Assembly: GCA_021810375.1 (NCBI GenBank)
Contig: JAJZJB010000001.1
Location: 1-53,755, forward strand
DNA length: 53,755 nucleotides
Reading direction: 5' to 3'
Source of the DNA: Candidatus Micrarchaeota archaeon
GTDB lineage: Archaea > Micrarchaeota > Micrarchaeia > Micrarchaeales > CABMGC01
Shown here: in pieces, positions 1-53,755 of the stretch
Layout of the letters: every line of letters starts with the position of its first letter
How positions within the stretch are numbered: position 1 is the stretch's first letter
The notes under the pieces: generated by a model
What the model was told of the DNA's origin: nothing
Database searches by the model: none
Seen by the model: the letters and a program-made list of their open reading frames with translations, nothing else
Program-made: the position numbers and the translations under genes

Positions 1-647
1 TACTTTACTGCTATCTCCTTTTCCTTGCCTATTATCTCGGGGAAGCCGTTGGAAAGGAAGAACAATGGCAGTTCTGATATAATATCACCTTTTGCAAGCT
101 CTATGTTATGGTAGTCGATAGCCTTGAAGTCTAGGTATTCCTTAAAGCTGAGGGTCTTGATATGGAATTCGTACATGCGCCCTGCAAGACTTTCCCGCAG
201 TTTTTTCCTTATGAATAGGGATTCTGAGCCTGATATCAGGAACTTTATGTTAGGATACGTGTCATATCAAGACTTTAGCTGCTCTTCCCACCCTTCCAAC
301 TTCTGGATTTCGTCGAACAGGAACATGTACCTGCCTGTATCCAGCCTCTTTCCCATCAACCTCGAGTATTCCTGCAGGATCAGACGCAGCTTAACCGCCT
401 TGAATTCGTCAAATGAGAAGTATATTATGTTTTCCCTGCCGAGGGTTGCAAGATGATCCTGCACTATCTTTAGCAGTATGGTTGTCTTACCGGTCCTTCT
501 CAGCCCCACAAGCGCCATTATCTGTCTTTCCGGAAGGAACTTCTGCATTTCATAATATATCTGCCGCGGCTTAAAGTCAAGCTGAAGTTCCCCACGCCAC
601 CATTTGTTAGCTGCCTGCATCGCAGATATTATCTCTTCGTTAGCCAT
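1..647 (-). pseudogene. AAA+ ATPase of the COG1373/DUF4143 type, interrupted by an in-frame TGA at 267-269; the C-terminal part runs off the window
   Basis: Walker A LVGLRRTGKTT and Walker B FLFDEIQ lie in ORF 267..647. The same frame continues after the TGA as YDTYPNIKFLISGSESLF..LAGRMYEFHIKTLSFKEYL down to position 1. Confidence 0.7.
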
Positions 648-656
648 ATACTCACT

Positions 657-709
657 TTATGTTAATCATAACTAACCTGTTATATTATATTATGTTAATC
701 ATAAGTAAC
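657..709. repeat. Two 20-nt direct repeats (TTATGTTAATCATAA[C/G]TAAC) 33 nt apart, just upstream of the ATPase start; possible operator
   Basis: The copies at 657-676 and 690-709 differ at one base. The core TTATG-N5-CATAA is an imperfect palindrome. Confidence 0.6.
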
Positions 710-982
710 ATATATAAACATAACCTTTTGGGTATTGATTATTTGTATTTTAGAAAACGCTCTATAGACATCAGTCTGGCCCAATATCTTCTATGATAAT
801 GAGGTTCAAATCACATAGCAGTTGCCCGAAAGACACGTATCCTCCGCTACCGAATCTTATAGGAAAGACTTAAAAATAGCAAAAAGAGATTGTAAACAGT
901 GGATTCAATGAATGGAGGATGCTGCGCACCTTGACATATCGGCAGGGTACTTCTTATTTGATAGTTGACCCAGTATCATATG

Positions 983-2095
983 TCAATTTGCTTGCTTTGT
1001 ATGTTTGTTCTGAAAGTAGTCCATTTTGTCAGCCTGTTTGTAGCCATAAGTCTGAGTAAGTACGCCACGTTGTATCGAATAGGCATTATCAAAGAGCCTG
1101 TAGCATAATCCACCTACTAGTAATTTAGTTACTGTGGCCATTTTTATTTCTATTCCCTTAACTTTTGAGAGCATTTTGCGTGTCTTTTCAAGTTCACCAT
1201 CTTTAAATACGGGTTTGAAGAGTATTGTTCCAAAAGGAACCCCCGTGTCTCCTGCTAGGGAATAGGTATTTGTAATATTCTTTGGGTCACTACTTATGTT
1301 GACTAAGAATATTGGTCTGGTCTTGGCAAATTTTTTCTGATTGATTACGTCTACGAAGATAACTCCAGTATACAGAATCGGTAGCTTGTCCATATTTATT
1401 GTTATTCTCTCAAGCACCTTGCCCTCAAGGAGCTTTCCATATGCATACTGGGATCTGCCCCTATCGAATCCATATTTTCTGTCTATGCTAGTAAAATCAA
1501 CAGCCCCATTGAAGTTTAGCTCGGTCAGGACTGCAAATTCTCGCATTAATATTTGTTGTTTCTTGTCATTGTTTCTTATAACACGACTTCGCGTTCGTTT
1601 AAGAACACGTGTTTCGAGAAGTTGAAGAAATTCGTTTCTAAGCGGCACAAAACCATAGTGTTCATAAAACGGTGTTACATTCCATTTGGAAGGATAATCA
1701 CACAAATCAGTTTCTCTTGCTAGAGATCTAATAAGATAGAGCAGTTCTTGATTATCTGTACACAGAACATATATGATTAAGTCATGCTCACCACCAACAA
1801 GACTCATTGCAAATTGCACTCGCGGCTCCTTTTTAAGAACCCTGATTAGTATTTCGACATCTGGAATCTTGTCGATAAACTTTACTAGCATAAGAAATTT
1901 TAGATATCCTAGTTGCTCCAAGTTTATTTCTGGCACATACCTAATACCGCATAGCCTTTCAAGCTTTTTTATCCTTCTATAAGTTGGTTGTTTAGTAAGT
2001 CCTACCTTACGGCCTATAAGCGTTAAAGATGCCCGTCCATTCATGCTTAATGAAGTAAGAATTGTTCGATCAGCATTGTTGTTCCTCCTGCTCAT
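983..2095 (-). CDS. Transcriptional regulator with two tandem Lrp/AsnC-like units (winged HTH plus ligand-binding-like domain, duplicated)
   Basis: The N-terminus ILTSLSMNGRASLTLIGRKVGLTKQPTYRRIKKLE is an Lrp/AsnC-type HTH. A second HTH-like stretch is AVLTELNFNGAVDFTSIDRKYG. The ORF is 370 aa and clean. Confidence 0.55.
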   Translation of the reverse strand: MSRRNNNADRTILTSLSMNGRASLTLIGRKVGLTKQPTYRRIKKLERLCGIRYVPEINLEQLGYLKFLMLVKFIDKIPDVEILIRVLKKEPRVQFAMSLVGGEHDLIIYVLCTDNQELLYLIRSLARETDLCDYPSKWNVTPFYEHYGFVPLRNEFLQLLETRVLKRTRSRVIRNNDKKQQILMREFAVLTELNFNGAVDFTSIDRKYGFDRGRSQYAYGKLLEGKVLERITINMDKLPILYTGVIFVDVINQKKFAKTRPIFLVNISSDPKNITNTYSLAGDTGVPFGTILFKPVFKDGELEKTRKMLSKVKGIEIKMATVTKLLVGGLCYRLFDNAYSIQRGVLTQTYGYKQADKMDYFQNKHTKQAN

Positions 2096-2600
2096 CAGTA
2101 TCCGCTCTACTTAGTCTTTGCCAGTAAGATTTATAAACTATGGTATGGCACTATTCAGAGTGCGAACATTTTCTAGACTAGCTTATAGGTAAATTAAAAC
2201 GAATACCGGAATATAGTAATAGCATCAGTGATATAATCAGATATTTATGTATCGTATATCAATTATATTTATATTGAAAGCCTTCCATAATATTACTCAC
2301 GGATTCAGGGGATAGGAATGGGATTTGGCAAACGAATTGATACGTATCTATTTCTTTTGCTAGCACCCCACACCCCACAGACTAGCAGGGCCTTCCCGTT
2401 CGCCCTGAATCCGTTACCCCATACTTCATACTGAAATACGCGGATTTGGTGGAATAATGAGCATACTGGGATTTGGTTCAAGGAAGGCAAGCAGGGATAT
2501 CTACTCCACACCTGATGACAGGAGGCCGGTGAAGCTACTTGAGATAAGGCAGAATGTCTGGCAGGTAGTTTACGCAGATTGATGCTTAATTGGTGGATAA

Positions 2601-2867
2601 ATGGTTGGGAAAGAAGTCAGGAGAATTAGCCACGGCTATCACTATTTCTTCGTGAAGCCAAAGCAAAATGGAAGCGTAGATAAGGCAGTTGCACGCCTTA
2701 TGGAAATAGATGTAGTGAAGGAAGTATCTGTAACAGAAGGCGAGTATGGTTTCGTAGTGAGGACAAATGGGATACATGAAGACGATACGGAAGTGCTATC
2801 ACGTATACGCAAGGTGGTAAAGGGCAAACCCGCAAAGGCAATCTGCTATTGCAGTTACGTAAAGTGA
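2601..2867 (+). CDS. Stand-alone Lrp/AsnC ligand-binding (RAM-like) domain protein
   Basis: 88 aa. The pattern ..AVARLMEIDVVKEVSVTEGEYGFVVRT.. resembles the AsnC_trans_reg fold. It lies 21 nt upstream of the next gene on the same strand. Confidence 0.45.
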   Translation: MVGKEVRRISHGYHYFFVKPKQNGSVDKAVARLMEIDVVKEVSVTEGEYGFVVRTNGIHEDDTEVLSRIRKVVKGKPAKAICYCSYVK

Positions 2868-2888
2868 CTTGATGTATAGCATAGTGGT

Positions 2889-3452
2889 ATGATGGGTACA
2901 ATCGTTTGCGTGACTGGGAGAACCGGTGCAGGTAAAAGTACTATAGTAAAGACCATGGCTGAAGAATTCTCAATGCCATTCCATGGATTTGGGAATTATG
3001 AAAGGCAGAAATGGCTGGAGATGTTTGGTTACAAATCACCTGCAGAGTACTGGACCAAGCTTGGCCTTGAGAGAGGGCATTTCAGCCTCTATCCTGAACA
3101 CATTGCTCAAGTCAGAGATAGGGTCACAGAGAGAGGTATTGCAGTAGAAAGCATATACTCTGTAACTATGCTAGACTTATTGCGTACTGAATTTCCCGAT
3201 CATAGAGCCATCCTTGTAGGTGCAATTGCAAATGATGAATTGAGATTCGAGAGATTCAGGGCAAGGGAAAGCGTTTGGACTGACAGGCCAGAGTATGAAT
3301 TCAAGGTTATGGAGGGTTTCAAAGTGAGAATAGGCATGCTTGTTGCTATGGAAAGGGCAGAATTCGTCATAGAGAATGAAGGAAGTATTGGTTCGTTAAG
3401 GGAAAAAATCCGGGATTTGGGAAATGAACTAAGATTGATAGATTGTAGGTGA
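2889..3452 (+). CDS. P-loop nucleotide/nucleoside kinase-like protein (dephospho-CoA kinase / dNMP kinase-like)
   Basis: Walker A VTGRTGAGKST sits at the N-terminus. Size is 187 aa. Its stop overlaps the next start (ATGA-type overlap, 3449-3452). Confidence 0.55.
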   Translation: MMGTIVCVTGRTGAGKSTIVKTMAEEFSMPFHGFGNYERQKWLEMFGYKSPAEYWTKLGLERGHFSLYPEHIAQVRDRVTERGIAVESIYSVTMLDLLRTEFPDHRAILVGAIANDELRFERFRARESVWTDRPEYEFKVMEGFKVRIGMLVAMERAEFVIENEGSIGSLREKIRDLGNELRLIDCR

Positions 3453-4099
3453 TGCTTGTGAGGAACTATTTGGAAGTCAATAAACGTGCATACAACCTAT
3501 TAGCAAATGAGTATTATTCCAAATGGGACGCGCGGGCATACGTTATGGATGCAACCATGAGCGTCTTTGTGGCAAGCTTGAGAAGCAGATTCGGAAACCG
3601 CGAAATCAGAGTATTGGACGTTGGTTGCGGTGTAGGTAAGCATACATACTTTCTAGGTAAGAGTGGATTCCATGTTACTGGCATAGACTATGCGGAAAAG
3701 GCTATCGAATTTGCTAGGAAACAGGTAAAGAATTCCGCTTTCATAAACTGCGAGTTCATGCAGTGGGATACAAAAGAGAAGTTTCATGGCATTGCTGCAG
3801 GGGCATTTTTGCACTTGTTTCCAAAACGAATAGTACCTGAGGTCTTAACCAAGTTTGATAGGCTCCTGTTGAGCAGGGGAGTTTTATACATAAACTTCTC
3901 GCTTGAAAAAGAAGGGTTAGTTGTTAAGGAAGACTTCAGGAATAAAGTCAATAGATACAGAAACGGCATGTCAATAGAATTTGCGCTGAAAGAACTATCC
4001 AAGCATTTTGATGTAATAGATATGACGACCAACATTGACTGTACGTCAAGGAGCAAGGCAAAGATATGGTATAATATAACTATGAAGAAGTTATGCTAA
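3449..4099 (+). CDS. Class I SAM-dependent methyltransferase
   Basis: Motif I VLDVGCGVGKHTYFL followed by GIDYAEKAIEFAR; 216 aa. Confidence 0.7.
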   Translation: MMLVRNYLEVNKRAYNLLANEYYSKWDARAYVMDATMSVFVASLRSRFGNREIRVLDVGCGVGKHTYFLGKSGFHVTGIDYAEKAIEFARKQVKNSAFINCEFMQWDTKEKFHGIAAGAFLHLFPKRIVPEVLTKFDRLLLSRGVLYINFSLEKEGLVVKEDFRNKVNRYRNGMSIEFALKELSKHFDVIDMTTNIDCTSRSKAKIWYNITMKKLC

Positions 4100-4108
4100 A
4101 GTGGTTTA

Positions 4109-4630
4109 ATGGGAGAATTATTGGAAGTTGTAGACGAAAAAGATAACGCAGTTGATATTCAGGATAGGGAGATAGTGCACTCATCGAGGCTATGGCACAG
4201 GCTTGCACACGTGCTCTTATACAACCAAAACGGGGAACTGTTGCTTCAGATGAGGGCGCCGAACAAGAAAGTATACCCAAATAAGTGGGATTGCTCCTGT
4301 AGCGAGCATCTAAAACCGAACGAGGCATATGATGTTGCTGCAAAGAGAGGCCTTGAAGAGGAACTTGGAATCAGGGAAATAGACCTAAAAGAGGTCCTAT
4401 ATTGTCGTGGGGATTACGGAGACGAAGGTAACGTGATTAGCAAAGTATTCGTCTGTAAGACAGATAAGACGCCAACTAGTATAGACACGGAGGAAGTGTA
4501 CATGTATAAGTTCTTCACCGAATCGGGTATCAAGAGGATGCTTGCCGATAATGAAGATGCCTTCGCGACCTGGGCAGCCGAGCAACTCAAATGGAAGCTT
4601 GGACTCCCTAACAAGCTTGAACTATTATAA
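4109..4630 (+). CDS. Nudix hydrolase
   Basis: Nudix-box-like SEHLKPNEAYDVAAKRGLEEELGI (Gx5Ex7REUxEExGU pattern with minor deviations); 173 aa. Confidence 0.7.
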   Translation: MGELLEVVDEKDNAVDIQDREIVHSSRLWHRLAHVLLYNQNGELLLQMRAPNKKVYPNKWDCSCSEHLKPNEAYDVAAKRGLEEELGIREIDLKEVLYCRGDYGDEGNVISKVFVCKTDKTPTSIDTEEVYMYKFFTESGIKRMLADNEDAFATWAAEQLKWKLGLPNKLELL

Positions 4631-5518
4631 AATGCATGTTAATGGGGATGACAAACCATGGACTATGTGAAGTGCGTAGTCTTTGTGCTCTTCAGGAACG
4701 GAAGATTCCTTGTGGAGAGGCGGCCTGAAACCGAGGAAACAGATCCTCTCAATTGCCCATCTTCTCCCATATTCTGGATCCTTGGGAACCTCTGATTTTC
4801 CATGCCCCCTTCCATTGGCAGAGAGGACCGCCTTCACTTCGTTTTCGTGAAGTTCTTTGTATATGTGGGTTGCATCAAAGGCAGAATCTGCAAGGTACTT
4901 CGCACCATGTGCAATATAAAACCTCCAGTTCGCATCATCGAATAATTTGGCGAAGAACACGGAGTCATGTCTATTTCCAGGCGCAATGTAGAAACTCACA
5001 GGGATTTCTGTTTCTGCATCACAAATTATGTGCAGTTTATAACCAAAGAACATGTCATTGGCCTTTCCGTTTGCGTCTTCTTGTTCTCTTTTCGATGGAG
5101 TTCTGTGTCCTTTCTTTGCATCTCTGTCATTTCGTGAAAATGCAGGTACGTCAATACTATCCTGTGCAAGGATACGTATCTGCTTGCCTTTCAATTTGTC
5201 CTGCAGAATCCAGTTATTCAGTTCCTCTATCATTGCAGAATCGGCACACCCTCTGACTTTAGAGAATGTCGATTGGGAAGGTTTCTTTTTATAGCCAATA
5301 ATCTTTCCAATCTTTGTACTAACGAATTTTATAAGTTCTACGTCAGTAAGATCTTCTACCTGTTTCACTACTAATGCAACGATATGTTTTGCAAACTTCG
5401 TTGTATGCCCATATACCTGCACGATTACTCGTGCTGCGACACAAACCTCTGGTATTTTATTCTCTAATTCTTCTATTTTAATGTTAACTTTTCTCCTGGC
5501 AAGGCGGCCGGTACACAT
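4625..5518 (-). mobile_element. IS4/IS5-like DDE transposase gene (IS element; its ends are not defined)
   Basis: DDE-type blocks LAQDSIDVPAF, YKLHIICDAETEIPVSFYIAPGNRHDS, YLADSAFDA and RRWAIERI. It interrupts a same-strand gene cluster and overlaps the Nudix stop by 6 nt. Confidence 0.7.
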
Positions 5519-5672
5519 CGTATCGGCTCCCAGGAGCTCTATTCCTAACCGATCTACGACGACAAAAAGAGAAGAGAAAACCCTCCGAGGACACTTGAAC
5601 GTAAAGGTATTTAATTTGTCAAGCCCTTACAAATAACAACCATGCCGAAGGGTTAAAATCCTTCGACTCCTA

Positions 5673-6299
5673 ATGCGAATAGAGGATTTCTACAAAGCCA
5701 TGAAAATTACATTTGCCACAACGAACAACGTCAAATTCGACATAGCAAGGATAGTTCTGACCCCATATGGGATAGCATTAAACCAGAAGAAAATGGAGAC
5801 GCATGAGCTACAAGCTCTTGATGTAAAGGCTGTTGCATTAGATAAAGCCCACCAGCTAAGGCGGAGAATCAGTGGGCCTTTCCTTGTTGACGATTCGGGT
5901 TTTTACATACGTTCCTTGCATGGGTTTCCTGGAGCGCTTCTTAAGCTGACTTACGCTGCAATAGGTGATGTTGGCCTTTTGAGGCTCTGCAAAGGCCGCA
6001 ACCCAGAGGCGACGTTTGTGAACACGCTCGCTTTCAGCATGCCTGAATCAAAGCAGATTAGGATATTCTCAACGGTTATAGACGGTACGCTGTCAAAATC
6101 TGCAAAGGGCAGTAGAAAGGTGGGGTGGGCGATAGAGCGAATTTTCATACCGTCAGGCCATGCCAAGACAATAGCACAGATGGATAATACAGAATGGCTG
6201 TCCTTCTGGAATAGCTTCTCAAAAGCGTCACATTATGCACAACTTGGAAAGTGGCTAGTTAGAAATAAAGGCAATAGCGTACATAGTCACCAGTCATAA
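5673..6299 (+). CDS. Non-canonical purine NTP pyrophosphatase (HAM1/RdgB/ITPase family); the likely true start is the ATG at 5700 (MKITFATTN)
   Basis: ITFATTNNVKF, DDSGF and GFPGALLK are typical ITPase motifs. Confidence 0.75.
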   Translation: MRIEDFYKAMKITFATTNNVKFDIARIVLTPYGIALNQKKMETHELQALDVKAVALDKAHQLRRRISGPFLVDDSGFYIRSLHGFPGALLKLTYAAIGDVGLLRLCKGRNPEATFVNTLAFSMPESKQIRIFSTVIDGTLSKSAKGSRKVGWAIERIFIPSGHAKTIAQMDNTEWLSFWNSFSKASHYAQLGKWLVRNKGNSVHSHQS

Positions 6300-6373
6300 C
6301 GGCGTAGTTATCCGGAGATGATGAACAATATTTCTATAGAAATATTTATATAGATTATTATCTATAGATAATT

Positions 6374-6958
6374 ATGCAGTATAAGACAATAATGCTTGAC
6401 AGGGAGGGCTATGCGAGGCTTGCGCAGGCAAAGAGGGTGCTGCGCAGGAGGTCGGGGCTGAAGCTGAGCTTCAATGACGTAATAGGCGAGCTTGCCGGCC
6501 ACCGGCTGGAGTTTTCCGACATGGATGAGGAACTGAGAGCATACATCATGGAATTCGCAGGCAAGGCGGCGAAGTTGGAGCAGGTGGAGGGGGTGCTGCT
6601 CTTCGGATCGGTGGCGAAGGGCACGTACAACGAATACAGCGACATAGACGTGCTAATAGTTGCAGGGGATGGGAAGGTAGTAGTCCTTAAAGAGATACTT
6701 GGTCTCACTGCAGGCCTGGCTAGGAGGGGCCGCAAGCTGATGGAGCGGGGCATGCCATCTCTGATCAGCCCGGTCATACTCAATGCGAGGGATCTCAGGG
6801 AGTTCAGGCCCTTCTACTTTGACTTTGCGGACTATGGCATGATCCTGTATGAGAGAAATAATATCCTTACTGATTTCATATACTCGATCAGGAAGATGAA
6901 GCACAGACGTGAGAGCGTAAACAACGTTGAGGTAATCACGTGGCAAGGCAGCCAATAG
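6374..6958 (+). CDS. Minimal nucleotidyltransferase (MNT) with an N-terminal RHH-like extension; partner of the HEPN protein
   Basis: The signature LLFGSVAKGTYNEYSDIDVLIV matches GSxxxGx..SDxD. Confidence 0.8.
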   Translation: MQYKTIMLDREGYARLAQAKRVLRRRSGLKLSFNDVIGELAGHRLEFSDMDEELRAYIMEFAGKAAKLEQVEGVLLFGSVAKGTYNEYSDIDVLIVAGDGKVVVLKEILGLTAGLARRGRKLMERGMPSLISPVILNARDLREFRPFYFDFADYGMILYERNNILTDFIYSIRKMKHRRESVNNVEVITWQGSQ

Positions 6959-7350
6959 ACACGGCAGAGGACTGGTTCCAGACTGGTAAGATGGCGTTTA
7001 ATGGCGGAAAGCCCGAACAGGCTCTCTATGCGTTGGAGATGTCAGTTGAGATAGCGCTGAAGGCAGTACTGATCTCCATGCGCGTGGAGGTGCCGAAGGT
7101 GCACGACATAAGGAGAGTAGCCAGGACCTTCCTCGCGGAAAACAAGGCGCTGCCCAAGCCGTTTAGGGACAACTTTGATACATACATTGCCACATTCGAG
7201 ACCCTGCTCAGCATAAGATCCATGGTAGGCTACGGGTTTGAAGGAGAAAAAGAGAAAAAAGAGCTTGAAGCGCAGGCAAAGTCACTTATTCCCGAGTGTG
7301 CAAGGATAATCAGGGCATGCGAAGAGGCAATCAGGAAGGCAGGTACCTGA
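6940..7350 (+). CDS. HEPN domain protein
   Basis: 136-aa helical protein. It overlaps the MNT gene by 19 nt. HEPN-like pattern: A..F..A..ALEMSVEIALKAVL...H.I. Confidence 0.65.
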   Translation: MARQPIDTAEDWFQTGKMAFNGGKPEQALYALEMSVEIALKAVLISMRVEVPKVHDIRRVARTFLAENKALPKPFRDNFDTYIATFETLLSIRSMVGYGFEGEKEKKELEAQAKSLIPECARIIRACEEAIRKAGT

Positions 7351-7358
7351 TACTCTGT

Positions 7359-7667
7359 TCATTTATAGAATATCTTCCTGTTTGCGCCGCATCTGCATTT
7401 GTATATTACCTGGCCTCTGCTGCTAGCCAGCGTCACGGCGCACGTCTTTCCTGGAATGAGCATGCTGTTGCACTCCTTGCAGAATGAGTTCTTCTCCATC
7501 TTGCCCATTCTCACCTTGTAGTGCGAACTTATCTCTCTTGCAAGCCTTACGTACCTCTTCGATATGGCATCAGGTTCTCTCTCCCTGCCTGTGCGTTCAT
7601 ATGCCAGGCTTAGCAGCCTGCTTATGCGCTCCTGCGCCATACCCCTTACCAGCTTCTCGTCGTACAC
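7359..7667 (-). CDS. rnp4: RNase P protein component 4 (Rpp21/Rpr2)
   Basis: RISRLLSLAYE..RYVRLAREISSHYKVRM followed by the zinc ribbon FCKECNSMLIPG...YKCRCG. Confidence 0.8.
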   Translation of the reverse strand: MYDEKLVRGMAQERISRLLSLAYERTGREREPDAISKRYVRLAREISSHYKVRMGKMEKNSFCKECNSMLIPGKTCAVTLASSRGQVIYKCRCGANRKIFYK

Positions 7668-7669
7668 TC

Positions 7670-7990
7670 TTACATCTCTATGAAGACATCGCCGCTCGGA
7701 GCGTCGATCCTTGCCTTGTATGAGACTATGTCTTCGGCTGCCCAGGGCGTATTCTCACTCGCATTGCCAGTGTGTATGTTGAACGCCGCGCTATGCCACG
7801 GGCAGATTAATTCGTTTCCGTCTATAGAGCCGTCATAGAGAGGACCGCCCTCATGGGTGCATATGCCTCCCAGTACGTGTATCTTTTCCTGATGCAGGAA
7901 CACCGCGTACTTCTTCCCATTGATTTCAGATTCTACAGGAGAATCTTCCTTGAGATCCTTGGCATTTATGCTGAGCTTGTATTCTGTCAT
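7670..7990 (-). CDS. Rieske [2Fe-2S] domain protein
   Basis: CTHEGGPL ... CPWHSAAF matches the CxH...CxxH Rieske ligand pattern. Confidence 0.8.
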   Translation of the reverse strand: MTEYKLSINAKDLKEDSPVESEINGKKYAVFLHQEKIHVLGGICTHEGGPLYDGSIDGNELICPWHSAAFNIHTGNASENTPWAAEDIVSYKARIDAPSGDVFIEM

Positions 7991-8062
7991 AGACTCACGT
8001 CAAGGGATAAATGCCCAGGCAATGCTAATAAGGTTATTGCCAGTCAAGGTTATTGCCAGTCG

Positions 8063-8845
8063 TCAGGCAGTCTTCTTGGGCTTGAAATGCCTTGAATCAA
8101 TAAGTATCATGTGGAAGTTGCTGTCGTATCCGAGCGATGACTTGAAGATCTCGGGATCAAGCGTGATTGTGTTGTCTGAATATGGATCGTTGATGTAGAA
8201 CGCGTCCTTATCATAGCCCTTAACCACAACCCAATGCGGCGATGACTCCATGTAGGGGTTTATGGTATTTGCATCGATGAGCACTATTGGTATGTTATTG
8301 CCTGAGAGCGCCCGCTTTATGCTGTTTATTGTGACAACGCTGTGGTCCTCCTGAACATTCTGCGCCTGTGCCTTTGCCTTTATCTCATTGTATGAAGCGG
8401 TTAGGGTGTCCAGGTTTATGTTCTCGTATACTGCAAGCTTTCTGTCATAGCCCTCTTCCTTCATGTTGCTCACTATAGAGACCCCGGCTCCGCGCTTTGC
8501 GAGCGCATATGCCAAGCCATACTTGGATCCGTGCCATACGCTACCGTTGACTGCTTCCTGCCAGATGTCATACTCGTGCTCTTTCTTGAACTGGAAATTC
8601 TTGTTTATGTACTTGAGTACCATCATGGCGCATGCGGCGCTGCTAGTGAAGTCCTCAGTCTGAGGGTAATGGGGTATGTCGAACATGACCTTGTCCTTTA
8701 TCTTTGAGCCGCTTTTGGCCTTGGCGACTCTGCTTGCAGCTGTCTTCTTGACATGCTTTGCCTGCTTCCTCTGTCTCTTTGAGGAGTTTCCACTAATTCT
8801 CTTTGAGTTCTTACTTGACTTTTTTGTCGGTTTTGCCATGTTCAT
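8063..8845 (-). CDS. Peptidase C39-like (papain-fold) cysteine protease with a Lys-rich N-terminal tail
   Basis: Candidate catalytic residues are Cys in TSSAACAMMVLKY, His in SPHWVVVKGYD and Asp in YINDP. Confidence 0.55.
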   Translation of the reverse strand: MNMAKPTKKSSKNSKRISGNSSKRQRKQAKHVKKTAASRVAKAKSGSKIKDKVMFDIPHYPQTEDFTSSAACAMMVLKYINKNFQFKKEHEYDIWQEAVNGSVWHGSKYGLAYALAKRGAGVSIVSNMKEEGYDRKLAVYENINLDTLTASYNEIKAKAQAQNVQEDHSVVTINSIKRALSGNNIPIVLIDANTINPYMESSPHWVVVKGYDKDAFYINDPYSDNTITLDPEIFKSSLGYDSNFHMILIDSRHFKPKKTA

Positions 8846-8861
8846 CGCCCACTAAAAGGTG

Positions 8862-8961
8862 TGCAGGGGAGGAGATTTGTCCAGTAAACTATTGAACTCC
8901 CGCAGGCCTAAGCCAGCGGATCTTGAGTCCGCCGCGTTTGACCAGGCTCCGCCACCCCTGC
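8862..8961 (-). tRNA. tRNA-Leu (anticodon CAA), type II, with a 15-nt intron in the T-loop
   Basis: Acceptor stem GCAGGGG/CCCCTGC. D-stem GCG/CGC. Anticodon stem GCGGA/TCCGC with loop CTCAAGA. Long variable arm (GGC-TTAG-GCC). T-stem GGGAG/CTCCT. Discriminator A; no encoded CCA. The T-loop reads TTCA[ATAGTTTACTGGACA]AAT. Confidence 0.85.
8878..8892 (-). other. Non-canonical tRNA intron (15 nt, T-loop position 57/58; boundaries are ambiguous by 1 nt because of flanking A residues)
   Basis: Removing it restores a 7-nt TTCAAAT loop. The exon-intron junctions fold into a helix / 3-nt bulge / 4-bp helix / 3-nt bulge / helix motif (see finding). Confidence 0.7.
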
Positions 8962-9118
8962 AACACCTATTAATTGTAAAGCATATTATTAAAAGGTTTG
9001 AACCCATTAACAGACTAATATAATGTTGAGCTTATATTTATAGGTTCTGTTCATTTTTCTCGTCACAGAAGGCGTTGTATTATAAGTATCTTATGATGAA
9101 TATTATTGGCCTGTTACG

Positions 9119-10567
9119 TTGATGTTCATGGACATTGAGAAAACCGGAGATGTGAGGTACAGGCTCTCGAGAGAATCGCAGCAGGGCATGAACAACGACG
9201 TCTCTGTTTATGCTTCTGAGAGTCTAATGCAGAAGATAAAGAACGATCACACGCTGCAGCAGGCGATGAATACTGCTACGCTTCCCAGCATAGCAGGAGA
9301 TGTACTCGTAATGCCAGATGGTCACGAAGGATACGGATTTCCCATAGGAGGGGTGATAGGCTTTGATGCTGAGAACGGAGTGGTATCCCCGGGAATTTGC
9401 GGCTTCGATATCAATTGCGGCGTGCGACTGATAAAGACGGATCTTACGGAGAAGGAAGTTGGATCAAGGATAACGCATCTCTCTGATGCCCTATTCAAGA
9501 ACATTCCCGGAGGCGTGGGCAGTAGACTGAACATAGGACTTTCCCCGAGAGACCTTGAGAAAATAGCGAGTGAAGGTGCAGGGTATATAATAGGCAAAGG
9601 ATTCGGGCTTCCAGAGGACATAGAGCATACCGAAGAGAATGGCTGCATGTCCGGAGCCGACTTCTCCAGGGTGAGCCAGATGGCCAAATCGCGGGGGTTC
9701 AATGAGCTCGGCACTCTGGGCGCAGGAAATCACTTTCTAGAAGTGCAGAGGATAGGCAAGATATTTGATGAGGGTGTGGCTAAGGCATACGGACTTCACG
9801 AAGGCCAGATAGTGGTAATGGTGCATACGGGTTCCCGCGGTTTCGGGCACCAGATATGCAGCGACTATCTAAGGATATTCGAGGAATACAGGATAAAAAA
9901 GGGTATCTCGCTGGTTGATAAGGAGCTCTGCTACGCGCGGGTAGGAGACAAGGAAGCCGAGGATTACCTTGGCGCTATGAAGTGCGCCGTCAATTTTGCT
10001 TTCACGAACCGGCAGATAATAACCAATTCCATAAGGAAGAGCTTTGAGGAAACATTCTCAAGGAGCGCAGACTCGATGGGCATGGAAATGTTATATGACG
10101 TGGCGCACAATATAGTGAAGCTTGAGGAGCATGAGGTGGATGGAACCAGGATGCGCCTTTATGTCCACAGGAAGGGAGCTACGCGGGCTTTCCCGAAAGG
10201 GAGGGCGGAGATACCGGTAAAGTACCGCGGCGTGGGGCAGCCTGTGCTTATACCAGGGAGCATGGGCACTGCAAGCTATGTCTTGGTAGGAAAAGAAGGC
10301 TCTATGAGAGAAACGCTGGGCTCTGCCTGCCATGGAGCCGGACGCGTGATGTCGCGCCACCAGGCCCTGAGGGAGATACCTGCAGAGAAGACCTTTGATT
10401 CGCTGAAGCGCAAGCGGGTCGAGATACGCATACGCACACGCAAGCTGGTGAGCGAGGAAGCCGAATGGACTTACAAGGATATAGATGAGGTAGTCAGGGT
10501 AGTTGAAAAGGCAGGCATTGCTGCGCCGGTCTCCAGAAATATTCCAGTGGCCGTAGTCAAGGGCTAG
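9119..10567 (+). CDS. rtcB: RNA 3'-phosphate ligase RtcB (tRNA-splicing ligase)
   Basis: PDGHEGYGFPIGGV, GAGNHFLEV, HTGSRGFGHQ and ACHGAGR. There is no intein. Confidence 0.95.
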   Translation: MMFMDIEKTGDVRYRLSRESQQGMNNDVSVYASESLMQKIKNDHTLQQAMNTATLPSIAGDVLVMPDGHEGYGFPIGGVIGFDAENGVVSPGICGFDINCGVRLIKTDLTEKEVGSRITHLSDALFKNIPGGVGSRLNIGLSPRDLEKIASEGAGYIIGKGFGLPEDIEHTEENGCMSGADFSRVSQMAKSRGFNELGTLGAGNHFLEVQRIGKIFDEGVAKAYGLHEGQIVVMVHTGSRGFGHQICSDYLRIFEEYRIKKGISLVDKELCYARVGDKEAEDYLGAMKCAVNFAFTNRQIITNSIRKSFEETFSRSADSMGMEMLYDVAHNIVKLEEHEVDGTRMRLYVHRKGATRAFPKGRAEIPVKYRGVGQPVLIPGSMGTASYVLVGKEGSMRETLGSACHGAGRVMSRHQALREIPAEKTFDSLKRKRVEIRIRTRKLVSEEAEWTYKDIDEVVRVVEKAGIAAPVSRNIPVAVVKG

Positions 10568-10653
10568 TGGCAGCATAATGCAATCCCATTGCTTTCTTAT
10601 GCGCAATGGCAGAAGCATATGGCAAAACTGCGCTTATACCTTGATACCAGGAT

Positions 10654-12444
10654 CTACATGTTGTAAAGCTCTGGATTGTCATATTCCGCAAGTGCCATGA
10701 GCAACCCTGCATGCGGAAAGAGCTGCGGGAAGTTGCCCCTGGGCTCCCATGTCTTTGGCTCTAGGTGTTCACCGAAGAAAAGCAGGTCCGTTGAGCAGCT
10801 TATGAGCTTCTTTATCACCGCGTTTGCCTTCTTGGAGTCGCCCATGCGCATATAGACACGAGCAAGCCAGGTGCTTGGAAGAGTGAATGGACGCATGATA
10901 TCCTTGCCCAGGAAGTCGTGTTTGTAGCGGAGGAGCAGGCCAGGCTCTATCATAAGGTCCTTTTCTATGCGCTTCAGCGTTGCTACGAAGCGCTTGTCCT
11001 TGGCATCTATAAACCCGTAGAGCGGCAGTGTCAGCAGCGACGCGTCCACTTCGTTAGCGCCATAATATTTGACGAAGCCTCCCGACTTAGCTGAGACGCC
11101 CTTTTTGAGTATGTAATCCCTTAGCCTATTGCCGAATGTTTCCCATTCCTTGGCCTTCTCTGAGTAGCCTATCATCTGCGCGATCTTGGCTGCACGGTCT
11201 ACGGCCACCCATTCCATCACCTTTGTATGCACATAATGCCGTCGCGTCTCCCCTATAAGCTGGCCGCGTTGTCTCTCCTCCCAGATGCTTGTGCTCTCCC
11301 TGTCCCACGAATCTTTGGTCCATTGAACTATCGACTCGATTGCCCACCAGCTCTCAACGGCATATTCTGTAGACTCGGTTAGCATTAGATATGTATACAG
11401 CGCATTCATGAATGCGCCCTCCACGTCCATCTGGAGCTGCATGTATGCGGCATTGCCCACCCTGACCGGCCTGGATCCAAGATGCCCGTTGAGCCAGCCC
11501 ATCGTCTCCTCAGGCGGAGGAGGGGTTCCGTCTATGGTATATAGAGGGTGGTCGAAGCTCTTTGACGAAGGATCGATAACGGCAAGCATGAAATCAATTA
11601 TTCTCCTGGACTTTGCAAGATGGCCTATGTTAGCAAGCGCTTCGGCAGCATAGGAAGCATCCCTTATCCAGAGATACCTATAGTCCCAATTCCTGTTCAT
11701 GCCCACAATCTCCGGCAGTGATGTGGTAGGGGCAGCAACTATGGCTCCTGAAGGCTGGTACATGAGTCCAAGCACTGTTGCTATAGAGCGCTTGTACGCA
11801 TCGTTGTACATGTTGATCTCCTTGGCTAGCATTATCTGGTCGTGCCAGTAGTCTATAGCCTTATTGAGCGCGTCCCTCGGCTCCGGATATACGAAGCCTT
11901 TATTGCTGAAGATACCGTACCTGAGGTCTTTAGAGTAGACTGCAAATATGTTTCCTTTTCCGGGAAAGAACCTGATTATGCCCTCGTCAACAACAGTATG
12001 CTTGCCAGTTATACTGACCTCAAGGCCTTCCTGGGAGGATGTGTTCTTGAATATCAGCCCATTGTCTACGTAATCGATGCTTGCGTTTGTTAGCCCATAC
12101 CCAAAAAGGGGGTTTATATCAACAGTGAAAGGCACCTTGGAGTCGTATATGCGTATTATCCCTGATAGGCCTATTGGCAAGGCATCAGTAACCTCGAGCT
12201 TGCCCTTTGATGTGGTAAAGGTATTCCTGAGCACAAGGCTGTCGCCCACGTATGAAGACACAAGCTTGTAGTCCGCATCGGGCTTGACAGAAAAGTATCC
12301 TCCAGTCCTGTCGTCAAGTATCTTCGAGAATATAGAAGGCGAATCGAATTTCGGGCAGGGGAACCAGTCGATGCTTCCTTCGGACTCTATCGCCGAAGTC
12401 AGGCAGTTCGATAGGAATGCCCATTTTCTTCCCGATGTCGTCAT
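10654..12444 (-). CDS. Glycoside hydrolase family 15 (glucoamylase/trehalase-like)
   Basis: NWDYRYLWIRDASY, the (alpha/alpha)6-type C-terminal region and FPQLFPHAGL; 596 aa. Confidence 0.8.
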   Translation of the reverse strand: MTTSGRKWAFLSNCLTSAIESEGSIDWFPCPKFDSPSIFSKILDDRTGGYFSVKPDADYKLVSSYVGDSLVLRNTFTTSKGKLEVTDALPIGLSGIIRIYDSKVPFTVDINPLFGYGLTNASIDYVDNGLIFKNTSSQEGLEVSITGKHTVVDEGIIRFFPGKGNIFAVYSKDLRYGIFSNKGFVYPEPRDALNKAIDYWHDQIMLAKEINMYNDAYKRSIATVLGLMYQPSGAIVAAPTTSLPEIVGMNRNWDYRYLWIRDASYAAEALANIGHLAKSRRIIDFMLAVIDPSSKSFDHPLYTIDGTPPPPEETMGWLNGHLGSRPVRVGNAAYMQLQMDVEGAFMNALYTYLMLTESTEYAVESWWAIESIVQWTKDSWDRESTSIWEERQRGQLIGETRRHYVHTKVMEWVAVDRAAKIAQMIGYSEKAKEWETFGNRLRDYILKKGVSAKSGGFVKYYGANEVDASLLTLPLYGFIDAKDKRFVATLKRIEKDLMIEPGLLLRYKHDFLGKDIMRPFTLPSTWLARVYMRMGDSKKANAVIKKLISCSTDLLFFGEHLEPKTWEPRGNFPQLFPHAGLLMALAEYDNPELYNM

Positions 12445-12451
12445 AAAATCA

Positions 12452-13285
12452 CTATAGAGCAGTAGCTGCGCTTATTTCCTTGGCCTTAAGCATCAGGTCG
12501 TCTGCCATAGGCATGCGTGTCCTTGAACTTATTTTAATTAGGACTTTTTGCGTGCCTGAGAGGTCGTTCCTGTCTGCCAGGTATTTCGCAAGGTAGTAGT
12601 AAGCGTTGATCTCCCCGATATCGAGTAGTGGCCTGAGCAATTTCTCCGCGTTCTTCCCGCCAGCCCGTATTGTGTAGGCAAGGTTCGAGTAGGGATTTAC
12701 CGGGGTTTGCCGTTGCTTGTTCAGTTCATTGAGCAGCAGATGCACATGTGCCAGCCTCTTCAGTTTCATCTCGGATATAAACTTCGTGTATAAGTATAGC
12801 CAGTCGTCTCCTTTCGCAGCCTTGTTTATTGTGAATATGGAAGCATACATCATCTCCTTGGCTTTGGAGAGAAGGTGCATGGAATTGCTGGAATTCTTGT
12901 TGTACTCGTCGTTCCTCTTGTCGGCATTTGAGTACATGAATCCTCCCAGCGCGTAGTTAACCCCGTGGTAGGTGTAGTCTGAAAGAACCATGTAGACATT
13001 GCCAACACCGTAGAGCACTAAAGGGTCTGCAGATGCCTCTAGAGGGGCTATTGCGCCGATTGCAGAAACGAGATCGCCCTTTATAGTTGCCTCGTGTGCA
13101 GCAGTGAATGCGGTAGCTGCACTGCTGTCCATTTTATGTTCGGCGTCACTTGCTACATACATCTCGCAGAAATGGCAGAACGCACCAGCGGGATTGGCAG
13201 AAAGCACCGCAGAATTGCAGGAAGGGCATGTTTCCTCCGAGAATTTAATCTTGTCAAGCCTTTTCAGATACCCGGAAACATCCAT
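12452..13285 (-). CDS. Hypothetical protein with an N-terminal zinc ribbon (CPSC..CHFC) and a helical C-terminal region
   Basis: Clean 277-aa ORF with a TATA-like TTTATAAA about 25 nt upstream. I recognise no family. Confidence 0.4.
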   Translation of the reverse strand: MDVSGYLKRLDKIKFSEETCPSCNSAVLSANPAGAFCHFCEMYVASDAEHKMDSSAATAFTAAHEATIKGDLVSAIGAIAPLEASADPLVLYGVGNVYMVLSDYTYHGVNYALGGFMYSNADKRNDEYNKNSSNSMHLLSKAKEMMYASIFTINKAAKGDDWLYLYTKFISEMKLKRLAHVHLLLNELNKQRQTPVNPYSNLAYTIRAGGKNAEKLLRPLLDIGEINAYYYLAKYLADRNDLSGTQKVLIKISSRTRMPMADDLMLKAKEISAATAL

Positions 13286-13320
13286 GATGGGATTTATTCA
13301 ATGCAGAATTTATAAACCCG

Positions 13321-13983
13321 TCATTTCTTTTGCAGTACAAGGAAGAGATGCATCCTGTCGAATGGTTCAAGGTTTATGGACTCGAGCACCTTGAATGATG
13401 CAGACACTCTTTCTATGAACTCCTTGAATACTGCCTTTGGATCCTTGGACACATCTATGCTTTGCGACTTTACGGCAACATACGCAAGCCCTTTGCTACT
13501 TAGCAGGACTGCATTCCTTATGAGAATATCTGCCTGGTCAGGCGCAGCTATGTCCTGGTATATTACGTCGGGTTTTCCGACATCTTCGGAATAGGCTTCG
13601 ACTTTCCTTGCGTCCTGAAGGATGGGCAGTATGTTCTCCCTGGATTCGCAGAGCTCAAGCAGGTCGCGCATGCTCCTTTCTGATATCTCCACTGCAAATA
13701 TGCTTCCTTTGCTTCCGACTATGTCACTTACGTGGCTTACGGTAGTGCCTGTGGCTGCGCCCAGGTATAGCACTCTGGACCCCTCTCTGAATCCCATATG
13801 CTTCATCCCGCCGATTATAGCCGCTGCAAGCTTGCTTCTGTATGGATTCCAGGTTCTGTACTCCTTGCTGTCGTACCCTATCAAGTCCTCGTCATATACC
13901 TTCTTTCCGGGAACCATATTCAGTGTTGCGAGTTTTCCGTCAATTCTGAACACGCCGTTGAAGATCGTCTCGATTGTAACCAT
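13321..13983 (-). CDS. flpA: Fibrillarin-like rRNA/tRNA 2'-O-methyltransferase
   Basis: MVTIETIFNGVFRIDGKLATLN.., RTWNPYRSKLAAAI, VLYLGAATGTTVSHVSDIV and VIYQDIAAPDQA. The start is set at the internal ATG at 13983; the longer ORF overlaps the neighbouring gene. Confidence 0.9.
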   Translation of the reverse strand: MVTIETIFNGVFRIDGKLATLNMVPGKKVYDEDLIGYDSKEYRTWNPYRSKLAAAIIGGMKHMGFREGSRVLYLGAATGTTVSHVSDIVGSKGSIFAVEISERSMRDLLELCESRENILPILQDARKVEAYSEDVGKPDVIYQDIAAPDQADILIRNAVLLSSKGLAYVAVKSQSIDVSKDPKAVFKEFIERVSASFKVLESINLEPFDRMHLFLVLQKK

Positions 13984-14026
13984 GGTAACTAATTTATATT
14001 GAATCTTTGTATTTATAGTGGTTGCG
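13984..14026. promoter_or_regulatory. Compact divergent promoter region with two TATA-like boxes (AATTTATATT at 13991-14000, TATTTATA at 14003-14010)
   Basis: Each box lies about 24-30 nt from the start codon on the opposite side (flpA 13983, kinase 14027). This implies near-leaderless transcripts. Confidence 0.35.
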
Positions 14027-16324
14027 ATGCCCTCCCCATATCCTATCGACAGGTTGATTGGAGACATGCTAAGCGCAAGCAGGGAATCCGGCGGATTGGG
14101 GGACCTCCTTTCGAAGTCGGGCCAGAGGCTGAAGTATGCACTTAGCATTGACGACGTAATCGTGAAGGAGACACTTACAAGGAGCCCACAGATGGGCCAG
14201 GCTGATGATGTTGTGCTCAATACAGGCAAGCCTTACATAGACAACAGGCTGAGCGAATACTCCGCTTTCCCGGAGCTCATAGCGTTATACAAATCGGGTT
14301 TCAAGAGCTGCCTGATGCTCCCTATAATTGCTGACGGGAGAAGCCTTGGAATACTCACGCTGCTCTCAAAGAGCGAGGACAGGTTCGATACACAGACGCA
14401 GAATTATCTCTCGATTGTAGGGAGTGTAATAGGCACAGAAGCATACATGAAACTGGAGAAAGAGAAGAGCCTCAGCGTTGCCAGGTATTTCGATGCTGCG
14501 TTCAACAGCATACTTCCACAAGCCCTCATAGACTCTTCAGGTAGCATAGTTAAGGCTAACAAAGGCCTTATGAACCTTGTTGATACTCCGGCGAAGGACA
14601 TGCAGGGGAGGAATATGCGCGATTTCTTCGCGCTGACAGAAGGAAACCTTGCGGATCTGGCAAGGGGCAGGCCGATAGAGGTAAGAAGCACGCTCTATCC
14701 GGAAAGGGATTTCGTGATGACGTCGAGCAAGGCAAGCGAGAAGCTTATGCATGTGCTCATACAGGATGAGACGGAACAGGTGAAGTTGGAGGAGAGGGCA
14801 CGGCTCTTCGACTATGGCGAGGAAGTTTACATGCTGCTTGGAAACGACTTCAGGGTTCTCTGGACCAGCAGCAACAGCGACAAGGTCCTGCGCGTGCATC
14901 CCGATGCGCTCTCCGGAATAAGGCTTACTGACATAATAGCCAATTCCGACGGGATCGAGAATCAACTGAGCAGCATGGCCGAGTCCGGGATGAGCAAGCA
15001 GGTCCGGCTCAACCTTGGCAATGACCTCTTTGCAGAGGCAAAGATAACAATACTGAAGAACCCCACAGGATATTCGTGCATAATATCGGGGGATTATGAG
15101 AAGAAGATAGCGACGGCGAAGAGATTCGCAGAAGACTTGATACAGCTGTCGGGTGACCTTGTAATCAAGCTTGATATCATGGGGTCGGTATCTGCATTTA
15201 ATAGATCAGCAGAGAAGCTGCTTGGCTACAAAAACAGTGAAGTGGTCAGTGTTCCTGTCTCAAGCCTGTGCGCAGACTCAGAGAGCCAGTCAAGGCTCAA
15301 TGACGCCTTGCCAAGGGCCAAGAAGAATGGCATGGTAACAGGACTCTATCTAAGCATGAGGCCACGTGGCAATTCTGACAATGTGCCGATAGATGCAAGC
15401 GTGCTCAGCATGACCGACGACGCAGGGGTGCACTTCGGATACATGATAACGGGCAAGGAGCTGCTGACCAAGCTCAGGATGGAGGACCTGGAGAAAGTCG
15501 CTGATGACGCGCAGAGGAAGCTGACTAAGGAGGCGGCTGAAAGCGACCTCAAGACCCAGTTCATATACAACATATCTCATGATCTCAAGACTCCGCTCAC
15601 AAGCATACAGGGCTATTCCAAGCTCATGATACGCGGGGATTTCGGGGCTGTGACAGAAGACCAGAGAAGCGCGCTGGAAACCATATCTGCGGAAAGCGAG
15701 AGGCTCAAGCAGCTCATACTCCAGATACTTGACGTGGCAAAGCTGGAATCGAAGAAGATAAGGCTGGACATCCAGCGCGTCAACCTGAGTGAAATAGCAG
15801 GCAATCCAAGCATTAACGCACTTGCAGAGAGGGCAAAGGCGCAGGGCCTTGAGTTCTCAATAAACGTGGATTACAATGTGCCAGACGTAAATGCAGATCC
15901 AAATAGGCTGATACAGGTTTTTGTTAACCTAATAGACAATGCGCTAAAATTCACAGAGAAAGGCAGCATACGCGTCAATGTAATCAGGAAGGGGAAGAAT
16001 GTCAGGGTCGAGGTTGTGGATACTGGGCTGGGCGTAAAAGAGGAGGAGCGGGCGAAGCTGTTCAAGAAGTTCTACCAGGTCTCTAGGAAGGACCTGACTA
16101 TGCAGCCTAAAGCAGGCACTGGGCTGGGCCTCTCGATAGTTAAGGAAATAGTCAGCATGCACGGCGGCAGGGTGGGCATAAATTCCGGGGGATTGGGCAA
16201 GGGAAGCGTTTTCTGGTTCACCATACCTCTGGAGAAGAAAAAGAAGAGGGCGCAGGATGAGCAGCAGAAGCAAGGTCCGGATAGTTCCCAGCAGGATGCG
16301 CCTGCGGGAACAGAAGTGGAATAG
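14027..16324 (+). CDS. Sensor histidine kinase with GAF and multiple PAS-like domains
   Basis: H-box ISHDLKTPLTSIQGY. N-box NLIDNALKF. G-boxes DTGLGV and GTGLGLSIVKEIV. A GTG at 14018 is an alternative start. Confidence 0.9.
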   Translation: MPSPYPIDRLIGDMLSASRESGGLGDLLSKSGQRLKYALSIDDVIVKETLTRSPQMGQADDVVLNTGKPYIDNRLSEYSAFPELIALYKSGFKSCLMLPIIADGRSLGILTLLSKSEDRFDTQTQNYLSIVGSVIGTEAYMKLEKEKSLSVARYFDAAFNSILPQALIDSSGSIVKANKGLMNLVDTPAKDMQGRNMRDFFALTEGNLADLARGRPIEVRSTLYPERDFVMTSSKASEKLMHVLIQDETEQVKLEERARLFDYGEEVYMLLGNDFRVLWTSSNSDKVLRVHPDALSGIRLTDIIANSDGIENQLSSMAESGMSKQVRLNLGNDLFAEAKITILKNPTGYSCIISGDYEKKIATAKRFAEDLIQLSGDLVIKLDIMGSVSAFNRSAEKLLGYKNSEVVSVPVSSLCADSESQSRLNDALPRAKKNGMVTGLYLSMRPRGNSDNVPIDASVLSMTDDAGVHFGYMITGKELLTKLRMEDLEKVADDAQRKLTKEAAESDLKTQFIYNISHDLKTPLTSIQGYSKLMIRGDFGAVTEDQRSALETISAESERLKQLILQILDVAKLESKKIRLDIQRVNLSEIAGNPSINALAERAKAQGLEFSINVDYNVPDVNADPNRLIQVFVNLIDNALKFTEKGSIRVNVIRKGKNVRVEVVDTGLGVKEEERAKLFKKFYQVSRKDLTMQPKAGTGLGLSIVKEIVSMHGGRVGINSGGLGKGSVFWFTIPLEKKKKRAQDEQQKQGPDSSQQDAPAGTEVE

Positions 16325-16326
16325 CG

Positions 16327-17628
16327 TCACGTGTGCCTTAGCGGAAGCATGTCGCAGAACAGAACACTCGCCAGCGCGCCTGCCTGAGTTACAGAGTTTG
16401 CATCTGTCGAGGGCCCGGTCCAATCATACCCAAATGTGTAATTGCTTCTGTCATGTAGCCAGATAGAGTCAGCGTTTCTTGCAATAAATGCGCCATATGC
16501 CGCATTCTTAGTGGCATTATACAGGGCGTCGAGGTTATACATGTAAATGCTCTTGAACTGAAATGACCCAGTATTGCAATCTCCATTGATGGCGCATGAT
16601 ATCTCGTACATTATACCGTGCCTGTTTGTATCTGCGATGTCAGTTGCATTTGCTACGAGCTCAGCGAGGTACAGGTATTTAGCCTTTCCAGTAACCTTGG
16701 CGAACTTAACCAGTGCACCTATGAATTCGCCTTGATTGTATGTCCATACGCTGCCTCCGTTGTTGGTGCAGCTAGATGTCAGGCCATCATTCACAAGATA
16801 GGAATGGTTCAGCATGCCGCTGTCGATAAACCATTTGTAGTCCCTTGTGGCCCAGTTAAAGTATCCTTTGTCGTGTGGCAGGATCTCATAAAGCCCAAGC
16901 GTTATGTTCATGAATAGAAGGTTTGGTATTGCGTTGTCATACGTATGGGATTTATCCCACGGAATCCCCCCTCCGCATCCGCCTGTGCCATAACCCTCTT
17001 CCATATCGTGTGCTATATACTGCGCCATATGCAGGAACTTTGGGTTTCTGGTCATTTTATAGGCCATCAGCCAGGCATTAGCCCACCATCCTTCATCATC
17101 GTAATATTCGTCAAGGAAGTGGCCGCTCTTGTATTTATTGAATGTTGCATTCGCATACCGCAGATATGTTTTGGTATGCGTCACGGCTGAATATTCCATC
17201 ACAGTAATCAGTATGTTTGGATCCTGCCACCAGGATGCGCCATTCCATAGGTCTGTAGACCAGTTATACTCGCCCAAGAGCACTTTTAGTGCCTTCCCGG
17301 TTCCCTTGACGCCGGGTATGAAAAGCTGCTGTGGTTTTAGTATCTTCTGGAGGGTTGTTGCTGGATTGCCTTTCTCAGATATATCTGACGCTAGTCCTTG
17401 TATTTGGGACATGGTCTGCGTAGGTATTATATCACTTAGGGGTATGACAGGGTTATACTGCAGTTGCGCGGGCCTTGGGGAAACTGCGAGCACTCCGGTA
17501 ACCAGCACTGCAGCTGCGCCCCTTAATACCGACTTTAGGGCTCTTTTCCTGTATGTAGAGGCATTCTTATCGGCATTCTTGTGCTCAGCCTGTGCTCTCC
17601 GTATATTAAGTCTTGCCATCTTCAACAT
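16327..17628 (-). CDS. Membrane-anchored/secreted glycoside hydrolase, GH76-like (alpha-1,6-mannanase fold)
   Basis: N-terminal TM segment AAAVLVTGVLAV and the motif YYDDEGWWANAWLMAYKMT, typical of GH76. Confidence 0.5.
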   Translation of the reverse strand: MLKMARLNIRRAQAEHKNADKNASTYRKRALKSVLRGAAAVLVTGVLAVSPRPAQLQYNPVIPLSDIIPTQTMSQIQGLASDISEKGNPATTLQKILKPQQLFIPGVKGTGKALKVLLGEYNWSTDLWNGASWWQDPNILITVMEYSAVTHTKTYLRYANATFNKYKSGHFLDEYYDDEGWWANAWLMAYKMTRNPKFLHMAQYIAHDMEEGYGTGGCGGGIPWDKSHTYDNAIPNLLFMNITLGLYEILPHDKGYFNWATRDYKWFIDSGMLNHSYLVNDGLTSSCTNNGGSVWTYNQGEFIGALVKFAKVTGKAKYLYLAELVANATDIADTNRHGIMYEISCAINGDCNTGSFQFKSIYMYNLDALYNATKNAAYGAFIARNADSIWLHDRSNYTFGYDWTGPSTDANSVTQAGALASVLFCDMLPLRHT

Positions 17629-17752
17629 TTTGAATGGGCACTGGCCCGTTAATTAATTTTTTGTATGAAATAGCAAGTTACATATAGACTTGTGACATGG
17701 GTTATGGCAAGTTTTTTAAAGGATTGTTGCGCAGTTTATAGACGGTGATTGG

Positions 17753-18184
17753 GTGACAAGAAGAAAAGGCGTGGCAGGGTTGGTTCCTAGCGGCGAACAG
17801 GACATTGATGCACAGAGAAGGCTCTTCCACTGGCCATTGACAAGGTGGGACTGGAGTGCATTTAACCAGCTACCCAGCATTGACATGATAGATGAAGGGA
17901 AAATAATACGCATAAGGGCAGACCTTCCCGGAGTGGATAGGAAAAACATAAAGTTGGATGTAGGAAAAGACTCAGTTACTATAAGAGTTGCGGAAAAGAC
18001 AGGATCGGAACGCTCTGGAAAGAATTATTATTACAGCGAGCGCTCATCGGCAGGATATTACAGGAGCATACCGCTGCCTGAAGAAGTAGACCCTGGCAAT
18101 CCGAGGGCTAGATTCGAGAATGGAACTCTTGAGATAACGCTCACGAAGAAGAACGGCGGCAGGAGAAGCATAAAGATAGATTAG
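17753..18184 (+). CDS. Small heat-shock protein (Hsp20/alpha-crystallin); GTG start
   Basis: IDMIDEGKIIRIRADLPGVDRKNIKLDV ... ARFENGTLEITLTKK. Confidence 0.85.
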   Translation: MTRRKGVAGLVPSGEQDIDAQRRLFHWPLTRWDWSAFNQLPSIDMIDEGKIIRIRADLPGVDRKNIKLDVGKDSVTIRVAEKTGSERSGKNYYYSERSSAGYYRSIPLPEEVDPGNPRARFENGTLEITLTKKNGGRRSIKID

Positions 18185-19545
18185 GACTGTTTTTTTGTCT
18201 TTTCTAGGGCAGACTCGAATTCCTGCCTGGCTATGGCCATAAGCCCCTCGGCTGCTTCCCTGGTCTTGGCCTCGACTCTGCATTTTATAAGTGGGGTCGT
18301 ATTGGAAACGCGCAGCAGATACCAGCCCTCACCAGTATGGACCTTGGTACCTTCGAAAGTATCGACACTGCATCCCTTTTGCTTCAGCGAAGTAGTTATT
18401 TGTTCTATGACCCTGTGTTTTACGGAATCATCGCATTTGAATTCCTCGAAGATATTGATGTATTGCGGCAGCGTGGCAACGAGCTCCGAGAGCTTTTTCC
18501 CGCTCTTTACTACAAGTTCTGAAACCTTAAGCGCGGCAAATAATGCATCATCGGCACCGTATGTTTCCTTGAAGTACATGTGCCCGGATATCTCTCCGCC
18601 GAATCTGCAGCCCTGGCCCTTCATGCTTTCCTTCATGTGCGAATGCCCGACAAGCGTGAGCACCGGCACACCGCCTTTCTCGTGTATCATATCCTCGACA
18701 ACAGAGGAGCATGACACTTCGTATGCAACCTTTTCGCCTGGCCTCAGGAATTCCTTTATCAGGAGCCCCAATACGATATCGCCCCCTACAACTTTGCCCT
18801 TGTCAGTCACAAAGAGCACCCGATCACCGTCTCCGTCGAATGCAACTCCGAAGTTCATTACTCTTGATAGGACCAATCCGGTAAGTTCCTTTATGCTCGC
18901 CTCGGTAGGCTCAGGGGATCTTGATGGAAACCTTCCGTCAGGGATATCATTTATTGGATGCACATTTGCGCCTTTTGAACGGAATAATCCAGTAGCTATT
19001 CCGGAATACGCCCCGTTCCCTGGATCCAGGCCTATCGTCAGCCCATTCAGGTCGCTTATGTTTTTAGAGAGGAAATCGGTATAGTCTGCCATTATTTCCT
19101 TGCTCCTGTCCTCTATCTTGCCCCCAGGCAGGCTCTCAAATCTACCTGCCTTAATAATATCCCTGATTGTCTCGAGACCAGAACCCATACCTATTACGTG
19201 GGCATCCTCCCTGCATATCTTGAACCCGTTCCATTCCGGGGGATTATGGCTTGCACTCACAGTTATTCCGCCGTCGAGCTTGTACCTGGAGATTGCGAAA
19301 TAAAGAAGCGGGGTAGGTATCACCCCTGCATCTACCACCTCGATTCCAGTACTCAACAGCCCCTTTATCAGGCTCTCGGAAAGGCTTGGGCTGCTTGTCC
19401 GTATATCCCTGCCCACGAGGATCTTCTTGCCCCTGCCGATGAAGGTCCCGTATGCCTTTCCCATGTTCTCTGCAAGCGCCTCGTCTATGTCCGTAGGGTA
19501 TATGCCGCGTACATCGTATGACCTGAATATGTTCTCGTTTATCAT
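18181..19545 (-). CDS. Phosphoglucosamine/phosphomannomutase family protein
   Basis: TVSASHNPPEWNGFK (active-site Ser), GLDPGNGA, AFDGDGDR and GGEISGH. The start is set at MINENIFRSYDVRGIY. Confidence 0.9.
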   Translation of the reverse strand: MINENIFRSYDVRGIYPTDIDEALAENMGKAYGTFIGRGKKILVGRDIRTSSPSLSESLIKGLLSTGIEVVDAGVIPTPLLYFAISRYKLDGGITVSASHNPPEWNGFKICREDAHVIGMGSGLETIRDIIKAGRFESLPGGKIEDRSKEIMADYTDFLSKNISDLNGLTIGLDPGNGAYSGIATGLFRSKGANVHPINDIPDGRFPSRSPEPTEASIKELTGLVLSRVMNFGVAFDGDGDRVLFVTDKGKVVGGDIVLGLLIKEFLRPGEKVAYEVSCSSVVEDMIHEKGGVPVLTLVGHSHMKESMKGQGCRFGGEISGHMYFKETYGADDALFAALKVSELVVKSGKKLSELVATLPQYINIFEEFKCDDSVKHRVIEQITTSLKQKGCSVDTFEGTKVHTGEGWYLLRVSNTTPLIKCRVEAKTREAAEGLMAIARQEFESALEKTKKQS

Positions 19546-19672
19546 GATACCATCCCTGCTGTTGTCCTCGTGTTTATACGCCGCGGAGAGGCGCAGTGAA
19601 ATGAAGAACAATGCAATTCAATTTAGCCACATTCATGTTATTATCTCTTTTCATCTTATCATTATTGGTCTT

Positions 19673-20836
19673 ATGCTCGACGAACAGGGCATCTCGTTTG
19701 TAAAGAAGCTCATCTCCGACTACTATAGGAGCAGCTACAGGATCGGGCCGGACAGGATGGAGCAGCGCGAGTTCGGAGCGGGAAACTTCGAGAGGAAGAT
19801 TGCGTTCAGGCACCTCTCATTTCCAAATTCTGAAGAATTAAGGAGGTACCTCGTCAGGGAGTCGCCGCCCTACGTATCATATTCTTCGTCGTATTACAGA
19901 TTCCCGGCAGGCAGGCCGATGGAGGCAAAGGGGTGGTTGGGCGCGGAACTCGTCTTCGATCTTGATGCTACTGACATAAATTTACCATGCCAGAAAACGC
20001 ACGGGAGGGGATGGGTCTGCAGGAACTGCCTGGACTCCGTAAAGGCAGAGACGATAAAGCTGGTGGACGAGTTCCTAATTCCGGATTTTGGCTTCTCTTC
20101 CGGGGAGATTAGCATAAACTTCAGTGGAAACAGGGGATACCACGTGCATGTCAGCGACAAGGCTACATACTCGCTCAATTCCGCGGAAAGGAAGGAGATT
20201 ACAGATTATATAGCAGGCATAGGAGTGGAGATGCAGGAATTCTTCCCCACGCTAGGCATGAGAGGCAAATCGCTTACCGGTCCCAAGCCCTCAGACAAAG
20301 GCTGGGCGGGCAAGATGGCAAGGCATTTCCTGGCAATAATGGATAAAGGAACAGACGCCATGATGGAGCTTGGGATAGACAGGCAGACGGCAAACATGAT
20401 ATATAAGAAGCGAGCGCTGATACAGCTTGGCATAAACAGCGGAAACTGGGACATGGCATACATAAAGAACAAGGCAGACTTCTGGAAAAGGATACTCGAG
20501 AATCTCACTATAAAGCAGAGCGACAGGATAGACAGGAACGTTACCAATGACACATCACACCTGATAAGGCTACCAAACACGATACACGGAGAGACAGGGC
20601 TCATTGCAAAGGTTGTTGGCCGTGTATCTGACCTGGAGAGGTTTGACCCGATGAAGGATGCGATAGCCTTCAGGAGAGGCGAGATGAAGATATCTGCAAA
20701 TACGAATTTCGAGATATACATGAACGGACTGAGGTTTGGACCTTATGGCGGAAACATAAAAGTGCCGATCTATGTAGGTATTTATCTTTATCTGAAAGGA
20801 TATGCAAAGTTACTCGAGATGCCTCAGACAAAGTAA
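19673..20836 (+). CDS. priS: DNA primase small (catalytic) subunit PriS
   Basis: ELVFDLDA, GNRGYHVHV and RLPNTIHGETG. The start is set at the internal ATG at 19673 because the upstream part of the ORF overlaps the mutase gene. Confidence 0.9.
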   Translation: MLDEQGISFVKKLISDYYRSSYRIGPDRMEQREFGAGNFERKIAFRHLSFPNSEELRRYLVRESPPYVSYSSSYYRFPAGRPMEAKGWLGAELVFDLDATDINLPCQKTHGRGWVCRNCLDSVKAETIKLVDEFLIPDFGFSSGEISINFSGNRGYHVHVSDKATYSLNSAERKEITDYIAGIGVEMQEFFPTLGMRGKSLTGPKPSDKGWAGKMARHFLAIMDKGTDAMMELGIDRQTANMIYKKRALIQLGINSGNWDMAYIKNKADFWKRILENLTIKQSDRIDRNVTNDTSHLIRLPNTIHGETGLIAKVVGRVSDLERFDPMKDAIAFRRGEMKISANTNFEIYMNGLRFGPYGGNIKVPIYVGIYLYLKGYAKLLEMPQTK

Positions 20837-20848
20837 AGATCAATGAGA

Positions 20849-20892
20849 TATTGCAACTATATTATGTTGCTGTAAGAATTCTTCTTGTTTTA
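20849..20892 (+). repeat. Direct repeat copy A (38 of 44 positions identical to 25300-25343), immediately after the priS stop
   Basis: TATTGCAACTATATTATGTTGCTGTAAGAATTCTTCTTGTTTTA versus TATTGCAACTATAGTATGTTGAAGTAAAGATTCTTCTTCTTTTA. Weaker similarity extends about 15 nt on each side. Confidence 0.8.
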
Positions 20893-21042
20893 GCTCTGAA
20901 GAAATGCTAATACCGCATTAGAATCGTAATGCCCCATAAAGAATGGTGAATACCGATAGTAGACCTTGTTTGCTATTAGGATGAACACCGTATTTGCAGT
21001 GAAGGTTCAGTATCGCTGATCAGAGAGCATAGGTACGCAAAA

Positions 21043-24000
21043 TTATGGACTGGCTGATGAAGGCAGCAATGCGGCCTCTACCGAAACGTATGAATCAGCA
21101 GCCTGGGAGATACCAGATATGGTGTAGGTTCCAGATGGTTGTGACTTGCAGTATGCGATTGCAACAGTTGCTGTGCCTGATGTACCCATACCCTCGGAGA
21201 CCTGAGTCTGACAATCAGATGGGAATGTGATTGATGTGCATGTGAAATAGCCGCATGCAGCAAGAAGAAGAACGTTCGAGGTTGACGGGAGTGTGTAACT
21301 TGAGGAGAAGCTTCTTACTCCGTTGAATGTTGTTGGGGAATTTATAACATTGTAGCTGCCTGCGGTTATTCCGTTGAAGCCCATAATACCAAGGACTTGC
21401 CATTCTGATTTGGTGCTGGTGGCTGTGCATGTGGGTGATGTCTGGCTGCCTGAAGAAGCATACCCATGCGATGTCACTATGTCATTGCTCCAGCTGTATG
21501 ATGTCATGGGATAGTTATAGTTTGCACCTGCACAGAAGTAGAGGCTGCAGCCTGGGGATGCGGATACAAGACCGTACCCTGTCTCACCGAAAGTGCAAGA
21601 TGCAGCAGTGACTGTAACCACGCTTGGCACGGAACATGTTCCGATGCTGGTATCGCATGATTCCATCACGTAATCGCCCGTGGCAAGTCCGTTGAGTGGG
21701 TATGACACAGTGGTTGTGCCTGTTGCAACGACATTGTTAGGAGTACATGTGGTCCCGGAGCAGTCTTTTATGTCCACCGTGTGCCCTGTTAGGGTTGTTG
21801 CACCGATTGCATTGTCGTCTGCAGCACCTTGAGGTAGTGAATTTCCAGAGGAGAAGGTGAGTGTTGGGGGTATGCCCCCGCTGCCGCTGAGGAGTGCGGC
21901 TTCGACTGAGAAGTATACGTTTGGATTCACTGATGGTGTTGTGCCTGATATAGTGTAGGTGCCAGATGGTTGTGACTGGCAGTATGCGATTGCTACTGTA
22001 GCGTTATTGGTGTTGCCTACATTCTCTGAAACTTTCGAAACACAACCTGATGGGAATGTGATTGATGTGCATTGAGTATAACCGCATGCAACAAGAAGAA
22101 GAACGTTTGAGGTTGATGTGAGCCCATAACTTGAGGAGAAGTTAGTACCTGTTCCAGAGTTGCCTCCCGTTCTGTTGAATGTTGTTGGGTAATTTATAAC
22201 GTTGTAGCTTCCTGCGGTTATTCCGTTGAAACCTATAATTCCTATAACTTGAGAGCCTAATCCGCCGCTGTTAGCCGTGCATGTAGGTGATGTCTGGCTA
22301 CCTGAGGAGGCAGAATTAGAAGAGGTTACTACATCATTGCTCCAACTGTATGATGTCATGGGATAGTTATAGTTTGCGCCTGCACAGAAGTAGAGGCTGC
22401 AGCCTGGGGATGCGGATACAGAACCGTATCCGGTCTCACCGAAAGTGCAAGATGCGGCAGTGACTGTAACCACGCTTGGCAGGGAACATATTCCGATGCT
22501 GGTATCGCAGGATTCCATGACGTAATCGCCCGTGGCAAGTCCGTTGAGTGGGTATGACACAGTGGTTGTGCCTGTTGCAAGGATGTTGTTAGGGGTGCAT
22601 GTGGTCCCGGAGCAGTCTTTTATGTCCACGGTGTGCCCTGTTAGGGTTGTTGCACCGATTGCATTGTCAGTTGCACCTTGAGGCAGAGAGTTTCCAGCTG
22701 AAAAGTTGAGTGTTGGAAGTATGCCCCCGCTGCCGCTGAGGAGTGCGGCTTCGACTGATATTTCCGCAAGATAGTATTCTGCGGTGCCTGATATAGTGTA
22801 GGTGCCCGGTGGCTGCGATGAGCATAATGCTATTGCAACGGTTCCGTTATATGAAGTGCCTATATTTTCCGAGACTAGCATCGGACAGCCGGCTGGGAAT
22901 GTAATTGATGTGCATGGAGCCCCACGACCTTCACCGCATGAGACAAGAAGAAGAACGTTTGAGGTTGATGTGAGCCCATAACTTGAGGAGAAACTACTGC
23001 TTACTCCGTTGAATGTTGATGGGGAATTTATAACGTTGTAGCTTCCTGCGGTTATTCCGTTGAAGCCTATAATTCCAAGAGCTTGCCATTCTGGGCCGCC
23101 TGCGTTGTCGACCGTGCATGTGGGTGATGTCTGGCTGCCTGAAGAAGCATATGGGGGTGGTGATGTTACTACGTCATTGCCCCAGCTATATGATGTCATG
23201 GGATAGTTATCGTTTGCGCCTGCACAGAAGTAGAGGCTGCAACCTGATGCAGCAGTCAGTGTGTTCGAGCCGATATTTCCTGCTGAGTCGCAGTATAGCG
23301 TTGACGACTGTATCGATGGCATTACTGTAACTGCATATGTCTTCGAATATGCGAGTGCATTGGCATCTTCGGCCTCGAAGACATAGTTGCCGATGGCGAG
23401 TACGTTGAGGTTGAATGACGCAGTGGTTGTGCCTGTTGCAATGACGTTGTTAGGAGTGCAGGAAAGGCCAGTGCATGATAGTATCTTCACGGTATCTCCG
23501 GTTGCGGCAGTGGTCCCTACTGCGTTGTCTGTTGTGCCCTGAAATATCGAGGTGCCGTTGGAGAACGTGAGTGTCGGTATGGAGCTGCCGCTGCCGCTGA
23601 GGAGTGCGGCTTCCACTGAAACTTCCACGTAAGGAGCTGCTGCGGAGCCCGATATGGTGTACGTGCCCGGTGGCTGCGAATAACATAATGCTATTGCAAC
23701 GGTTCCAAAGTTGTCAGCATTCAGATTTTCCATGAGCAATGTCTGGCAACCGGATGGGAATGCGATTGATGTGCATTGATAATTGCCGCATGAGACAAGA
23801 AGAAGGACCTTTGATGTCGATGAGATACTGTAGCTAGAGGAAAACCTGCTGCCTGTTCCGTTGAATGTTGTTGGGGAATTTATAACCTTGTAGCCACCTG
23901 CGGTTATTCCGTTGAAGCCTACGACTCCGAGGCCTTGATATCCTATTGATCCGTAGCTGACAGCGCTGTTATTGACAGCGGTGCATGTGGGTGATGTCTG

Positions 24001-25260
24001 ACTGCCTGAAGATGCGTATTTGAGTGCTGTCAATGTATCGATGTTCCAGCTGAATGATGTCATCGGATAATTCCAATTTGCGCCTGCACAGAAGTAGAGG
24101 CTGCAGCCTGGGGATGCGGATACATAATCATATCCGATGCTGCCTACTGCTGCGCAGTATGGAGCAGGAGGGGATGCGGTGTACGTTGCTACAACCGTAC
24201 AGTTGTAGTTCACTGCAATTATGCCATATGGACTTGTTTCCTCGCATCCAGACACTACAGGATTTGATATGGTAAGGCCGTTGGTTGCCGTAAGGGAATT
24301 TGCAAAGATGTACGTGTCCCTTGCAGTAGATGATATAGGTATAGAGATAGGGAGCTGGCTGACTGTATACACATTTCCGTTCACAGTAAGGATGCTCCCA
24401 TTTATGCCCATCGTGTTGACTGCCTCGAACGTTACCATGGTACTTGAAACAAAATCAATTACTACATTTGCAGAATAGCCGGAGAAGTTGGCGTAGACGA
24501 TGTCATTGCCTGGAGTATAGCTCAAGATGTAACTGGTTGCAGTCCCTTTGGAGTCCGTGGCCTCCTTTGACGGGCTGATGACGGGAAATGATTGATTCTC
24601 GGTGAAATTGATCCCAGCACCCTGATAAGGATTGCCTAGCAGGTATACACTTGCAGTAAGTACGTCTTCCTGCCCACTTGCAATTTGTGTAGTATTCTGT
24701 GCAGATAATGAGATGGAGAATGGAGTTGGGGAGATTACAGGTTGGACGTGAGTTACGGCTGAACCAGATATTGTCTCATGCGATCCGCGGCATGTCTGCT
24801 GTGACTTACCTTTAGTGCACACCGTTTCTTTTACATAGAGATCTGATGAGACTGTTGTTCCCTGTCCGTATGTGCTCGGAACGGTTACAGTGCAGATAAT
24901 CGAGCCACCGGGCAGAACAAATGAGGGTGTGCATGTACCAGTTACATTGCCACTGTTTTGAGCATTTATGATAAGGCTAGGTCCGTTGATAGGATACTGC
25001 TGCGCGTTTGAGAGTACTATTACGACTGATGAACTTGCAGTATTGCTTCCGAAGACCATGTCCTTGCATGAGAGCGCGGTAGATATGATACATGTTGAGG
25101 GCGCAGCGGTAGAGGAAGTGAGTCCCAGCACGACTATGACTGCCAGAGCAGCGACAATTATGAGCAGCGCCCAGCCATACGTTACAAGATATTCCATTGC
25201 AGACTGAGCAGTTGTACTGCCAGATCTTGGAGATTTGTACCTTTTTTGATGCCGAGACAT
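21043..25260 (-). CDS. Giant (1405 aa) surface protein: class III signal peptide/type IV pilin-like N-terminus, pilin-like Cys domain, Ig-like region, then four tandem ~285-aa Cys/Ser/Thr-rich repeats
   Basis: N-terminus ..RSGSTTAQSAMEYLVTYGWALLIIVAALAVIVVLGL. GCSLYFCAG recurs at residues 385, 673, 953 and 1237. The frame is uninterrupted. Confidence 0.8.
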   Translation of the reverse strand: MSRHQKRYKSPRSGSTTAQSAMEYLVTYGWALLIIVAALAVIVVLGLTSSTAAPSTCIISTALSCKDMVFGSNTASSSVVIVLSNAQQYPINGPSLIINAQNSGNVTGTCTPSFVLPGGSIICTVTVPSTYGQGTTVSSDLYVKETVCTKGKSQQTCRGSHETISGSAVTHVQPVISPTPFSISLSAQNTTQIASGQEDVLTASVYLLGNPYQGAGINFTENQSFPVISPSKEATDSKGTATSYILSYTPGNDIVYANFSGYSANVVIDFVSSTMVTFEAVNTMGINGSILTVNGNVYTVSQLPISIPISSTARDTYIFANSLTATNGLTISNPVVSGCEETSPYGIIAVNYNCTVVATYTASPPAPYCAAVGSIGYDYVSASPGCSLYFCAGANWNYPMTSFSWNIDTLTALKYASSGSQTSPTCTAVNNSAVSYGSIGYQGLGVVGFNGITAGGYKVINSPTTFNGTGSRFSSSYSISSTSKVLLLVSCGNYQCTSIAFPSGCQTLLMENLNADNFGTVAIALCYSQPPGTYTISGSAAAPYVEVSVEAALLSGSGSSIPTLTFSNGTSIFQGTTDNAVGTTAATGDTVKILSCTGLSCTPNNVIATGTTTASFNLNVLAIGNYVFEAEDANALAYSKTYAVTVMPSIQSSTLYCDSAGNIGSNTLTAASGCSLYFCAGANDNYPMTSYSWGNDVVTSPPPYASSGSQTSPTCTVDNAGGPEWQALGIIGFNGITAGSYNVINSPSTFNGVSSSFSSSYGLTSTSNVLLLVSCGEGRGAPCTSITFPAGCPMLVSENIGTSYNGTVAIALCSSQPPGTYTISGTAEYYLAEISVEAALLSGSGGILPTLNFSAGNSLPQGATDNAIGATTLTGHTVDIKDCSGTTCTPNNILATGTTTVSYPLNGLATGDYVMESCDTSIGICSLPSVVTVTAASCTFGETGYGSVSASPGCSLYFCAGANYNYPMTSYSWSNDVVTSSNSASSGSQTSPTCTANSGGLGSQVIGIIGFNGITAGSYNVINYPTTFNRTGGNSGTGTNFSSSYGLTSTSNVLLLVACGYTQCTSITFPSGCVSKVSENVGNTNNATVAIAYCQSQPSGTYTISGTTPSVNPNVYFSVEAALLSGSGGIPPTLTFSSGNSLPQGAADDNAIGATTLTGHTVDIKDCSGTTCTPNNVVATGTTTVSYPLNGLATGDYVMESCDTSIGTCSVPSVVTVTAASCTFGETGYGLVSASPGCSLYFCAGANYNYPMTSYSWSNDIVTSHGYASSGSQTSPTCTATSTKSEWQVLGIMGFNGITAGSYNVINSPTTFNGVRSFSSSYTLPSTSNVLLLAACGYFTCTSITFPSDCQTQVSEGMGTSGTATVAIAYCKSQPSGTYTISGISQAADSYVSVEAALLPSSASP
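21046..24165 (-). repeat. Intragenic tandem repeat array, four units of ~840-865 nt (the last is truncated)
   Basis: TGCACAGAAGTAGAGGCTGCA recurs on the + strand near 21531, 22381, 23221 and 24085. The spurious + strand ORFs at 21429, 23118 and 24054 are paralogous. Confidence 0.9.
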
Positions 25261-25299
25261 GTAATGATAGTATACGAGAAAGTTAAAGATTTAAAAAGG

Positions 25300-25343
25300 T
25301 ATTGCAACTATAGTATGTTGAAGTAAAGATTCTTCTTCTTTTA
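25300..25343 (+). repeat. Direct repeat copy B, inside the divergent promoter region between the giant gene and rpl15e
   Basis: See copy A. Confidence 0.8.
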
Positions 25344-25367
25344 AAGAAGATGACGGCAGGTGAACGC

Positions 25368-25946
25368 ATGGGAATCTATAAACATATAGACAGAACTTTC
25401 CAGGATGAGTACAAGCAGAGAGGCGAGCTCCTGAAGAGGAGGATAACGCAATGGAGGGACGAGCCGTCCGTCAACAGAATTGAACGTCCAACCAACATAT
25501 CGCGCGCAAGAAAACTCGGCTACAAGGCAAAGGAGGGCGTAGTGATGGCCCGGGTCAAGGTCGAGAGGGGGCTCAGGAAAAGGAGAAAGATGCGCGGAGG
25601 CAGAAAGCCTTCGAAGAGTGGCAGGTTCTATGCGTATAGGAAGTCATTGCAGTCAATGGCTGAAGAGAGAGCAGCAAGGAAGTTCTCAAACTGCGAAGTG
25701 CTCAATTCATATTTTGTAGGACAGGATGGCTCGTACAAGTTCTTCGAGGCCATACTCATAGACAGGTCACACCCTGCAATAGCTAATGACCCGTATTATT
25801 CGCAGGTGCTGCATAACAAGGGCAGGGTCTACAGGGGATTGACAAGCTCCGGAGTGAAGCATAGAGGAATGCGCATGAAGGGCTTTGGCACAAAGAGGAA
25901 CCGGCCTAGTGTAAGATCAAGCCAGCGCGGGATACTCAGGGTCTGA
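25368..25946 (+). CDS. rpl15e: 50S ribosomal protein L15e
   Basis: MGIYKHIDRTFQDEYKQ..., YKAKEGVVMARVKVERG and RGLTSSGVKHRG. Confidence 0.95.
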   Translation: MGIYKHIDRTFQDEYKQRGELLKRRITQWRDEPSVNRIERPTNISRARKLGYKAKEGVVMARVKVERGLRKRRKMRGGRKPSKSGRFYAYRKSLQSMAEERAARKFSNCEVLNSYFVGQDGSYKFFEAILIDRSHPAIANDPYYSQVLHNKGRVYRGLTSSGVKHRGMRMKGFGTKRNRPSVRSSQRGILRV

Positions 25947-25952
25947 TTCTGG

Positions 25953-26189
25953 ATGCACAAGGCAGTGCTGAAGATAGAAGTAGGAAAGAATGCGAGGGAG
26001 TATCTTGGCGTAATAGACAAGAGAATCGATTACGGGAGGAGCAAGGTAAGGATAACAGGGGACAGGAGTACTATAACAATAGAAGTAACTGCAGAAGACA
26101 CACGCGCCCTATTAGCATCGATGAATGGTGCGCTCAAGCAGCTAAGGATAGTCAGCAATGTAGATGCAGAATTAAAAGGAATAAGATGA
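25953..26189 (+). CDS. KEOPS complex subunit Pcc1-like protein
   Basis: 78 aa. The pattern RSKVRITGDRSTITIEVTAEDTRALLASMNGALKQLRIV matches the Pcc1 beta-beta-beta-alpha layout (A.D..alRa..ns.l). Confidence 0.55.
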   Translation: MHKAVLKIEVGKNAREYLGVIDKRIDYGRSKVRITGDRSTITIEVTAEDTRALLASMNGALKQLRIVSNVDAELKGIR

Positions 26190-26202
26190 GTCATGTTGCA
26201 CG

Positions 26203-26892
26203 CTAGTGCTTGCTCTCCTTGCGCATCGCGTTCTCAATCCTTTCCCTTGCCGCATCCTTTATGGCAAGCTCCTGGGCCTCGGTAAGCATGGCTCCCCTGA
26301 AATCCGCGAAATCCAGGTTTTTCGCGTGGGGCAGGTTCTTAGTCTCCCTAAGGTCGGTGCCGAAGAACATGGCGCCGGCGATGTTTGTTCCGAGAAAATC
26401 CAGGCCAGTTGCAGACTTGAGGTTGCTGAAGTCTGCACCCTCTGCATCGGCGTATCTCACGCTTGCTCCGGCCATGTCTGATCCCCGAAAACTTGTGCTA
26501 ATCAGGCATGTTCCTGATCCGGAGAACGACGCGCCTTTTAAGTCGCACTCTCCGAATTCCGTGAAGAAGAGGTATGACCTGTCGAAGACGCCATTCTGTA
26601 TGTCGCACCTGTAAAACGAGAGGTTGTGCACAAGGGAATGGACCCCGGTGAATGTTGCGGGCAACGTCCTGTACGGCACATCGCCTCCAGAAGGACCTTC
26701 CTTTTTCATTATATTGTTCCTTATGATCTGACCCTCAAACCTGCACTCGCTCCTGCTAGAATATGTTCGTTTCATTATGGCTTCAAGCACTTCTGTAGGC
26801 TTGGTGATTCTTGGCAGTTCCACGAACTGTTCCTGCTTCTTTGCAGGACCCATAATAAATATTCTAGGACTTCCAGGCACTTCACAGCCCAC
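26203..26892 (-). CDS. Pentapeptide-repeat protein
   Basis: Consecutive A(D/N)LxG-type repeats: CDLKGASFSGSG.., FRGSDMAGASVRYADAEGADFSNLKSATGLDFLGTNIAGAMFFGTDL. Confidence 0.85.
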   Translation of the reverse strand: MGCEVPGSPRIFIMGPAKKQEQFVELPRITKPTEVLEAIMKRTYSSRSECRFEGQIIRNNIMKKEGPSGGDVPYRTLPATFTGVHSLVHNLSFYRCDIQNGVFDRSYLFFTEFGECDLKGASFSGSGTCLISTSFRGSDMAGASVRYADAEGADFSNLKSATGLDFLGTNIAGAMFFGTDLRETKNLPHAKNLDFADFRGAMLTEAQELAIKDAARERIENAMRKESKH

Positions 26893-26988
26893 CCTCTTTA
26901 AGTATAATTTTCCTTGAATCGACGCTATTTATGCCTTTCCTGCAGATTTGTCGCGCATAATCTGATATGAACACATCAGGAAGGAAGG

Positions 26989-27000
26989 CTTATAAATATA
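26989..27000 (+). promoter_or_regulatory. TATA-like box (CTTATAAATATA) upstream of the rpl3 cluster
   Basis: AT-rich box about 65 nt upstream of the rpl3 ATG. Confidence 0.3.
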
Positions 27001-27063
27001 TTCTGAGAAGAATAGCTGCAGCTAATTGTTATCACAAAGGTAACTCCCAGTCAGGTAACCAAT

Positions 27064-28035
27064 ATGGTAACCATGAGAAAAGGCTCCCTGGAATTCTGGC
27101 CTCACAGGAGAGCTAAGAGGCAGATGCCAAGAGTGAGGTCTTGGCCTTCAGTAGCTGAGCCTGGCTTCCTCGGATTCGTAGGCGTCAAGGCAGGGATGAC
27201 GCACATAGCCATGGTTGACGACTCAGAGTCTCCTGCAAAAGGTACCGAGATTGTAAGGGCAGTTACAGTAATAGAGATGCCCAGAGTCTACCTCTATGGC
27301 ATTAGGGCATACAGGACTAATTATCTTTACAACCAACCGTTCGCCGAGGCTTATGACACAAACCTTGCAAAACGCGTCGGAATAAACGCAATAAAAAGGA
27401 ATGACCTGCAGGCGCTCAAGGCCAAGGCCGGCGAGTTTAACGATATCCGTGCCTTGCTGTTCGTCGATTATGGGAACCTTGGCACAGGCAACAAACGCAT
27501 AATGCGCTTCGAGACGCCTGTTGGTGGCAAGGACAATGCAGACAAGTTCGGATTCATAGAGAAGTGGATCGGCAAGGAGATAAAGATAGGCGATGTGCTC
27601 AATGTCGGGGATTACATAGATATAACGGCCATAACAAAAGGGAAGGGATGGTCCGGGGTAATAAAGAGATTCGGAGTGGCACGGCAATACAGGAAGGCCA
27701 CAGGAAAGGTGCGCCATGTTGGAGTACTTGGAGCATGGCACCCGGCAAAGGTTCTTTATACAGTCCCTCACGCAGGGCACATGGGTTACAATTATAGGAC
27801 AGAGATAAACAAGAGGATAGTCAAGGTTGGCACAGCTGCGGATGCAGCCACAATAAACGTGAGCGGCGGATTCCCAAATTTCGGCGTTATAAAGAACGAC
27901 TTTATCGTAGTCGATGGTTCAATACCTGGGCCGGCGAAGCGCATGCTCAGGATACGTAAGGCACTTAGGAACAAGGAGAAGGTCAAGGTGCCTCAGGTAA
28001 ACTATGTCTCGGTGGCATCTAAACAGGGCGCATAA
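27064..28035 (+). CDS. rpl3: 50S ribosomal protein L3
   Basis: GSLEFWPHRRA, GVKAGMTHI and TKGKGWSGVIKRFG. Confidence 0.95.
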   Translation: MVTMRKGSLEFWPHRRAKRQMPRVRSWPSVAEPGFLGFVGVKAGMTHIAMVDDSESPAKGTEIVRAVTVIEMPRVYLYGIRAYRTNYLYNQPFAEAYDTNLAKRVGINAIKRNDLQALKAKAGEFNDIRALLFVDYGNLGTGNKRIMRFETPVGGKDNADKFGFIEKWIGKEIKIGDVLNVGDYIDITAITKGKGWSGVIKRFGVARQYRKATGKVRHVGVLGAWHPAKVLYTVPHAGHMGYNYRTEINKRIVKVGTAADAATINVSGGFPNFGVIKNDFIVVDGSIPGPAKRMLRIRKALRNKEKVKVPQVNYVSVASKQGA

Positions 28036-28037
28036 TC

Positions 28038-28847
28038 ATGGATGTAACATTATATCAGCTTGATGGGAAGGGCACGAGGAGCGTTTCGCTGCCTGTGGTA
28101 TTCTCAGGAGAATACCGGGCAGACCTGCTCAGGAGGGCACTGCTTGCAGAGCAGAGCCTTTCGTACCAGCCGCAGGCACATTCAGTGATGGCAGGTATTG
28201 ACACCACTGCAGTATACGTAGGAAAGTACAGCGCCAACTGGAGAAGAGGCAGACACATGGGGCAGGCAATAAGGCCAAGGCAGGCTCTCGGAGGCGGCGC
28301 ACAGGGAGATGTAAGGAGGATACCTTCTGCCACAAAGGGAAGGAGGGCACACCCGCACAAGCTCGAGAGGAAGATCGTGGAGAATATAAACAGGAAGGAA
28401 TACATAAGGGCGCTGGAATCTGCAATAGCCGGATGCGCAAATACCGAGGTAGTAAAGCTCAACCATTCGTTCAAGGGCTCATTGCCTATAGTGATAGAAG
28501 ACGCGATAGAGAAAGTCGCAATGACCAAGGACCTGATCAGGACCCTAGATGCCCTGGGACTTGACGAGGAACTGGAAAGGTCGCACTCGCCATCCAGGAG
28601 AAAGGGGATAAGAAGATCATCGAAGCAGAGGAAGTTCAGGAAGAACGTACTCATAATAGCTGCAAACGCAGGGAAGATAGAAAGAGCAGGAAGGAACATA
28701 CCCGGCCTGGACGTATGCAGCGTATCGTCACTTACTGTAGAGAAGCTTGCACCGGGATCAAACCCCAGGGTCACGATCTGGAGCGAGAGCGCAGTGAAGT
28801 CGATAGAGAAAACGCTCAAGGATGAGAAGATAGGGATAAAGGCTTGA
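28038..28847 (+). CDS. rpl4: 50S ribosomal protein L4
   Basis: Position after L3, plus GRHMGQAIRPRQ.GGG and RRAHPHK. Confidence 0.9.
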   Translation: MDVTLYQLDGKGTRSVSLPVVFSGEYRADLLRRALLAEQSLSYQPQAHSVMAGIDTTAVYVGKYSANWRRGRHMGQAIRPRQALGGGAQGDVRRIPSATKGRRAHPHKLERKIVENINRKEYIRALESAIAGCANTEVVKLNHSFKGSLPIVIEDAIEKVAMTKDLIRTLDALGLDEELERSHSPSRRKGIRRSSKQRKFRKNVLIIAANAGKIERAGRNIPGLDVCSVSSLTVEKLAPGSNPRVTIWSESAVKSIEKTLKDEKIGIKA

Positions 28848-28852
28848 TTTCC

Positions 28853-29104
28853 ATGAATGCGCTCTTGTACCCGATAGCAACGGAAAAGGTTCTTGGCTCT
28901 GTGGATAGGGATAACACCATAGTTTATGTAGTGGATATGAGATCCAACAAGAAGCAGATAAAGGAGGAATTCGAGAAGACTTTCGGAGTCAAGGTTGCAA
29001 GGATAAACACTTCAATAAGCATAAAGAACATAAAGAAGGCTTACATAAGGATAGGCAAGGAGTCTAAGGCAAGCGACATCGCGAGAAGACTGAAGCTGGT
29101 ATGA
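28853..29104 (+). CDS. rpl23: 50S ribosomal protein L23
   Basis: LLYPIATEK...IVYVVDMRSNKKQIKEEFEKTFGVKV. The ORF track starts at the TTG at 28844; the ATG at 28853 is more likely. Confidence 0.9.
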   Translation: MNALLYPIATEKVLGSVDRDNTIVYVVDMRSNKKQIKEEFEKTFGVKVARINTSISIKNIKKAYIRIGKESKASDIARRLKLV

Positions 29105-29114
29105 GTTGATATTA

Positions 29115-29834
29115 ATGGGAAAACCAATTAGAGTGCAACGAAGGGGAAAGGGAAGCCACTCATTCACTACGCCGCCGAACACATTCAAGGCAGATGTTGC
29201 TTTCGGCAGGCCCGTTGAGGAGGGGAAGCAGGTAGGCGAGGTCATAGAGTTCATAGACGACCCGGGACATTCTGCCCCGCTCATGAAGGTGAAATACGAT
29301 GACCTACGGGAAAACATACTGCTTGCACCTGAAGGGATCAGGATAGGGGACAGGATACAGGAAGGCAAAGCAGCAGATGTCTCGCTTGGAAGCATACTGC
29401 AATTAGGCAGCATACCCGATGGGATGCTGATTTACAATATAGAAGTGGTCCCGGGAGACGGGGGCAAGATGGCAAGGGCATCAGGAAGCTATGCCACGGT
29501 CCTTGCCCACGATGGCGACAAGGTAAATGTAATGCTTCCCTCAAAGCGCACGCTTTACATAAGTGCAGCGTGCAGGGCAGAGATAGGAGCCGTCGCTGGA
29601 GGCGGAAAGGAGGCCCAGCCAATACTCAAGGCGGGAAAGCACCATTATATGATGCATGCGGTCAATGGCTATTGGCCGGGACACCGCGGGGTCAAGTCAA
29701 ATCCAGTAGACCATCCATTCGGAGGCAAGCAGCACCACAAGGGCTTCTCCTCGATGGTCTCGCGCCACGCTCCGCCGGGTGCCAAGGTCGGGCATATTGC
29801 TGCTAGCAGAGTAGGAAGAAGGAAGAGAGGATAA
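29115..29834 (+). CDS. rpl2: 50S ribosomal protein L2
   Basis: MGKPIRVQRRGKG and NPVDHPFGGKQHH. Confidence 0.95.
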   Translation: MGKPIRVQRRGKGSHSFTTPPNTFKADVAFGRPVEEGKQVGEVIEFIDDPGHSAPLMKVKYDDLRENILLAPEGIRIGDRIQEGKAADVSLGSILQLGSIPDGMLIYNIEVVPGDGGKMARASGSYATVLAHDGDKVNVMLPSKRTLYISAACRAEIGAVAGGGKEAQPILKAGKHHYMMHAVNGYWPGHRGVKSNPVDHPFGGKQHHKGFSSMVSRHAPPGAKVGHIAASRVGRRKRG

Positions 29835-29835
29835 C

Positions 29836-30228
29836 ATGGCACGAATATTCACTTTTAGAGGAAAGAATCCGGAAGAGTTCAAGGAGATGAAGCTTGAGCA
29901 ATATCTGCCGCTGATAAATTCAAGGCAGAGGCGCGCGGTCAAGCGCATGGGCATGCAGTACAAGGCATTGGTGGCGGAAGTCGATGATGCAAGGAAGAGC
30001 GGAAGCACAGGCCCGATAAGGACAAGAGTCAGGGAAGCAGTCATATTGCCATCATGGATAGGCATGCGCCTTGCAGTGCACAACGGAAAGGAATACAAGG
30101 AGATGGAGATAAGACCAGAGATGCTCGGACACAGGCTCGGAGAATATTCGTTTTCCACAAAACACGTGCAGCATTCTGCTCCTGGTATCAGGGCAACGCG
30201 TGGCAGCAAGTTCCTAGCGGTGAAATGA
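29836..30228 (+). CDS. rps19: 30S ribosomal protein S19
   Basis: FTFRGKNPEEFKEM and GMRLAVHNGKEY. Confidence 0.95.
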   Translation: MARIFTFRGKNPEEFKEMKLEQYLPLINSRQRRAVKRMGMQYKALVAEVDDARKSGSTGPIRTRVREAVILPSWIGMRLAVHNGKEYKEMEIRPEMLGHRLGEYSFSTKHVQHSAPGIRATRGSKFLAVK

Positions 30229-30851
30229 TGAAGTACTCGTTCAACCAAGACAGGGAAGGCTTAGTATTCGCGCAGCGCTACGACATGAACGTGAGCTTCA
30301 AGGACCTTGTTGCTGTATGCGATGCCATTAGGTACCAGAGGGCGGGAAGGGCACTGGACACGCTGGATGGCATAATAACAATGGAAATGCCTGTACTTTA
30401 CAAGAGATATTCAAAACACATGGGCGCAAGGCATGAGCTCGGCGGAAGGAAAGGCAGATATCCGGTAAAAGCGGCAAAGGAAGTGAGGCTTGCGATACTC
30501 AATGCCATAGGCAACGCGAAGAACAAGGGGCTTGACGGGGAAGAGATGCTAATAGTCCATTCCTCTGCGAATAAGACAAGGATCGAGAGGAGATATCCAT
30601 CAAAAGGGAGTATAAGCTGGGGGCGCGGAATGTACGGCAGGGGAGCGATAAACCACAGCGACATAGAGTATGCGAAGTTGGAGATAGCTCTTGGCAATGG
30701 AGATGAGAAAGGAGTCACTGAAAATATGAGATACTTTATAAAGCGGAGAGAGAGGAGGGCAAGTGCTGCGGGAAAGAAGGAACCGAAGGCTGTGAAGCCC
30801 AAGAAGCAGGAAAAGCCAGCCGAGAAGGAAAAGGCAAAGGTAACGGAATGA
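30225..30851 (+). CDS. rpl22: 50S ribosomal protein L22 with a Lys-rich C-terminal extension
   Basis: YDMNVSFKDLVAVCDAIR plus synteny. The ATG overlaps the S19 TGA. The tail reads RRASAAGKKEPKAVKPKKQEKPAEKEKAKVTE. Confidence 0.9.
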   Translation: MMKYSFNQDREGLVFAQRYDMNVSFKDLVAVCDAIRYQRAGRALDTLDGIITMEMPVLYKRYSKHMGARHELGGRKGRYPVKAAKEVRLAILNAIGNAKNKGLDGEEMLIVHSSANKTRIERRYPSKGSISWGRGMYGRGAINHSDIEYAKLEIALGNGDEKGVTENMRYFIKRRERRASAAGKKEPKAVKPKKQEKPAEKEKAKVTE

Positions 30852-30855
30852 TACT

Positions 30856-31509
30856 ATGGTAGTTGAGAGAAAATTCGTAGAGGACTTGATGATCAAATAC
30901 AGGATCTCCAAGTATCTGGAGAAGGAGCTTATGAGGGCGGGATTCTCCAGGGTAGAGATACAGAAGACACCAGTAATAACAAGGATAACTACATACGTAA
31001 CTAACCCAGGGAGAGTCATAGGCAGGGGCGGCGAGACAATTGATGCTATAACCGAGAGCATGAAGAAGCGTTTCAAGGTAGACAATCCCCAGATAAGCGT
31101 TGCAGAGGTCAAGAACCAGAGGCTTGAGCCGAGGCTCGTAGCTCGTTACATAGCGAACTCTCTGGAGAGGGGAATGAATGCAAGGAGATTGCTGCACTCG
31201 ATGATAAAGGAGATAATGAACAATGGCGCCCTAGGGGCCGAAATAGTAGCCACGGGAAAGCTGGCCGCAAAAGGCGCGCGTGCAAAGCAGATGAAAGTCA
31301 GGCTTGGATACCTGCCGAAGGCAGGCAATGTGACAAAACTCGTTGATGAGGCAAAGGTAACGTCGTATCCGAAGTATGGTGCCATAGGCTTGCAGGTCAG
31401 GATAGTCCAGCCTGGCACGGTCTTCCCGCACATGAAGACCAAGAAACTGGAGCTGCCGAAGAGCATCATGGCTGTAGGAAACGAAAGGGACACGCGGATG
31501 CCAAGGTAA
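30856..31509 (+). CDS. rps3: 30S ribosomal protein S3
   Basis: KH domain RVEIQKTPVITRITTYVTNPGRVIGRGGETI plus synteny. Confidence 0.95.
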   Translation: MVVERKFVEDLMIKYRISKYLEKELMRAGFSRVEIQKTPVITRITTYVTNPGRVIGRGGETIDAITESMKKRFKVDNPQISVAEVKNQRLEPRLVARYIANSLERGMNARRLLHSMIKEIMNNGALGAEIVATGKLAAKGARAKQMKVRLGYLPKAGNVTKLVDEAKVTSYPKYGAIGLQVRIVQPGTVFPHMKTKKLELPKSIMAVGNERDTRMPR

Positions 31510-31554
31510 CTACGTTAGAGTTTATATATGAGGAAAGAGAAATAAGTGTATATT

Positions 31555-31755
31555 ATGAAGATAAAGGAATTGAGAGGACTATCTACTGAGGCGCTTCAGG
31601 TCAGGCTAGGCGAGCTTAGGCTTGAGAGCGGAATAGAAAGGAGAAAGATCGCTTCCACAGGAGTAGCAAGCAAGAAAGGGGCAAAGATAAGGGAAGTGAG
31701 GAGGACAATAGCCCAGATCCAGACCTTGCTTAGGGAGAGAGGTGTCGCATCCTAA
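31555..31755 (+). CDS. rpl29: 50S ribosomal protein L29
   Basis: MKIKELRGLSTEALQVRLGELRLE. A TATA-like TTTATATA at 31522-31529 may be an internal promoter. Confidence 0.9.
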   Translation: MKIKELRGLSTEALQVRLGELRLESGIERRKIASTGVASKKGAKIREVRRTIAQIQTLLRERGVAS

Positions 31756-32060
31756 TGCCAGAGATGTGCCCGAAGTGCGGTCTGCCCAAGGAAATCTGCG
31801 TATGCGAAGTCCTTGACAGGGAGACCAATAGGAGAATCAAGATATACAAGGAGAGAAAGAAGTTCAGGAAATACATGACTGTTGTTTCCGGCCTGTCTGG
31901 GGAGGAGATGGAGAGGACAGCAAAGGAGCTGAAGAGGATACTGGCCTGCGGCGGCACATACAAGAACGGCATGATAGAGTTGCAGGGAGACCACAAAGAC
32001 GCAGCTAAGAAGGCCCTGCTCCAGCTCGGATACCAGGAAGACACAATCGACATGTCCTGA
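31755..32060 (+). CDS. Translation initiation factor SUI1 (aIF1)
   Basis: N-terminal zinc knuckle CPKCGLPKEICVCE. SUI1 fold KFRKYMTVVSGL..LACGGTYKNGMIELQGDH. Confidence 0.9.
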   Translation: MPEMCPKCGLPKEICVCEVLDRETNRRIKIYKERKKFRKYMTVVSGLSGEEMERTAKELKRILACGGTYKNGMIELQGDHKDAAKKALLQLGYQEDTIDMS

Positions 32061-32200
32061 TTATCTGTCTGTTCTTTTTCTTGCACCTATGCTGCCCGCA
32101 GAGTGCATGCCAACGGGCAGGACCAGAGCCGCGCAGTGATTTGAAGGTACTATGCAAGGCAAGTGATAAAAGACTGCTATGGCAATCTATTTCTGAGGAA

Positions 32201-34321
32201 ATGAAGATAGAAGAGTTAAGGGACAGGGTCCCTGCAGATTTTATAGAAGCGGCGCTGAGGCAGGGCATAGAGAGGCTCACGCCACCGCAGGAGCTCGCAG
32301 TGGAGAGCGGCCTGCTGGAGGGAAAGAACATCGTAATAGCTGCGCCTACAGCAAGCGGCAAGACACTCATAGCTGAGATGGGCATCATAAAGGCAGTTGT
32401 GAAGGATCATAGGAAAGCAGTGTACATAGCACCTATGCGCGCGCTGGTGAGCGAGAAATATTCCGACTTCAAGAAGCAGTATCCGCACCTGAGGATAGCA
32501 ATGTCGATAGGAGACCTGGACTCGCTGGACCACTGGCTTGCCGAATACGACATCATACTCGCGTCTACGGAGAAGCTGGACAGCCTGATCAGGCACGGGG
32601 CCGACTGGCTTGGAAGCATAGGCTGCATAGTTATTGACGAGGTGCACATGCTGGACGATCCGGGAAGGGGGCCCACGCTCGAAGTCCTAGTCTCCAGGCT
32701 CAGGAGGATATGCAAGAATGCCCAATTCATCGCGCTGAGCGCCACAGTGGGCAATGCCAACGAGATAGCAGACTGGCTTAAGGCAGGGCTCATAGAAAGC
32801 GATTACAGGCCCGTTCTCCTTGAGAAAGGCATCGAGTTTAATTCTCGTGTATATTACAGCGAGAAAGAGGAGGAATTGGAAGGCACGCACAGGATCCCGG
32901 AGATGAGGATAACGCAGGATACGCTGGAGAAAGGGAAACAGATACTCCTTTTCTACAGCACCAAGAGGAACACCGAGTCGGGAGCGGAGAAGCTTGGCGA
33001 CGTTGTACCACGATACCTGAAGGAGAGCGAGAAGGCGGAGTTGAAGGAATTGGCAAACCGGATCCTCCATTCGCTGGACAGGCCGACAGCACAGTGCGAG
33101 AAGCTAGCCAGGGACATTGAGAAAGGCACTGCCTTCCACCACAGCGGGTTGGTGAATGAACAACGCAGGCTTATAGAAGACGCTTTCAGGGCAGGCATGC
33201 TGAAGGCCATATGCTCCACGACAACGCTGGGCCTCGGGGTGAACCTTCCGGCCCACACAGTAGTGGTCAGGGATACCACAAGATACAGCGAGGGTGAAGG
33301 ATCCGAGAGGATAAGCGTAAACGAGGTGACGCAGCTCTTCGGGCGTGCCGGCAGGCCCAAGTACGACAAGTATGGCAGGGCGCTCCTCATCGCTAAATCA
33401 AGGAATGAGATAGAGGATCTCTATAACAGGTACATTTCGGCGCAGCTCGAGCCCGTGGTCTCGAAACTCGGGGTGCTGCCCATATTGAGGACGCATATAT
33501 TGGCATTCGTTGCCACCAAGTTCCTCACTAACGAGGATTCCATATTGGGATTCCTCAGCGAGACACTTTACGGATACCAGTATTCCAGCATGTCGGAGTT
33601 GAGGTCGATAACTAGGGAGGTGCTAACAGAGCTTGCGAACTGGGGGTTCGTTGAGAGGAAGGGTAGTGTGTATAGCACTACAAGGATAGGGGAACGAGTC
33701 AGCGAACTTTACATAGATCCGCTCTCGGCAAGATGGATACTCGACTCGCTCATGAAGGAGCGCGATGACATAGCCAACCTTTTCATGATAACAAATACTG
33801 TGGAGATGAGGCCGTACATGAAGCCCACTGACGATGCTGCGGAGGCATTCATGCACTACCAGTACATGCTGAACAACACTTCCGTCAACTATGATTCCGA
33901 GGAGCTCGTGTTCTATGACCCGATAAAGCCGCTGAGCACTGCGCTTATGCTCCACATGTGGGTAAACGAGATAACAGAGCAGGACCTTACCAAGGCATAC
34001 TCGACAACTCCGGGAGCCATATTTGCAAAGATAACAAATGCGGACTGGCTGCTTTATGCGGCTGCAGAGCTGGGCAAACTTGCCAGGGTGAACACGCGGC
34101 CGTTGCTCGAGCTTAGGATAAGGATGAAGTACGGGATAAAGAAGGAACTTACAGACCTTGTGCGCCTGCAGCAGGTAGGACGCGTGAGGGCAAGGCTGCT
34201 CTACAGCAACGGCATAAGGGGCGTTTCAGACCTCAGGAAGGAGGATTCGCCTGCAATAGTGGAAAGGCTCTTTGGCAAGGAACTCTCGCTCAGGATACTC
34301 GAACAGGTAAAGACCTTGTAG
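32201..34321 (+). CDS. Ski2-like DNA/RNA helicase (Hel308 family)
   Basis: PPQELAV, AAPTASGKT, DEVH, SAT, HHSGL, TTTLGLGVNLPA and GRAGRP. The start is set at the ATG at 32201. Confidence 0.9.
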   Translation: MKIEELRDRVPADFIEAALRQGIERLTPPQELAVESGLLEGKNIVIAAPTASGKTLIAEMGIIKAVVKDHRKAVYIAPMRALVSEKYSDFKKQYPHLRIAMSIGDLDSLDHWLAEYDIILASTEKLDSLIRHGADWLGSIGCIVIDEVHMLDDPGRGPTLEVLVSRLRRICKNAQFIALSATVGNANEIADWLKAGLIESDYRPVLLEKGIEFNSRVYYSEKEEELEGTHRIPEMRITQDTLEKGKQILLFYSTKRNTESGAEKLGDVVPRYLKESEKAELKELANRILHSLDRPTAQCEKLARDIEKGTAFHHSGLVNEQRRLIEDAFRAGMLKAICSTTTLGLGVNLPAHTVVVRDTTRYSEGEGSERISVNEVTQLFGRAGRPKYDKYGRALLIAKSRNEIEDLYNRYISAQLEPVVSKLGVLPILRTHILAFVATKFLTNEDSILGFLSETLYGYQYSSMSELRSITREVLTELANWGFVERKGSVYSTTRIGERVSELYIDPLSARWILDSLMKERDDIANLFMITNTVEMRPYMKPTDDAAEAFMHYQYMLNNTSVNYDSEELVFYDPIKPLSTALMLHMWVNEITEQDLTKAYSTTPGAIFAKITNADWLLYAAAELGKLARVNTRPLLELRIRMKYGIKKELTDLVRLQQVGRVRARLLYSNGIRGVSDLRKEDSPAIVERLFGKELSLRILEQVKTL

Positions 34322-34370
34322 GCAAGTATATGGTTTCTTATTCCTTGCGCTTGGTAGTTAATAGAGGCCC

Positions 34371-34883
34371 ATGGAGCCAGTCGAGAGCATACGAAAAGCC
34401 CAGTCAGCTATGGAATACCTGATGACCTATGGCTGGGCCCTGCTGATAATAACCATAGCTATGGGTGTGCTCTTCTACCTCGACTTCTTCAACGGCGTAG
34501 CAACAGTTCAGTCAACATGCATATCCTCGACAGGGTATTTGTGTACGGGCCTCACCATAAATTCCACAGGCTATGCCATAGTAACCTTAGGGCAGACTGG
34601 AGGATACCCAATCACAGTTACAGGGATTGCATGTACTAATAGCACCACGCCTCCGTCGACGTTTGTCTCGATCTCCGGAGCGATATTGCAGGATACAGGC
34701 ACATCCAAGTTCGTATTCCAATGCCCCGGAGCTGCAGGCCCCATAGGCAAGGCATATAGAGGATACTTATGGATGGTGTATGATACCGAGTCACAATCAG
34801 ATTTAGTAGTAAGAATAGCCACCTTCAGCGCGCAGGTTGTCACCAATGCAGGTATGGGAACGGGATTTGGCTCAAATACATGA
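34371..34883 (+). CDS. Archaeal type IV pilin-like protein (class III signal peptide)
   Basis: ..IRKAQSAMEYLMTYGWALLIITIAMGVLFYL followed by a Cys-containing beta-rich domain; 170 aa. Confidence 0.75.
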   Translation: MEPVESIRKAQSAMEYLMTYGWALLIITIAMGVLFYLDFFNGVATVQSTCISSTGYLCTGLTINSTGYAIVTLGQTGGYPITVTGIACTNSTTPPSTFVSISGAILQDTGTSKFVFQCPGAAGPIGKAYRGYLWMVYDTESQSDLVVRIATFSAQVVTNAGMGTGFGSNT

Positions 34884-35284
34884 GATGTTATCTGTCCAGG
34901 CAGCATAGGCACTTTTACCCGACAACAGTAACTTATACAACGTATGACTGCAGTGGGAATGCCGGAACATAAGGGCCCTGTGTCTCAGGAAACGGTGGTT
35001 CCGGAGGTAGCAATGGCGGGAATGGCGCCAATGGAGATGCTTCTTACGCGCTATGAGGTACAGGTAGCGGCAATGGTGCAGGAGGTGCAGAGTACAGTGG
35101 GGGAAACGGGGGGAGCGTTACTCTGAGCTGGGCAGGTGCAGACTGTCCGATATAGCAGTGCACGCGTTTTCCGACGTTATAGGCATATGGCCAGGTATTT
35201 ACCTCGGTAATTCCCCTATCACCCTCGGAGAGAAAGAATTATAAAAGCAATTGTCGTAGTAATCGCAGGCGATTGGTGATAAGA

Positions 35285-35656
35285 ATGGGAGTTTTCGACA
35301 AGCTTGGGCAGACATTTGGTTCTGCGAAGGAGATAAACGTAGAGGACTATATGAATTCGGTAGAGATGGACGACGTCGACTTGCTGCATGAACCTGCAGA
35401 CATGTACGTTAAGCCTGTTTCTCTGGTAAGCGAGGACGATGTGAAGCCCATAGAAGAGGAGCTGGGGAAGAAGAATATCCTGCTCCTTGACCTGACTGAG
35501 CTTAACAAGAGGCCTACGACAAAGGGCAACATAATATCAGAGCTGAAGAGATATGTCGACAAGATAAACGGCGATATAGGCCAGCTTGATGCAAACAGGA
35601 TACTTGTTACACCTGCAAAGGTAAAGATAGTGAAGAGGAAGAAGGACGGCAAGTAG
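35285..35656 (+). CDS. sepF: Cell division protein SepF (DUF552 family)
   Basis: MGVFDKLG N-terminal amphipathic segment, then KPVSLVSEDDVKPIEEELGKKNILLLDLTEL....ISELKRYVDKINGDIGQLDANRILVTPAKVKI. Confidence 0.7.
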   Translation: MGVFDKLGQTFGSAKEINVEDYMNSVEMDDVDLLHEPADMYVKPVSLVSEDDVKPIEEELGKKNILLLDLTELNKRPTTKGNIISELKRYVDKINGDIGQLDANRILVTPAKVKIVKRKKDGK

Positions 35657-36349
35657 TCATTTCAGAGCTGTTATGAGCGCATGGACCTCCTGCCTGCTAG
35701 GCTGTGCTTTGGATATGGTTCTTTTGAACACGCTCATGACAGCCTTTCTATTCCTTATATTTTTTCCTTTCAGCGTAAGTTCAAAGAGCGAATAGAGGTG
35801 CTCTAGTTCCTTTCTATCCGGTATCTGTTGGCTCATCCCTGGCCTTGGCCTTGAAAAGCTCCTGCTGGTCAGGACATAAAGCATTATTGCAAGCGCGTGG
35901 GATATGTTCAGCACAGGATATGCGGGGTTCGTGCCTATATACGCCACAATATCGCACTTGCCCAGCTCTTCTACCGTGAGTCCTGTATCGTCCCTGCCTA
36001 TGGCAAGACCTATGACCCCATCCTTCCTGATCTTCCTGCCTTGCACTCTTTTTATCGCTTCTTCAAGCATATAGACCTTGTTGAAGTCGGAGCGGGCTTT
36101 CTCCCATATGCCTGTTGTTCCAATGACAAGGTCGCAGTCCCTTATAGACTCGTCGAAAGTCTCATAGACCCGCGCGTGAGCAAGCAGCTCCCGGGCATGC
36201 TTGGCATACATGATCGACTTTGTTCCGGAGAGCTTGGCCCTGGGCTTCACGAAAGAGAGCCTCCTTATGCCGAAGTTCTTTGATACCCGCGCCATGTATC
36301 CCAGGTTTATCTGGTACTTGGGGCTTACCGCTATGACCTTTATGTTCAC
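35657..36349 (-). CDS. SPOUT-class RNA 2'-O-methyltransferase (TrmJ/LasT-like, COG0565)
   Basis: NLGYMARVSKNFGIRRLSFVKPRA, LAIGRDDTGLTVEEL and VLNISHALAIMLY. Confidence 0.75.
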   Translation of the reverse strand: MNIKVIAVSPKYQINLGYMARVSKNFGIRRLSFVKPRAKLSGTKSIMYAKHARELLAHARVYETFDESIRDCDLVIGTTGIWEKARSDFNKVYMLEEAIKRVQGRKIRKDGVIGLAIGRDDTGLTVEELGKCDIVAYIGTNPAYPVLNISHALAIMLYVLTSRSFSRPRPGMSQQIPDRKELEHLYSLFELTLKGKNIRNRKAVMSVFKRTISKAQPSRQEVHALITALK

Positions 36350-37062
36350 GCCAGCACCATGAAGGTAAGGAGTATGGTTAATGTATTGACAAGTATGTGC
36401 GCTATGATCGATGGATATAGGGAATTGGTCCTCTTGTAGACATAACCAGCTAGCACTCCGAAAATGAGTGCGGCTATGACCTCTATGCCAAATGACGAGT
36501 TATAGGTCACGTGTCCCGCTGCGAAGATCAGTGCGCTCAGTATTATGCCTATCCTGGGCACGAGAAAACCCCTGAAGAGTATCTCCTCGTTTATAGGGGC
36601 TATGAGCGAGGTAAAGACGTAGAACCATACCGGGGCCGATGCGAAAAGCACATTGACATTGCTGTTTATCGGCGTGTTAGTAACTACGCTTATTATACCA
36701 ACAATCAACTCAAGCACGAAGATCGCTATGAAAAGGAGTACCCCGATGAGTATCCTGTTTATCCCGAAGACTCCTTTTCCCTTAAGCCCCACGCTTGCTG
36801 CAATGGAGCCAAGGCTCTGCTTCTTGTAGAATACGAAATAGCAGAGGACAGATAAGGAAAAAGACATTGAGAGAGTTGCGTCGGATACAAACATGAGCGA
36901 ATTATAGCTCATATATCCGGAGTAGTAGAAATAGAGCGCCGGAACCGTGAATATTACGTTAAGTACAAGGAATATGGCCAGAAAGACAATTATGCCAATG
37001 AACTTTCCGAAATAATCGGTTTTAGTTTTCCTCGCAGTCCTCTTGGCCAATGATTTCACCAA
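36346..37062 (-). CDS. CPBP-family intramembrane glutamic protease (CAAX protease/Abi)
   Basis: Multi-TM protein with PINEEILFRGFL, FAAGH and AHILVN. TTG or GTG start. Confidence 0.8.
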   Translation of the reverse strand: MVKSLAKRTARKTKTDYFGKFIGIIVFLAIFLVLNVIFTVPALYFYYSGYMSYNSLMFVSDATLSMSFSLSVLCYFVFYKKQSLGSIAASVGLKGKGVFGINRILIGVLLFIAIFVLELIVGIISVVTNTPINSNVNVLFASAPVWFYVFTSLIAPINEEILFRGFLVPRIGIILSALIFAAGHVTYNSSFGIEVIAALIFGVLAGYVYKRTNSLYPSIIAHILVNTLTILLTFMVLA

Positions 37063-37218
37063 TTACTTGCTGGGCTTCCATTCGGTATAGCCGCACTTCC
37101 CGCATGCTAGCCTGTCCTTGTGGTCTGCCATCCTGGCTCCGCACTTGACGCAGAACTTTGACGCGGGCTTATATGCCTTTGGCTTCTTTTTAGGTTTTTC
37201 CTGTGATTTTTCTGCCAT
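37063..37218 (-). CDS. rps27ae: 30S ribosomal protein S27ae (51 aa, below the ORF-track cutoff)
   Basis: My translation is [51 protein letters not shown]. It has a CxxC..CxxC zinc ribbon and the conserved position directly after S24e. Confidence 0.8.
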
Positions 37219-37233
37219 GGATCATCACTTGTA

Positions 37234-37542
37234 TCAGGACTTTGCCGGTGCGGCTGCAGGAGCTGCCCCGGGCTTCGCCTTCTTTTCCTTCTCCTTCTTG
37301 GCAAACCTCTGCATAGCCTCCTTGCTTTTGTATGAATATGCCTTTACTTCGCTCGTCCTTACGCCATAATTCTGGTCTACGCGCACTATCTGGAACGTGT
37401 CCGGGCTCAGGTTGAGTTTCTTGCAGATGCCCTCGGCTATCTCCGCCTTTGTAGGCGTCTTGCCTTCATACACTGCATGAGCGGAGATCTCCCTCCTCTC
37501 GAAGAGCTTGTCTTCATGGTCATCATTTATAGTCAATTCCAT
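37234..37542 (-). CDS. rps24e: 30S ribosomal protein S24e with a Lys/Ala/Pro-rich C-terminal tail
   Basis: MELTINDDHEDKLFERREISAHAVYEGKTPTKAEI...YGVRTSEVKAYSY. Confidence 0.9.
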   Translation of the reverse strand: MELTINDDHEDKLFERREISAHAVYEGKTPTKAEIAEGICKKLNLSPDTFQIVRVDQNYGVRTSEVKAYSYKSKEAMQRFAKKEKEKKAKPGAAPAAAPAKS

Positions 37543-37546
37543 ATAC

Positions 37547-37951
37547 TTATGCACCTCCTACAACTCTTGAGATCGCCCGCTTGCCCATGCTCTCGAGTAT
37601 TTCCACTTCCGCGCCGGCCTTGAGCGACCCCTTGAGGTCTTCAGGTATCGTAACTTCAAACGTATCGTAGTTCTCCAGATCCATCAACTGCACAGTAGTA
37701 TCGGTCAGAGAGACTATCTGGGCTTTCTTCTTGGTAATTATTGGCACCTCGACATCTGCATGACTCGTGGCAAGCATGGTCCTCTTCTGGTTGTCGAACA
37801 CACCGACTGCGGTGATTCTTACCTTAGCAGCTCCGTGTTTTCCAGGCGACGAGAAGTCAAGCTCAACAACCTTGCAGGGTATACCGTCTATGAGGAGGTA
37901 CTTGCCTGGCTTGATGTCTTTCATCGATGAGTACATTATGTCTTCCGGCAT
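37547..37951 (-). CDS. Translation initiation factor 5A (aIF5A)
   Basis: KPGKYLLIDGIPCKVVE..SSPGKHGAAKVRI, containing the hypusine-site Lys. Confidence 0.95.
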   Translation of the reverse strand: MPEDIMYSSMKDIKPGKYLLIDGIPCKVVELDFSSPGKHGAAKVRITAVGVFDNQKRTMLATSHADVEVPIITKKKAQIVSLTDTTVQLMDLENYDTFEVTIPEDLKGSLKAGAEVEILESMGKRAISRVVGGA

Positions 37952-38118
37952 CTAACCATACCATCTTTTGAGCAGAATGCTCAAGATTATATGAATAGGA
38001 ATCATTATTAAATATACTCCCAGACTTACGTTATCTTGTTCTCAGAGAGAACCCATACATTCTTCTCGCGCGACAATCGTGGAAGCCAGGCTAACCGCGT
38101 GCATATTTTTCCAGGATC

Positions 38119-39153
38119 TCAGTAGAGCCTGTCGACTCCTTCCATAGCCATTGCAGCAGCGTGCTCCTTGTACTCCTTTGGGCTGCCGAATTTGGCCTTT
38201 ACTCCGGTGATTATGGACATGACGCGAACCTGGTCTGCAAGTTCCGGAAGCATGCGCGCTCCGAAAATCACATTTGCATCAGGAGCAAGGGCATCTGTAA
38301 CGCCTTCCCCGATCCTTGTTGCATCGCTTATGCTCAGGTTGCTTCCACCCACAACATGGATCAGGCCACCCTTGGCCCCTTCATAGTCAACATTGAGGAG
38401 AGGGTGTGTCCTTGTAGACCTTATTGCCTGCTGCACCCTATCCGCACCGCTGCCGGATCCAAGGCTTATAACTGCAGTACCCGTGTCCTTGACCACATTC
38501 CTAAGATCTGCAAAGTCCAGATTGATCAGGCTTGGCAGAGTTATTGTATCGGATATTCCCTTAACTGCGTTGCCGGTTATGTTGTCAACCAGCTCGAACG
38601 CCCTCTCGATAGGCAGGTTGGGCACGTATGAGAGGAGCTTGTCGTTCTCTATCACTATCGTGCAGTCAGCCTGCTTCTGGAGTTGCTCAAGCCCCCAGTC
38701 GGCCTTGAGCTTCCTGGACCTTTCAAGTGAGAATGGATAGGTTACTGTTGCTATGACCGTTGCGCCAAGCTCCCTTGCAACATTGGCCACCGTAGGTGCT
38801 GCCCCTGTTCCTGTTCCCCCACCCATGCCTGCGGCAACGAAGACCAGGTTGTAACCCTGAAGGGCTGCCTCAATCTCCCCGCGTGACATGTCAGCGCACT
38901 TTGCTGCAACTTCTGGAAATCCTCCGGCGCCAAGGCCGTTGGTTATCTCCTTGCCTATGAGTATCTTCTTGTGCGCCTTAATCATGTTCAAGTGACCTAT
39001 ATCGGTATTCACTGCCACGGTATCCGCGCTCTTTATATTGTGCGAAAAGAGCCTGTTCACTAAGTTACTTCCCTGTCCACCGACACCAACTACCGCTATT
39101 CTGGGTGTGAAGGCATCATAGTCGAATTGATTTTCTCCCATCCTGGTCACCAA
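38119..39153 (-). CDS. ftsZ: Cell division GTPase FtsZ (paralog B); an ATG at 39141 is an alternative start
   Basis: GVGGQGSN, GMGGGTGTGAAP, NTD and the C-terminal domain. Confidence 0.95.
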   Translation of the reverse strand: MVTRMGENQFDYDAFTPRIAVVGVGGQGSNLVNRLFSHNIKSADTVAVNTDIGHLNMIKAHKKILIGKEITNGLGAGGFPEVAAKCADMSRGEIEAALQGYNLVFVAAGMGGGTGTGAAPTVANVARELGATVIATVTYPFSLERSRKLKADWGLEQLQKQADCTIVIENDKLLSYVPNLPIERAFELVDNITGNAVKGISDTITLPSLINLDFADLRNVVKDTGTAVISLGSGSGADRVQQAIRSTRTHPLLNVDYEGAKGGLIHVVGGSNLSISDATRIGEGVTDALAPDANVIFGARMLPELADQVRVMSIITGVKAKFGSPKEYKEHAAAMAMEGVDRLY

Positions 39154-39212
39154 ATATGAAAAACGGCAGGCAAGATGCCTGCCTAATCATCTCATGAACT
39201 TGTCTTGCGAGA

Positions 39213-40259
39213 TCAAATGGTCTCTAGGCCGCTGTATGTGGGCTCCTTCTGCTCCTCAAACTTCCCTATGATGCTTGAGCCCTTCACGCCAGTGACTATA
39301 GCCACTATCTCAAGTTGGCCCTCGTATCCCGGGATTATTCTTGCTCCCCACTTGATGTTAGCCTTCGGATCCATGCGCTCTGTTATAACTTCACCAGCCT
39401 TTATGGCATCTCCCAACGTAAGGTCTGATGCACCGGATATGTGTATCAGCGCGCCTTTCGCATTCTCGAAGTCTACATCGAGCAGCTTGTTCTTGAGCAC
39501 TGCCTCAGCCGCAGACATCACCTTGTCGTTGCCCTTTCCGGTTCCGACAGAGATGAATCCCACGTCGCCGCTTCCCATTATTGAACGTACGTCAGCGAAG
39601 TCTATGTTTATCAGGCTCGGCTGCGTGATTGTCCAGACGAGTCCGCCTATTGCCTTTGCCAATATGTCGTCAGCCACAGCGAACGCCTCGTTCATAGGCA
39701 GGTTAGGCACAAGCTTTACAAGCCTGTTGTTGTCGAGTATTATTACGCTGTCAGCGTATTTCCTGAGCTTTGATATTCCCTCCTCGGCCTTGAGCTTCCT
39801 AACCCTTTCTAAGTCGAACGGGTATGTTACCATAGCGACAACTATTGCACCCTGCTCTTTTGCTATCTGGGCAACAACTGGCATCGATCCAGTACCTGTT
39901 CCTCCTCCCATGCCTGCGCATAGGAAGACAAGTTGCGCGCCATAGAGCACTTCTTCAAGCACCTGCCTGTCCACTTCAGCAGCCTTTGCTCCTATGTCAG
40001 GAGCGCCTCCGGCGCCGAGTCCGCGGGTTATGCTCTTTCCGATAAGTATCTTCTTTATCCTGTCGTCGATTATCTTGAAATGCTGTACATCGGTATTGAT
40101 TGCAACCAGGTCAGTGCCCTTGACTCCGACCTTGAGAAGCCTGTTAACGGTGTTGTTGCCACCGCCGCCGCATCCGATTGTCACTATCTTTATCTGCGGA
40201 GTGCCCGCAGAAGCATCCTCACTTTTTCCACCTAACAACTCGTTTGTAAAGTCTACCAT
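39213..40259 (-). CDS. ftsZ: Cell division GTPase FtsZ (paralog A)
   Basis: GCGGGGNNTVNRL, GMGGGTGTGSMPV and INTD. The ATG at 40259 is preferred over the TTG at 40280, given the TATA-like TTTAAATA at 40295-40302. Confidence 0.95.
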   Translation of the reverse strand: MVDFTNELLGGKSEDASAGTPQIKIVTIGCGGGGNNTVNRLLKVGVKGTDLVAINTDVQHFKIIDDRIKKILIGKSITRGLGAGGAPDIGAKAAEVDRQVLEEVLYGAQLVFLCAGMGGGTGTGSMPVVAQIAKEQGAIVVAMVTYPFDLERVRKLKAEEGISKLRKYADSVIILDNNRLVKLVPNLPMNEAFAVADDILAKAIGGLVWTITQPSLINIDFADVRSIMGSGDVGFISVGTGKGNDKVMSAAEAVLKNKLLDVDFENAKGALIHISGASDLTLGDAIKAGEVITERMDPKANIKWGARIIPGYEGQLEIVAIVTGVKGSSIIGKFEEQKEPTYSGLETI

Positions 40260-40508
40260 ACCGATCGCCCGGTAATGCAATTACAATCAATAGGTTTAAA
40301 TAGCTTTTGTAAATCTGCTGTTAGCGGAATGTGCTAAATTGCTAGGTTTTTCAGAGATTTTCCAGATTGGTTAGATTGCCAGATAACTAAACGGTAATTG
40401 CTTCTTAATGTATTTTGTAACTATGCAGGCATGTCGGCCGTATGTCGCAGAATAACAGTAGAAAAACTATTTATATGACGAAAAACCTTGGTATAGGTTA
40501 GTGGTAAG

Positions 40509-41051
40509 ATGAAGGCAAGATCAGGAATCAGGGCGAGGTCTGCGCTTAGCGGGCAGGAGATTGCAGAGCTTGCCGCACTGCAACGTCAGCTCAGGCGCAG
40601 CGACGTATTTGGCAAGAACAGGATCGCTATCATAAAGCGATGCGAAGAGATACGAGGACAGGGGCAGGGCTTAGCGTCACGTAAGGCCGCGCCGATCGCC
40701 AGCGCGGACCAGAACCAGGCAAGACAGATAGTTTCCTCGGCGGAGAGGCTTTTCAGGAACTATATGGCGCAAGGAGCACCACATAGGCAATTCGACGAAC
40801 TGGTGATCGCAGCATTCGGACTTGCAATGAGACCGCCAACAGAATGGAGATGGAACAGCAACGCTGGCATAAAGGAAGCCAAGAGGAGGGTAGCAGCGTT
40901 TGCGGAGAGAGAGGGACGACGCCCGGGCGAAGGCGAATTCGGGGGATTGCTCGGCCTGGGCGGCTTCATGGACATTTACAAGAAGGCCTTGGGCAGTGCT
41001 TATTCGTACGAGTCTATGATGATGGTGCTTTCGCGCATGAGTGTGGAATGA
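40509..41051 (+). CDS. Hypothetical Arg-rich protein
   Basis: 180-aa ORF with a TATA-like TTTATAT about 35 nt upstream. I recognise no family. Confidence 0.4.
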   Translation: MKARSGIRARSALSGQEIAELAALQRQLRRSDVFGKNRIAIIKRCEEIRGQGQGLASRKAAPIASADQNQARQIVSSAERLFRNYMAQGAPHRQFDELVIAAFGLAMRPPTEWRWNSNAGIKEAKRRVAAFAEREGRRPGEGEFGGLLGLGGFMDIYKKALGSAYSYESMMMVLSRMSVE

Positions 41052-41081
41052 TATTTATGGCTTTGATTCCAATGGCATATC

Positions 41082-41384
41082 ATGAGAACTGAAGAATTGG
41101 CCAGGCGCCTTGACTCATATCCATTGACCCCGTTTCAGAAGCGCGTGCTTAGAGTTGTTGCGAAGATTCCCAAGGGAAAAACTCTAACATACAAGCAGGT
41201 GGCTGCCCTGGCAGGAAAGCCGAATGCGTACAGGGCCGTCGGTACAGCCGTCAGGAATAATCCCCTGGCGCCAATGATACCCTGCCATAGGGTAGTCCGT
41301 GGTGATGGCATTGGGAATTACTCTGGAAAAGGAGGCCGCGCAGGTAAGATCAGGATGCTAAGGGCAGAGGGCGCGGTCACTTAG
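41082..41384 (+). CDS. ogt: Methylated-DNA-protein-cysteine methyltransferase, single (C-terminal) domain
   Basis: TYKQVAALAGKPNAYRAVGTAVRNNPLAPMIPCHRVV, with the PCHR active site. At 100 aa it lacks the N-terminal domain. Confidence 0.85.
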   Translation: MRTEELARRLDSYPLTPFQKRVLRVVAKIPKGKTLTYKQVAALAGKPNAYRAVGTAVRNNPLAPMIPCHRVVRGDGIGNYSGKGGRAGKIRMLRAEGAVT

Positions 41385-41817
41385 GCTCTTTCTGTGCTGC
41401 GCCTTTATCGGTAAGCTCAACCTCTATCCCGCCAACCTTGGGAGCGAGGAAATTGTATGCAAGCGCGCCAAACACTCCGGCTAGGAACCCCAATATTGCG
41501 AAGAGTATCGGCAATGCCACTATTGCAGCTATACCTAAGAGGCCGAAGATTGGGCTTGAGCCGAATATTGGAAGATTGGAGAATGAACCGAGCGATCCAA
41601 GCGACCCGGGTATCGATGCCGGCACAGCAAATGGCGATGCGGGTGATACGGCCCCGGAGGATATCGAGGATAAATTTCCTATAGAACCCAGAAGACCCTG
41701 GAAAATAAATGAAAAGGCAGCCAACGCCAAACCGTAAAGGAGCCCTACTATGGCGCCGGCTATGGCCATCATCTTGCCAGCAGATGTTGCTACTATCTTG
41801 CTTATCACAATTGCCAT
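41377..41817 (-). CDS. Gly/Ala-rich integral membrane protein, unknown function
   Basis: Several hydrophobic segments (AGKMMAIAGAIVGLLYGLALAAF, GLLGIAAIVALPILFAILGFLAGVFGALAY). Confidence 0.5.
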   Translation of the reverse strand: MAIVISKIVATSAGKMMAIAGAIVGLLYGLALAAFSFIFQGLLGSIGNLSSISSGAVSPASPFAVPASIPGSLGSLGSFSNLPIFGSSPIFGLLGIAAIVALPILFAILGFLAGVFGALAYNFLAPKVGGIEVELTDKGAAQKEPK

Positions 41818-41821
41818 GTGA

Positions 41822-43612
41822 TCACTTGTCCTCTACCTTTACCCTTTTCTGCATGCCATACATTTCTATTATCTCTTTTGTTGATGTAGCATCTTCGGGG
41901 CCCTTGTCCTCTCTTACGCCATCGCTAACTATCCTTGGGAACCTCAGCGCATATCCAGTCTCTCCCTCTTTTCCGCAGGTATGCATAGGCGACTTTGTAA
42001 TCTCGTCTGCCCTGACAGTAACCACGTAAGTGGGTTCGACCCAGAAGTCCGGGACAACAACCGCGTCGACGCGCGCGGGCTTGCCTGGCCTCTTTATCTT
42101 GTCAAGCATCCTCTTGAAGGACTTCATCTGCTCCTCGGAGAACCCGGTGCCAATCCTGGTTATAGTCTCGAACATGTCCCTCTTCTCGTTATATACTGCG
42201 GCCAGCAGTCCGCCGAATTGGAACTCGGCGCGGGAGCCTCTGCCCAGGTAGTATCCAACTATAACTAAATCAACGGTATCGGATAGTTCGCCCTTGTAGC
42301 TCCTTTTCAGCTTTATCCAGCCGAACTTCCTTGCTCCGGCAACATACGGCGCGTTGAGATCCTTGGCCACTATCCCTTCCAATCCTTCGGATATCTGCTC
42401 CTCGAAGTATTTCTCGAGCTCTTTCGGATTCTCCGCTATTATCCTTCCGGAAGGGATGATTGTCTTGCTTCCCTTTATAACATATTCGAGCTTCGCTCTT
42501 CTCTCGTGGTAGGGTTTCTCAAGGTAGTCTTCTCCGTCTAGATACATCAGGTCGAAGGCGAATAGGTGAAGGGGCATGGTCTCGCTGAACTCCTCTATCC
42601 CATGCTTCCTTTTCCTCTGTATGGTCTCCTGGAATGGCCTGAACTCTCCAGTCTCTTCGTTGTATGCTATAGCCTCGCCCTCTATTATCGCCCGCTCTGC
42701 CTTGACTTCGGACAGGGCTGCTTCGGCTATTTCAGGAAGCATGGGCGTGAGCTTCTCAAGGTTCCGTGAGAATATCTCGACTCTCTTCTTGCCCTTGTCC
42801 AGGTGCACCTGCGCCCTCAGTCCGTCGTATTTTGATTCGACGGCGCACTTGCCGTGCATCTTTTCGAGTATCTCCTCGGATGTTGGGAGTCGCTCGGCCA
42901 GCGCGGGCCGGATGGGATTGAAGACTGAGACCTTGACTTTCTCTATGCCCTTCATTCCCGACTCAGCAAGCACTTCGCCGACCTTCCCAAGATCGCCGCA
43001 TATGTTGTATGCGTTCTCGAGCAGTGCCTTGGATCTCCTTTCTCCTGTTGCCATTTTTGAGAGAGCCTCGAGTATCGTGGCGTCTCCGGCGCCCAGGCGC
43101 ACCTTCCCGAGCGCAAGCCTGATTATGTATCTGGCTTCCAAGGGGCTGGCAGATGCAAGGAGCGCGGCAATATTGCGGATCTTGGCCTCCTGGCTTCCTG
43201 AACCCGATGTTGAGGCTGTCTTCAACATCATCGCGAATACGTCGCGCACGCTCTGCTTCCTTGAACTCATTCTCTTGAGCTTCGTCTTCCTGGCAAGGCC
43301 CTCTGCAGTATTCCCGAGGTCTCCCGTCCTCTTCGCATCCGCCACTACTTCTTCCTTGGTGAACCCTGTTGCTGATGCTATTGCCTGTTGTGCGAACTTC
43401 TCTGCTATTCCGATCTGTATGCCCTCGAACGGAGGGCCGAGCAATCCCTGCGTCATGTAGATGAGCGGTCTCATCTCCTCCTTCTCTGCCTTGCCGAACA
43501 TTTCAGCAAGTATGTCTATCATTGATATCCTGGAAGTAACGGATTCTAGTTTCTCATAATACGATGCCGCATCCTCGAAGAGCATCAGACCACCATTACC
43601 TATTGCATGCAA
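41822..43612 (-). CDS. lig: ATP-dependent DNA ligase
   Basis: Adenylation motif AVESKYDGLRAQVH, then EGEAIAY, EGIVAK and the OB-fold C-terminus. Confidence 0.95.
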   Translation of the reverse strand: MHAIGNGGLMLFEDAASYYEKLESVTSRISMIDILAEMFGKAEKEEMRPLIYMTQGLLGPPFEGIQIGIAEKFAQQAIASATGFTKEEVVADAKRTGDLGNTAEGLARKTKLKRMSSRKQSVRDVFAMMLKTASTSGSGSQEAKIRNIAALLASASPLEARYIIRLALGKVRLGAGDATILEALSKMATGERRSKALLENAYNICGDLGKVGEVLAESGMKGIEKVKVSVFNPIRPALAERLPTSEEILEKMHGKCAVESKYDGLRAQVHLDKGKKRVEIFSRNLEKLTPMLPEIAEAALSEVKAERAIIEGEAIAYNEETGEFRPFQETIQRKRKHGIEEFSETMPLHLFAFDLMYLDGEDYLEKPYHERRAKLEYVIKGSKTIIPSGRIIAENPKELEKYFEEQISEGLEGIVAKDLNAPYVAGARKFGWIKLKRSYKGELSDTVDLVIVGYYLGRGSRAEFQFGGLLAAVYNEKRDMFETITRIGTGFSEEQMKSFKRMLDKIKRPGKPARVDAVVVPDFWVEPTYVVTVRADEITKSPMHTCGKEGETGYALRFPRIVSDGVREDKGPEDATSTKEIIEMYGMQKRVKVEDK

Positions 43613-43712
43613 ACATTATATTGGTTGCCTTGCCTTGGCTGTGACACGCTCTTGCAAGTGCCGGCTGCTGTTTCCCTTTTATACTTTGATTCTGCAATGC
43701 TATTGTGGTCCA

Positions 43713-44360
43713 TTGCTAGAGTACAATAGCTTAAGCATAGAGACTGGCAGCCGGGTCTACATGCCTGCAGAGGACTCCATGCTGGCAGCAAGGCTGGTCA
43801 GCGGGTACCTCGCAAGCGAGAAAAGGCGCGGCCTTGAAGCTATCGACATGGGCACAGGAACGGGAATACTTGGGCTGGCAATGGCAATGGACAAGCACGT
43901 CAGGCGTGTGAGACTTTCCGATATAAATCCAGATGCAGTTGACCTGGCTAGGCGGAATTACGAAAGGAACAAGGATAAGCTTCATGCATCATGCTTATTC
44001 TCTGTTGCTGACATGTTCCCGAGGGCAAATGAAAAGTATGATGTTATAACGTTCAACGCGCCGTACCTGAATAAAGAGGAGGGCGAGAAAGGAGAACTTT
44101 GGTGGGACGGAGGGAAGGAAGGCATTGAGGTATCGCTGCGCTTCCTGGAAGGCGCAAAGACGCACATCAAATCCGGCGGATCCGTATTCCTCGTTTACAG
44201 TTCCCTAGGGAATGAAGGGCAACTCCTCGAGGAGATAAATAAGCTTGGTTTCGTTATCTTGGAAACAAGGAGCGAGCACTATTTCTTTGAGGATATAAGA
44301 GTCTCAAGGATGGTTAGGGAGCCGATATCCCGCCGTGCCCTTTCCGAGGAAAGCGTATGA
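43713..44360 (+). CDS. HemK/Mtq2-like N5-glutamine (release factor) methyltransferase; start uncertain (TTG 43713 or ATG 43761)
   Basis: VYMPAEDSMLAA, DMGTGTGILGL and FNAPY (an NPPY-type motif). The conserved VY.PAEDS block spans the ATG, which favours an upstream start. Confidence 0.7.
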   Translation: MLEYNSLSIETGSRVYMPAEDSMLAARLVSGYLASEKRRGLEAIDMGTGTGILGLAMAMDKHVRRVRLSDINPDAVDLARRNYERNKDKLHASCLFSVADMFPRANEKYDVITFNAPYLNKEEGEKGELWWDGGKEGIEVSLRFLEGAKTHIKSGGSVFLVYSSLGNEGQLLEEINKLGFVILETRSEHYFFEDIRVSRMVREPISRRALSEESV

Positions 44361-44784
44361 CATTGGCTCGGGACAGCGATTCGTCGAGTTTATGTATCTC
44401 CCTTGCAAGGCCCTGCACTATGTCATGCCATGATACCTGCGCTTCGGGACGGAGCGGGGAGAATTTCGAGTGGAGCGAGAATATTTCCACTGCTGCACCC
44501 AAGGCGTCGGTCAGGGCGATCTTCTTTTCCCCCAAGTCGCTGGTCTCGTTTGCTATCTTAACAAACTCTGTGTACTCGGCGCGCTTCTTTTCTATTTTCA
44601 TATTGACTTCGCCGTTGCACTCGCCCAGCCATGCACTGCGCGTATCTGGCCTTTTCAATATAATGACCTTCGCAAGAGGAGCATCAGGTAAATCGGCTTT
44701 GTTGCCAGTTGAAGACTGCGCTGGTGCACGTGACCGGAATGGGAGTATCTCGGCCATCTGGGGGTTCTTGCGCAATAGTCCCAT
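44314..44784 (-). CDS. Hypothetical protein (cassette gene 5)
   Basis: 156-aa ORF. Its ATG overlaps the stop of the upstream ORF (TAATG). Its 3' end overlaps the convergent methyltransferase gene by 47 nt. Confidence 0.45.
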   Translation of the reverse strand: MGLLRKNPQMAEILPFRSRAPAQSSTGNKADLPDAPLAKVIILKRPDTRSAWLGECNGEVNMKIEKKRAEYTEFVKIANETSDLGEKKIALTDALGAAVEIFSLHSKFSPLRPEAQVSWHDIVQGLAREIHKLDESLSRANVIRFPRKGHGGISAP

Positions 44785-45152
44785 TATACACGCCTCATAG
44801 CGGCGAAGTCCATTTGCCCGCTCCTGTATGCCGCTTCTATGGCCTTGCCTGGATCCCCGCTGTAATAATCGTTAAGCATCTTCGAGAGCCCGTGCCGCCT
44901 GAATGCGGCCCTGCCGGGGGTCTTGCCTCTTGATGCAGATTCAACAATGACATTGCCGATAAGGCCTATACGCACACAGCTGTCCTTAAGATCCTCCTTG
45001 CTCGGCTTGCTGCCGTGGACTTTCTGCGAGAATCTTTTCTGGCGAACAACCATGAGGCATGCTTTTCTGCAATCGAATTCCGGAGCAGCCTGCCTGCCTC
45101 CGCTGATCAGGATTAACCTGCCACTAGGCCTTCCACGCGCCTTACGCTCCAC
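44784..45152 (-). CDS. Hypothetical basic protein (cassette gene 4), GTG start
   Basis: The GTG is preceded by GGAGGTG at a spacing of 6 nt. 122 aa, starting MERKARGRPSGR... Confidence 0.5.
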   Translation of the reverse strand: MERKARGRPSGRLILISGGRQAAPEFDCRKACLMVVRQKRFSQKVHGSKPSKEDLKDSCVRIGLIGNVIVESASRGKTPGRAAFRRHGLSKMLNDYYSGDPGKAIEAAYRSGQMDFAAMRRV

Positions 45153-45218
45153 TGTGACACCTCCATTTACGCTACTACTCCGTGTCTTTTAAGACTTTTG
45201 TACAAAAATCAGCGCGGA

Positions 45219-45347
45219 TCACTCGTCCTTGAACTTAACATTATCAGGAGCAGGCTTCCCGCATGCCTTGCAGTAGATGGTCTTGTCGCCTATGTACCTG
45301 CGGAACTCCTTGCTTCCGCACTCGCACACGTATGGTTCAGCCTTCAC
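45219..45347 (-). CDS. Small zinc-ribbon protein, 42 aa (cassette gene 3), below the ORF-track cutoff
   Basis: My translation is (V/M)KAEPYVCECGSKEFRRYIGDKTIYCKACGKPAPDNVKFKDE, with CxC..CxxC. The GTG overlaps the stop of the upstream ORF. Confidence 0.4.
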   Translation of the reverse strand: MKAEPYVCECGSKEFRRYIGDKTIYCKACGKPAPDNVKFKDE

Positions 45348-46440
45348 TCATCTCCCTCTCGATTGAATCAATTCTGGCAAAGTACCCGCCCCTTGCAAGA
45401 TAAGTGCCAAGCTCGAGGTTTATGCCAATGCTGCTCGGGTCAATGCCGTTCTTCTTTGCTGAATTCATGCTCGCTATCATAGGCCTGAGCATGTTCATCA
45501 ATTCACTGGCATCCTCCCTGTACCTTTCCATAGAGCCCAGTTGGAGTTTCCTCCTATATAATTCTGCAAGTTCCATTTGGGTCTTGTATACTGAAAGAAG
45601 CGCTCCTGCCACCCTCATTGTGCCATCAGGTTCTTCGTAAGCCTTGCGTGCTGCCAATATCTGTTTTCTCATAAATCCGAGGAGCATAATTTCCTGTTCT
45701 GACAAGGCAGGAGGAGCGCGGGGCTTCTGGCTAGTAATAATATCCTTTCTCAGGAGCCGCAGCGGCTCGGTTGGATAGGGTTGCTCCCTTGCGTTTCGCG
45801 TATTAGTAGCGAAAGAACTATCCTGCGCTGAATCAGGCATCCGGATTCCTGGATTCTTGTACGGTGTGGATGTAGCACGGAGGGTGCTTTGTATCTCCTT
45901 ACCCTGCCTTTCCCTTTGCCAGGCAAGTTCCTGCCTGGGAAGACCGTTTGCCTTTATCGCAGCGTATATTGCGCTTTTGCCATTTCCAAGCTCCCTGGCT
46001 ATCTGCGAGACAGGCATGCCCATGCCGCGGAGTGCAGCAAGCCTTGAAGCATCTACCCTCGACGGGACCCCAGAATGTGCCTTGTTCGGATCGATGCCAT
46101 ATCGCTTGTAAGCGCTGCGCACCGATGATCTTGATACGTTATATAAGCTGGCTATCTCTGGCACGGTGAGTCCATCCTCTGTAACTGACTCAAGCTGCTC
46201 CTTGGTTATTTTGGGTACTGGGCCTTTCCTCCGCATGCCCGGAAGCCTGGATCCGGATCCTTCAGTTATCACATTGCGCATTGTGCACGAAGAAGCAGCA
46301 TACAGATTCTTGGCCCGGATAATAGATAAACTTGACAGTGAATCACCAAACGATCTCTCAAGACCAGATTCTCTTCTACTATTTATATTGCTTTTCTTCG
46401 AAAGCAGCAGGATATCAGAAGCTGCCCATCTCGTCTTCAA
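45337..46440 (-). CDS. Hypothetical protein with two HTH motifs and a helical C-terminal domain (cassette gene 2); paralog of 46415..47074; the true start may be internal
   Basis: LTVPEIASLYNVSRSSVRSAYKRYGI and MPVSQIARELGNGKSAIYAAIKANGL. The C-terminal region aligns with the neighbouring ORF (..LAGA.LS....Q.EL...Y...). Confidence 0.55.
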   Translation of the reverse strand: MKTRWAASDILLLSKKSNINSRRESGLERSFGDSLSSLSIIRAKNLYAASSCTMRNVITEGSGSRLPGMRRKGPVPKITKEQLESVTEDGLTVPEIASLYNVSRSSVRSAYKRYGIDPNKAHSGVPSRVDASRLAALRGMGMPVSQIARELGNGKSAIYAAIKANGLPRQELAWQRERQGKEIQSTLRATSTPYKNPGIRMPDSAQDSSFATNTRNAREQPYPTEPLRLLRKDIITSQKPRAPPALSEQEIMLLGFMRKQILAARKAYEEPDGTMRVAGALLSVYKTQMELAELYRRKLQLGSMERYREDASELMNMLRPMIASMNSAKKNGIDPSSIGINLELGTYLARGGYFARIDSIEREMSEG

Positions 46441-47074
46441 GATCCTGAACTTCCTCGGCCCTCCTCTGCACGTAAGTCGTCCTATGCAGCAGGTAATCGG
46501 TTATCTCACGGGAAGGTCTGACTGCAGCAGGATCCCTTCCGAGCATCTTCGAGAGCCGCATCTCTTCAAGCATGGGATTAACAAGCATGAGCACGTTCTT
46601 CCTGAGTTCCTGAACCTCTGCTGCCCTGGAATATTCATGTATCTTGAAGTATATGTTCCCAAGTTCCTTCTGGTCCTCTGCAATTGAGAGCATGGCACCG
46701 GCAAGTTTTATGGCGTTCTTGGCCTCGAGCGCATTTGTCGCTTCCTCAAATTGCCTTGAAACATGACCTAGCAGGGACCTCTTCCTCGACTCTGCCGATA
46801 TTCCAGGATCTTCTTCGCGCTTGAGGAGCTTCCAGCTTTGAGGAAGATCAATTGTCTGTCGGGTTGGGCGACGCGTCAGTGACCCTGTGCCATTGTTGTC
46901 TGGCGCCTTTGATAGCCTCTCTTTCGTATGGGTTGATTGTGCTGTTTCTGTGGCGTGGGTCTTCCGTTCGGATTCTTGCCTTTTTATGCCATATCTCTTG
47001 CATGCACCGTATACGCTTGACTTGGCAACGCCGAGGGTTTCCGCAATCTCGCGCACAGATATTCCAGTATCCAA
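46415..47074 (-). CDS. Hypothetical HTH protein (cassette gene 1). The coding signal extends upstream to 47233 without a canonical start
   Basis: ISVREIAETLGVAKSSVYGACKRYGI. The 53 codons upstream are open and align with the paralog (RPRGSTRRKIDPQSLQELL versus RRKGPVPKITKEQLESV). Confidence 0.5.
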   Translation of the reverse strand: MDTGISVREIAETLGVAKSSVYGACKRYGIKRQESERKTHATETAQSTHTKERLSKAPDNNGTGSLTRRPTRQTIDLPQSWKLLKREEDPGISAESRKRSLLGHVSRQFEEATNALEAKNAIKLAGAMLSIAEDQKELGNIYFKIHEYSRAAEVQELRKNVLMLVNPMLEEMRLSKMLGRDPAAVRPSREITDYLLHRTTYVQRRAEEVQDLEDEMGSF

Positions 47075-47233
47075 GAGTTCCTGAAGCGACTGCGGGTCTA
47101 TCTTCCTGCGTGTGGATCCGCGTGGACGAGTCTCAGCAACAGTGACCGCCTTGCCAACAAATGCAATAGTACCTCCCAGAGTATCACCGAATGCGTGTTT
47201 AGAGTATAATAGCCATATTGCTTCCGTGGAGAC

Positions 47234-48481
47234 TCATTCTTTGATCCTGAGGACTTTCCTTACCTTTGATATGGCATCTACGGCCCTGTCTACTTCCTCT
47301 TCCATGTTATATAGGTAGAAACTCATCCGCGCAACAGAGGTCTCGTCAAGGACCTGATTGACAAGAGGCATTGCGCAATGATGGCCTGCCCTTATTGCTA
47401 TGCCCTCGCTGTCGAATATTGTTGCCACGTCATGTGGGTGCGCTCCGGCTATATTGAATGAGACTACCCCTCCGCGCTTATCTGCATCCCTGACTCCCGG
47501 GCCGTATACCTTGACCCCTTTGACCTCCTCCAGGCGCTTCAGGGCATATCTTGCAATTTTCATCTCATGCTCGCGGATCCTCCGCATGCCTATCCTTTCA
47601 AGATACTCTATTGCCGCAGCGAGTCCCACTCCGCCTTCCATGTTTGGGGTGCCGGATTCAAATTTCCATGGGAGCTCGTTCCAGTCAGCAGAATCAAATG
47701 TAACGCTCCGTATCATGTCGCTGCCGACTATTGCAGGGGTGATTGACTCAAGGAGCTGGTCCTTTCCGTAGAGCACCCCGACCCCGGCAGGGCCCAGCAT
47801 CTTATGGCTCGAGAATGCAAGGAAATCGCAGTCTATGTCCTTTACATCGACGGGCATGTGAGGCACTGACTGCGCTGCGTCTATCAAAACCAGTGCGCCA
47901 GCCTTGTGCGCAAGCCTTGCCATCTCCTTGGCATTGTTTATGGTGCCGAGCACATTCGATGCGTGCGTTATCGCAACCATCTTTGGCCCGTGCTCCAGCT
48001 TCTCCTTGAAGTCGTCCATGTCGACGAATGACTTGTCCTTGAGCCTCGCATGCTCCAATATTGCCTTCTTCCTCTTTGCAAGCATGAGCCACGGAACTAT
48101 GTTGCTGTGGTGCTCCATGTCAGTTATCAGTATGCGGTCCCCCTTTCCAATGTTAGGCTCGCCCCATGACAGCGCAACTATGTTTATCGCGTCGGTAGTA
48201 TTCCTGCAATAGATTATGTCGCGGTATGATTCCGCGTTTATCAGTTTTGCAGAGAGCTCCTTGGAGCGCTGGTACTCTTCGGTAGATTTCATTGACAATT
48301 CGTAAAGGCCGCGATGTATGTTGGCATTGAACGTCTTGTAGTATTCGCTTACCCTGTTTATCACATAGAGGGGCTTCTGCGACGTGGCAGCGCTGTCCAG
48401 GTATACCAGTGGCTTTCCATGGTTTGTGGTGGAAAGTATGGGAAAGTCCTTCCTTATATCGGTTACATCAAGGTCAGCCAA
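47234..48481 (-). CDS. sufS: Cysteine desulfurase SufS (class V aminotransferase)
   Basis: YLDSAATSQKP, SSHKMLGPAGVGVLYG (PLP Lys) and RAGHHCA (active-site Cys loop). Confidence 0.95.
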   Translation of the reverse strand: MADLDVTDIRKDFPILSTTNHGKPLVYLDSAATSQKPLYVINRVSEYYKTFNANIHRGLYELSMKSTEEYQRSKELSAKLINAESYRDIIYCRNTTDAINIVALSWGEPNIGKGDRILITDMEHHSNIVPWLMLAKRKKAILEHARLKDKSFVDMDDFKEKLEHGPKMVAITHASNVLGTINNAKEMARLAHKAGALVLIDAAQSVPHMPVDVKDIDCDFLAFSSHKMLGPAGVGVLYGKDQLLESITPAIVGSDMIRSVTFDSADWNELPWKFESGTPNMEGGVGLAAAIEYLERIGMRRIREHEMKIARYALKRLEEVKGVKVYGPGVRDADKRGGVVSFNIAGAHPHDVATIFDSEGIAIRAGHHCAMPLVNQVLDETSVARMSFYLYNMEEEVDRAVDAISKVRKVLRIKE

Positions 48482-48485
48482 GCGA

Positions 48486-49211
48486 TCACTTTGCTTCGTA
48501 TCCTTCCTTCTCTATCGTCTCTATGAGTTCCTTGCCGCCTTCCCGGATTATCTTGCCATCGTGCATCACGTGTATGAACTGCGGTGACATATAATTCAGT
48601 ATCCTGCTGTAGTGGGTTATGACAAGAAGGCCGTTATTAGTTTTCTTCTGCTGCTCGATTATGCTCTGGGCCACTAGCCTGACCGCATCTACGTCAAGTC
48701 CGGAGTCGGGCTCATCGAGTATTGCAAGCCTGGGCTTCAGCACAGACATCTGCAGTATCTCGGTCTTCTTTTTCTCCCCGCCGGAGAAGCCGTAATTTAG
48801 CGACCTTCCGATAAGGTCTTCCTTGATCTTCAGCTTTGTTGATGTATCCTTGACCTCGGTCATGAAATCCTTGAACGACTGGGAAGTGCCAGACGCTCCT
48901 CTTGCCGTGTTCAGGAAATTCATCAGTCCCAGGCCCTCTATCTCTGTAGGGTTCTGGAATTGCAGGAATATGCCTTTCTTGGAGCGCTCGTTAGGCTTCA
49001 GGTCCTTTATGCTCTCTCCGTCGAGCAGTATGTCTCCATGGGTTATCTTGAGCTGCGGATGCCCCATTATGGCCTTTGCAAGAGTCGTCTTTCCGGACCC
49101 ATTCGGCCCCATAAGCACATGCTGCTCATTATCCCTTATGGTCAGCGTGACTCCCTTCACTATTTCCTTCCCTTCAGCTTCTACATGCAGGTCTTTTATT
49201 TCCAATAACAT
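48486..49211 (-). CDS. sufC: Fe-S cluster assembly ATPase SufC
   Basis: GPNGSGKTT, FSGGEKKK, ILDEPDSGLD and ITHY. Confidence 0.95.
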   Translation of the reverse strand: MLLEIKDLHVEAEGKEIVKGVTLTIRDNEQHVLMGPNGSGKTTLAKAIMGHPQLKITHGDILLDGESIKDLKPNERSKKGIFLQFQNPTEIEGLGLMNFLNTARGASGTSQSFKDFMTEVKDTSTKLKIKEDLIGRSLNYGFSGGEKKKTEILQMSVLKPRLAILDEPDSGLDVDAVRLVAQSIIEQQKKTNNGLLVITHYSRILNYMSPQFIHVMHDGKIIREGGKELIETIEKEGYEAK

Positions 49212-49215
49212 ATTC

Positions 49216-50454
49216 TCACCTTGTTGGCCTCGCCACCATCCAGATATTCCTTGGCGTTATCTCTGAGAGTGTGCCGAATGCCTTCTTGTCAAGCTTGTCA
49301 AGCATTATAGACATCGCTATCTCCCTTGCCGATGGACTTGATATCTTTGATATGTATTTTGAGATGAATGCTGAGATAAATAGCTTTCTCGCCTGGGATT
49401 CCTCTATTCCCCTCGAAGTCAGGTAGAATAGCGCATCCTGATCGATAGGCGTTGTTGATGCCGAATGGGATGCCTTGACTTCGTTGCTGTAGTCTATTGA
49501 TAGATCCGGCAGTGCGTCCATGTGCGCATCCTTGCTCATCAGTATGCCTTTCTCAACTATTGTTGAAATTGATCCCCGTGTCTTGTCGGCGACCTTCGCG
49601 AAGCCCTTTAGCATGCACTTTGAGAGATCATCAAGGATGACGCCTGACTCGAGAGAGACAGAGCTATACGGGGTGGAATTTATTATTGCAGTGTCTATAT
49701 CGAATTGCTGTGATGAGATGCCAAAGGCGAGCTCTGTGACCTCTATCCTGCTTGCCTGGCCTTTTGCATTGAGTATCGACCTGGCTTTTGTAGCATTGCT
49801 TCCGCAATATACAGAGTTGAGGTAAAGCTTCGCCTTCTCCTCGGTGCCGCCCTTGCATAGGCTTACAACGGAGGTTTTCTCATTCTCATTATGGAATGCG
49901 TTGATTTCCATTACGGAATTCTCCGCGCATTCTACCTCGTGGAGCACTGAGATTGTTGCACTCTCGGCTGCGCTTGAGAAATAGAATTCTGATACTTCCG
50001 CCTTTGCCGACTCTCCGTTCTTTACGAACACTTCTGTGGAAAGGTGGCCGGTGGTTGCAAACAATATATTCAATGTTGATTTTGCATCCTTCGCCGTATT
50101 TATCTTTATAAAATATTTTGCTTTTGAGTTTATGTATGCGGCAAGCTTATCCTCGCTGCTCTTGAAGCTCTTGTTCTCAAGCGTGCCCTCGTCCGCATCC
50201 TCTGCCTTTGTTACCTGCACGCTAGGATTAGAGCTCCTTGCAAACGAATTTGTCACCACGACATCGAACTTTATTCTTGTCTTTTCGGATATCTGGCTTA
50301 TCATCTTATCTAAGTCTGCGTCCGCATTGCTGCCGCAATTTAGGTTGTCAGGCAGGGCTATAGCCAAGCTATACTTCTTGTACAGTGCATTCGTCTCTAT
50401 CGGCAGAGACTTATAGTACTGCATGGCTTCCTTTACGAATTCCGAATAAGGCAT
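49216..50454 (-). CDS. sufD: Fe-S cluster assembly protein SufD
   Basis: SufB/D beta-helix region and the C-terminus ALFYLTSRGIEESQARKLFISAF. The start is set at the ATG at 50454. Confidence 0.85.
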   Translation of the reverse strand: MPYSEFVKEAMQYYKSLPIETNALYKKYSLAIALPDNLNCGSNADADLDKMISQISEKTRIKFDVVVTNSFARSSNPSVQVTKAEDADEGTLENKSFKSSEDKLAAYINSKAKYFIKINTAKDAKSTLNILFATTGHLSTEVFVKNGESAKAEVSEFYFSSAAESATISVLHEVECAENSVMEINAFHNENEKTSVVSLCKGGTEEKAKLYLNSVYCGSNATKARSILNAKGQASRIEVTELAFGISSQQFDIDTAIINSTPYSSVSLESGVILDDLSKCMLKGFAKVADKTRGSISTIVEKGILMSKDAHMDALPDLSIDYSNEVKASHSASTTPIDQDALFYLTSRGIEESQARKLFISAFISKYISKISSPSAREIAMSIMLDKLDKKAFGTLSEITPRNIWMVARPTR

Positions 50455-50470
50455 AAAGATCACGCTGCAA

Positions 50471-53053
50471 TCAGCCGATTCCCTTGCTTGTATCAAGCTT
50501 TATGAGCCTCTTAAGCTCTAGCGAGTACTCGAGAGGCAGCACCTTGGTAAGGTCGTCTATAAATCCGAGGACTATCATTGCTACGGCATCGTCCTCGGAT
50601 ATTCCCCTTGACATTAAGTAGAATATATCATCGTCACTTATCTTTCCAACCTTTGCCTCATGGCTTATCACTGCGTCACTCCTGTTGATCTGATTGTATG
50701 GATATGTATTGGTTTTTGCTTTGTCGTCAAGCAGAAGCGCATCGCATGAAACGTGGGCCTTTGCATTTGCAGCATTCTTTGCAACGTGCATTAGTCCCCT
50801 GAAGGAGGTGACCCCGGTTCCCTTGGAGACGCTCTTCGAGATTATCTTTGAAGTAGTATTTGATGCAAGGTGATAGATCTTCCCGCCAGAATCCTGTATC
50901 TGCCCGTCCCCTGCAATTGCTATTGAGAGCACTTCCCCGCTTGCGCGCTCCCCCATCAGGTAGATTGACGGGTACTTCATGTTGACCTTGCTGCCTATGT
51001 TTGCGTCTATCCACTCTACGCGCGCATCTTTTGAGGCATGGGCACGCTGCGTTACAAGATTGTAGATATTCTTTGACCAGTTCTGGATTGTAACATATCG
51101 TATGTGTGCGCCTTCCAGCGCAACAAGTTCGACGACAGCGGCATGCAGGGAGTCTTTCTTGTATATAGGCGCAGTGCAGTTGTGTACAGCTACACCTTCC
51201 GCAACATAACTTTCGTCTTCCTCAACGCTAAAGTTGTATACAGGAACATCTTTAACATCAGTGGTTTCTATGCTTTTGATAGGTACAAAAGCATAGTTAC
51301 CTATTATTCTCGAATATGAGGTTAATTGCTTTTCGCCAAGCATGTTTAGAAGTTGTAAAGACTGCATGTAGGATTCGCCCACCTTTACAACAGTTTGAAA
51401 TTCTACGAGTTGTGCGAAGGTTCTTAGATACCGGCCGCCAACATATACAGTAAACATAGTGTGTCTCTTTCCAGTTCTTTTTGCCATGTTGATTGATCCA
51501 AAGATATTCAATCTAAGTAGTATATCACGCAGTTGCTTTGCAAGTTTTTGAGAGATGGTATTCATTCTAAACATTCTCTTACTGCCCCAACTGTATTGAG
51601 TATACATGAAGCTTCCATCGCCCCTCCAAAAGCCTTTGATCAATTCGGATTGCTTCCTTTCTGCCTCTTTCATCACCCAATTTGGAATGTGTTTATTTAG
51701 TGCTCCCTTCCCAAATTGCTCTGTAAAGAATTTTGCAACTACAGTAGAACAGAGTATAATAGAGACTCCGTTTTTGTATTCCTTCTGTACTATAGGCTTC
51801 TTGTTGAAGTACTTTTCTATGAGAGAAACAGTATCTTGTATGTAAGCAGTTTCATTTTTATTGAATGTAAAATTAACATAATGTCCGCCAGATATGCTCC
51901 CCTCAGACAAGTAGTATCCGACTAATCTGAAGAAATCAGAATCTGTAGATATGTTTAGTTTTGTAGTATAACTACCCCATCTTCTCTGCATTGGTATCTC
52001 GAACACCATTACTTCTTCGGAATTGACCGTTCTGTCTATGGGTATTGCTAAATAATCGTGAGGATGAAGTTCTTTTGCAGGTATCCACTCGGTAGTCCAG
52101 TTAGTGTTTGTATATTCGGTCGTTGTTCGTCTAACTGCAACAAACGGATGTTCTTCAGTAACATTTATTTCTGTCGATGCATCCCCAAAATACTTTATTC
52201 TGTATAACTTTCCAGAATAGGGTCTCTTTTGAACGTGATAAACTTTCCTGTGTCTTGCATTATGCGTTAGGACCTGATCATTTACTTTTATATCTTCTAT
52301 GCTTTTTTCTCCGCTATCAGTAATTACCTTGGCGCCAGCAGTAAAGCAACCCTCGAGATAGGTTACATCTGCACCCTCGTCTGCAATGATAAGCGTTCTC
52401 TCGAATTGGCCAGCGTTCATTGCATTGATCCTGAAATATGCGTTGAGCGGCATCGGTACCTTCACCCCCTTTGGCACATAGATGAAACTGCCTCCTGACC
52501 AGACTGCGGTGTTCAGCGCCGCGAACTTGTTGTCCGTAGGCGGTATTATTGTCCCCCAGTACTTCTTGAATAGTTCAGGGTACTTCTTTATTGCGGTGTC
52601 TGTGTCAGTGAATATTATTCCGAGCCTGTTGAGCTCCTCATTCACGTGCGAGTATACGACTCCGCTGTCGAACTGCGCCTCTGCGCCCGAGAAGAACTTC
52701 CTCTCTGCCTCGGGGACTCCAAGCTTGTCGAACGTGTCCTTGATCTCCTTCGGGACGTCCTCCCACTTGTTTGATTCCTTCATCTTAGGCATAAGGTAGT
52801 AGTAGTATTCTGCGAAGTCGATCGCGTTTAGGTCCGCGCCCCAGTTCGGCATGGGCTTGCTCTCGAAGACCCTGAATCCGGTGAGTCTCTTCTCAAGCAT
52901 CCAGTCCGGCTCGCCCTTGAGCTTTGAGATCTTTCTGACTATGTCTTCCGAGAGCCCTCTTGGAAAACTCTCGTAGTCCACAGTCTTGCTGAACCCGTAC
53001 TTCTCCGCGTATTCGGTGCGGTCTACAACTTCTTCCAATCCTTCGTTTACCAT
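50471..53053 (-). CDS. sufB: Fe-S cluster assembly protein SufB containing a 390-aa intein
   Basis: Extein blocks ..FERTLIIADEGADVTYLEG | CTAPIYKKDSLHAAVVELV.., with the C-terminus FYLMSRGISEDDAVAMIVLGF. The exteins total about 470 aa. Confidence 0.95.
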   Translation of the reverse strand: MVNEGLEEVVDRTEYAEKYGFSKTVDYESFPRGLSEDIVRKISKLKGEPDWMLEKRLTGFRVFESKPMPNWGADLNAIDFAEYYYYLMPKMKESNKWEDVPKEIKDTFDKLGVPEAERKFFSGAEAQFDSGVVYSHVNEELNRLGIIFTDTDTAIKKYPELFKKYWGTIIPPTDNKFAALNTAVWSGGSFIYVPKGVKVPMPLNAYFRINAMNAGQFERTLIIADEGADVTYLEGCFTAGAKVITDSGEKSIEDIKVNDQVLTHNARHRKVYHVQKRPYSGKLYRIKYFGDASTEINVTEEHPFVAVRRTTTEYTNTNWTTEWIPAKELHPHDYLAIPIDRTVNSEEVMVFEIPMQRRWGSYTTKLNISTDSDFFRLVGYYLSEGSISGGHYVNFTFNKNETAYIQDTVSLIEKYFNKKPIVQKEYKNGVSIILCSTVVAKFFTEQFGKGALNKHIPNWVMKEAERKQSELIKGFWRGDGSFMYTQYSWGSKRMFRMNTISQKLAKQLRDILLRLNIFGSINMAKRTGKRHTMFTVYVGGRYLRTFAQLVEFQTVVKVGESYMQSLQLLNMLGEKQLTSYSRIIGNYAFVPIKSIETTDVKDVPVYNFSVEEDESYVAEGVAVHNCTAPIYKKDSLHAAVVELVALEGAHIRYVTIQNWSKNIYNLVTQRAHASKDARVEWIDANIGSKVNMKYPSIYLMGERASGEVLSIAIAGDGQIQDSGGKIYHLASNTTSKIISKSVSKGTGVTSFRGLMHVAKNAANAKAHVSCDALLLDDKAKTNTYPYNQINRSDAVISHEAKVGKISDDDIFYLMSRGISEDDAVAMIVLGFIDDLTKVLPLEYSLELKRLIKLDTSKGIG
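51179..52348 (-). other. SufB intein with a LAGLIDADG homing-endonuclease domain
   Basis: It starts CFTAGAKVITD (Cys1) and ends VAVHN followed by +1 Cys (CTAP). LAGLIDADG blocks are LVGYYLSEGSI and IKGFWRGDGSF. Confidence 0.9.
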
Positions 53054-53058
53054 TTAAA

Positions 53059-53388
53059 TCACTCAATCTCCGCGCTGGAGAACTTGCAGTCAAATGCGTT
53101 CTCCTTCTTGCAGACAGTACATATGGCGGAGTTTGCATACTTCTTTTCCCCGCCTGCAAGCAGGCTGATCTTGCCTGCTATCCACTCCCTGCTTATCCTG
53201 CTTTCCATGTCCTTGATCCTGTCAGAGTACTTCCCGGAGAGGTACTTGCTGACCGCGGCCTGGGCTATGCCCAGCCTTGCCGCTATCTCCTGCTCCGTGA
53301 GGTGATATCTTTCCTTGAGCTCCTTGGCTATTACCGACCTTGCAGCAGGTATTATCAGTTTCGATGCTCGAGTGTAACCGTTTATCAT
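53059..53388 (-). CDS. HTH (XRE-like, COG2522-type) transcriptional regulator with a C-terminal Cys cluster, leading the suf operon
   Basis: LTEQEIAARLGIAQAAVSKYLSGK and the C-terminus CTVCKKENAFDC. It ends 6 nt upstream of the sufB start. Confidence 0.6.
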   Translation of the reverse strand: MINGYTRASKLIIPAARSVIAKELKERYHLTEQEIAARLGIAQAAVSKYLSGKYSDRIKDMESRISREWIAGKISLLAGGEKKYANSAICTVCKKENAFDCKFSSAEIE

Positions 53389-53475
53389 GACTTTCTCCTT
53401 CTTATAACTCAGTTATAATATAGGCCATGAACTGTTTTATATACCTTCGTGGAAGGCAGATATACCATTACTGGC

Positions 53476-53755
53476 TTAGAGGGATGTGGCAGTTAGGGGC
53501 TGTAATGCGCGTTTTCTATCCTTCCCGGGTATTAGAGGTATGAATAGGGCTGACGCTACCCCGAATATCAGCATGGCCCACATTGTTTCGGTGAGGCTCA
53601 CTCCAAGGTAGAGCAGGAGTGACATGATGGCTATGCCTGCCGCGCCTCCCAGTGTGTTGCCTATGCCCCACACCATGCCGTGTGCCGTTGTTGCAATGTC
53701 TTTTGGCACTATCTGGTTAACGTAGCCGAGCAGCACAGGGAATCCGGTAAACGAG
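53476..53755 (-). CDS. Transporter C-terminal fragment (MFS-like); the gene continues beyond the window
   Basis: Hydrophobic TM segments (GIGNTLGGAAGIAIMSLLLYLG, MWAMLIFGVASALFIPLIPG). The frame is open to the window edge. Confidence 0.5.
   Translation of the reverse strand, partial: SFTGFPVLLGYVNQIVPKDIATTAHGMVWGIGNTLGGAAGIAIMSLLLYLGVSLTETMWAMLIFGVASALFIPLIPGKDRKRALQPLTATSL

Follow-up and report, generated by a model that had tools for sequence, protein, structure and literature searches.

The priS-rpl15e junction and its features

The window, that is the whole stretch of 53,755 nucleotides analysed here, belongs to the genome of a Candidatus Micrarchaeota archaeon (G000). On its plus strand lie priS, which codes for the small subunit of the DNA primase (19601-20836; Pfam PF01896, E 4e-23), and rpl15e (Pfam PF00827), which together with the remainder of its leader spans 25344-25946. 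Between both, on the minus strand, a giant gene codes for a protein of 1405 amino acids (21043-25260). With Pcc1, a pentapeptide protein and L3 these are the open reading frames between and beside the repeats described below. The start of priS is placed at 19601 or 19673 depending on the gene caller, and calls of 387 and 411 amino acids exist for identical contigs. For rpl15e the true start is most likely ATG 25368 (MGIYKHI...), and ATG 25350 would be an upstream in-frame ATG; homologues align from residue 4-7, and the 192-aa product is recorded in 12 contigs while the 198-aa product is not on record. A Shine-Dalgarno-like AGGTGA is found in the leader.

The giant protein consists of a basic leader, QSAMEYLVTYGWALLII and four repeats of ~284 amino acids (~852 nt each in the gene). 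By eye we recognised the motif MSRHQKRYKSPRSGSTTAQSAMEYLVTYGWALLII, which may correspond to the head of archaeal type IV pilins. We regard QSAMEYLVTYGWALLII as a candidate archaeal pilin-type head of the class III signal peptide kind, and the leader is kept in frame in the sister genome G004, a separate species-level MAG. The only Pfam match of the giant gene is a weak one to Big_1, and the first 150 amino acids have no Pfam match at E<=0.01. Residues ~17-100 match many paralogues in 41/41 relatives. Judged by sequence matches (12 in G000 and further ones in all 41 relatives searched), the gene belongs to a large paralogous family. Its GC content is genome-typical. A donor locus was sought among the paralogues and set aside; the best one outside G004 is 59% identical over part of its length and lies on a truncated contig.

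The giant gene is bracketed by two direct repeats in plus orientation, copy A at 20825-20892 and copy B at 25275-25343. The gapped local alignment of both copies starts at 20826/7 and 25275/6 and has 68 columns with two 1-nt gaps and 80.9% identity, and a repeat search of the window yields an ungapped core of 47 nt with 85% identity (20846-20892 versus 25297-25343). The alignment score of 40.5 is about 15 standard deviations above the scores of shuffled sequences (12.2 +/- 1.9, maximum 20, n=500). The sequence-only reading had placed direct repeats of 44 nt right after priS and right before rpl15e, and they are indeed present at these coordinates. The weaker similarity which it saw upstream is likewise real. 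This extension (AAGTAAAGAT / AAGTTAAAGAT) is part of the duplicated unit, as its score is reached by only 8 of 1000 shuffles.

The unit is not a common promoter motif, an outcome which the earlier reading had named as a refutation. When up to 3 mismatches are allowed, the 21-mer TATTGCAACTATAKTATGTTG has just two sites in the window (copies A and B; 0 expected), and BLAST with both copies detects no third one in the 33 contigs (601 kb) of G000. Where the unit is detected in relatives, it is present once per genome, except for an extra rpl15e contig binned with G004, and across genome and genus it is found nowhere except upstream of rpl15e. Scans of the sequence collection with an 18-mer pattern were abandoned; the pattern was too short and nearly all matches were due to chance, the sole true relative being the G004 contig. 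The structure is identical in at least 10 independent assemblies and is also present in G004. Thus, the arrangement of both copies is not an assembly artefact.

The sequence-only reading let the similarity continue 3′ of the unit, with GAAGAAATG in copy A corresponding to GAAGATG, and took GAAGAAATG and the 5-codon ORF behind it as a remnant of the rpl15e start. Here we disagree. A collinear alignment 3′ of the unit scores 10 versus 10.0 +/- 1.7 for shuffles, which is no better than chance. We reject a duplication reaching into the rpl15e coding start, because the bases in question belong to a MITE-like relic (20893-20937, plus strand). The relic comprises a 5′ terminal inverted repeat, (A/G)GCTCTGAAGAAAT, and ~30 nt behind it, and the supposed start with its short ORF is the tip of this relic. 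Contrary to what had been assumed, the giant gene is thus not the sole content of the insert. The claim that neither integrase nor transposase lies between the repeats stands as far as the open reading frames are concerned, but a trace of a mobile element is present.

Relatives of the relic were found with BLAST, pattern and model matches in G001 (two), G002 (two) and G013. A complete copy on contig C15 of G001 ends in inverted repeats of 14 nt and is flanked by a perfect target duplication of 8-9 bp, CTCATAGC(G). The family has the form GGCTYTGTAGAAAT...ATTTCTACAAAGCC and a length of ~136 nt. The end of the parent IS is found at no fewer than four contig ends of G001, with the same tip followed by sequence unlike the MITE. 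At family level the elements are non-coding, have inverted ends and target duplications, share their ends with an IS and occur in several copies with unrelated flanks. Of this element the window has only a 5′ relic, which is not flanked by a target duplication; 21018-21028 may be its degenerate 3′ end. The outer tip of its inverted repeat lies within 1 nt of the inner edge of copy A. For the spacer between the relic and the stop of the giant gene (20938-21042) neither a genus-wide DNA search nor Rfam gave a match.

Two other readings of the motif were discarded. One copy in G001 adjoins a TnpB zinc-ribbon fragment, but the motif is not a left end of TnpB (IS200/605) elements, because this copy was inserted separately into a decayed TnpB element and is flanked by an 8-9-bp duplication of its own. 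A structured RNA was also considered; there is no Rfam match and the long-range closing helix is the inverted-repeat pair. A second gene of G000 with a pilin-like head (C5:9306-10856) is immediately followed on its 3′ side by a remnant of this IS end, which points inward; no duplication flanks that locus.

The repeat as rpl15e promoter unit

Copy B contains an upstream element (CGAGAAAG), a TATA box (TTTAAAAA, 25291-25298) and the region of initiation, and it extends ~20 nt into the leader, where it has a T-rich run. The module ATTAAAAAGGTATTGCAAC is kept upstream of rpl15e across the genus, and ATTAAAAAGGTATTGCA shows genus-wide conservation as well. In copy B TTTAAAAA follows the purine-rich AAAGA, the genus form being ATTAAAAAGG, whereas copy A reads TCAATGAG and lacks a core promoter. 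Copy B is accordingly predicted to be the live core promoter of rpl15e. In copy A TCAATGAGA stands where TTTAAAAAGG would be expected, so the TATA box is lost, and this loss is identical in G000 and G004. The two copies differ from each other at 5 of 10 TATA positions versus 6 of 44 positions downstream (Fisher p = 0.02). When G000 is compared with G004, 6 differences in 53 nt are counted for copy A and 4 in 54 for copy B, so that copy A does not evolve measurably faster and the view that it is neutral rests mainly on the loss of its TATA box. Copy A has a second role. The final codons of priS and its stop (CAG ACA AAG TAA, 20825-20836) fall within it; the priS stop is thus situated inside the promoter unit of rpl15e. 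A hairpin in the rpl15e leader with 7 pairs and almost no covariation was set aside.

The promoter of copy B probably also serves the giant gene in antisense direction. We propose this because the ATG of the giant gene lies only 29 nt from the TATA box of copy B (31 nt in G004). Read on the minus strand the box is TTTTTAAA and starts at -37 from this ATG. A/T-heptamers upstream of G000 genes peak at -31..-27 and -40..-36, and the box is inside the latter range. On reading the sequences of G000 and G004 we saw no other TATA-like box at a usable distance upstream of the ATG. The spacer between this ATG and copy B (25261-25274) is poorly conserved, and in G004 its sequence differs while the spacing is kept. 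In Pyrococcus furiosus bidirectional transcription from a single TATA box has been described, with start sites 49-50 bp apart (PMC6640164). Here too the TATA box is quasi-symmetric and located about midway, and the predicted start sites would be ~50 bp apart. The antisense products of Pyrococcus are mostly regarded as noise (PMC6640164), whereas in our case the antisense side would drive an inserted protein-coding gene of 4.2 kb.

Empty sites and strain variation

According to the sequence-only reading, priS and rpl15e used to be adjacent until a segment of ~4.4 kb was inserted between them with duplication of ~60 nt of the target. The related genomes agree with it. Seven relatives within the genus and family (G006, G009, G003, G008, G001, G023 and G014) have priS and rpl15e as direct neighbours with a single unit. 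The giant gene with both copies is found only in G000 and its sister G004. In a tree of priS and L15e this pair has 99% support and is nested among lineages with empty sites, so that one gain on the common stem of G000 and G004 suffices. The sequences thus imply that the insertion was gained once, on this branch. Copies A and B moreover share the states ACTATAxTATGTTG..GTAA, which are absent from all single-copy orthologues, and therefore appear to have arisen from each other within the lineage. Other cargo at the same junction comprises a phosphodiesterase (G005), a 133-aa ORF (G002) and two ORFs (G018), none of them with flanking repeats. Neither the 75-nt filler of G006 nor the flanks in G005 have homology to the insert.

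An empty-site allele also exists in a nearly identical strain, where it is present in two independent assemblies (GCA_021804105.1 and ERZ27237063). Its left flank is 99.7% identical to the window; scattered differences begin at ~20600, and in place of 20740-25380 the strain has ~150 nt of much more divergent sequence. These ~150 nt comprise the 3′ end of priS, which codes for ...MPIP*, a single unit and the start of rpl15e; the first 155 nt of rpl15e are 96.8% identical. The single unit aligns on its left with priS and copy A and on its right with copy B and rpl15e. Because the middle ~150 nt are strongly divergent, the insertion allele did not arise directly from this empty allele. The insertion allele is present in ten assemblies or more. 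Nine contigs code for an identical PGM protein; five have the insertion, two the empty site, and two are broken inside priS near the point where the alleles begin to diverge. Insertion and empty alleles coexist in one species. A further strain is 99.85% identical overall and has 9 differences clustered at 25359-25380, which match the G004/G005 type. The locus behaves as a strain-variable island, whose alleles are probably exchanged by homologous recombination in priS and rpl15e.

Origin of the duplication

We consider it likely that the locus is the scar of one lineage-specific insertion with a 68-bp target duplication which carried the rpl15e promoter. The following steps are suggested. In the ancestor the stop of priS would have been located a few bases upstream of the rpl15e TATA box, so that there was no free spacer between both genes. 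On the branch to G000 and G004 a segment of ~4.38 kb (20893-25274) would have been inserted, bringing the giant gene with its pilin-like head and four repeats in minus orientation. The duplicated target of 68 bp would comprise the whole rpl15e core promoter and the first third of the leader. With a complete unit duplicated at insertion, the essential genes priS and rpl15e would have stayed intact, copy A still supplying the last codons and the stop of priS and copy B still driving rpl15e. Copy A would later have lost its TATA box and would otherwise drift, while copy B stays conserved. A possible reason for the loss is that an active copy A would have given transcription antisense across the giant gene. 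The giant gene itself would have come without a promoter of its own; most probably the antisense side of the rpl15e promoter serves for its transcription, which would give a near-leaderless mRNA.

The sequences show the repeat, the sites without the insert, a single gain, the loss of the TATA box and the polymorphism; that duplication and insertion took place in the same event, that the promoter works in both directions, and the reason for the TATA loss are inferred. Two points speak against one event. The two copies could derive from two sister genomes, and a duplication of 68 bp is far longer than those made by known transposases.

The first of these points leads to a different origin, which we regard as unlikely. 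DNA of a sister strain, with the relic and the giant gene already beside an rpl15e promoter, could have recombined homologously in rpl15e and beyond, with an illegitimate join at its other end, placed after ...TTTTA of the recipient's unit. In that case A and B would stem from two genomes instead of one duplication. Such homology-facilitated illegitimate recombination, with homology on one side only, can leave a duplicated anchor and is documented for three species of naturally competent bacteria and for E. coli during conjugation (PMC3240628). At our locus homologous exchange is visible, since the empty allele is a divergent tract of ~150 nt between flanks of 99.7% and ~97% identity. Recombination tracts end in rpl15e, as the clustered differences of the 99.85% strain also indicate, and copy A stops precisely where the outer tip of the foreign element begins, without microhomology. 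However, the derived states common to A and B occur nowhere else, so that donor and recipient must have been almost the same genome. The donor arrangement is hypothetical; an earlier stage with the giant gene beside the promoter and without priS is absent among the 41 genomes searched. The known cases are bacterial, and in the literature we found no archaeal one.

The repeats could also be attL and attR of an integrative element which used the rpl15e promoter region as target and whose site-specific recombinase acted in trans or has been lost since. The sequence-only reading had likened them to such scars, and direct repeats of tens of base pairs (68 nt) indeed bound a discrete, strain-variable cargo, as in integrase islands. 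Moreover, the junction has accepted different cargo in at least three other lineages. Here the likeness ends. The insert neither contains a recombinase nor has one as neighbour, a tRNA is not the target, and no further replicon or locus has the att-like sequence. Flanking repeats are absent from the other three insertions at the junction, and the cargo is a single gene of a chromosomal family with genome-typical GC content. As the empty allele is not a hybrid of A and B, nothing points to excision. We therefore judge an integrative element to be very unlikely.

Hardly more can be said for capture by a transposase, in which one-ended or aberrant transposition by the IS/MITE family would have moved the giant gene next to it, with the long duplication arising as a by-product of repair; to us this is highly improbable. 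The contact of copy A with the tip of the inverted repeat, the lack of a target duplication belonging to the relic itself and the IS remnant behind the second gene with a pilin-like head are in its favour. As in target-site duplications of transposable elements, direct repeats of host sequence bracket the insert, decay with time and are single at the empty site. Most transposases make target duplications of 2-15 bp. The MITE family at this junction makes 8-9 bp, not 68 bp. No transposase ORF is present, and the element tip is found at the left border only; on reading the sequence the right border (25261-25274) bears no resemblance to an inverted repeat. The C5 locus is without flanking duplication, and genus-wide the inverted-repeat matches do not coincide with contigs that carry other members of the giant-gene family. 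A later MITE insertion with partial deletion explains the junction equally well, because solo relics of the element lie dispersed between genes, as at 5676-5699 of the window.

That no insertion occurred at all, both copies being a shared regulatory motif, a chance similarity or a mis-assembly, is refuted: both are intergenic, A/T-rich and promoter-like, but there are only two of them in 601 kb with a score far beyond shuffles, the TATA box, the very part which promoters would have in common, is missing from copy A, the structure recurs in many assemblies and a second species, and empty sites exist.

With the single insertion and target duplication as the favoured origin, the locus is a strain-variable surface-protein island and a real but fairly ordinary insertion scar; no new kind of mobile element or system is revealed. 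Its value is that of a clean, datable case, in which a streamlined symbiont genome gained a surface gene for host interaction while its two essential neighbours stayed unbroken, and both alleles are still segregating in nature. It offers a natural experiment on promoter duplication with decay of one copy, on the possible productive antisense use of an archaeal TATA box and on how Micrarchaeota gain and lose surface proteins by recombination. In the ultra-compact genomes of DPANN archaea the signals of essential neighbours can overlap, as the priS stop does with the rpl15e promoter. It is a rather speculative thought that new genes may enter such junctions only via insertions that duplicate the shared signal block, copy A keeping the gene end and copy B the promoter. 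A strong ribosomal-protein promoter would then offer its antisense side for immediate expression of the new gene. On this view the 68-bp duplication would mark a specific mechanism, perhaps connected with the IS/MITE family, that recurrently installs variable surface-protein genes, and not a one-off accident of repair.

Flexible or replacement islands for surface proteins are similar in that a large surface protein is present or absent within a species and recombination occurs in the conserved flanks. The island described here differs from them, as it consists of a single gene, is located between two core information-processing genes and carries a duplicated promoter.

The repeat and the priS-rpl15e junction in relatives

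The window corresponds to contig C27 in a MAG of 601 kb (G000; 33 contigs, about 64% complete), whose nearest separate relative is 'Candidatus Micrarchaeota archaeon MAS1.bin34' (G004; JAJZKP01), which places the organism among the DPANN archaea. The giant gene, an open reading frame of 1405 aa on the minus strand (21043-25260), lies between priS (PF01896) and rpl15e (PF00827). Pfam further identifies a phosphoglucomutase (PGM) gene on the minus strand and, around the locus, genes for Pcc1, a pentapeptide-repeat protein and L3. The giant gene is flanked by two copies of one unit. The direct repeat noticed in the sequence-only reading is real: its ungapped core spans 47 nt with 85% identity (20846-20892 and 25297-25343), and allowing two 1-nt gaps extends it to 68 columns with 80.9% identity (copy A, 20825/7-20892; copy B, 25275/6-25343). 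The local alignment score of the copies is 40.5 versus 12.2 +/- 1.9 (maximum 20) in 500 shuffles. With up to three mismatches the core 21-mer occurs in the window only in copies A and B, and BLAST against the whole genome found no third copy. Across the genus the unit was detected solely upstream of rpl15e, apart from copy A in G000 and G004.

In seven relatives (G006, G009, G003, G008, G001, G023 and G014) priS and rpl15e are direct neighbours, with a gap of 50-170 nt and one unit. G004 carries the giant gene (88% amino acid identity) and both unit copies. In a tree of priS and L15e, G000 and G004 group together with 99% support and are nested among empty-site lineages, and one gain on their common stem explains the distribution. 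The earlier proposals that the junction in relatives might reveal empty sites, and that priS and rpl15e were once neighbours before a segment was inserted, are thus borne out. This junction has changed repeatedly. In G005 (locus L032) it contains a phosphodiesterase gene that overlaps, with its 3′ end, a remodelled end of priS; G002 (L034) has a 133-aa open reading frame there, and G018 (L042) has two open reading frames, one an inositol monophosphatase. None of these three cargoes has a flanking repeat. Moreover, G006 (L033) has a 75-nt filler in the junction, and in G010 (L038) the adjacency of priS and rpl15e is broken.

G000 and G004 are about 95% identical over the final ~70 nt of priS together with ~45 nt at the start of copy A (about 20760-20870), as compared with about 79% for the preceding 68 nt of priS and ~90% for the whole region. 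Either local constraint or a later exchange between these lineages could account for this stretch.

The unit as the predicted rpl15e promoter

An alignment of the rpl15e upstream region from eight genomes reveals a conserved module, CGAGAAAG...ATTAAAAAGGTATTGCAAC.TATATTA, followed by a T-rich run, AAGAAGATGACGG, a GGTGA-type ribosome-binding site and ATGGG. Its layout is that of an archaeal core promoter with leader. To judge from homologues and public gene calls, rpl15e translation starts at the ATG at 25368 and not at 25350, and with this start copy B would comprise the rpl15e promoter (TATA at 25291-25298) and the ~20 nt with which the transcript begins. Copy A repeats this unit with TTTAAAAAGG changed to TCAATGAGA, in G000 and G004 alike. 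The differences between the copies cluster at the TATA box (five of 10 positions versus six of 44 downstream, p = 0.02). Copy A opens with the final codons of priS and its stop. In the more distant relatives G008 (L037), G001 (L039) and G023 (L040) the TATA box of rpl15e falls within the final priS codons (YLYLKG, encoded by TATTTAAAAGG), so that the promoter is nested inside priS; the overlap of priS and rpl15e signals hence appears to be old.

At the right border only 14 nt separate the ATG of the giant gene (25260) from copy B. Its leader peptide, a basic stretch followed by QSAMEYLVTYGWALLII, is in frame in G004 and resembles the leaders of the paralogues. The ATG at 25260 is therefore the true start, and the promoter must be upstream. 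On the minus strand, copy B's TATA box reads TTTTTAAA and starts at -37 from this ATG. The spacer between TATA box and ATG measures 29 nt in G000 and 31 nt in G004; the spacing is kept and the sequence is not conserved. A/T-heptamers upstream of long open reading frames in G000 peak at -31 to -27 and at -40 to -36. In Pyrococcus furiosus a single TATA box drives transcription both ways, with starts 49-50 bp apart (PMC6640164). We infer that the rpl15e promoter, through its antisense side, probably also drives the giant gene.

Strain alleles and the origin of the insertion

We traced alleles in public assemblies through exact-protein look-up. The insertion allele was found in at least 10 independent contigs, across which copies A and B are each identical. 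The empty-site allele turned up twice, in independent assemblies: on a contig of 7089 nt that was binned with G004 (JAJZKP010000025.1), and on ERZ27237063 k141_553644. The empty-allele contig is 99.7% identical to the window from 13984 to ~20735 (at the protein level 100% for PGM and 99% for priS). It then diverges strongly for ~150 nt, which make up the 3′ end of priS (ending ...MPIP*) and one unit, and is again 96.8% identical over the first 155 nt of rpl15e. The left part of this lone unit aligns with priS and copy A, the right part with copy B and rpl15e. Copies A and B originated inside the insertion lineage, since they resemble each other more than either resembles the empty-allele unit or any of the other orthologues present in single copy. 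As the empty allele is no hybrid of A and B, it is not a recent excision product. It looks instead like an old or imported allele, swapped through homologous recombination in priS and rpl15e. Nine contigs carry the identical PGM: five have the insertion, two the empty site, and two are broken inside priS near the start of allele divergence, as expected where both alleles share one sample.

A single duplicative insertion is supported by these data. The structure could be obtained by a break staggered by 68 bp and then filled in, by a template switch during replication, or by tandem duplication followed by insertion. One-sided homologous recombination, with a sister strain as the DNA donor, is a serious rival, since this locus is demonstrably one where recombination tracts end. 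A further case is provided by a 99.85%-identical strain, which has nine differences from the window within 22 nt (25359-25380), covering the rpl15e ribosome-binding site and first codons. Because that strain agrees here with G004, with G005 and with the empty allele, the window carries a derived patch (MGIYKH, not MGMYQH), consistent with short tracts ending at the rpl15e start. One-sided recombination needs a donor arrangement that was seen in none of the 41 genomes searched.

The left border and other repeats

The sequence GAAGAAATG with its 5-codon open reading frame had been read as a pseudo-start mimicking the rpl15e start. This does not hold, as bases 20893-20937 match an element repeated in genomes of the genus and family, with further copies at G001:C15:15590-15724, G001:C20:13251-13305, G002:C13:9543-9598 and G013:C22:89671-89709. 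Complete copies of this MITE-like element measure ~136 nt and have 14-nt inverted ends (GGCTYTGTAGAAAT...ATTTCTACAAAGCC); several Micrarchaeota have one or two copies per genome. The copy on G001:C15 has a perfect 8-9-bp flanking duplication, CTCATAGC(G), and sits within a decayed TnpB element, at its left end. This TnpB element (L253, about 6000-6750; PF07282, a 118-aa zinc-ribbon fragment) is inserted between PCNA and Trm1, whereas the corresponding site in G000 (C15:3034-3297) is empty. G000 has one 347-aa TnpB-like open frame (C25:12619-12810). The element tip with a different interior is found at no fewer than four contig ends of G001, which represent the unassembled parent IS of the family; the ends of the parent IS are GGCTCTGTAGAAAT.

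The window thus holds a 5′ relic of the MITE-like element, without its own target duplication or a convincing 3′ end. The outer tip of the relic meets the inner edge of copy A to within 1 nt. This inverted-repeat tip is the sole hint that suggests capture of the giant gene by a transposase, a reading which the 8-9-bp duplications made by the element family contradict. A ~115-nt remnant of the parent IS end (G000 C5:9168-9290) lies directly 3′ of, and points into, a second pilin-headed gene (C5:9306-10856, 516 aa), which has no flanking duplication. Genus-wide comparison of inverted-repeat matches with members of the giant-gene family gave no other coincidence. A solo 3′ end of the element (GAGGATTTCTACAAAGCC) stands at 5676-5699 of the window, right before the ATG of the next gene at 5700. 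As such matches otherwise stay apart from the gene family and solo relics occur elsewhere, we do not build a mechanism on the meeting of tip and copy A. An att-type element, as the sequence-only reading had likened the repeats to, is unlikely, since there is no recombinase, the site is not reused, the other cargoes at the junction come without repeats and none of the empty sites is a hybrid.

Taken together, the finding is the real and well-documented scar of an insertion, within a surface-protein locus that varies between strains. Both kinds of event, insertion with target duplication and exchange of a flexible island by flanking homology, are already known. The loss of the TATA box in the idle copy, the duplicated promoter and its likely bidirectional use make a neat case.

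Two other repeats were seen in G000. On contig C29 an element of ~65 nt (CATCGCCAGRTGCACAGTATGCGCCACGGGCGCATCTCCGACAAGGAGG) has four intergenic copies (999-1061, 4479-4564, 8389-8457 and 9894-9968) with two hairpins and, behind some copies, a T-run; it looks like a repeated terminator or REP-like element. On contig C30 two copies of a 138-nt sequence, 93% identical (1654-1789 and 4341-4477), each follow the stop codon of an ATPase-like gene; the two genes are paralogues with a mutual identity of only 32%. This sequence has a strong fold (-42 kcal/mol) and a TATA-like box at its end.

Follow-up and report, generated by a model that had tools for sequence, protein, structure and literature searches.

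A protein encoded on the minus strand of this Micrarchaeota contig begins like a type IV pilin and runs on to 1405 aa, which raises the question of what the gene encodes and what its long extension might do. The window analysed is the whole stretch of 53,755 nucleotides.

Gene architecture

The open reading frame at 21043..25260 (minus strand) starts with ATG and forms a single uninterrupted 4.2-kb frame; the 1405-aa protein originally described, with its quoted N-terminus, is thus intact. Its layout is a pilin-like head, a Big_1-like domain, an unassigned domain, and then two modules arranged as (A-B)x3-A. A composition count gives 50 Cys (3.6%), a combined Ser+Thr share of 28%, and 15 N-x-S/T sequons. 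Its mature part is acidic, and the sole hydrophobic segment is the N-terminal helix, with no membrane anchor at the C-terminus. An ortholog from an independent assembly (P0001, 1404 aa, 88% identity) has the same 4A/3B layout and module order and lies between L15e and PriS, the same position as the gene studied here. The distribution of the whole protein is very narrow, with 9 homologs among 5.8 billion proteins.

N-terminal pilin module

The first 18 residues (MSRHQKRYKSPRSGSTTA; 25207..25260, minus strand) form a short, basic leader peptide with a predicted prepilin-peptidase cut at A18/Q19. The pilin module that follows (aa 19-170; 24751..25206, minus strand) comprises a hydrophobic helix (QSAMEYLVTYGWALLIIVAALAVIVVLGL) and a globular domain, as judged by the head alignment and the match to the gene at 34371. 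Across the alignment of 16 heads, Q19 (+1) is invariant, S20, A21, and E23 are nearly so, and Cys57, Cys65, and Cys123 of the globular domain are conserved. The resulting head motif consists of an 18-aa basic leader, +1 Gln, near-invariant +5 Glu, +6 Tyr/Phe, and Y-G-W, followed by the hydrophobic helix. With this residue pattern, the N-terminus shows the typical features of archaeal type IV pilins of the Epd/Flp type: EppA-processed Methanococcus pilins are defined by +1 Q and +5 E, while E-Y is a Flp feature (PMC3875500). The invariant +1 Q, near-invariant +5 E, and one hydrophobic helix also support the class III signal and pilin-type head proposed in the sequence-only reading.

Curated pilin models from Pfam and NCBIfam give no match to the head, even at E <= 10, and its nearest solved-structure profile match, the AapB pilin 8q30, is insignificant (E = 0.23). 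Whereas studied EppA substrates have Gly at -1, this leader ends in Ala, with Thr in place of Lys/Arg at -2.

The same head motif occurs in a stand-alone 170-aa pilin-like gene of the 'short head' type (34371..34883, plus strand). The likeness of the two heads, claimed earlier, holds at 38% identity over 113 aa (BLASTP, E = 1e-12), covering the signal, the helix, and the early globular domain. This short pilin shares 55% identity with the head of P0004, in which a single A module is accompanied by two B modules and a tail rich in Gly; the short head type bears an A-B array in other genomes.

Pilus operons in related genomes

In GTDB species genomes, the pattern E[YF]Lx[TS]YGW[AS][IL] gave at least 599 hits. 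Of these, tblastn confirms 541, and the best 80 are almost all from DPANN. Among the 108 ORFs with this head in the DNA retrieved, 60 encode proteins of 120-249 aa, 41 of 250-999 aa, and 3 of at least 1000 aa. Seven Woesearchaeota/Nanoarchaeota-type loci show, in order, an ATPase, two platform-sized genes, and the head pilin(s), and a Pfam check of locus L034 reports T2SSE (119.7 bits) together with two T2SSF matches. Such an arrangement with two platform genes has been published as the 'system 1' found in methanogens and DPANN (10.64898/2026.04.22.720090). Judged by gene order and domain matches, genes with this head provide the pilins of the ATPase/T2SSF/T2SSF operons seen in DPANN genomes.

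An ATPase lies within 10 kb at only 9 of the 80 head loci examined, and most relatives are single genes amid housekeeping genes. The long-head or A-bearing genes examined are all stand-alone except in the Micrarchaeota MAG locus L007, where the gene for a 509-aa protein with a long head and Big_1 has a divergently oriented T2SSE ATPase gene (115.4 bits) next to it. Type IV pilus machinery, which the first description proposed to look for, accompanies such heads in relatives, in T2SSE/T2SSF operons or, in L007, as a neighbouring T2SSE. The 53.7-kb window itself contains neither a pilus ATPase nor a platform protein or prepilin peptidase. Mancarchaeum Mia14 has two T4P loci as well as a single FlaK-like peptidase (PMC5498576); this genome also encodes the long-head homolog P0009. 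Micrarchaeota cells show thin pili-like filaments (PMC11329633).

Cargo domains

The head is followed by an Ig-like, Big_1-like domain at aa 183-271 (24448..24714, minus strand), which scores 26-31 bits against Pfam PF02369, below the cutoff of 34.9. The homologous stretch exceeds this cutoff in relatives, with 44.2 bits in L007 and 35.7 bits in L005, in agreement with the Ig-like stretch previously placed at residues ~175-265. The next domain (aa 272-363; 24172..24447, minus strand) has no Pfam match and closes a ~365-aa 'long head' unit common to P0002 and P0005-P0009. In paralogs, the long head is joined to Kelch, Flg_new_2, or other cargo, and the cargo is hypervariable among paralogs and genomes.

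Modules A (~190 aa) and B (~90 aa) fill the rest of the protein, all on the minus strand. The A copies occupy aa 364-559 (23584..24171), 652-846 (22723..23307), 933-1129 (21874..22464), and 1217-1405 (21046..21612), the last reaching the C-terminus with no membrane anchor after it. The Ig-like B copies occupy aa 560-651 (23308..23583), 847-932 (22465..22722), and 1130-1216 (21613..21873), and copy 3 is 91% identical to copy 2. The alternation of four A and three B modules noted from the sequence alone is thereby confirmed in the protein, and 4-copy families of direct DNA repeats agree with it (spacing 831-864 nt, repeats of about 850 nt, 63-87% DNA identity). Identities within the protein are 64-76% among the A copies and 53-91% among the B copies, far beyond chance. 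Each A copy has a higher identity, 91-93%, to its positional ortholog in P0001 than to its paralogs (62-76%).

Neither module has a Pfam or NCBIfam match or a PDB sequence match. The earlier judgement that both are unassignable stands for A, which is unrecognised; B is likewise unnamed in Pfam, but its predicted structure matches Ig domains (AF2 pLDDT 80-90 for copy 2 in an A2+B2 model). Module A is predicted to be a previously undescribed beta-domain. The confident AF2 model of copy 3 (pLDDT 88.9, pTM 0.88, 16 beta-strands) resembles only predicted phage proteins (TMq 0.5-0.64), some of them minor tail proteins and one a CenC-like carbohydrate-binding protein. An alignment of 41 A modules has four invariant Cys and near-invariant Tyr, Trp, Gly, and Pro, with no conserved acid/base, Ser, or His set. 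Module A is rare (about 55 clusters among 1.84 billion representatives, from Micrarchaeota, Nanobdella, and Nanoarchaeota). In relatives, both modules co-occur with DUF2341, and module A with pectin-lyase-like and DUF2341/LamG-like domains (10.1101/2023.10.27.564410). Both are also found on proteins that have an ordinary signal at the N-terminus or a membrane anchor at the C-terminus, which marks them as extracellular modules of general use rather than ones specific to pili.

Proposed role and alternatives

The reading we favour, with about even confidence, is that the gene product is a modular archaeal pilin of the type IV class, i.e., a class-III-signal protein serving as a multivalent adhesin of this Micrarchaeota (DPANN) archaeon; by its sequence features, the protein is a plausible candidate for cell attachment. 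This reading is based on the head motif, the real pilin family to which the head belongs, the operon context, and the head-cargo combinations, as well as on DUF2341 co-occurrence, extracellular binding-type folds, and T4P machinery in relatives. Counted against it are the lack of machinery in the window and of a curated pilin match, the -1 Ala/-2 Thr, the mostly stand-alone genes, and the presence of A/B on non-pilin-type proteins.

A FlaK/EppA-type prepilin peptidase would remove the basic leader (aa 1-18) at A18/Q19, and Epd/Tad-like ('system 1') filament machinery, encoded elsewhere in the genome, would handle the helix and the ~150-aa pilin module. Since the 1,235-residue cargo would be unable to pack into the filament body, the protein would most likely be a minor pilin at the filament tip or on a very short stub. 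The cargo would form an extended stalk of about nine beta-domains (Big_1-like, unassigned, four disulfide-bearing A, and three Ig-like B), with a fully extended length of roughly 35-40 nm as estimated at about 4 nm per domain. Such a stalk would extend past the pseudoperiplasm and S-layer, which measure ~20-25 nm in a cultivated Micrarchaeon (10.1101/2021.04.28.441871). The four A modules may be repeated ligand-binding units, possibly for glycans, with the B modules as spacers, and the array would give multivalent adhesion to another cell, perhaps a host, or to a surface.

A less probable reading, although one to be taken seriously, is a membrane-anchored surface protein with a borrowed class III signal: the helix, whether cleaved or uncleaved, would stay in the cytoplasmic membrane, and the stalk would cross the S-layer and serve as an adhesin or receptor standing by itself, never entering a filament, much like the Sulfolobus 'bindosome' sugar-binding proteins with class III signals. 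The stand-alone position amid housekeeping genes with no pilus genes nearby, the one N-terminal hydrophobic segment with no other anchor, the stalk length similar to or above that of the reported pseudoperiplasm (10.1101/2021.04.28.441871), and the existence of A and B on C-terminally anchored proteins all fit this view, and archaeal class-III-signal non-pilins are established (the bindosome is discussed in PMC4858521). The head, however, is more than a signal, since it comprises an entire pilin-like module of ~150 aa with homology to the short pilins encoded in operons, its conserved +5 Glu is typical of filament-assembling subunits, and the bindosome too requires a dedicated ATPase and platform pair.

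It is unlikely that the protein is a structural component of the S-layer or envelope lattice, as proposed for large Mancarchaeum Mia14 surface proteins. The homolog P0009, named 'cell surface protein', is among the large proteins discussed as S-layer components in the retrieved passages of PMC5498576, and the protein studied here is acidic and Ser/Thr-rich with many sequons. However, a Pfam/NCBIfam search gives no S-layer domain match, and the experimentally supported Micrarchaeota S-layer protein Micr_00292 (PF05123, about 101 kDa) has almost no sulfur amino acids (10.1101/2021.04.28.441871), in contrast to 50 Cys here. The hypervariable cargo is unlike that of a lattice protein, and the very narrow distribution also speaks against this role.

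Slightly more doubtful still is the idea of an enzyme or toxin that would be secreted or displayed and act on host envelopes, with module A as its catalytic part. Module A has no assigned function, accompanies pectin-lyase-like and DUF2341/LamG-like domains in relatives, and has a fold similar to phage tail protein domains, some of which are enzymatic. The residues conserved in the 41 A modules, however, are Cys, Tyr, Trp, Gly, and Pro and include no acid/base, Ser, or His set, and four tandem copies with Ig spacers are typical of binding modules. As for an assembly artefact or decaying pseudogene produced by repeat collapse or expansion, the repeats are able to confuse assemblers, but this explanation, together with the initial concern about a chimeric or disrupted frame, is very improbable given the uninterrupted frame, the identical module order and synteny of the independently assembled ortholog, and A copies closer to their positional orthologs than to paralogs.

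Comparison with known systems

Bacterial modular type IV pilins, such as S. sanguinis PilB (vWA module) and PilC (lectin module), ETEC CofB, and V. cholerae TcpB (PMC8179133, PMC9934059), follow a 'carrier plus effector' pattern and are modelled at pilus tips (PMC8179133). The modular pilin proposed here resembles them in its N-terminal pilin carrier with bulky effector modules, in the use of one carrier for many cargos, and in cargo modules often missing from domain databases. It differs in being an archaeal protein with an Epd/Flp-like head (+1 Q, +5 E, +6 Y) instead of the N-methylation motif IPR012902, and in its far larger cargo of about 1,235 aa in nine domains with A and B modules; the largest multi-domain case cited in the bacterial survey has 860 aa (PMC8179133).

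With the Epd pilins of Methanococcus maripaludis and 'system 1', it shares the class III signal with +1 Gln and +5 Glu (PMC3875500; PMC4858521; 10.64898/2026.04.22.720090), related short pilins in operons where one ATPase accompanies two platform genes, and pilin genes scattered apart from the machinery. Unlike in Epd pilins, the leader ends in Ala rather than Gly and has 18 aa instead of 5-13, the DUF361/Class_IIIsignal model gives no match to the head, an E-Y-L-x-T-Y-G-W signature is added, and the protein is 10-20 times larger.

Large DUF2341 proteins (arCOG03508), which have been suggested to be PilY1-like adhesins at the tip and are encoded in archaeal T4P loci (PMC4858521), are likewise large extracellular multi-domain proteins, T4P-associated and predicted to be adhesins, and DUF2341 accompanies A/B in relatives. 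The 1405-aa protein, however, has no DUF2341, carries its own pilin head instead of docking on minor pilins, and is encoded outside any T4P locus.

The large surface proteins of Ca. Mancarchaeum acidiphilum Mia14 were read as S-layer components, and the retrieved passages of that source do not contain the word 'pilin' (PMC5498576). These proteins, including P0009, come from the same phylum, have a homologous ~365-aa N-terminal unit (pilin head, Big_1, and third domain), and are also encoded by stand-alone genes, but their cargo consists of Kelch/Flg_new_2 repeats, not A-B modules. The Sulfolobus bindosome similarly places a class III signal on large functional extracellular proteins; those are solute-binding proteins of known folds with a dedicated Bas ATPase/platform system, whereas a full pilin-like head and an adhesin-like repeat stalk are found here.

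Flanking repeats

The gene is flanked by two copies of a ~48-nt direct repeat, with 21-nt cores at 25300..25320 upstream and 20849..20869 downstream (both minus strand). A TATA-like TTTTTAAA follows the upstream copy, about 35 nt ahead of the ATG. The same repeat pair borders the ortholog in L002.

Domain architecture of the window protein

The window protein is encoded by a single uninterrupted ORF at 21043-25260 (-) with an ATG start; it is 1405 aa long and its N-terminus reads MSRHQKRYKSPRSGSTTAQSAMEYLVTYGWALLIIVAALAVIVVLGL. At the DNA level the gene contains direct repeat families present in four copies with a spacing of 831-864 nt. Tandem Repeats Finder reported no repeats in the window because the period of ~850 nt exceeds its 500-nt limit, and comparison of the protein with itself by BLASTP returned only the diagonal. 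The array was instead defined by a direct-repeat search of the DNA together with protein alignment. With GCSLYFCAGAN, VEAALL, and CTPNN as cutting points, the four copies of module A fall at aa 364-559, 652-846, 933-1129, and 1217-1405, and the three copies of module B at aa 560-651, 847-932, and 1130-1216. Identity within the protein is 64-76% between A copies and 53-91% between B copies.

These modules follow a pilin-like head (aa 1-170), a Big_1-like domain, and a third, unassigned domain. The Big_1 model (PF02369) is covered in full and scores 26.3 bits when the whole protein is searched and 30.8 bits with the fragment alone, below the Pfam threshold of 34.9, which the homologous position passes in the related loci L007 and L005 (44.2 and 35.7 bits, respectively). 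Ser and Thr make up 28% of the window protein, Cys occurs 50 times, and N-x-S/T sequons number 15; the mature part is acidic, with 61 D+E against 22 K+R. Kyte-Doolittle windows of 19 aa with a value >1.6 start only at aa 21-41 (peak 2.88), and thus the sole hydrophobic segment covers ~aa 21-59; there is no C-terminal anchor.

The pilin-like head

The head opens with a short, positively charged leader, MSRHQKRYKSPRSGSTTA, followed by QSAMEY, and has both a +1 Gln and a +5 Glu. In the alignment of 16 heads (A3), the predicted +1 residue Q19 is invariant, as are L25, Y28, and W30 and the globular-part cysteines C57, C65, and C123, with S20, A21, E23 (+5), and G29 nearly invariant. In the EppA-processed pilins of M. 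maripaludis, a short leader precedes a +1 Gln and a +5 Glu, and a Tyr adjacent to the +5 Glu, i.e., at +6, is a feature of Flp pilins (PMC3875500). The window head shares the +1 Gln/+5 Glu pattern of the EppA substrates; its -1 residue, however, is Ala, whereas theirs is Gly. It forms a full ~150-aa domain, and its likeness to the stand-alone 170-aa pilin-like protein of ORF 34371-34883, pointed out in the sequence-only reading, is borne out by 38% identity over 113 aa (E = 1e-12).

Curated models (Class_IIIsignal, Pilin_N, Flp_Fap, and their NCBIfam equivalents) were searched with matches reported up to E <= 10, and no pilin family or class III signal model in Pfam or NCBIfam matched the whole protein, aa 1-60, or aa 1-170. 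Short operon-encoded pilins with the same head are likewise unmatched. Thus, this type of head falls outside the curated pilin models, and its assignment to the pilins rests on motif and context. Among PDB sequences, the best match of the head profile (positions 25-137) is 8q30 with E = 0.23, the AapB pilin of the S. acidocaldarius Aap pilus (PMC11178815), followed by 8fk7 ('Flagellin') with E = 0.72, both insignificant. Judged by its motif, the head is an Epd/Flp-like pilin module and belongs to a large DPANN family.

Head family and its cargos

Scanning one genome per GTDB species with the pattern E[YF]Lx[TS]YGW[AS][IL] gave at least 599 matching stretches, and tblastn confirmed 541 of them. 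Micrarchaeota, Woesearchaeota, and Nanoarchaeota account for almost all of the 80 best loci, alongside a few Methanosarcinales. In 9 of these 80, the head gene has a pilus-type ATPase no more than 10 kb away, and in seven loci the order is ATPase, a ~275-aa gene, a ~350-400-aa gene, and one or more head pilins, i.e., ATPase-T2SSF-T2SSF-head pilin (L034, L039, L058, L064, L076, L078, and L079). In L034, Pfam identifies a T2SSE protein (119.7 bits) and two T2SSF proteins, immediately followed by two head pilins. One ATPase and two platform genes are also the published hallmark of 'system 1', a type IV filament system of archaea that occurs in methanogens and DPANN (10.64898/2026.04.22.720090). 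Locus L007, from Micrarchaeota, encodes a T2SSE ATPase (115.4 bits) next to, and divergently from, a 509-aa protein in which the same long head, Big_1 included, is combined with Kelch-like repeats.

The ATPase/T2SSF linkage is found at the level of the family only, and the window gene has no such neighbours. No T2SSE ATPase, T2SSF platform protein, or A24 prepilin peptidase is present among the window ORFs scanned, and tblastn of a DPANN pilus ATPase against the window returned nothing; the search for prepilin peptidase and pilus ATPase genes that the sequence-only reading had proposed thus came back empty within the window. A Peptidase_C39-like (DUF3335) protein at 8063-8845 (-) and an Rce1-like CAAX protease at 36346-37062 (-) are not prepilin peptidases.

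Among the 108 head ORFs in the retrieved DNA of the head loci, 60 have plain pilin size (120-249 aa) and 4 are shorter than 120 aa, followed by 17 of 250-499 aa, 24 of 500-999 aa, and 3 of at least 1000 aa (the window protein, its ortholog, and one 1113-aa protein). Large variable cargo is therefore carried by roughly 40% of the head-bearing ORFs examined. The long head of ~365 aa consists of the pilin module, Big_1, and the third domain, and the cargo behind it is Kelch-like, Flg_new_2, or uncharacterised and Cys-rich (homologs P0002 and P0005-P0009, loci L005 and L007). In the homologs P0003, P0004, and P0010 (loci L001 1528-4206 and L086 3702-6170), a short head precedes a single A module, two to three B modules, and a tail rich in Gly; the head of P0004 is 55% identical to the window's 170-aa pilin ORF (E = 2e-52). 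The tail spans ~250 aa with GGGGxGG runs and has no Pfam match.

This shuffling of heads and cargos is the carrier-plus-effector scheme of bacterial modular pilins, in which models place the bulky modules at the pilus tip and these modules can themselves bring about adhesion (PMC8179133). The window protein resembles them in architecture, a pilin module with domains unrelated to biogenesis, but it is archaeal and lies outside the bacterial set: the bacterial prepilin methylation motif IPR012902, which defines the published set, has no match in Pfam or NCBIfam. In its presumed working it resembles the predicted archaeal pilus adhesins, yet it lacks their DUF2341 (PF10102), a domain characteristic of the large proteins that have been put forward as PilY1-like adhesins at the tips of archaeal pili (PMC4858521). 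According to Pfam, DUF2341 is absent from the window protein; it occurs in the A/B-bearing homologs P0025, P0058, and P0013, while P0046 has a match under the cutoff. Since it has neither the bacterial prepilin motif nor DUF2341, the window protein formally belongs to neither group. What is new is a DPANN-wide archaeal pilin head bearing interchangeable cargos, together with the extreme size of the window protein among such modular pilins. Archaeal modular pilins extend the bacterial idea, with 1,405 aa as the extreme form, and the signature E-[YF]-L-x-[TS]-Y-G-W would expose hundreds of pilins and pilin-headed giants now labelled 'hypothetical'.

Several further features of the head loci were recorded. 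Head genes of 440-900 aa are often arranged in tandem arrays (L050 923-5963, L021 700-3878, L004 7579-12034, and L013), and a single Micrarchaeota MAG, YP2.bin58, supplies at least 9 of the 80 best loci (L017, L020-L022, L024, L027, L028, L036, and L037), which suggests that pilin-headed proteins form a large, expanding paralog family. At L034 11560-14277 (+), directly downstream of the ATPase-T2SSF-T2SSF-pilin-pilin operon of a Woesearchaeota genome, lies a gene for a 906-aa protein with no Pfam match, a candidate operon-encoded adhesin without recognisable domains. The DPANN-type head also appears on contigs labelled Candidatus Acidiferrales bacterium (L009 and L013) and Methanothrix (L014), and L079, labelled Alphaproteobacteria bacterium, has a full ATPase/platform/pilin operon; these four are probably mis-binned DPANN contigs.

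Distribution and predicted folds of modules A and B

Searched exhaustively with an HMM profile of A+B, 1.84 billion representative proteins yielded only 55 at E <= 1e-3. A WD40 protein among them was rejected, as re-search found neither an A nor a B domain in it. A protein homology search with a broad module-A alignment added one new protein. The two modules are separable: B is present in eight copies without any A in some proteins, and A in one to three copies without B in many. The sources that carry a name include Nanobdella aerobiophila (MJ1_0776), a Nanoarchaeota archaeon (YN1_2240), and Micrarchaeia; the description of MJ1_0776 goes no further than a 'pectin lyase-like' surface protein (10.1101/2023.10.27.564410). 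Among 56 A/B-bearing proteins, the window protein included, 22 have a class-III-like head, 13 start with a hydrophobic segment of a different kind, and 21 have no hydrophobic N-terminal segment, these probably being fragments or proteins with mis-called starts; a C-terminal hydrophobic anchor is present in 4 of the 56. Given such mixed N-termini and anchors, A and B are general extracellular modules, often but not only carried on pilin heads.

AF2 modelling of one A+B unit from a 10-row alignment gave a pLDDT of 63; its A part was unusable and only the B part was kept, with a pLDDT of 80-90. The module B model matches LILR/KIR Ig domains over ~97 columns (rmsd 3.8-5.0 Å, probability 1.00). For module A, a 41-sequence alignment gave a confident all-beta model with 16 strands (pLDDT 88.9, pTM 0.88). 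The domain spans ~185 aa with four invariant Cys and the nearly invariant residues Y25, W41, G55, Y113, P138, G168, and Y170.

The sequence-only reading could assign neither module to a named family. For module A this stands: none of the 41 members matches Pfam consistently, NCBIfam gives no match, PHROGs gives one spurious match among the 41, and the best match among PDB sequences has E = 0.19. For module B it stands as far as Pfam is concerned, no family being matched even by the protein with eight copies; the predicted fold, however, resembles Ig domains. Foldseek of the module A model against PDB found nothing at E <= 1e-3, with a best TM-score of 0.31, and module A is accordingly described here as a new domain family without a solved structural analogue.

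Against predicted viral structures (BFVD), the module A model has six Foldseek matches at E <= 1e-3 and many more with TMq of 0.5-0.64 and probability 1.00. Most are uncharacterised tailed-phage proteins; some are mycobacteriophage 'minor tail proteins', and one is 'CenC-like carbohydrate-binding'. A sequence-level tie to phage proteins was rejected: since PHROGs returned only its single spurious match, the resemblance is one of fold only. It is a comparison between predictions and may serve as a lead to a receptor- or glycan-binding role. The module is compact, expressible, and testable for ligand binding, and MJ1_0776 comes from a cultivated organism, N. aerobiophila.

Proposed role and alternatives

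With the observed architecture, head motif, operon association of the head family, predicted folds, and distribution in hand, we give about even chances to the reading that the window protein is a modular type IV pilin acting as a multivalent adhesin. It would be cleaved before Q19 and handled by system-1 (Epd/Tad-like) machinery encoded elsewhere in the genome. Ca. Mancarchaeum acidiphilum Mia14, the source of the long-head homolog P0009, has T4P genes at two loci and a single FlaK-like peptidase (PMC5498576), and Micrarchaeota cells have been observed with thin pilus-like filaments (PMC11329633). The protein would sit at the filament tip, because a cargo of 1,235 aa cannot pack in the filament body, and would bind through its four A modules, with the B modules as spacers.

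By our estimate, a stalk of nine beta-domains of ~4 nm each would measure about 35-40 nm. The pseudoperiplasm of Ca. Micrarchaeum harzensis was measured at 20-25 nm (10.1101/2021.04.28.441871), which is less than this estimate, so the A modules would be exposed even on a membrane-anchored protein. This exposure also suits the main alternative, namely a bindosome-like surface protein that stays anchored in the membrane and never enters a filament, as does the fact that long-head genes nearly all stand alone in their genomes. It is normal, however, for archaeal pilin genes to lie away from their machinery (PMC3875500), and we regard the anchored protein as possible but doubtful.

A place in the S-layer is very unlikely for the window protein. 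The S-layer protein of M. harzensis, also a surface protein of a Micrarchaeon, carries PF05123 (10.1101/2021.04.28.441871), but neither this nor any other S-layer family was found in the window protein by Pfam or NCBIfam at E <= 0.1; with 50 Cys and a hypervariable cargo as further points against it, S-layer identity was rejected. That module A works as an enzyme is likewise highly improbable, as its alignment conserves no catalytic-type residue set.

A bolder version of the adhesin reading, which we hold to be rather unlikely, takes module A as an unsolved and unnamed receptor-binding fold common to surface proteins of DPANN (Micrarchaeota, Nanobdella, and Nanoarchaeota) and tail proteins of tailed phages, four copies of which at the tip of an Epd/Tad-like pilus would form the host-recognition adhesin of the Micrarchaeon. 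If so, the DPANN head with its interchangeable cargos would amount to a combinatorial toolkit for host range, comparable to the receptor-binding proteins of phages. Few candidate proteins are available for host recognition and attachment in DPANN, and the window protein is a good experimental lead; a binding role, if it holds, would make host specificity in symbioses between Micrarchaeota and Thermoplasmatales accessible at the molecular level.

Ortholog and flanking repeat

The ortholog P0001, from the independent assembly GCA_021804105.1 (locus L002), has 1404 aa, is 88% identical, and keeps the same order of four A and three B modules, its gene being likewise flanked by those for ribosomal protein L15e and for the small subunit of primase (PriS). 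The Cys-rich array behind a pilin-like N-terminus, as originally described, is thus intact in the window and laid out alike in a second genome. A copies are 91-93% identical to their positional orthologs versus only 62-76% to paralogs, so the array is old and maintained, and an assembly artefact, with next to no probability left, is excluded in practice. B2 and B3 are 91% and 96% identical inside each genome and 84-88% between genomes; being closer within than between genomes, these sequences suggest local gene conversion.

The 4.2-kb gene is flanked on both sides, on its own strand, by a direct repeat of ~48 nt. The upstream copy at 25292-25340 (-) (core 25300-25320) lies 40-60 nt before the ATG and just before a TATA-like TTTTTAAA, and the downstream copy at 20845-20893 (-) (core 20849-20869) about 175 nt past the stop codon. 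The 21-nt core, CAACATA[C/A]TATAGTTGCAATA, contains the palindrome CAAC-N8-GTTG, and zero matches are expected by chance. The same pair surrounds the ortholog (L002 7006-7026 and 11456-11476), and the repeat is absent from the 82 other loci searched. An RNA element was rejected on a fold z-score of -0.38. The repeat may be an operator, or the footprint of insertion or exchange of an adhesin cassette between L15e and PriS.

Organism and gene neighbourhood

The window is archaeal housekeeping DNA with ribosomal proteins L15e, L3, L4, and S24e, as well as PriS, Hel308, RtcB, DNA ligase, aIF5A, two FtsZ, SepF, and Suf genes. Micrarchaeota MAGs and Ca. Mancarchaeum acidiphilum supply the nearest relatives of both the window protein and its head, which lends good support to the earlier description of the source as a small episymbiotic archaeon. 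No tRNA genes, as markers of integration, are present in the window. Its first 6000 nt have a G+C of 0.39-0.43 versus about 0.49 elsewhere and include a DDE_Tnp_1 transposase at 4625-5518 (-); this low-G+C part of ~6 kb may represent an insertion sequence or DNA of foreign origin. A pentapeptide-repeat protein is encoded between the L15e and L3 genes at 26203-26892 (-), and in the same place in L002 (5444-6121). SufB (50471-53053 (-), 860 aa) is split by an intein with a LAGLIDADG homing endonuclease (Pfam SUFBD_core, Intein_splicing, LAGLIDADG_3, and Hint). Two tandem FtsZ paralogs (38119-39153 and 39213-40280, both (-)) and the nearby SepF gene (35273-35656 (+)) form a compact cell-division cluster in a DPANN genome.

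Follow-up and report, generated by a model that had tools for sequence, protein, structure and literature searches.

The window analysed here, a stretch of 53,755 nucleotides from a Candidatus Micrarchaeota archaeon, contains five minus-strand genes between the 3′ ends of sufS and Mtq2. Their products are helix-turn-helix (HTH) proteins, a very small zinc ribbon with four cysteines, and a pair of small helical proteins. Our best explanation, which taken as a whole we give an even chance of being correct, is that the locus represents a gene island of the chromosome that is confined to a single genus of Micrarchaeota (tiny symbiotic archaea of the DPANN group), was inherited vertically, diversified through module shuffling and encodes a putative DNA-bound complex. 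Its most likely function would be that of a lineage-specific DNA-binding or regulatory complex.

In the proposed scenario, the ancestral core would be a gene pair encoding a helical protein, made up of the C-terminal domain (CTD) found in genes 1 and 2 (an antiparallel three-helix bundle), and a four-cysteine zinc-ribbon protein of 42–64 aa across the genus. Because the ribbon gene begins at the stop codon of its helical neighbour or overlaps it, both proteins are probably synthesised jointly and probably associate as a hetero-complex. Later, in the sub-clade of the window, the helical protein would have gained HTHs, a single one in gene 1 and two in gene 2, which are psq/resolvase-like HTH_23-type modules of a kind known from other Micrarchaeal proteins, and have been duplicated to give genes 1 and 2. 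A second coupled pair, consisting of the basic RGRP-motif gene 4 and the three-helix-bundle gene 5, would have been added. The product is predicted to be a cytoplasmic, DNA-bound regulatory or nucleoid-associated complex, in which the HTHs would contact DNA and the bundles and the ribbon would mediate oligomerisation and partner binding.

Gene content and setting of the island

An earlier note on this DNA had called five minus-strand ORFs, and all five were recovered at the positions given there. The island occupies the same position in every genome carrying these families. Upstream, it is anchored by the cysteine desulfurase gene sufS (47234–48481, minus strand, recognised from its translation), the last gene of the sufBDCS operon, which is 96% identical to its counterpart in the congener G004 (dN/dS of 0.04) and whose orthologous loci are annotated as Aminotran_5. 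Downstream, it is anchored by a convergent Mtq2/HemK2-type methyltransferase gene (43635–44360, plus strand; NCBIfam TIGR00537, 107 bits against a cut-off of 87). The 47-nt overlap between this gene and gene 5, the last gene of the island, was confirmed at 44314–44360 and is kept in G004.

The five ORFs are real genes under purifying selection, since their dN/dS against G004 ranges from 0.09 to 0.26 (0.26, 0.18, 0.11, 0.13 and 0.09 for gene 1, gene 2, the ribbon gene, gene 4 and gene 5, respectively), and no stops are present in either species. These values also stand against a reading of the ORFs as decaying pseudogenes or chance ORFs, as do the confident AF2 domain models, the conservation of the start/stop overlaps, the Shine-Dalgarno site and the promoter-like motifs, and the 62–95% identity of the ribbon across the genus. 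Although the families are orphans and gene 1 of the window has lost its start and part of a promoter-like element, such a reading is already disfavoured for genes 2–5 and on the whole hardly credible. As the earlier note had stated, no family beyond the HTH and the zinc ribbon was identified in Pfam, NCBIfam, PHROGs, PADLOC, PDB (sequence and fold) or BFVD. No membrane segments were detected in the island proteins (maximum KD19 below 1.0). As the median pI of the window is 8.4, a basic pI does not discriminate here.

Transcription units

The island had been described as a single five-gene, translationally coupled cassette. Comparison with relatives instead gives three units, namely gene 1, gene 2 with the zinc-ribbon gene, and gene 4 with gene 5, the latter two being coupled pairs. 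Each unit lies behind a conserved archaeal TATA-like element. CTD genes as well as gene 4 are preceded by such conserved motifs, also in distant congeners, and the motifs are putative promoters of the three units.

The claimed overlap of genes 1 and 2 proved to be an ORF-calling artefact. The TTG at 46440 lacks conservation, the sequence from there to the ATG at 46281 contains two in-frame stops in G004 and has a dN/dS of 1.0, and the conserved start of gene 2 is ATG 46281. With this start, a spacer of 133 nt (46282–46414) separates the two genes. It holds the archaeal BRE/TATA-like element AAGCAATATAAAT (46381–46393, minus strand), identical in the window's genome (G000) and G004, which would act as the promoter of the gene 2–ribbon unit. 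The same motif is found upstream of the CTD gene of G006 and of gene 1 in G004, and AAGGAATATAAAT is its counterpart in G005. Upstream of gene 1 in the window, where G004 retains AAGCAATATAAAT, a degraded copy of the promoter-like element is present (AAGCAATAT-GGCT, 47215–47223, minus strand).

The gene 4–gene 5 unit is preceded by the TATA-like element AAAAGTCTTAAAAGAC (45184–45199, minus strand), which contains the palindrome GTCTT-AA-AAGAC and could serve as promoter or operator. The 66-nt spacer holding this element is almost invariant over its whole length in G000, G004 and L028, and gene 4 of the distant G005 is preceded by the related AAAAGCTTAAAAGA. The GGAGGTG ribosome-binding site reported for gene 4 was located at 45158–45164 (minus strand), 5 nt before the gene 4 GTG, as a Shine-Dalgarno-like site conserved in G004 and L028. 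The described overlap of the gene 4 stop with the gene 5 ATG (TAATG) is likewise present, and is kept as ATGA in G004.

From the tight coupling, it had been concluded that the products act together. For the coupled pairs this is very probable, because genes 4 and 5 are a single fused gene in G002, another species, and the coupling of the ribbon to its upstream gene is conserved. It does not extend to all five genes, which fall into three units, each with a putative promoter of its own.

Zinc-ribbon protein

The 42-aa CxC...CxxC zinc-ribbon protein (45219–45347, minus strand, GTG start) is a component of the island's conserved core. As claimed, its GTG at 45347 overlaps the gene 2 stop, by 11 nt. 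The ribbon gene overlaps the upstream gene by 4–11 nt in G000, G004, L028, G001, G002, G005 and G006 and is separated from it by 3 nt in L052, the upstream partner being a three-helix-bundle protein. The ribbon was found in eight congeneric genomes as well as in L028 and L052, and an exhaustive search of 1.84 billion proteins yielded only seven clusters of ribbon proteins.

The ribbon is comparable to the archaeal one-domain zinc-finger micro-proteins of the C(P)XCG class from Haloferax/Halobacterium, such as Brz, which are also stand-alone proteins of less than 70 aa with four cysteines in two knuckles. The second knuckle of the ribbon, CKACG, fits the C(P)XCG pattern, whereas the first is CxCG, and the match to this class is not significant (NCBIfam HVO_A0556, 15 bits with a cut-off of 65). 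Unlike these micro-proteins, the ribbon occurs in a single Micrarchaeota genus, where its gene is coupled to that of a helical partner. Brz regulates bop transcription and thereby offers a precedent for a regulatory role of a small archaeal zinc-finger protein (PMC2253796; PMC6562870; PMC11241148).

The location of the ribbon also suggests that the core, i.e. the ribbon with or without its helical partner, might be an accessory of suf Fe-S assembly, acting as sulfur or metal acceptor, electron donor to SufS or regulator of the suf operon. The ribbon is always downstream of sufS, on the same strand and immediately adjoining, and in G003 and G009 it starts 4–10 nt past the sufS stop as the next gene in the operon. 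Its four cysteines are invariant, and its codon adaptation (CAI 0.83) matches the high level of the suf genes. However, G010 possesses an intact sufS and has lost the ribbon, the ribbon was not found in ~145 other Micrarchaeales genomes, the CTD genes have their own conserved TATA-like element, and no similarity to SufE, SufU or TusA was detected in Pfam and NCBIfam scans. In addition, the clade of the window couples the ribbon to HTH proteins. We consider a role in Fe-S assembly improbable.

A still smaller probability is assigned to the idea that the ribbon activates the neighbouring Mtq2 as a strongly diverged Trm112-like protein. Trm112, a small protein that binds zinc in eukaryotes, is the partner of Mtq2, although aRF1 methylation in vivo does not require it in H. 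volcanii (PMC6144793). The ribbon shares with this activator subunit of Mtq2 and other methyltransferases its small size, and its gene always adjoins Mtq2 in convergent orientation (7 nt apart in L052); moreover, none of 12 genomes of the genus gave a PF03966 match. This absence is not genus-specific, because in most other Micrarchaeales no stand-alone Trm112 was detected either. The ribbon itself does not match PF03966 and shows no sequence or profile similarity to Trm112 (P = 0.12 in the profile-profile comparison with a genuine stand-alone Micrarchaeal Trm112). Furthermore, its gene is not co-oriented or coupled with Mtq2 but translationally coupled to the CTD gene, and G010 retains Mtq2 without a ribbon.

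Helix-turn-helix proteins

Under the preferred reading, DNA contact would be provided by genes 1 and 2. Gene 2 (45337–46281, minus strand; 314 aa from the conserved ATG) encodes two tandem HTHs of the HTH_23/HTH_7 type (~46093–46179 and ~45964–46047), a linker and the CTD (45340–45714). Gene 1 (46415–47143, minus strand) encodes one HTH (~46991–47068), a polar linker and a C-terminal three-helix-bundle CTD (46418–46792). These HTH counts agree with the earlier note, and the paralogy it had proposed was borne out by BLASTP (E = 4e-17, 27% identity over 245 aa). The shared helical C-terminal domain that it had noticed comprises ~110–125 aa, and its AF2 model (pLDDT 86.5, pTM 0.77) consists of three long helices in an antiparallel three-helix bundle. 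The CTD occurs without any HTH in G006 and was recognised in the deep-branching L052 with 25.2 bits, compared with a maximum of 13.9 in 2,000 shuffles. Sequence, fold and BFVD searches detected no CTD relatives outside the genus.

The HTHs of gene 2 score 35.3 bits with HTH_23 (PF13384), 28.4 with HTH_28 and 26.6 with HTH_7, all exceeding the Pfam cut-offs, and share the tri-helical signature of these homeodomain-like/resolvase-type members of the HTH clan. Such modules are found in IS630/Tc1 transposases, serine recombinases and some terminase small subunits, within the N-terminal part that binds DNA. The tandem arrangement in gene 2 resembles bipartite transposase DNA-binding domains, and similar tandem pairs are seen in other Micrarchaeal proteins. 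Unlike transposases and recombinases, however, the island HTH proteins lack a catalytic (recombinase or DDE) domain, terminase models remain below cut-off (Terminase_5, 16–17 bits versus 20.3), and relatives of the C-terminal three-helix bundle were detected solely within the genus. The HTH is missing from the ancestral core, as seen in G006, G003 and G009; thus, DNA binding cannot have been the original activity of the core, unless the ribbon itself binds nucleic acid.

Gene 1 had been reported to extend to 47233. Its homology to the paralog and the ortholog ends at ~47143, and the extension reflects an in-frame deletion of 198 nt (66 codons), whose junction was placed at 47136–47155 (minus strand) by DNA alignment of G000 and G004. 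Relative to G004, this deletion took away the ancestral start and the N-terminal ~60 residues. The first canonical start is now TTG 47074, which truncates the HTH with loss of helix 1. Because no start covers the whole HTH and the TATA-like element is degraded, gene 1 may be decaying in the lineage of the window. The short form is also present in the independent assembly L028.

Gene 4 and gene 5

Gene 4 (44784–45152, minus strand) encodes a protein of 122 aa with a pI of 10.6, in which an N-terminal RGRPSGRL motif is followed by a small helical domain. No family match was obtained in Pfam, NCBIfam and PHROGs searches. The gene 4-homologous half of the G002 fusion was modelled with a pLDDT of 83–88. 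Gene 5 (44314–44784, minus strand; 156 aa) contains an antiparallel three-helix bundle flanked by short I-[IL]-P-[FL]-x-R-like motifs, and the gene 5-type bundle was modelled with a pLDDT of 91–98. Its best fold matches, which are non-significant, are MIT domains (2v6y and 2w2u; TM of ~0.65; Foldseek E of at least 0.6). The MIT domain is the N-terminal three-helix bundle of Vps4 and binds short MIM peptides; in gene 5 proteins, short Pro-containing hydrophobic motifs adjoin the bundle. However, sequence similarity and an AAA ATPase or ESCRT context are absent, and MIT-type fold matches are expected of any antiparallel three-helix bundle. Three-helix bundles and zinc ribbons are generic folds, for which the fold searches returned only non-significant matches.

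Distribution, inheritance and origin

All island families are confined to a single Micrarchaeota genus. A neighbourhood comparison, as suggested by the earlier note, revealed that the five genes do not occur as a set; only the helical-bundle protein and the ribbon are retained widely across the genus. In the sufS tree, the empty-site genome G010 is sister to the ribbon-bearing G003 (98% SH-aLRT), and the empty site therefore represents a loss. In G007 and G008, searches recovered neither the ribbon nor sufS. These cases and the loss in G010 show that the locus is dispensable. Inheritance is vertical, and a single secondary loss occurred.

Gene content is patchy and varies among species, which would also fit a different origin. 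A small archaeal virus or plasmid could have integrated between sufS and Mtq2 in the ancestor of the genus and left an ancient, domesticated remnant that has been decaying and reshuffling since. HTH and zinc-ribbon genes are typical of small archaeal viruses and plasmids. The convergent gene junction at which the island is located, the empty site in one species and the weak matches to HTH families common to resolvases, transposases and terminases point in the same direction, as does the somewhat low CAI of genes 1, 2, 4 and 5 (0.64–0.70 versus a reference of 0.735 ± 0.04). However, the CAI of the ribbon is high, and GC is native, being the same as that of the neighbours. Integrase, capsid and replication genes are absent, as had been claimed, and so are a tRNA and att-like direct repeats. 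No viral, plasmid, defence, terminase or transposase signatures were found, which supports the earlier statement that the locus is not an obvious provirus or plasmid; terminase small subunits and transposase accessory proteins in particular were looked for, and neither was present. PHROG matches are confined to the HTHs, IMG/VR contains no relatives, and BFVD gave no fold match. Moreover, the site is identical in every genome, the distribution is congruent with the sufS tree, and all genes are under purifying selection. The remnant of an integrated element that the earlier note had envisaged is disfavoured, and we regard it as unlikely.

This vertically inherited, genus-specific island evolves fast via module shuffling. 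The events seen are the gene 4/gene 5 fusion, a gene 1/gene 2 chimera, the 198-nt deletion and the loss in G010; the chimera is present in an assembly near-identical to that of the window.

The Five Genes and Their Probable Transcription Units

The DNA under study belongs to contig 27 of a 601-kb MAG that is 64% complete. All five minus-strand open reading frames described in the earlier note are present at the coordinates it gives; with the boundaries revised below, they are gene 1 (46415-47143), gene 2 (45337-46281), the zinc-ribbon gene (45219-45347, hereafter the ribbon), gene 4 (44784-45152) and gene 5 (44314-44784). This island is flanked upstream by sufS (47234-48481, minus strand), the last gene of the sufBDCS operon, and downstream by a convergent gene for an Mtq2/HemK2-type methyltransferase (43635-44360; TIGR00537, 107 bits). 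Selection was evaluated by comparison with G004, a genome of the same genus whose sufS is 96% identical to that of the window. Purifying selection acts on all five: dN/dS is lowest for gene 5 (0.09), followed by the ribbon (0.11), gene 4 (0.13), gene 2 (0.18) and gene 1 (0.26), compared with 0.04 for sufS. Therefore, these lineage-specific genes are clearly functional, and the selection data refute the alternative of non-functional open frames, except possibly for gene 1 in this lineage.

Gene 2 had been read as starting upstream and overlapping gene 1. The stretch from TTG 46440 to ATG 46281 has a dN/dS of 1.0 and contains two in-frame stops in G004; since it behaves as non-coding, the start of gene 2 is placed at ATG 46281, the overlap is an artefact, and the real gap between both genes measures 133 nt. 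This spacer holds the perfectly conserved TATA-like element AAGCAATATAAAT (46381-46393), which is also found upstream of gene 1 in G004 and of the homologue in G006, another congeneric genome, and has the counterpart AAGGAATATAAAT in congeneric genome G005. Gene 4 is likewise preceded by a conserved TATA-like element, AAAAGTCTTAAAAGAC (45184-45199), and by a GGAGGTG site; the element recurs as AAAAGCTTAAAAGA ahead of gene 4 in the distant G005. From these signals we infer three transcription units, namely gene 1, gene 2 with the ribbon, and gene 4 with gene 5. An overlap of 4-11 nt between the ribbon and the gene before it is found in six other genomes, with a 3-nt gap instead in the orthologous locus L052. 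The gene 4/gene 5 junction is an overlapping TAATG in the window and ATGA in G004. Of the proposed five-gene, translationally coupled cassette, the two start/stop overlaps are thus real and conserved, but the linkage of all five genes was overstated; the earlier observation is largely right.

The spacer regions of the island contain GTGATTCAC and GTCTTAAAAGAC. The former is an inverted repeat whose 4-bp arms are separated by 1 nt. Its position, estimated by alignment, is 46340-46348 on the minus strand, some 35 nt downstream from the TATA-like element in the gene 1-gene 2 spacer, and it is kept in G004 inside TTTGGTGATTCACTG. The 66-nt spacer between the ribbon and gene 4 (45153-45218) is almost invariant in the window, G004 and L028, a near-identical independent assembly. 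It is better conserved than the adjoining coding sequence and contains the palindrome GTCTT-AA-AAGAC. An Rfam scan of 43500-47600, including this spacer, gave no match, and a bacterial promoter/terminator scan was uninformative since the window is archaeal.

The Start of Gene 1

The homology of gene 1 to gene 2 and to gene 1 of G004 continues upstream of TTG 47074, the first canonical start. DNA alignment revealed a 198-nt in-frame deletion in the window relative to G004, with its junction near 47145, which took the ancestral start of gene 1 and about 60 N-terminal residues. The TATA-like element upstream of gene 1 in the window (47215-47223) is degraded. The same short form of gene 1 is carried by L028, an independent NCBI assembly; it is therefore not an assembly error. 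The sufS TGA (47234-47236) stands in frame with the open frame 47075-47233 that leads into gene 1. In G004 the two frames differ, and the in-frame TGA of the window is accounted for by the 198-nt in-frame deletion and small indels relative to G004, with no need to postulate recoding.

Family Assignment of the HTH Proteins

Gene 1, with one HTH, is paralogous to gene 2 (E=4e-17), which has two in tandem. Two stretches of gene 2 match Pfam HTH models, with scores of 35.3 bits for HTH_23 (PF13384; cut-off 24.6), 28.4 bits for HTH_28 (cut-off 25) and 26.6 bits for HTH_7 (cut-off 23.8). Taking the Pfam gathering threshold as the measure, gene 2 can be assigned to the HTH_23/homeodomain-like HTH proteins. 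Gene 1 alone stays under the Pfam HTH cut-offs (18-22 bits), yet it is homologous to gene 2.

The enzymes and packaging proteins in which such HTHs occur were considered in turn. A serine recombinase or resolvase was rejected, as only the HTH_7 part matches and no resolvase catalytic family was found in the Pfam, NCBIfam and PHROG scans. An IS630/Tc1 transposase was likewise rejected (NF033545, 14 bits against a cut-off of 100; no DDE family match); HTH_Tnp_IS630 exceeds its cut-off only in gene 1 of G004 (23 bits vs 21.3). For a terminase small subunit, Terminase_5 reached 16-17 bits, below its cut-off of 20.3, and PHROG TerS matches had E >= 0.04; no TerS match to the C-terminal domain was obtained in the PDB or BFVD, and no packaging genes lie nearby. 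Terminase small subunits and transposase accessory proteins, which the earlier note had named among the confident matches that would count against its reading, were thus not recovered in the Pfam, NCBIfam, PHROG or fold searches. A known anti-phage defence system was rejected as well, since PADLOC returned nothing beyond the generic 60-position HTH model mad1 (gene 2, E=1e-7), and nothing for genes 4 and 5. Across Pfam, NCBIfam, PHROGs and PADLOC, the five proteins and their diverged congeneric versions gave only generic HTH matches, and genes 4 and 5 none.

Two HTH-only relatives were identified, one in the same genome as the window, on its contig 21 (L003:3-599), and one in genome G038 (L007:1279-2331). 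Both carry the same kind of tandem HTH_23 pair joined to different C-terminal parts. Neither is a transposase, and donation of the HTH modules by a transposase was rejected on this ground. It seems that the tandem pair is a reusable module of Micrarchaeota and that the C-terminal domain protein acquired it in the sub-clade of the window.

Predicted Folds of the Remaining Domains

Genes 1 and 2 both end in a C-terminal domain (CTD) of ~125 aa, which AlphaFold2 models (pLDDT 86.5, pTM 0.77) as three long antiparallel helices with a weakly predicted fourth. The best folds in a Foldseek search of the PDB were sNASP, FliS and designed bundles, all non-significant (E >= 0.027), and BFVD gave no match to the CTD, terminase small subunits included. 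In the G002 genome, genes 4 and 5 are naturally fused into a single orthologue, whose gene 4 portion is modelled as a small helical domain (pLDDT 83-88) and whose gene 5 portion as a three-helix bundle (pLDDT 91-98). Short I-[IL]-P-[FL]-x-R-like motifs flank this bundle on both sides in gene 5 proteins. The bundle most closely resembles the MIT domain (TM about 0.65), a non-significant match (Foldseek E >= 0.6), and no MIT sequence match was found for gene 5. Taken over the PDB searches with the fusion and CTD models and the BFVD search with the CTD, no match reached E < 0.02. The CTD and gene 5 bundles were also considered as distant paralogs, and this was rejected (hhalign probability 0.05%). 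A by-eye motif, '...Y..G....A...AY', had linked gene 4 to the ORF at 40509-41051; this kinship was discarded at a BLASTP E of 5.4.

The ribbon is invariant at Y6, C8, C10, G11, C26, C29, P34, N36, V37 and F39. [quoted passage not shown] The second motif of the ribbon, CK[AKQ]CG, fits; the first is C-x-C-G, in which a single residue separates the cysteines. Searching the PDB sequences with the ribbon profile gave zinc-knuckle noise only, and a match to RanBP2-type repeats was inflated by the repeats. None of the five proteins contains membrane-like segments. Their basic pI was dropped as evidence of nucleic acid binding because the background median pI of the window is 8.4. The locus contributes three new orphan families with confident fold models, made up of the CxC...CxxC ribbon, the bundle of the CTD, and genes 4 and 5 as a pair.

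Distribution

A word-index search of 5.8 billion clusters retrieved seven ribbon clusters, three of gene 2 and two of gene 5. In an exhaustive HMMER search of 1.84 billion representatives, the ribbon profile retrieved only seven stand-alone proteins of 48-57 aa, the remaining matches being multi-zinc-finger noise. Across about 145 other members of the order, profiles of the ribbon, the CTD and gene 5 gave no convincing match; the order-wide CTD and gene 5 matches were marginal, coiled-coil-like and near chance for 150 genomes. Scans of IMG/VR with the ribbon and HTH-CTD profiles, and of JGI metagenome contigs, recovered no relatives. Every ribbon-bearing locus is a Micrarchaeota MAG or contig and has the same context of sufS, island and convergent Mtq2. 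The island genes are genuine, genus-restricted orphans with generic folds (HTH, zinc ribbon and three-helix bundles).

Evolution of the Island at One Site

The layouts of the congeneric loci were read between sufS and Mtq2, calling the ribbon or gene 5 coupled when its start overlaps or abuts the previous stop. The window and G004 share the order gene 1, gene 2 with coupled ribbon, and gene 4 with coupled gene 5. L028 differs in having a gene 1/gene 2 chimera, in which the HTH and linker of gene 1 are joined to the linker and CTD of gene 2, before the coupled ribbon and the gene 4-gene 5 couple. In G002, an HTH-CTD protein is followed by the coupled ribbon, and this in turn directly by the gene 4 + gene 5 fusion. 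G006 encodes a CTD without any HTH, with coupled ribbon, and a gene 5-like protein. In G005, a possible CTD protein with coupled ribbon precedes a 355-aa repeat protein, a gene 4-like and a gene 5-like protein. This 355-aa protein (L036:1114-2178) contains at least seven tandem repeats of ~14 aa, with a HQDPEFARAxSERMRL/M-like unit, and has no Pfam family. G001 and L052 possess a 333-344 aa helical protein with coupled ribbon; the L052 protein scores 25.2 bits against the CTD profile, compared with a maximum of 13.9 in 2,000 shuffles. The ribbon lies 4 nt after sufS in G003, followed by an unrelated 113-aa helical ORF, and occurs alone in G009. The site is empty in G010, where about 10 nt separate sufS from Mtq2.

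The sufS tree groups G010 with G003 as its sister (98% SH-aLRT) within a ribbon-bearing clade; because of this nesting, its empty site is explained by secondary loss. In the comparison of base composition and codon usage suggested earlier, the GC content of the island (0.51-0.55) matches that of its neighbours (0.49-0.53); CAI is slightly reduced in genes 1, 2, 4 and 5, and the ribbon has a high value. The island is bordered neither by att-like repeats nor by tRNAs. Combined, the G010 loss, the native composition and the lack of such flanking sequences indicate that the island was inherited vertically from the ancestor of the genus while changing fast and in modules. A remnant of a provirus, plasmid or genomic island is disfavoured by the same observations, as well as by the fixed site, the congruence with the sufS tree, and the absence of an integrase and of IMG/VR loci.

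Proposed Roles of the Island Proteins

The ribbon may be made together with the CTD protein and bind it, and in the clade of the window the one or two HTHs on the CTD protein would tether the complex to DNA. Since they are naturally fused in G002, the products of genes 4 and 5 may form a second hetero-complex. Candidate operators are GTGATTCAC, downstream of the TATA-like element of gene 2, and GTCTT-AA-AAGAC, which forms part of the gene 4 element. Brz of Halobacterium, a small zinc-finger protein that acts in the control of archaeal transcription, sets a precedent (PMC2253796). A rather improbable extension is that the bundle protein and its co-translated ribbon constitute an undescribed two-subunit module of one genus, acting as a partner of SufS/Mtq2 or as a chromatin or regulatory complex. 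If so, the shuffling by HTH gain, paralog chimeras, fusion and loss would reflect ongoing conflict or adaptation, for example involving the Thermoplasmatales host or viruses.

DPANN archaea have tiny genomes with a large share of unannotated genes, and this locus offers a clean, well-delimited case of lineage-specific functional genes. Its stepwise evolution can be read across congeners at one site, from the core pair to HTH accretion, duplication, chimera, fusion and loss. Furthermore, it supplies candidate promoter motifs for archaea and, for two protein-protein pairs, natural evidence of the 'Rosetta-stone' type. It is a tidy lineage-specific innovation in a reduced genome, modest, at the level of annotation and not surprising to specialists; on present evidence, the island is not a categorically new system. 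Should the complex regulate transcription or partner SufS/Mtq2, it would show genome-reduced symbionts innovating.

That the ribbon is instead an accessory of the suf system is an unlikely but live alternative. Its position after sufS is constant, it is operonic with sufS in G003 and G009, and it contains four cysteines, but G010 retains sufS without a ribbon, and a promoter-like element belongs to the CTD genes themselves. Less likely still, the ribbon might be a Trm112-like partner of Mtq2, given that Trm112 is undetectable in the genus. However, most of the order likewise shows no stand-alone Trm112, the ribbon has no PF03966 match, and hhalign against genuine Micrarchaeal Trm112 gave P=0.12. 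In H. volcanii, moreover, Trm112 is unneeded for aRF1 methylation in vivo (PMC6144793), which we likewise count against a Trm112-like ribbon; at the sequence level, this identity is rejected.

In the order-wide search (for example, loci L058-L064), stand-alone Trm112 (PF03966) was detectable in only a few Micrarchaeales genomes, and most PF03966 matches were partial zinc-knuckles (profile positions 9-34) in open frames of ~360-420 aa. As for Mtq2 itself, its C-terminal tail, past the methyltransferase domain, overlaps the 3' end of gene 5 on the opposite strand by 47 nt (44314-44360), and this overlap is conserved in G004 and L028.
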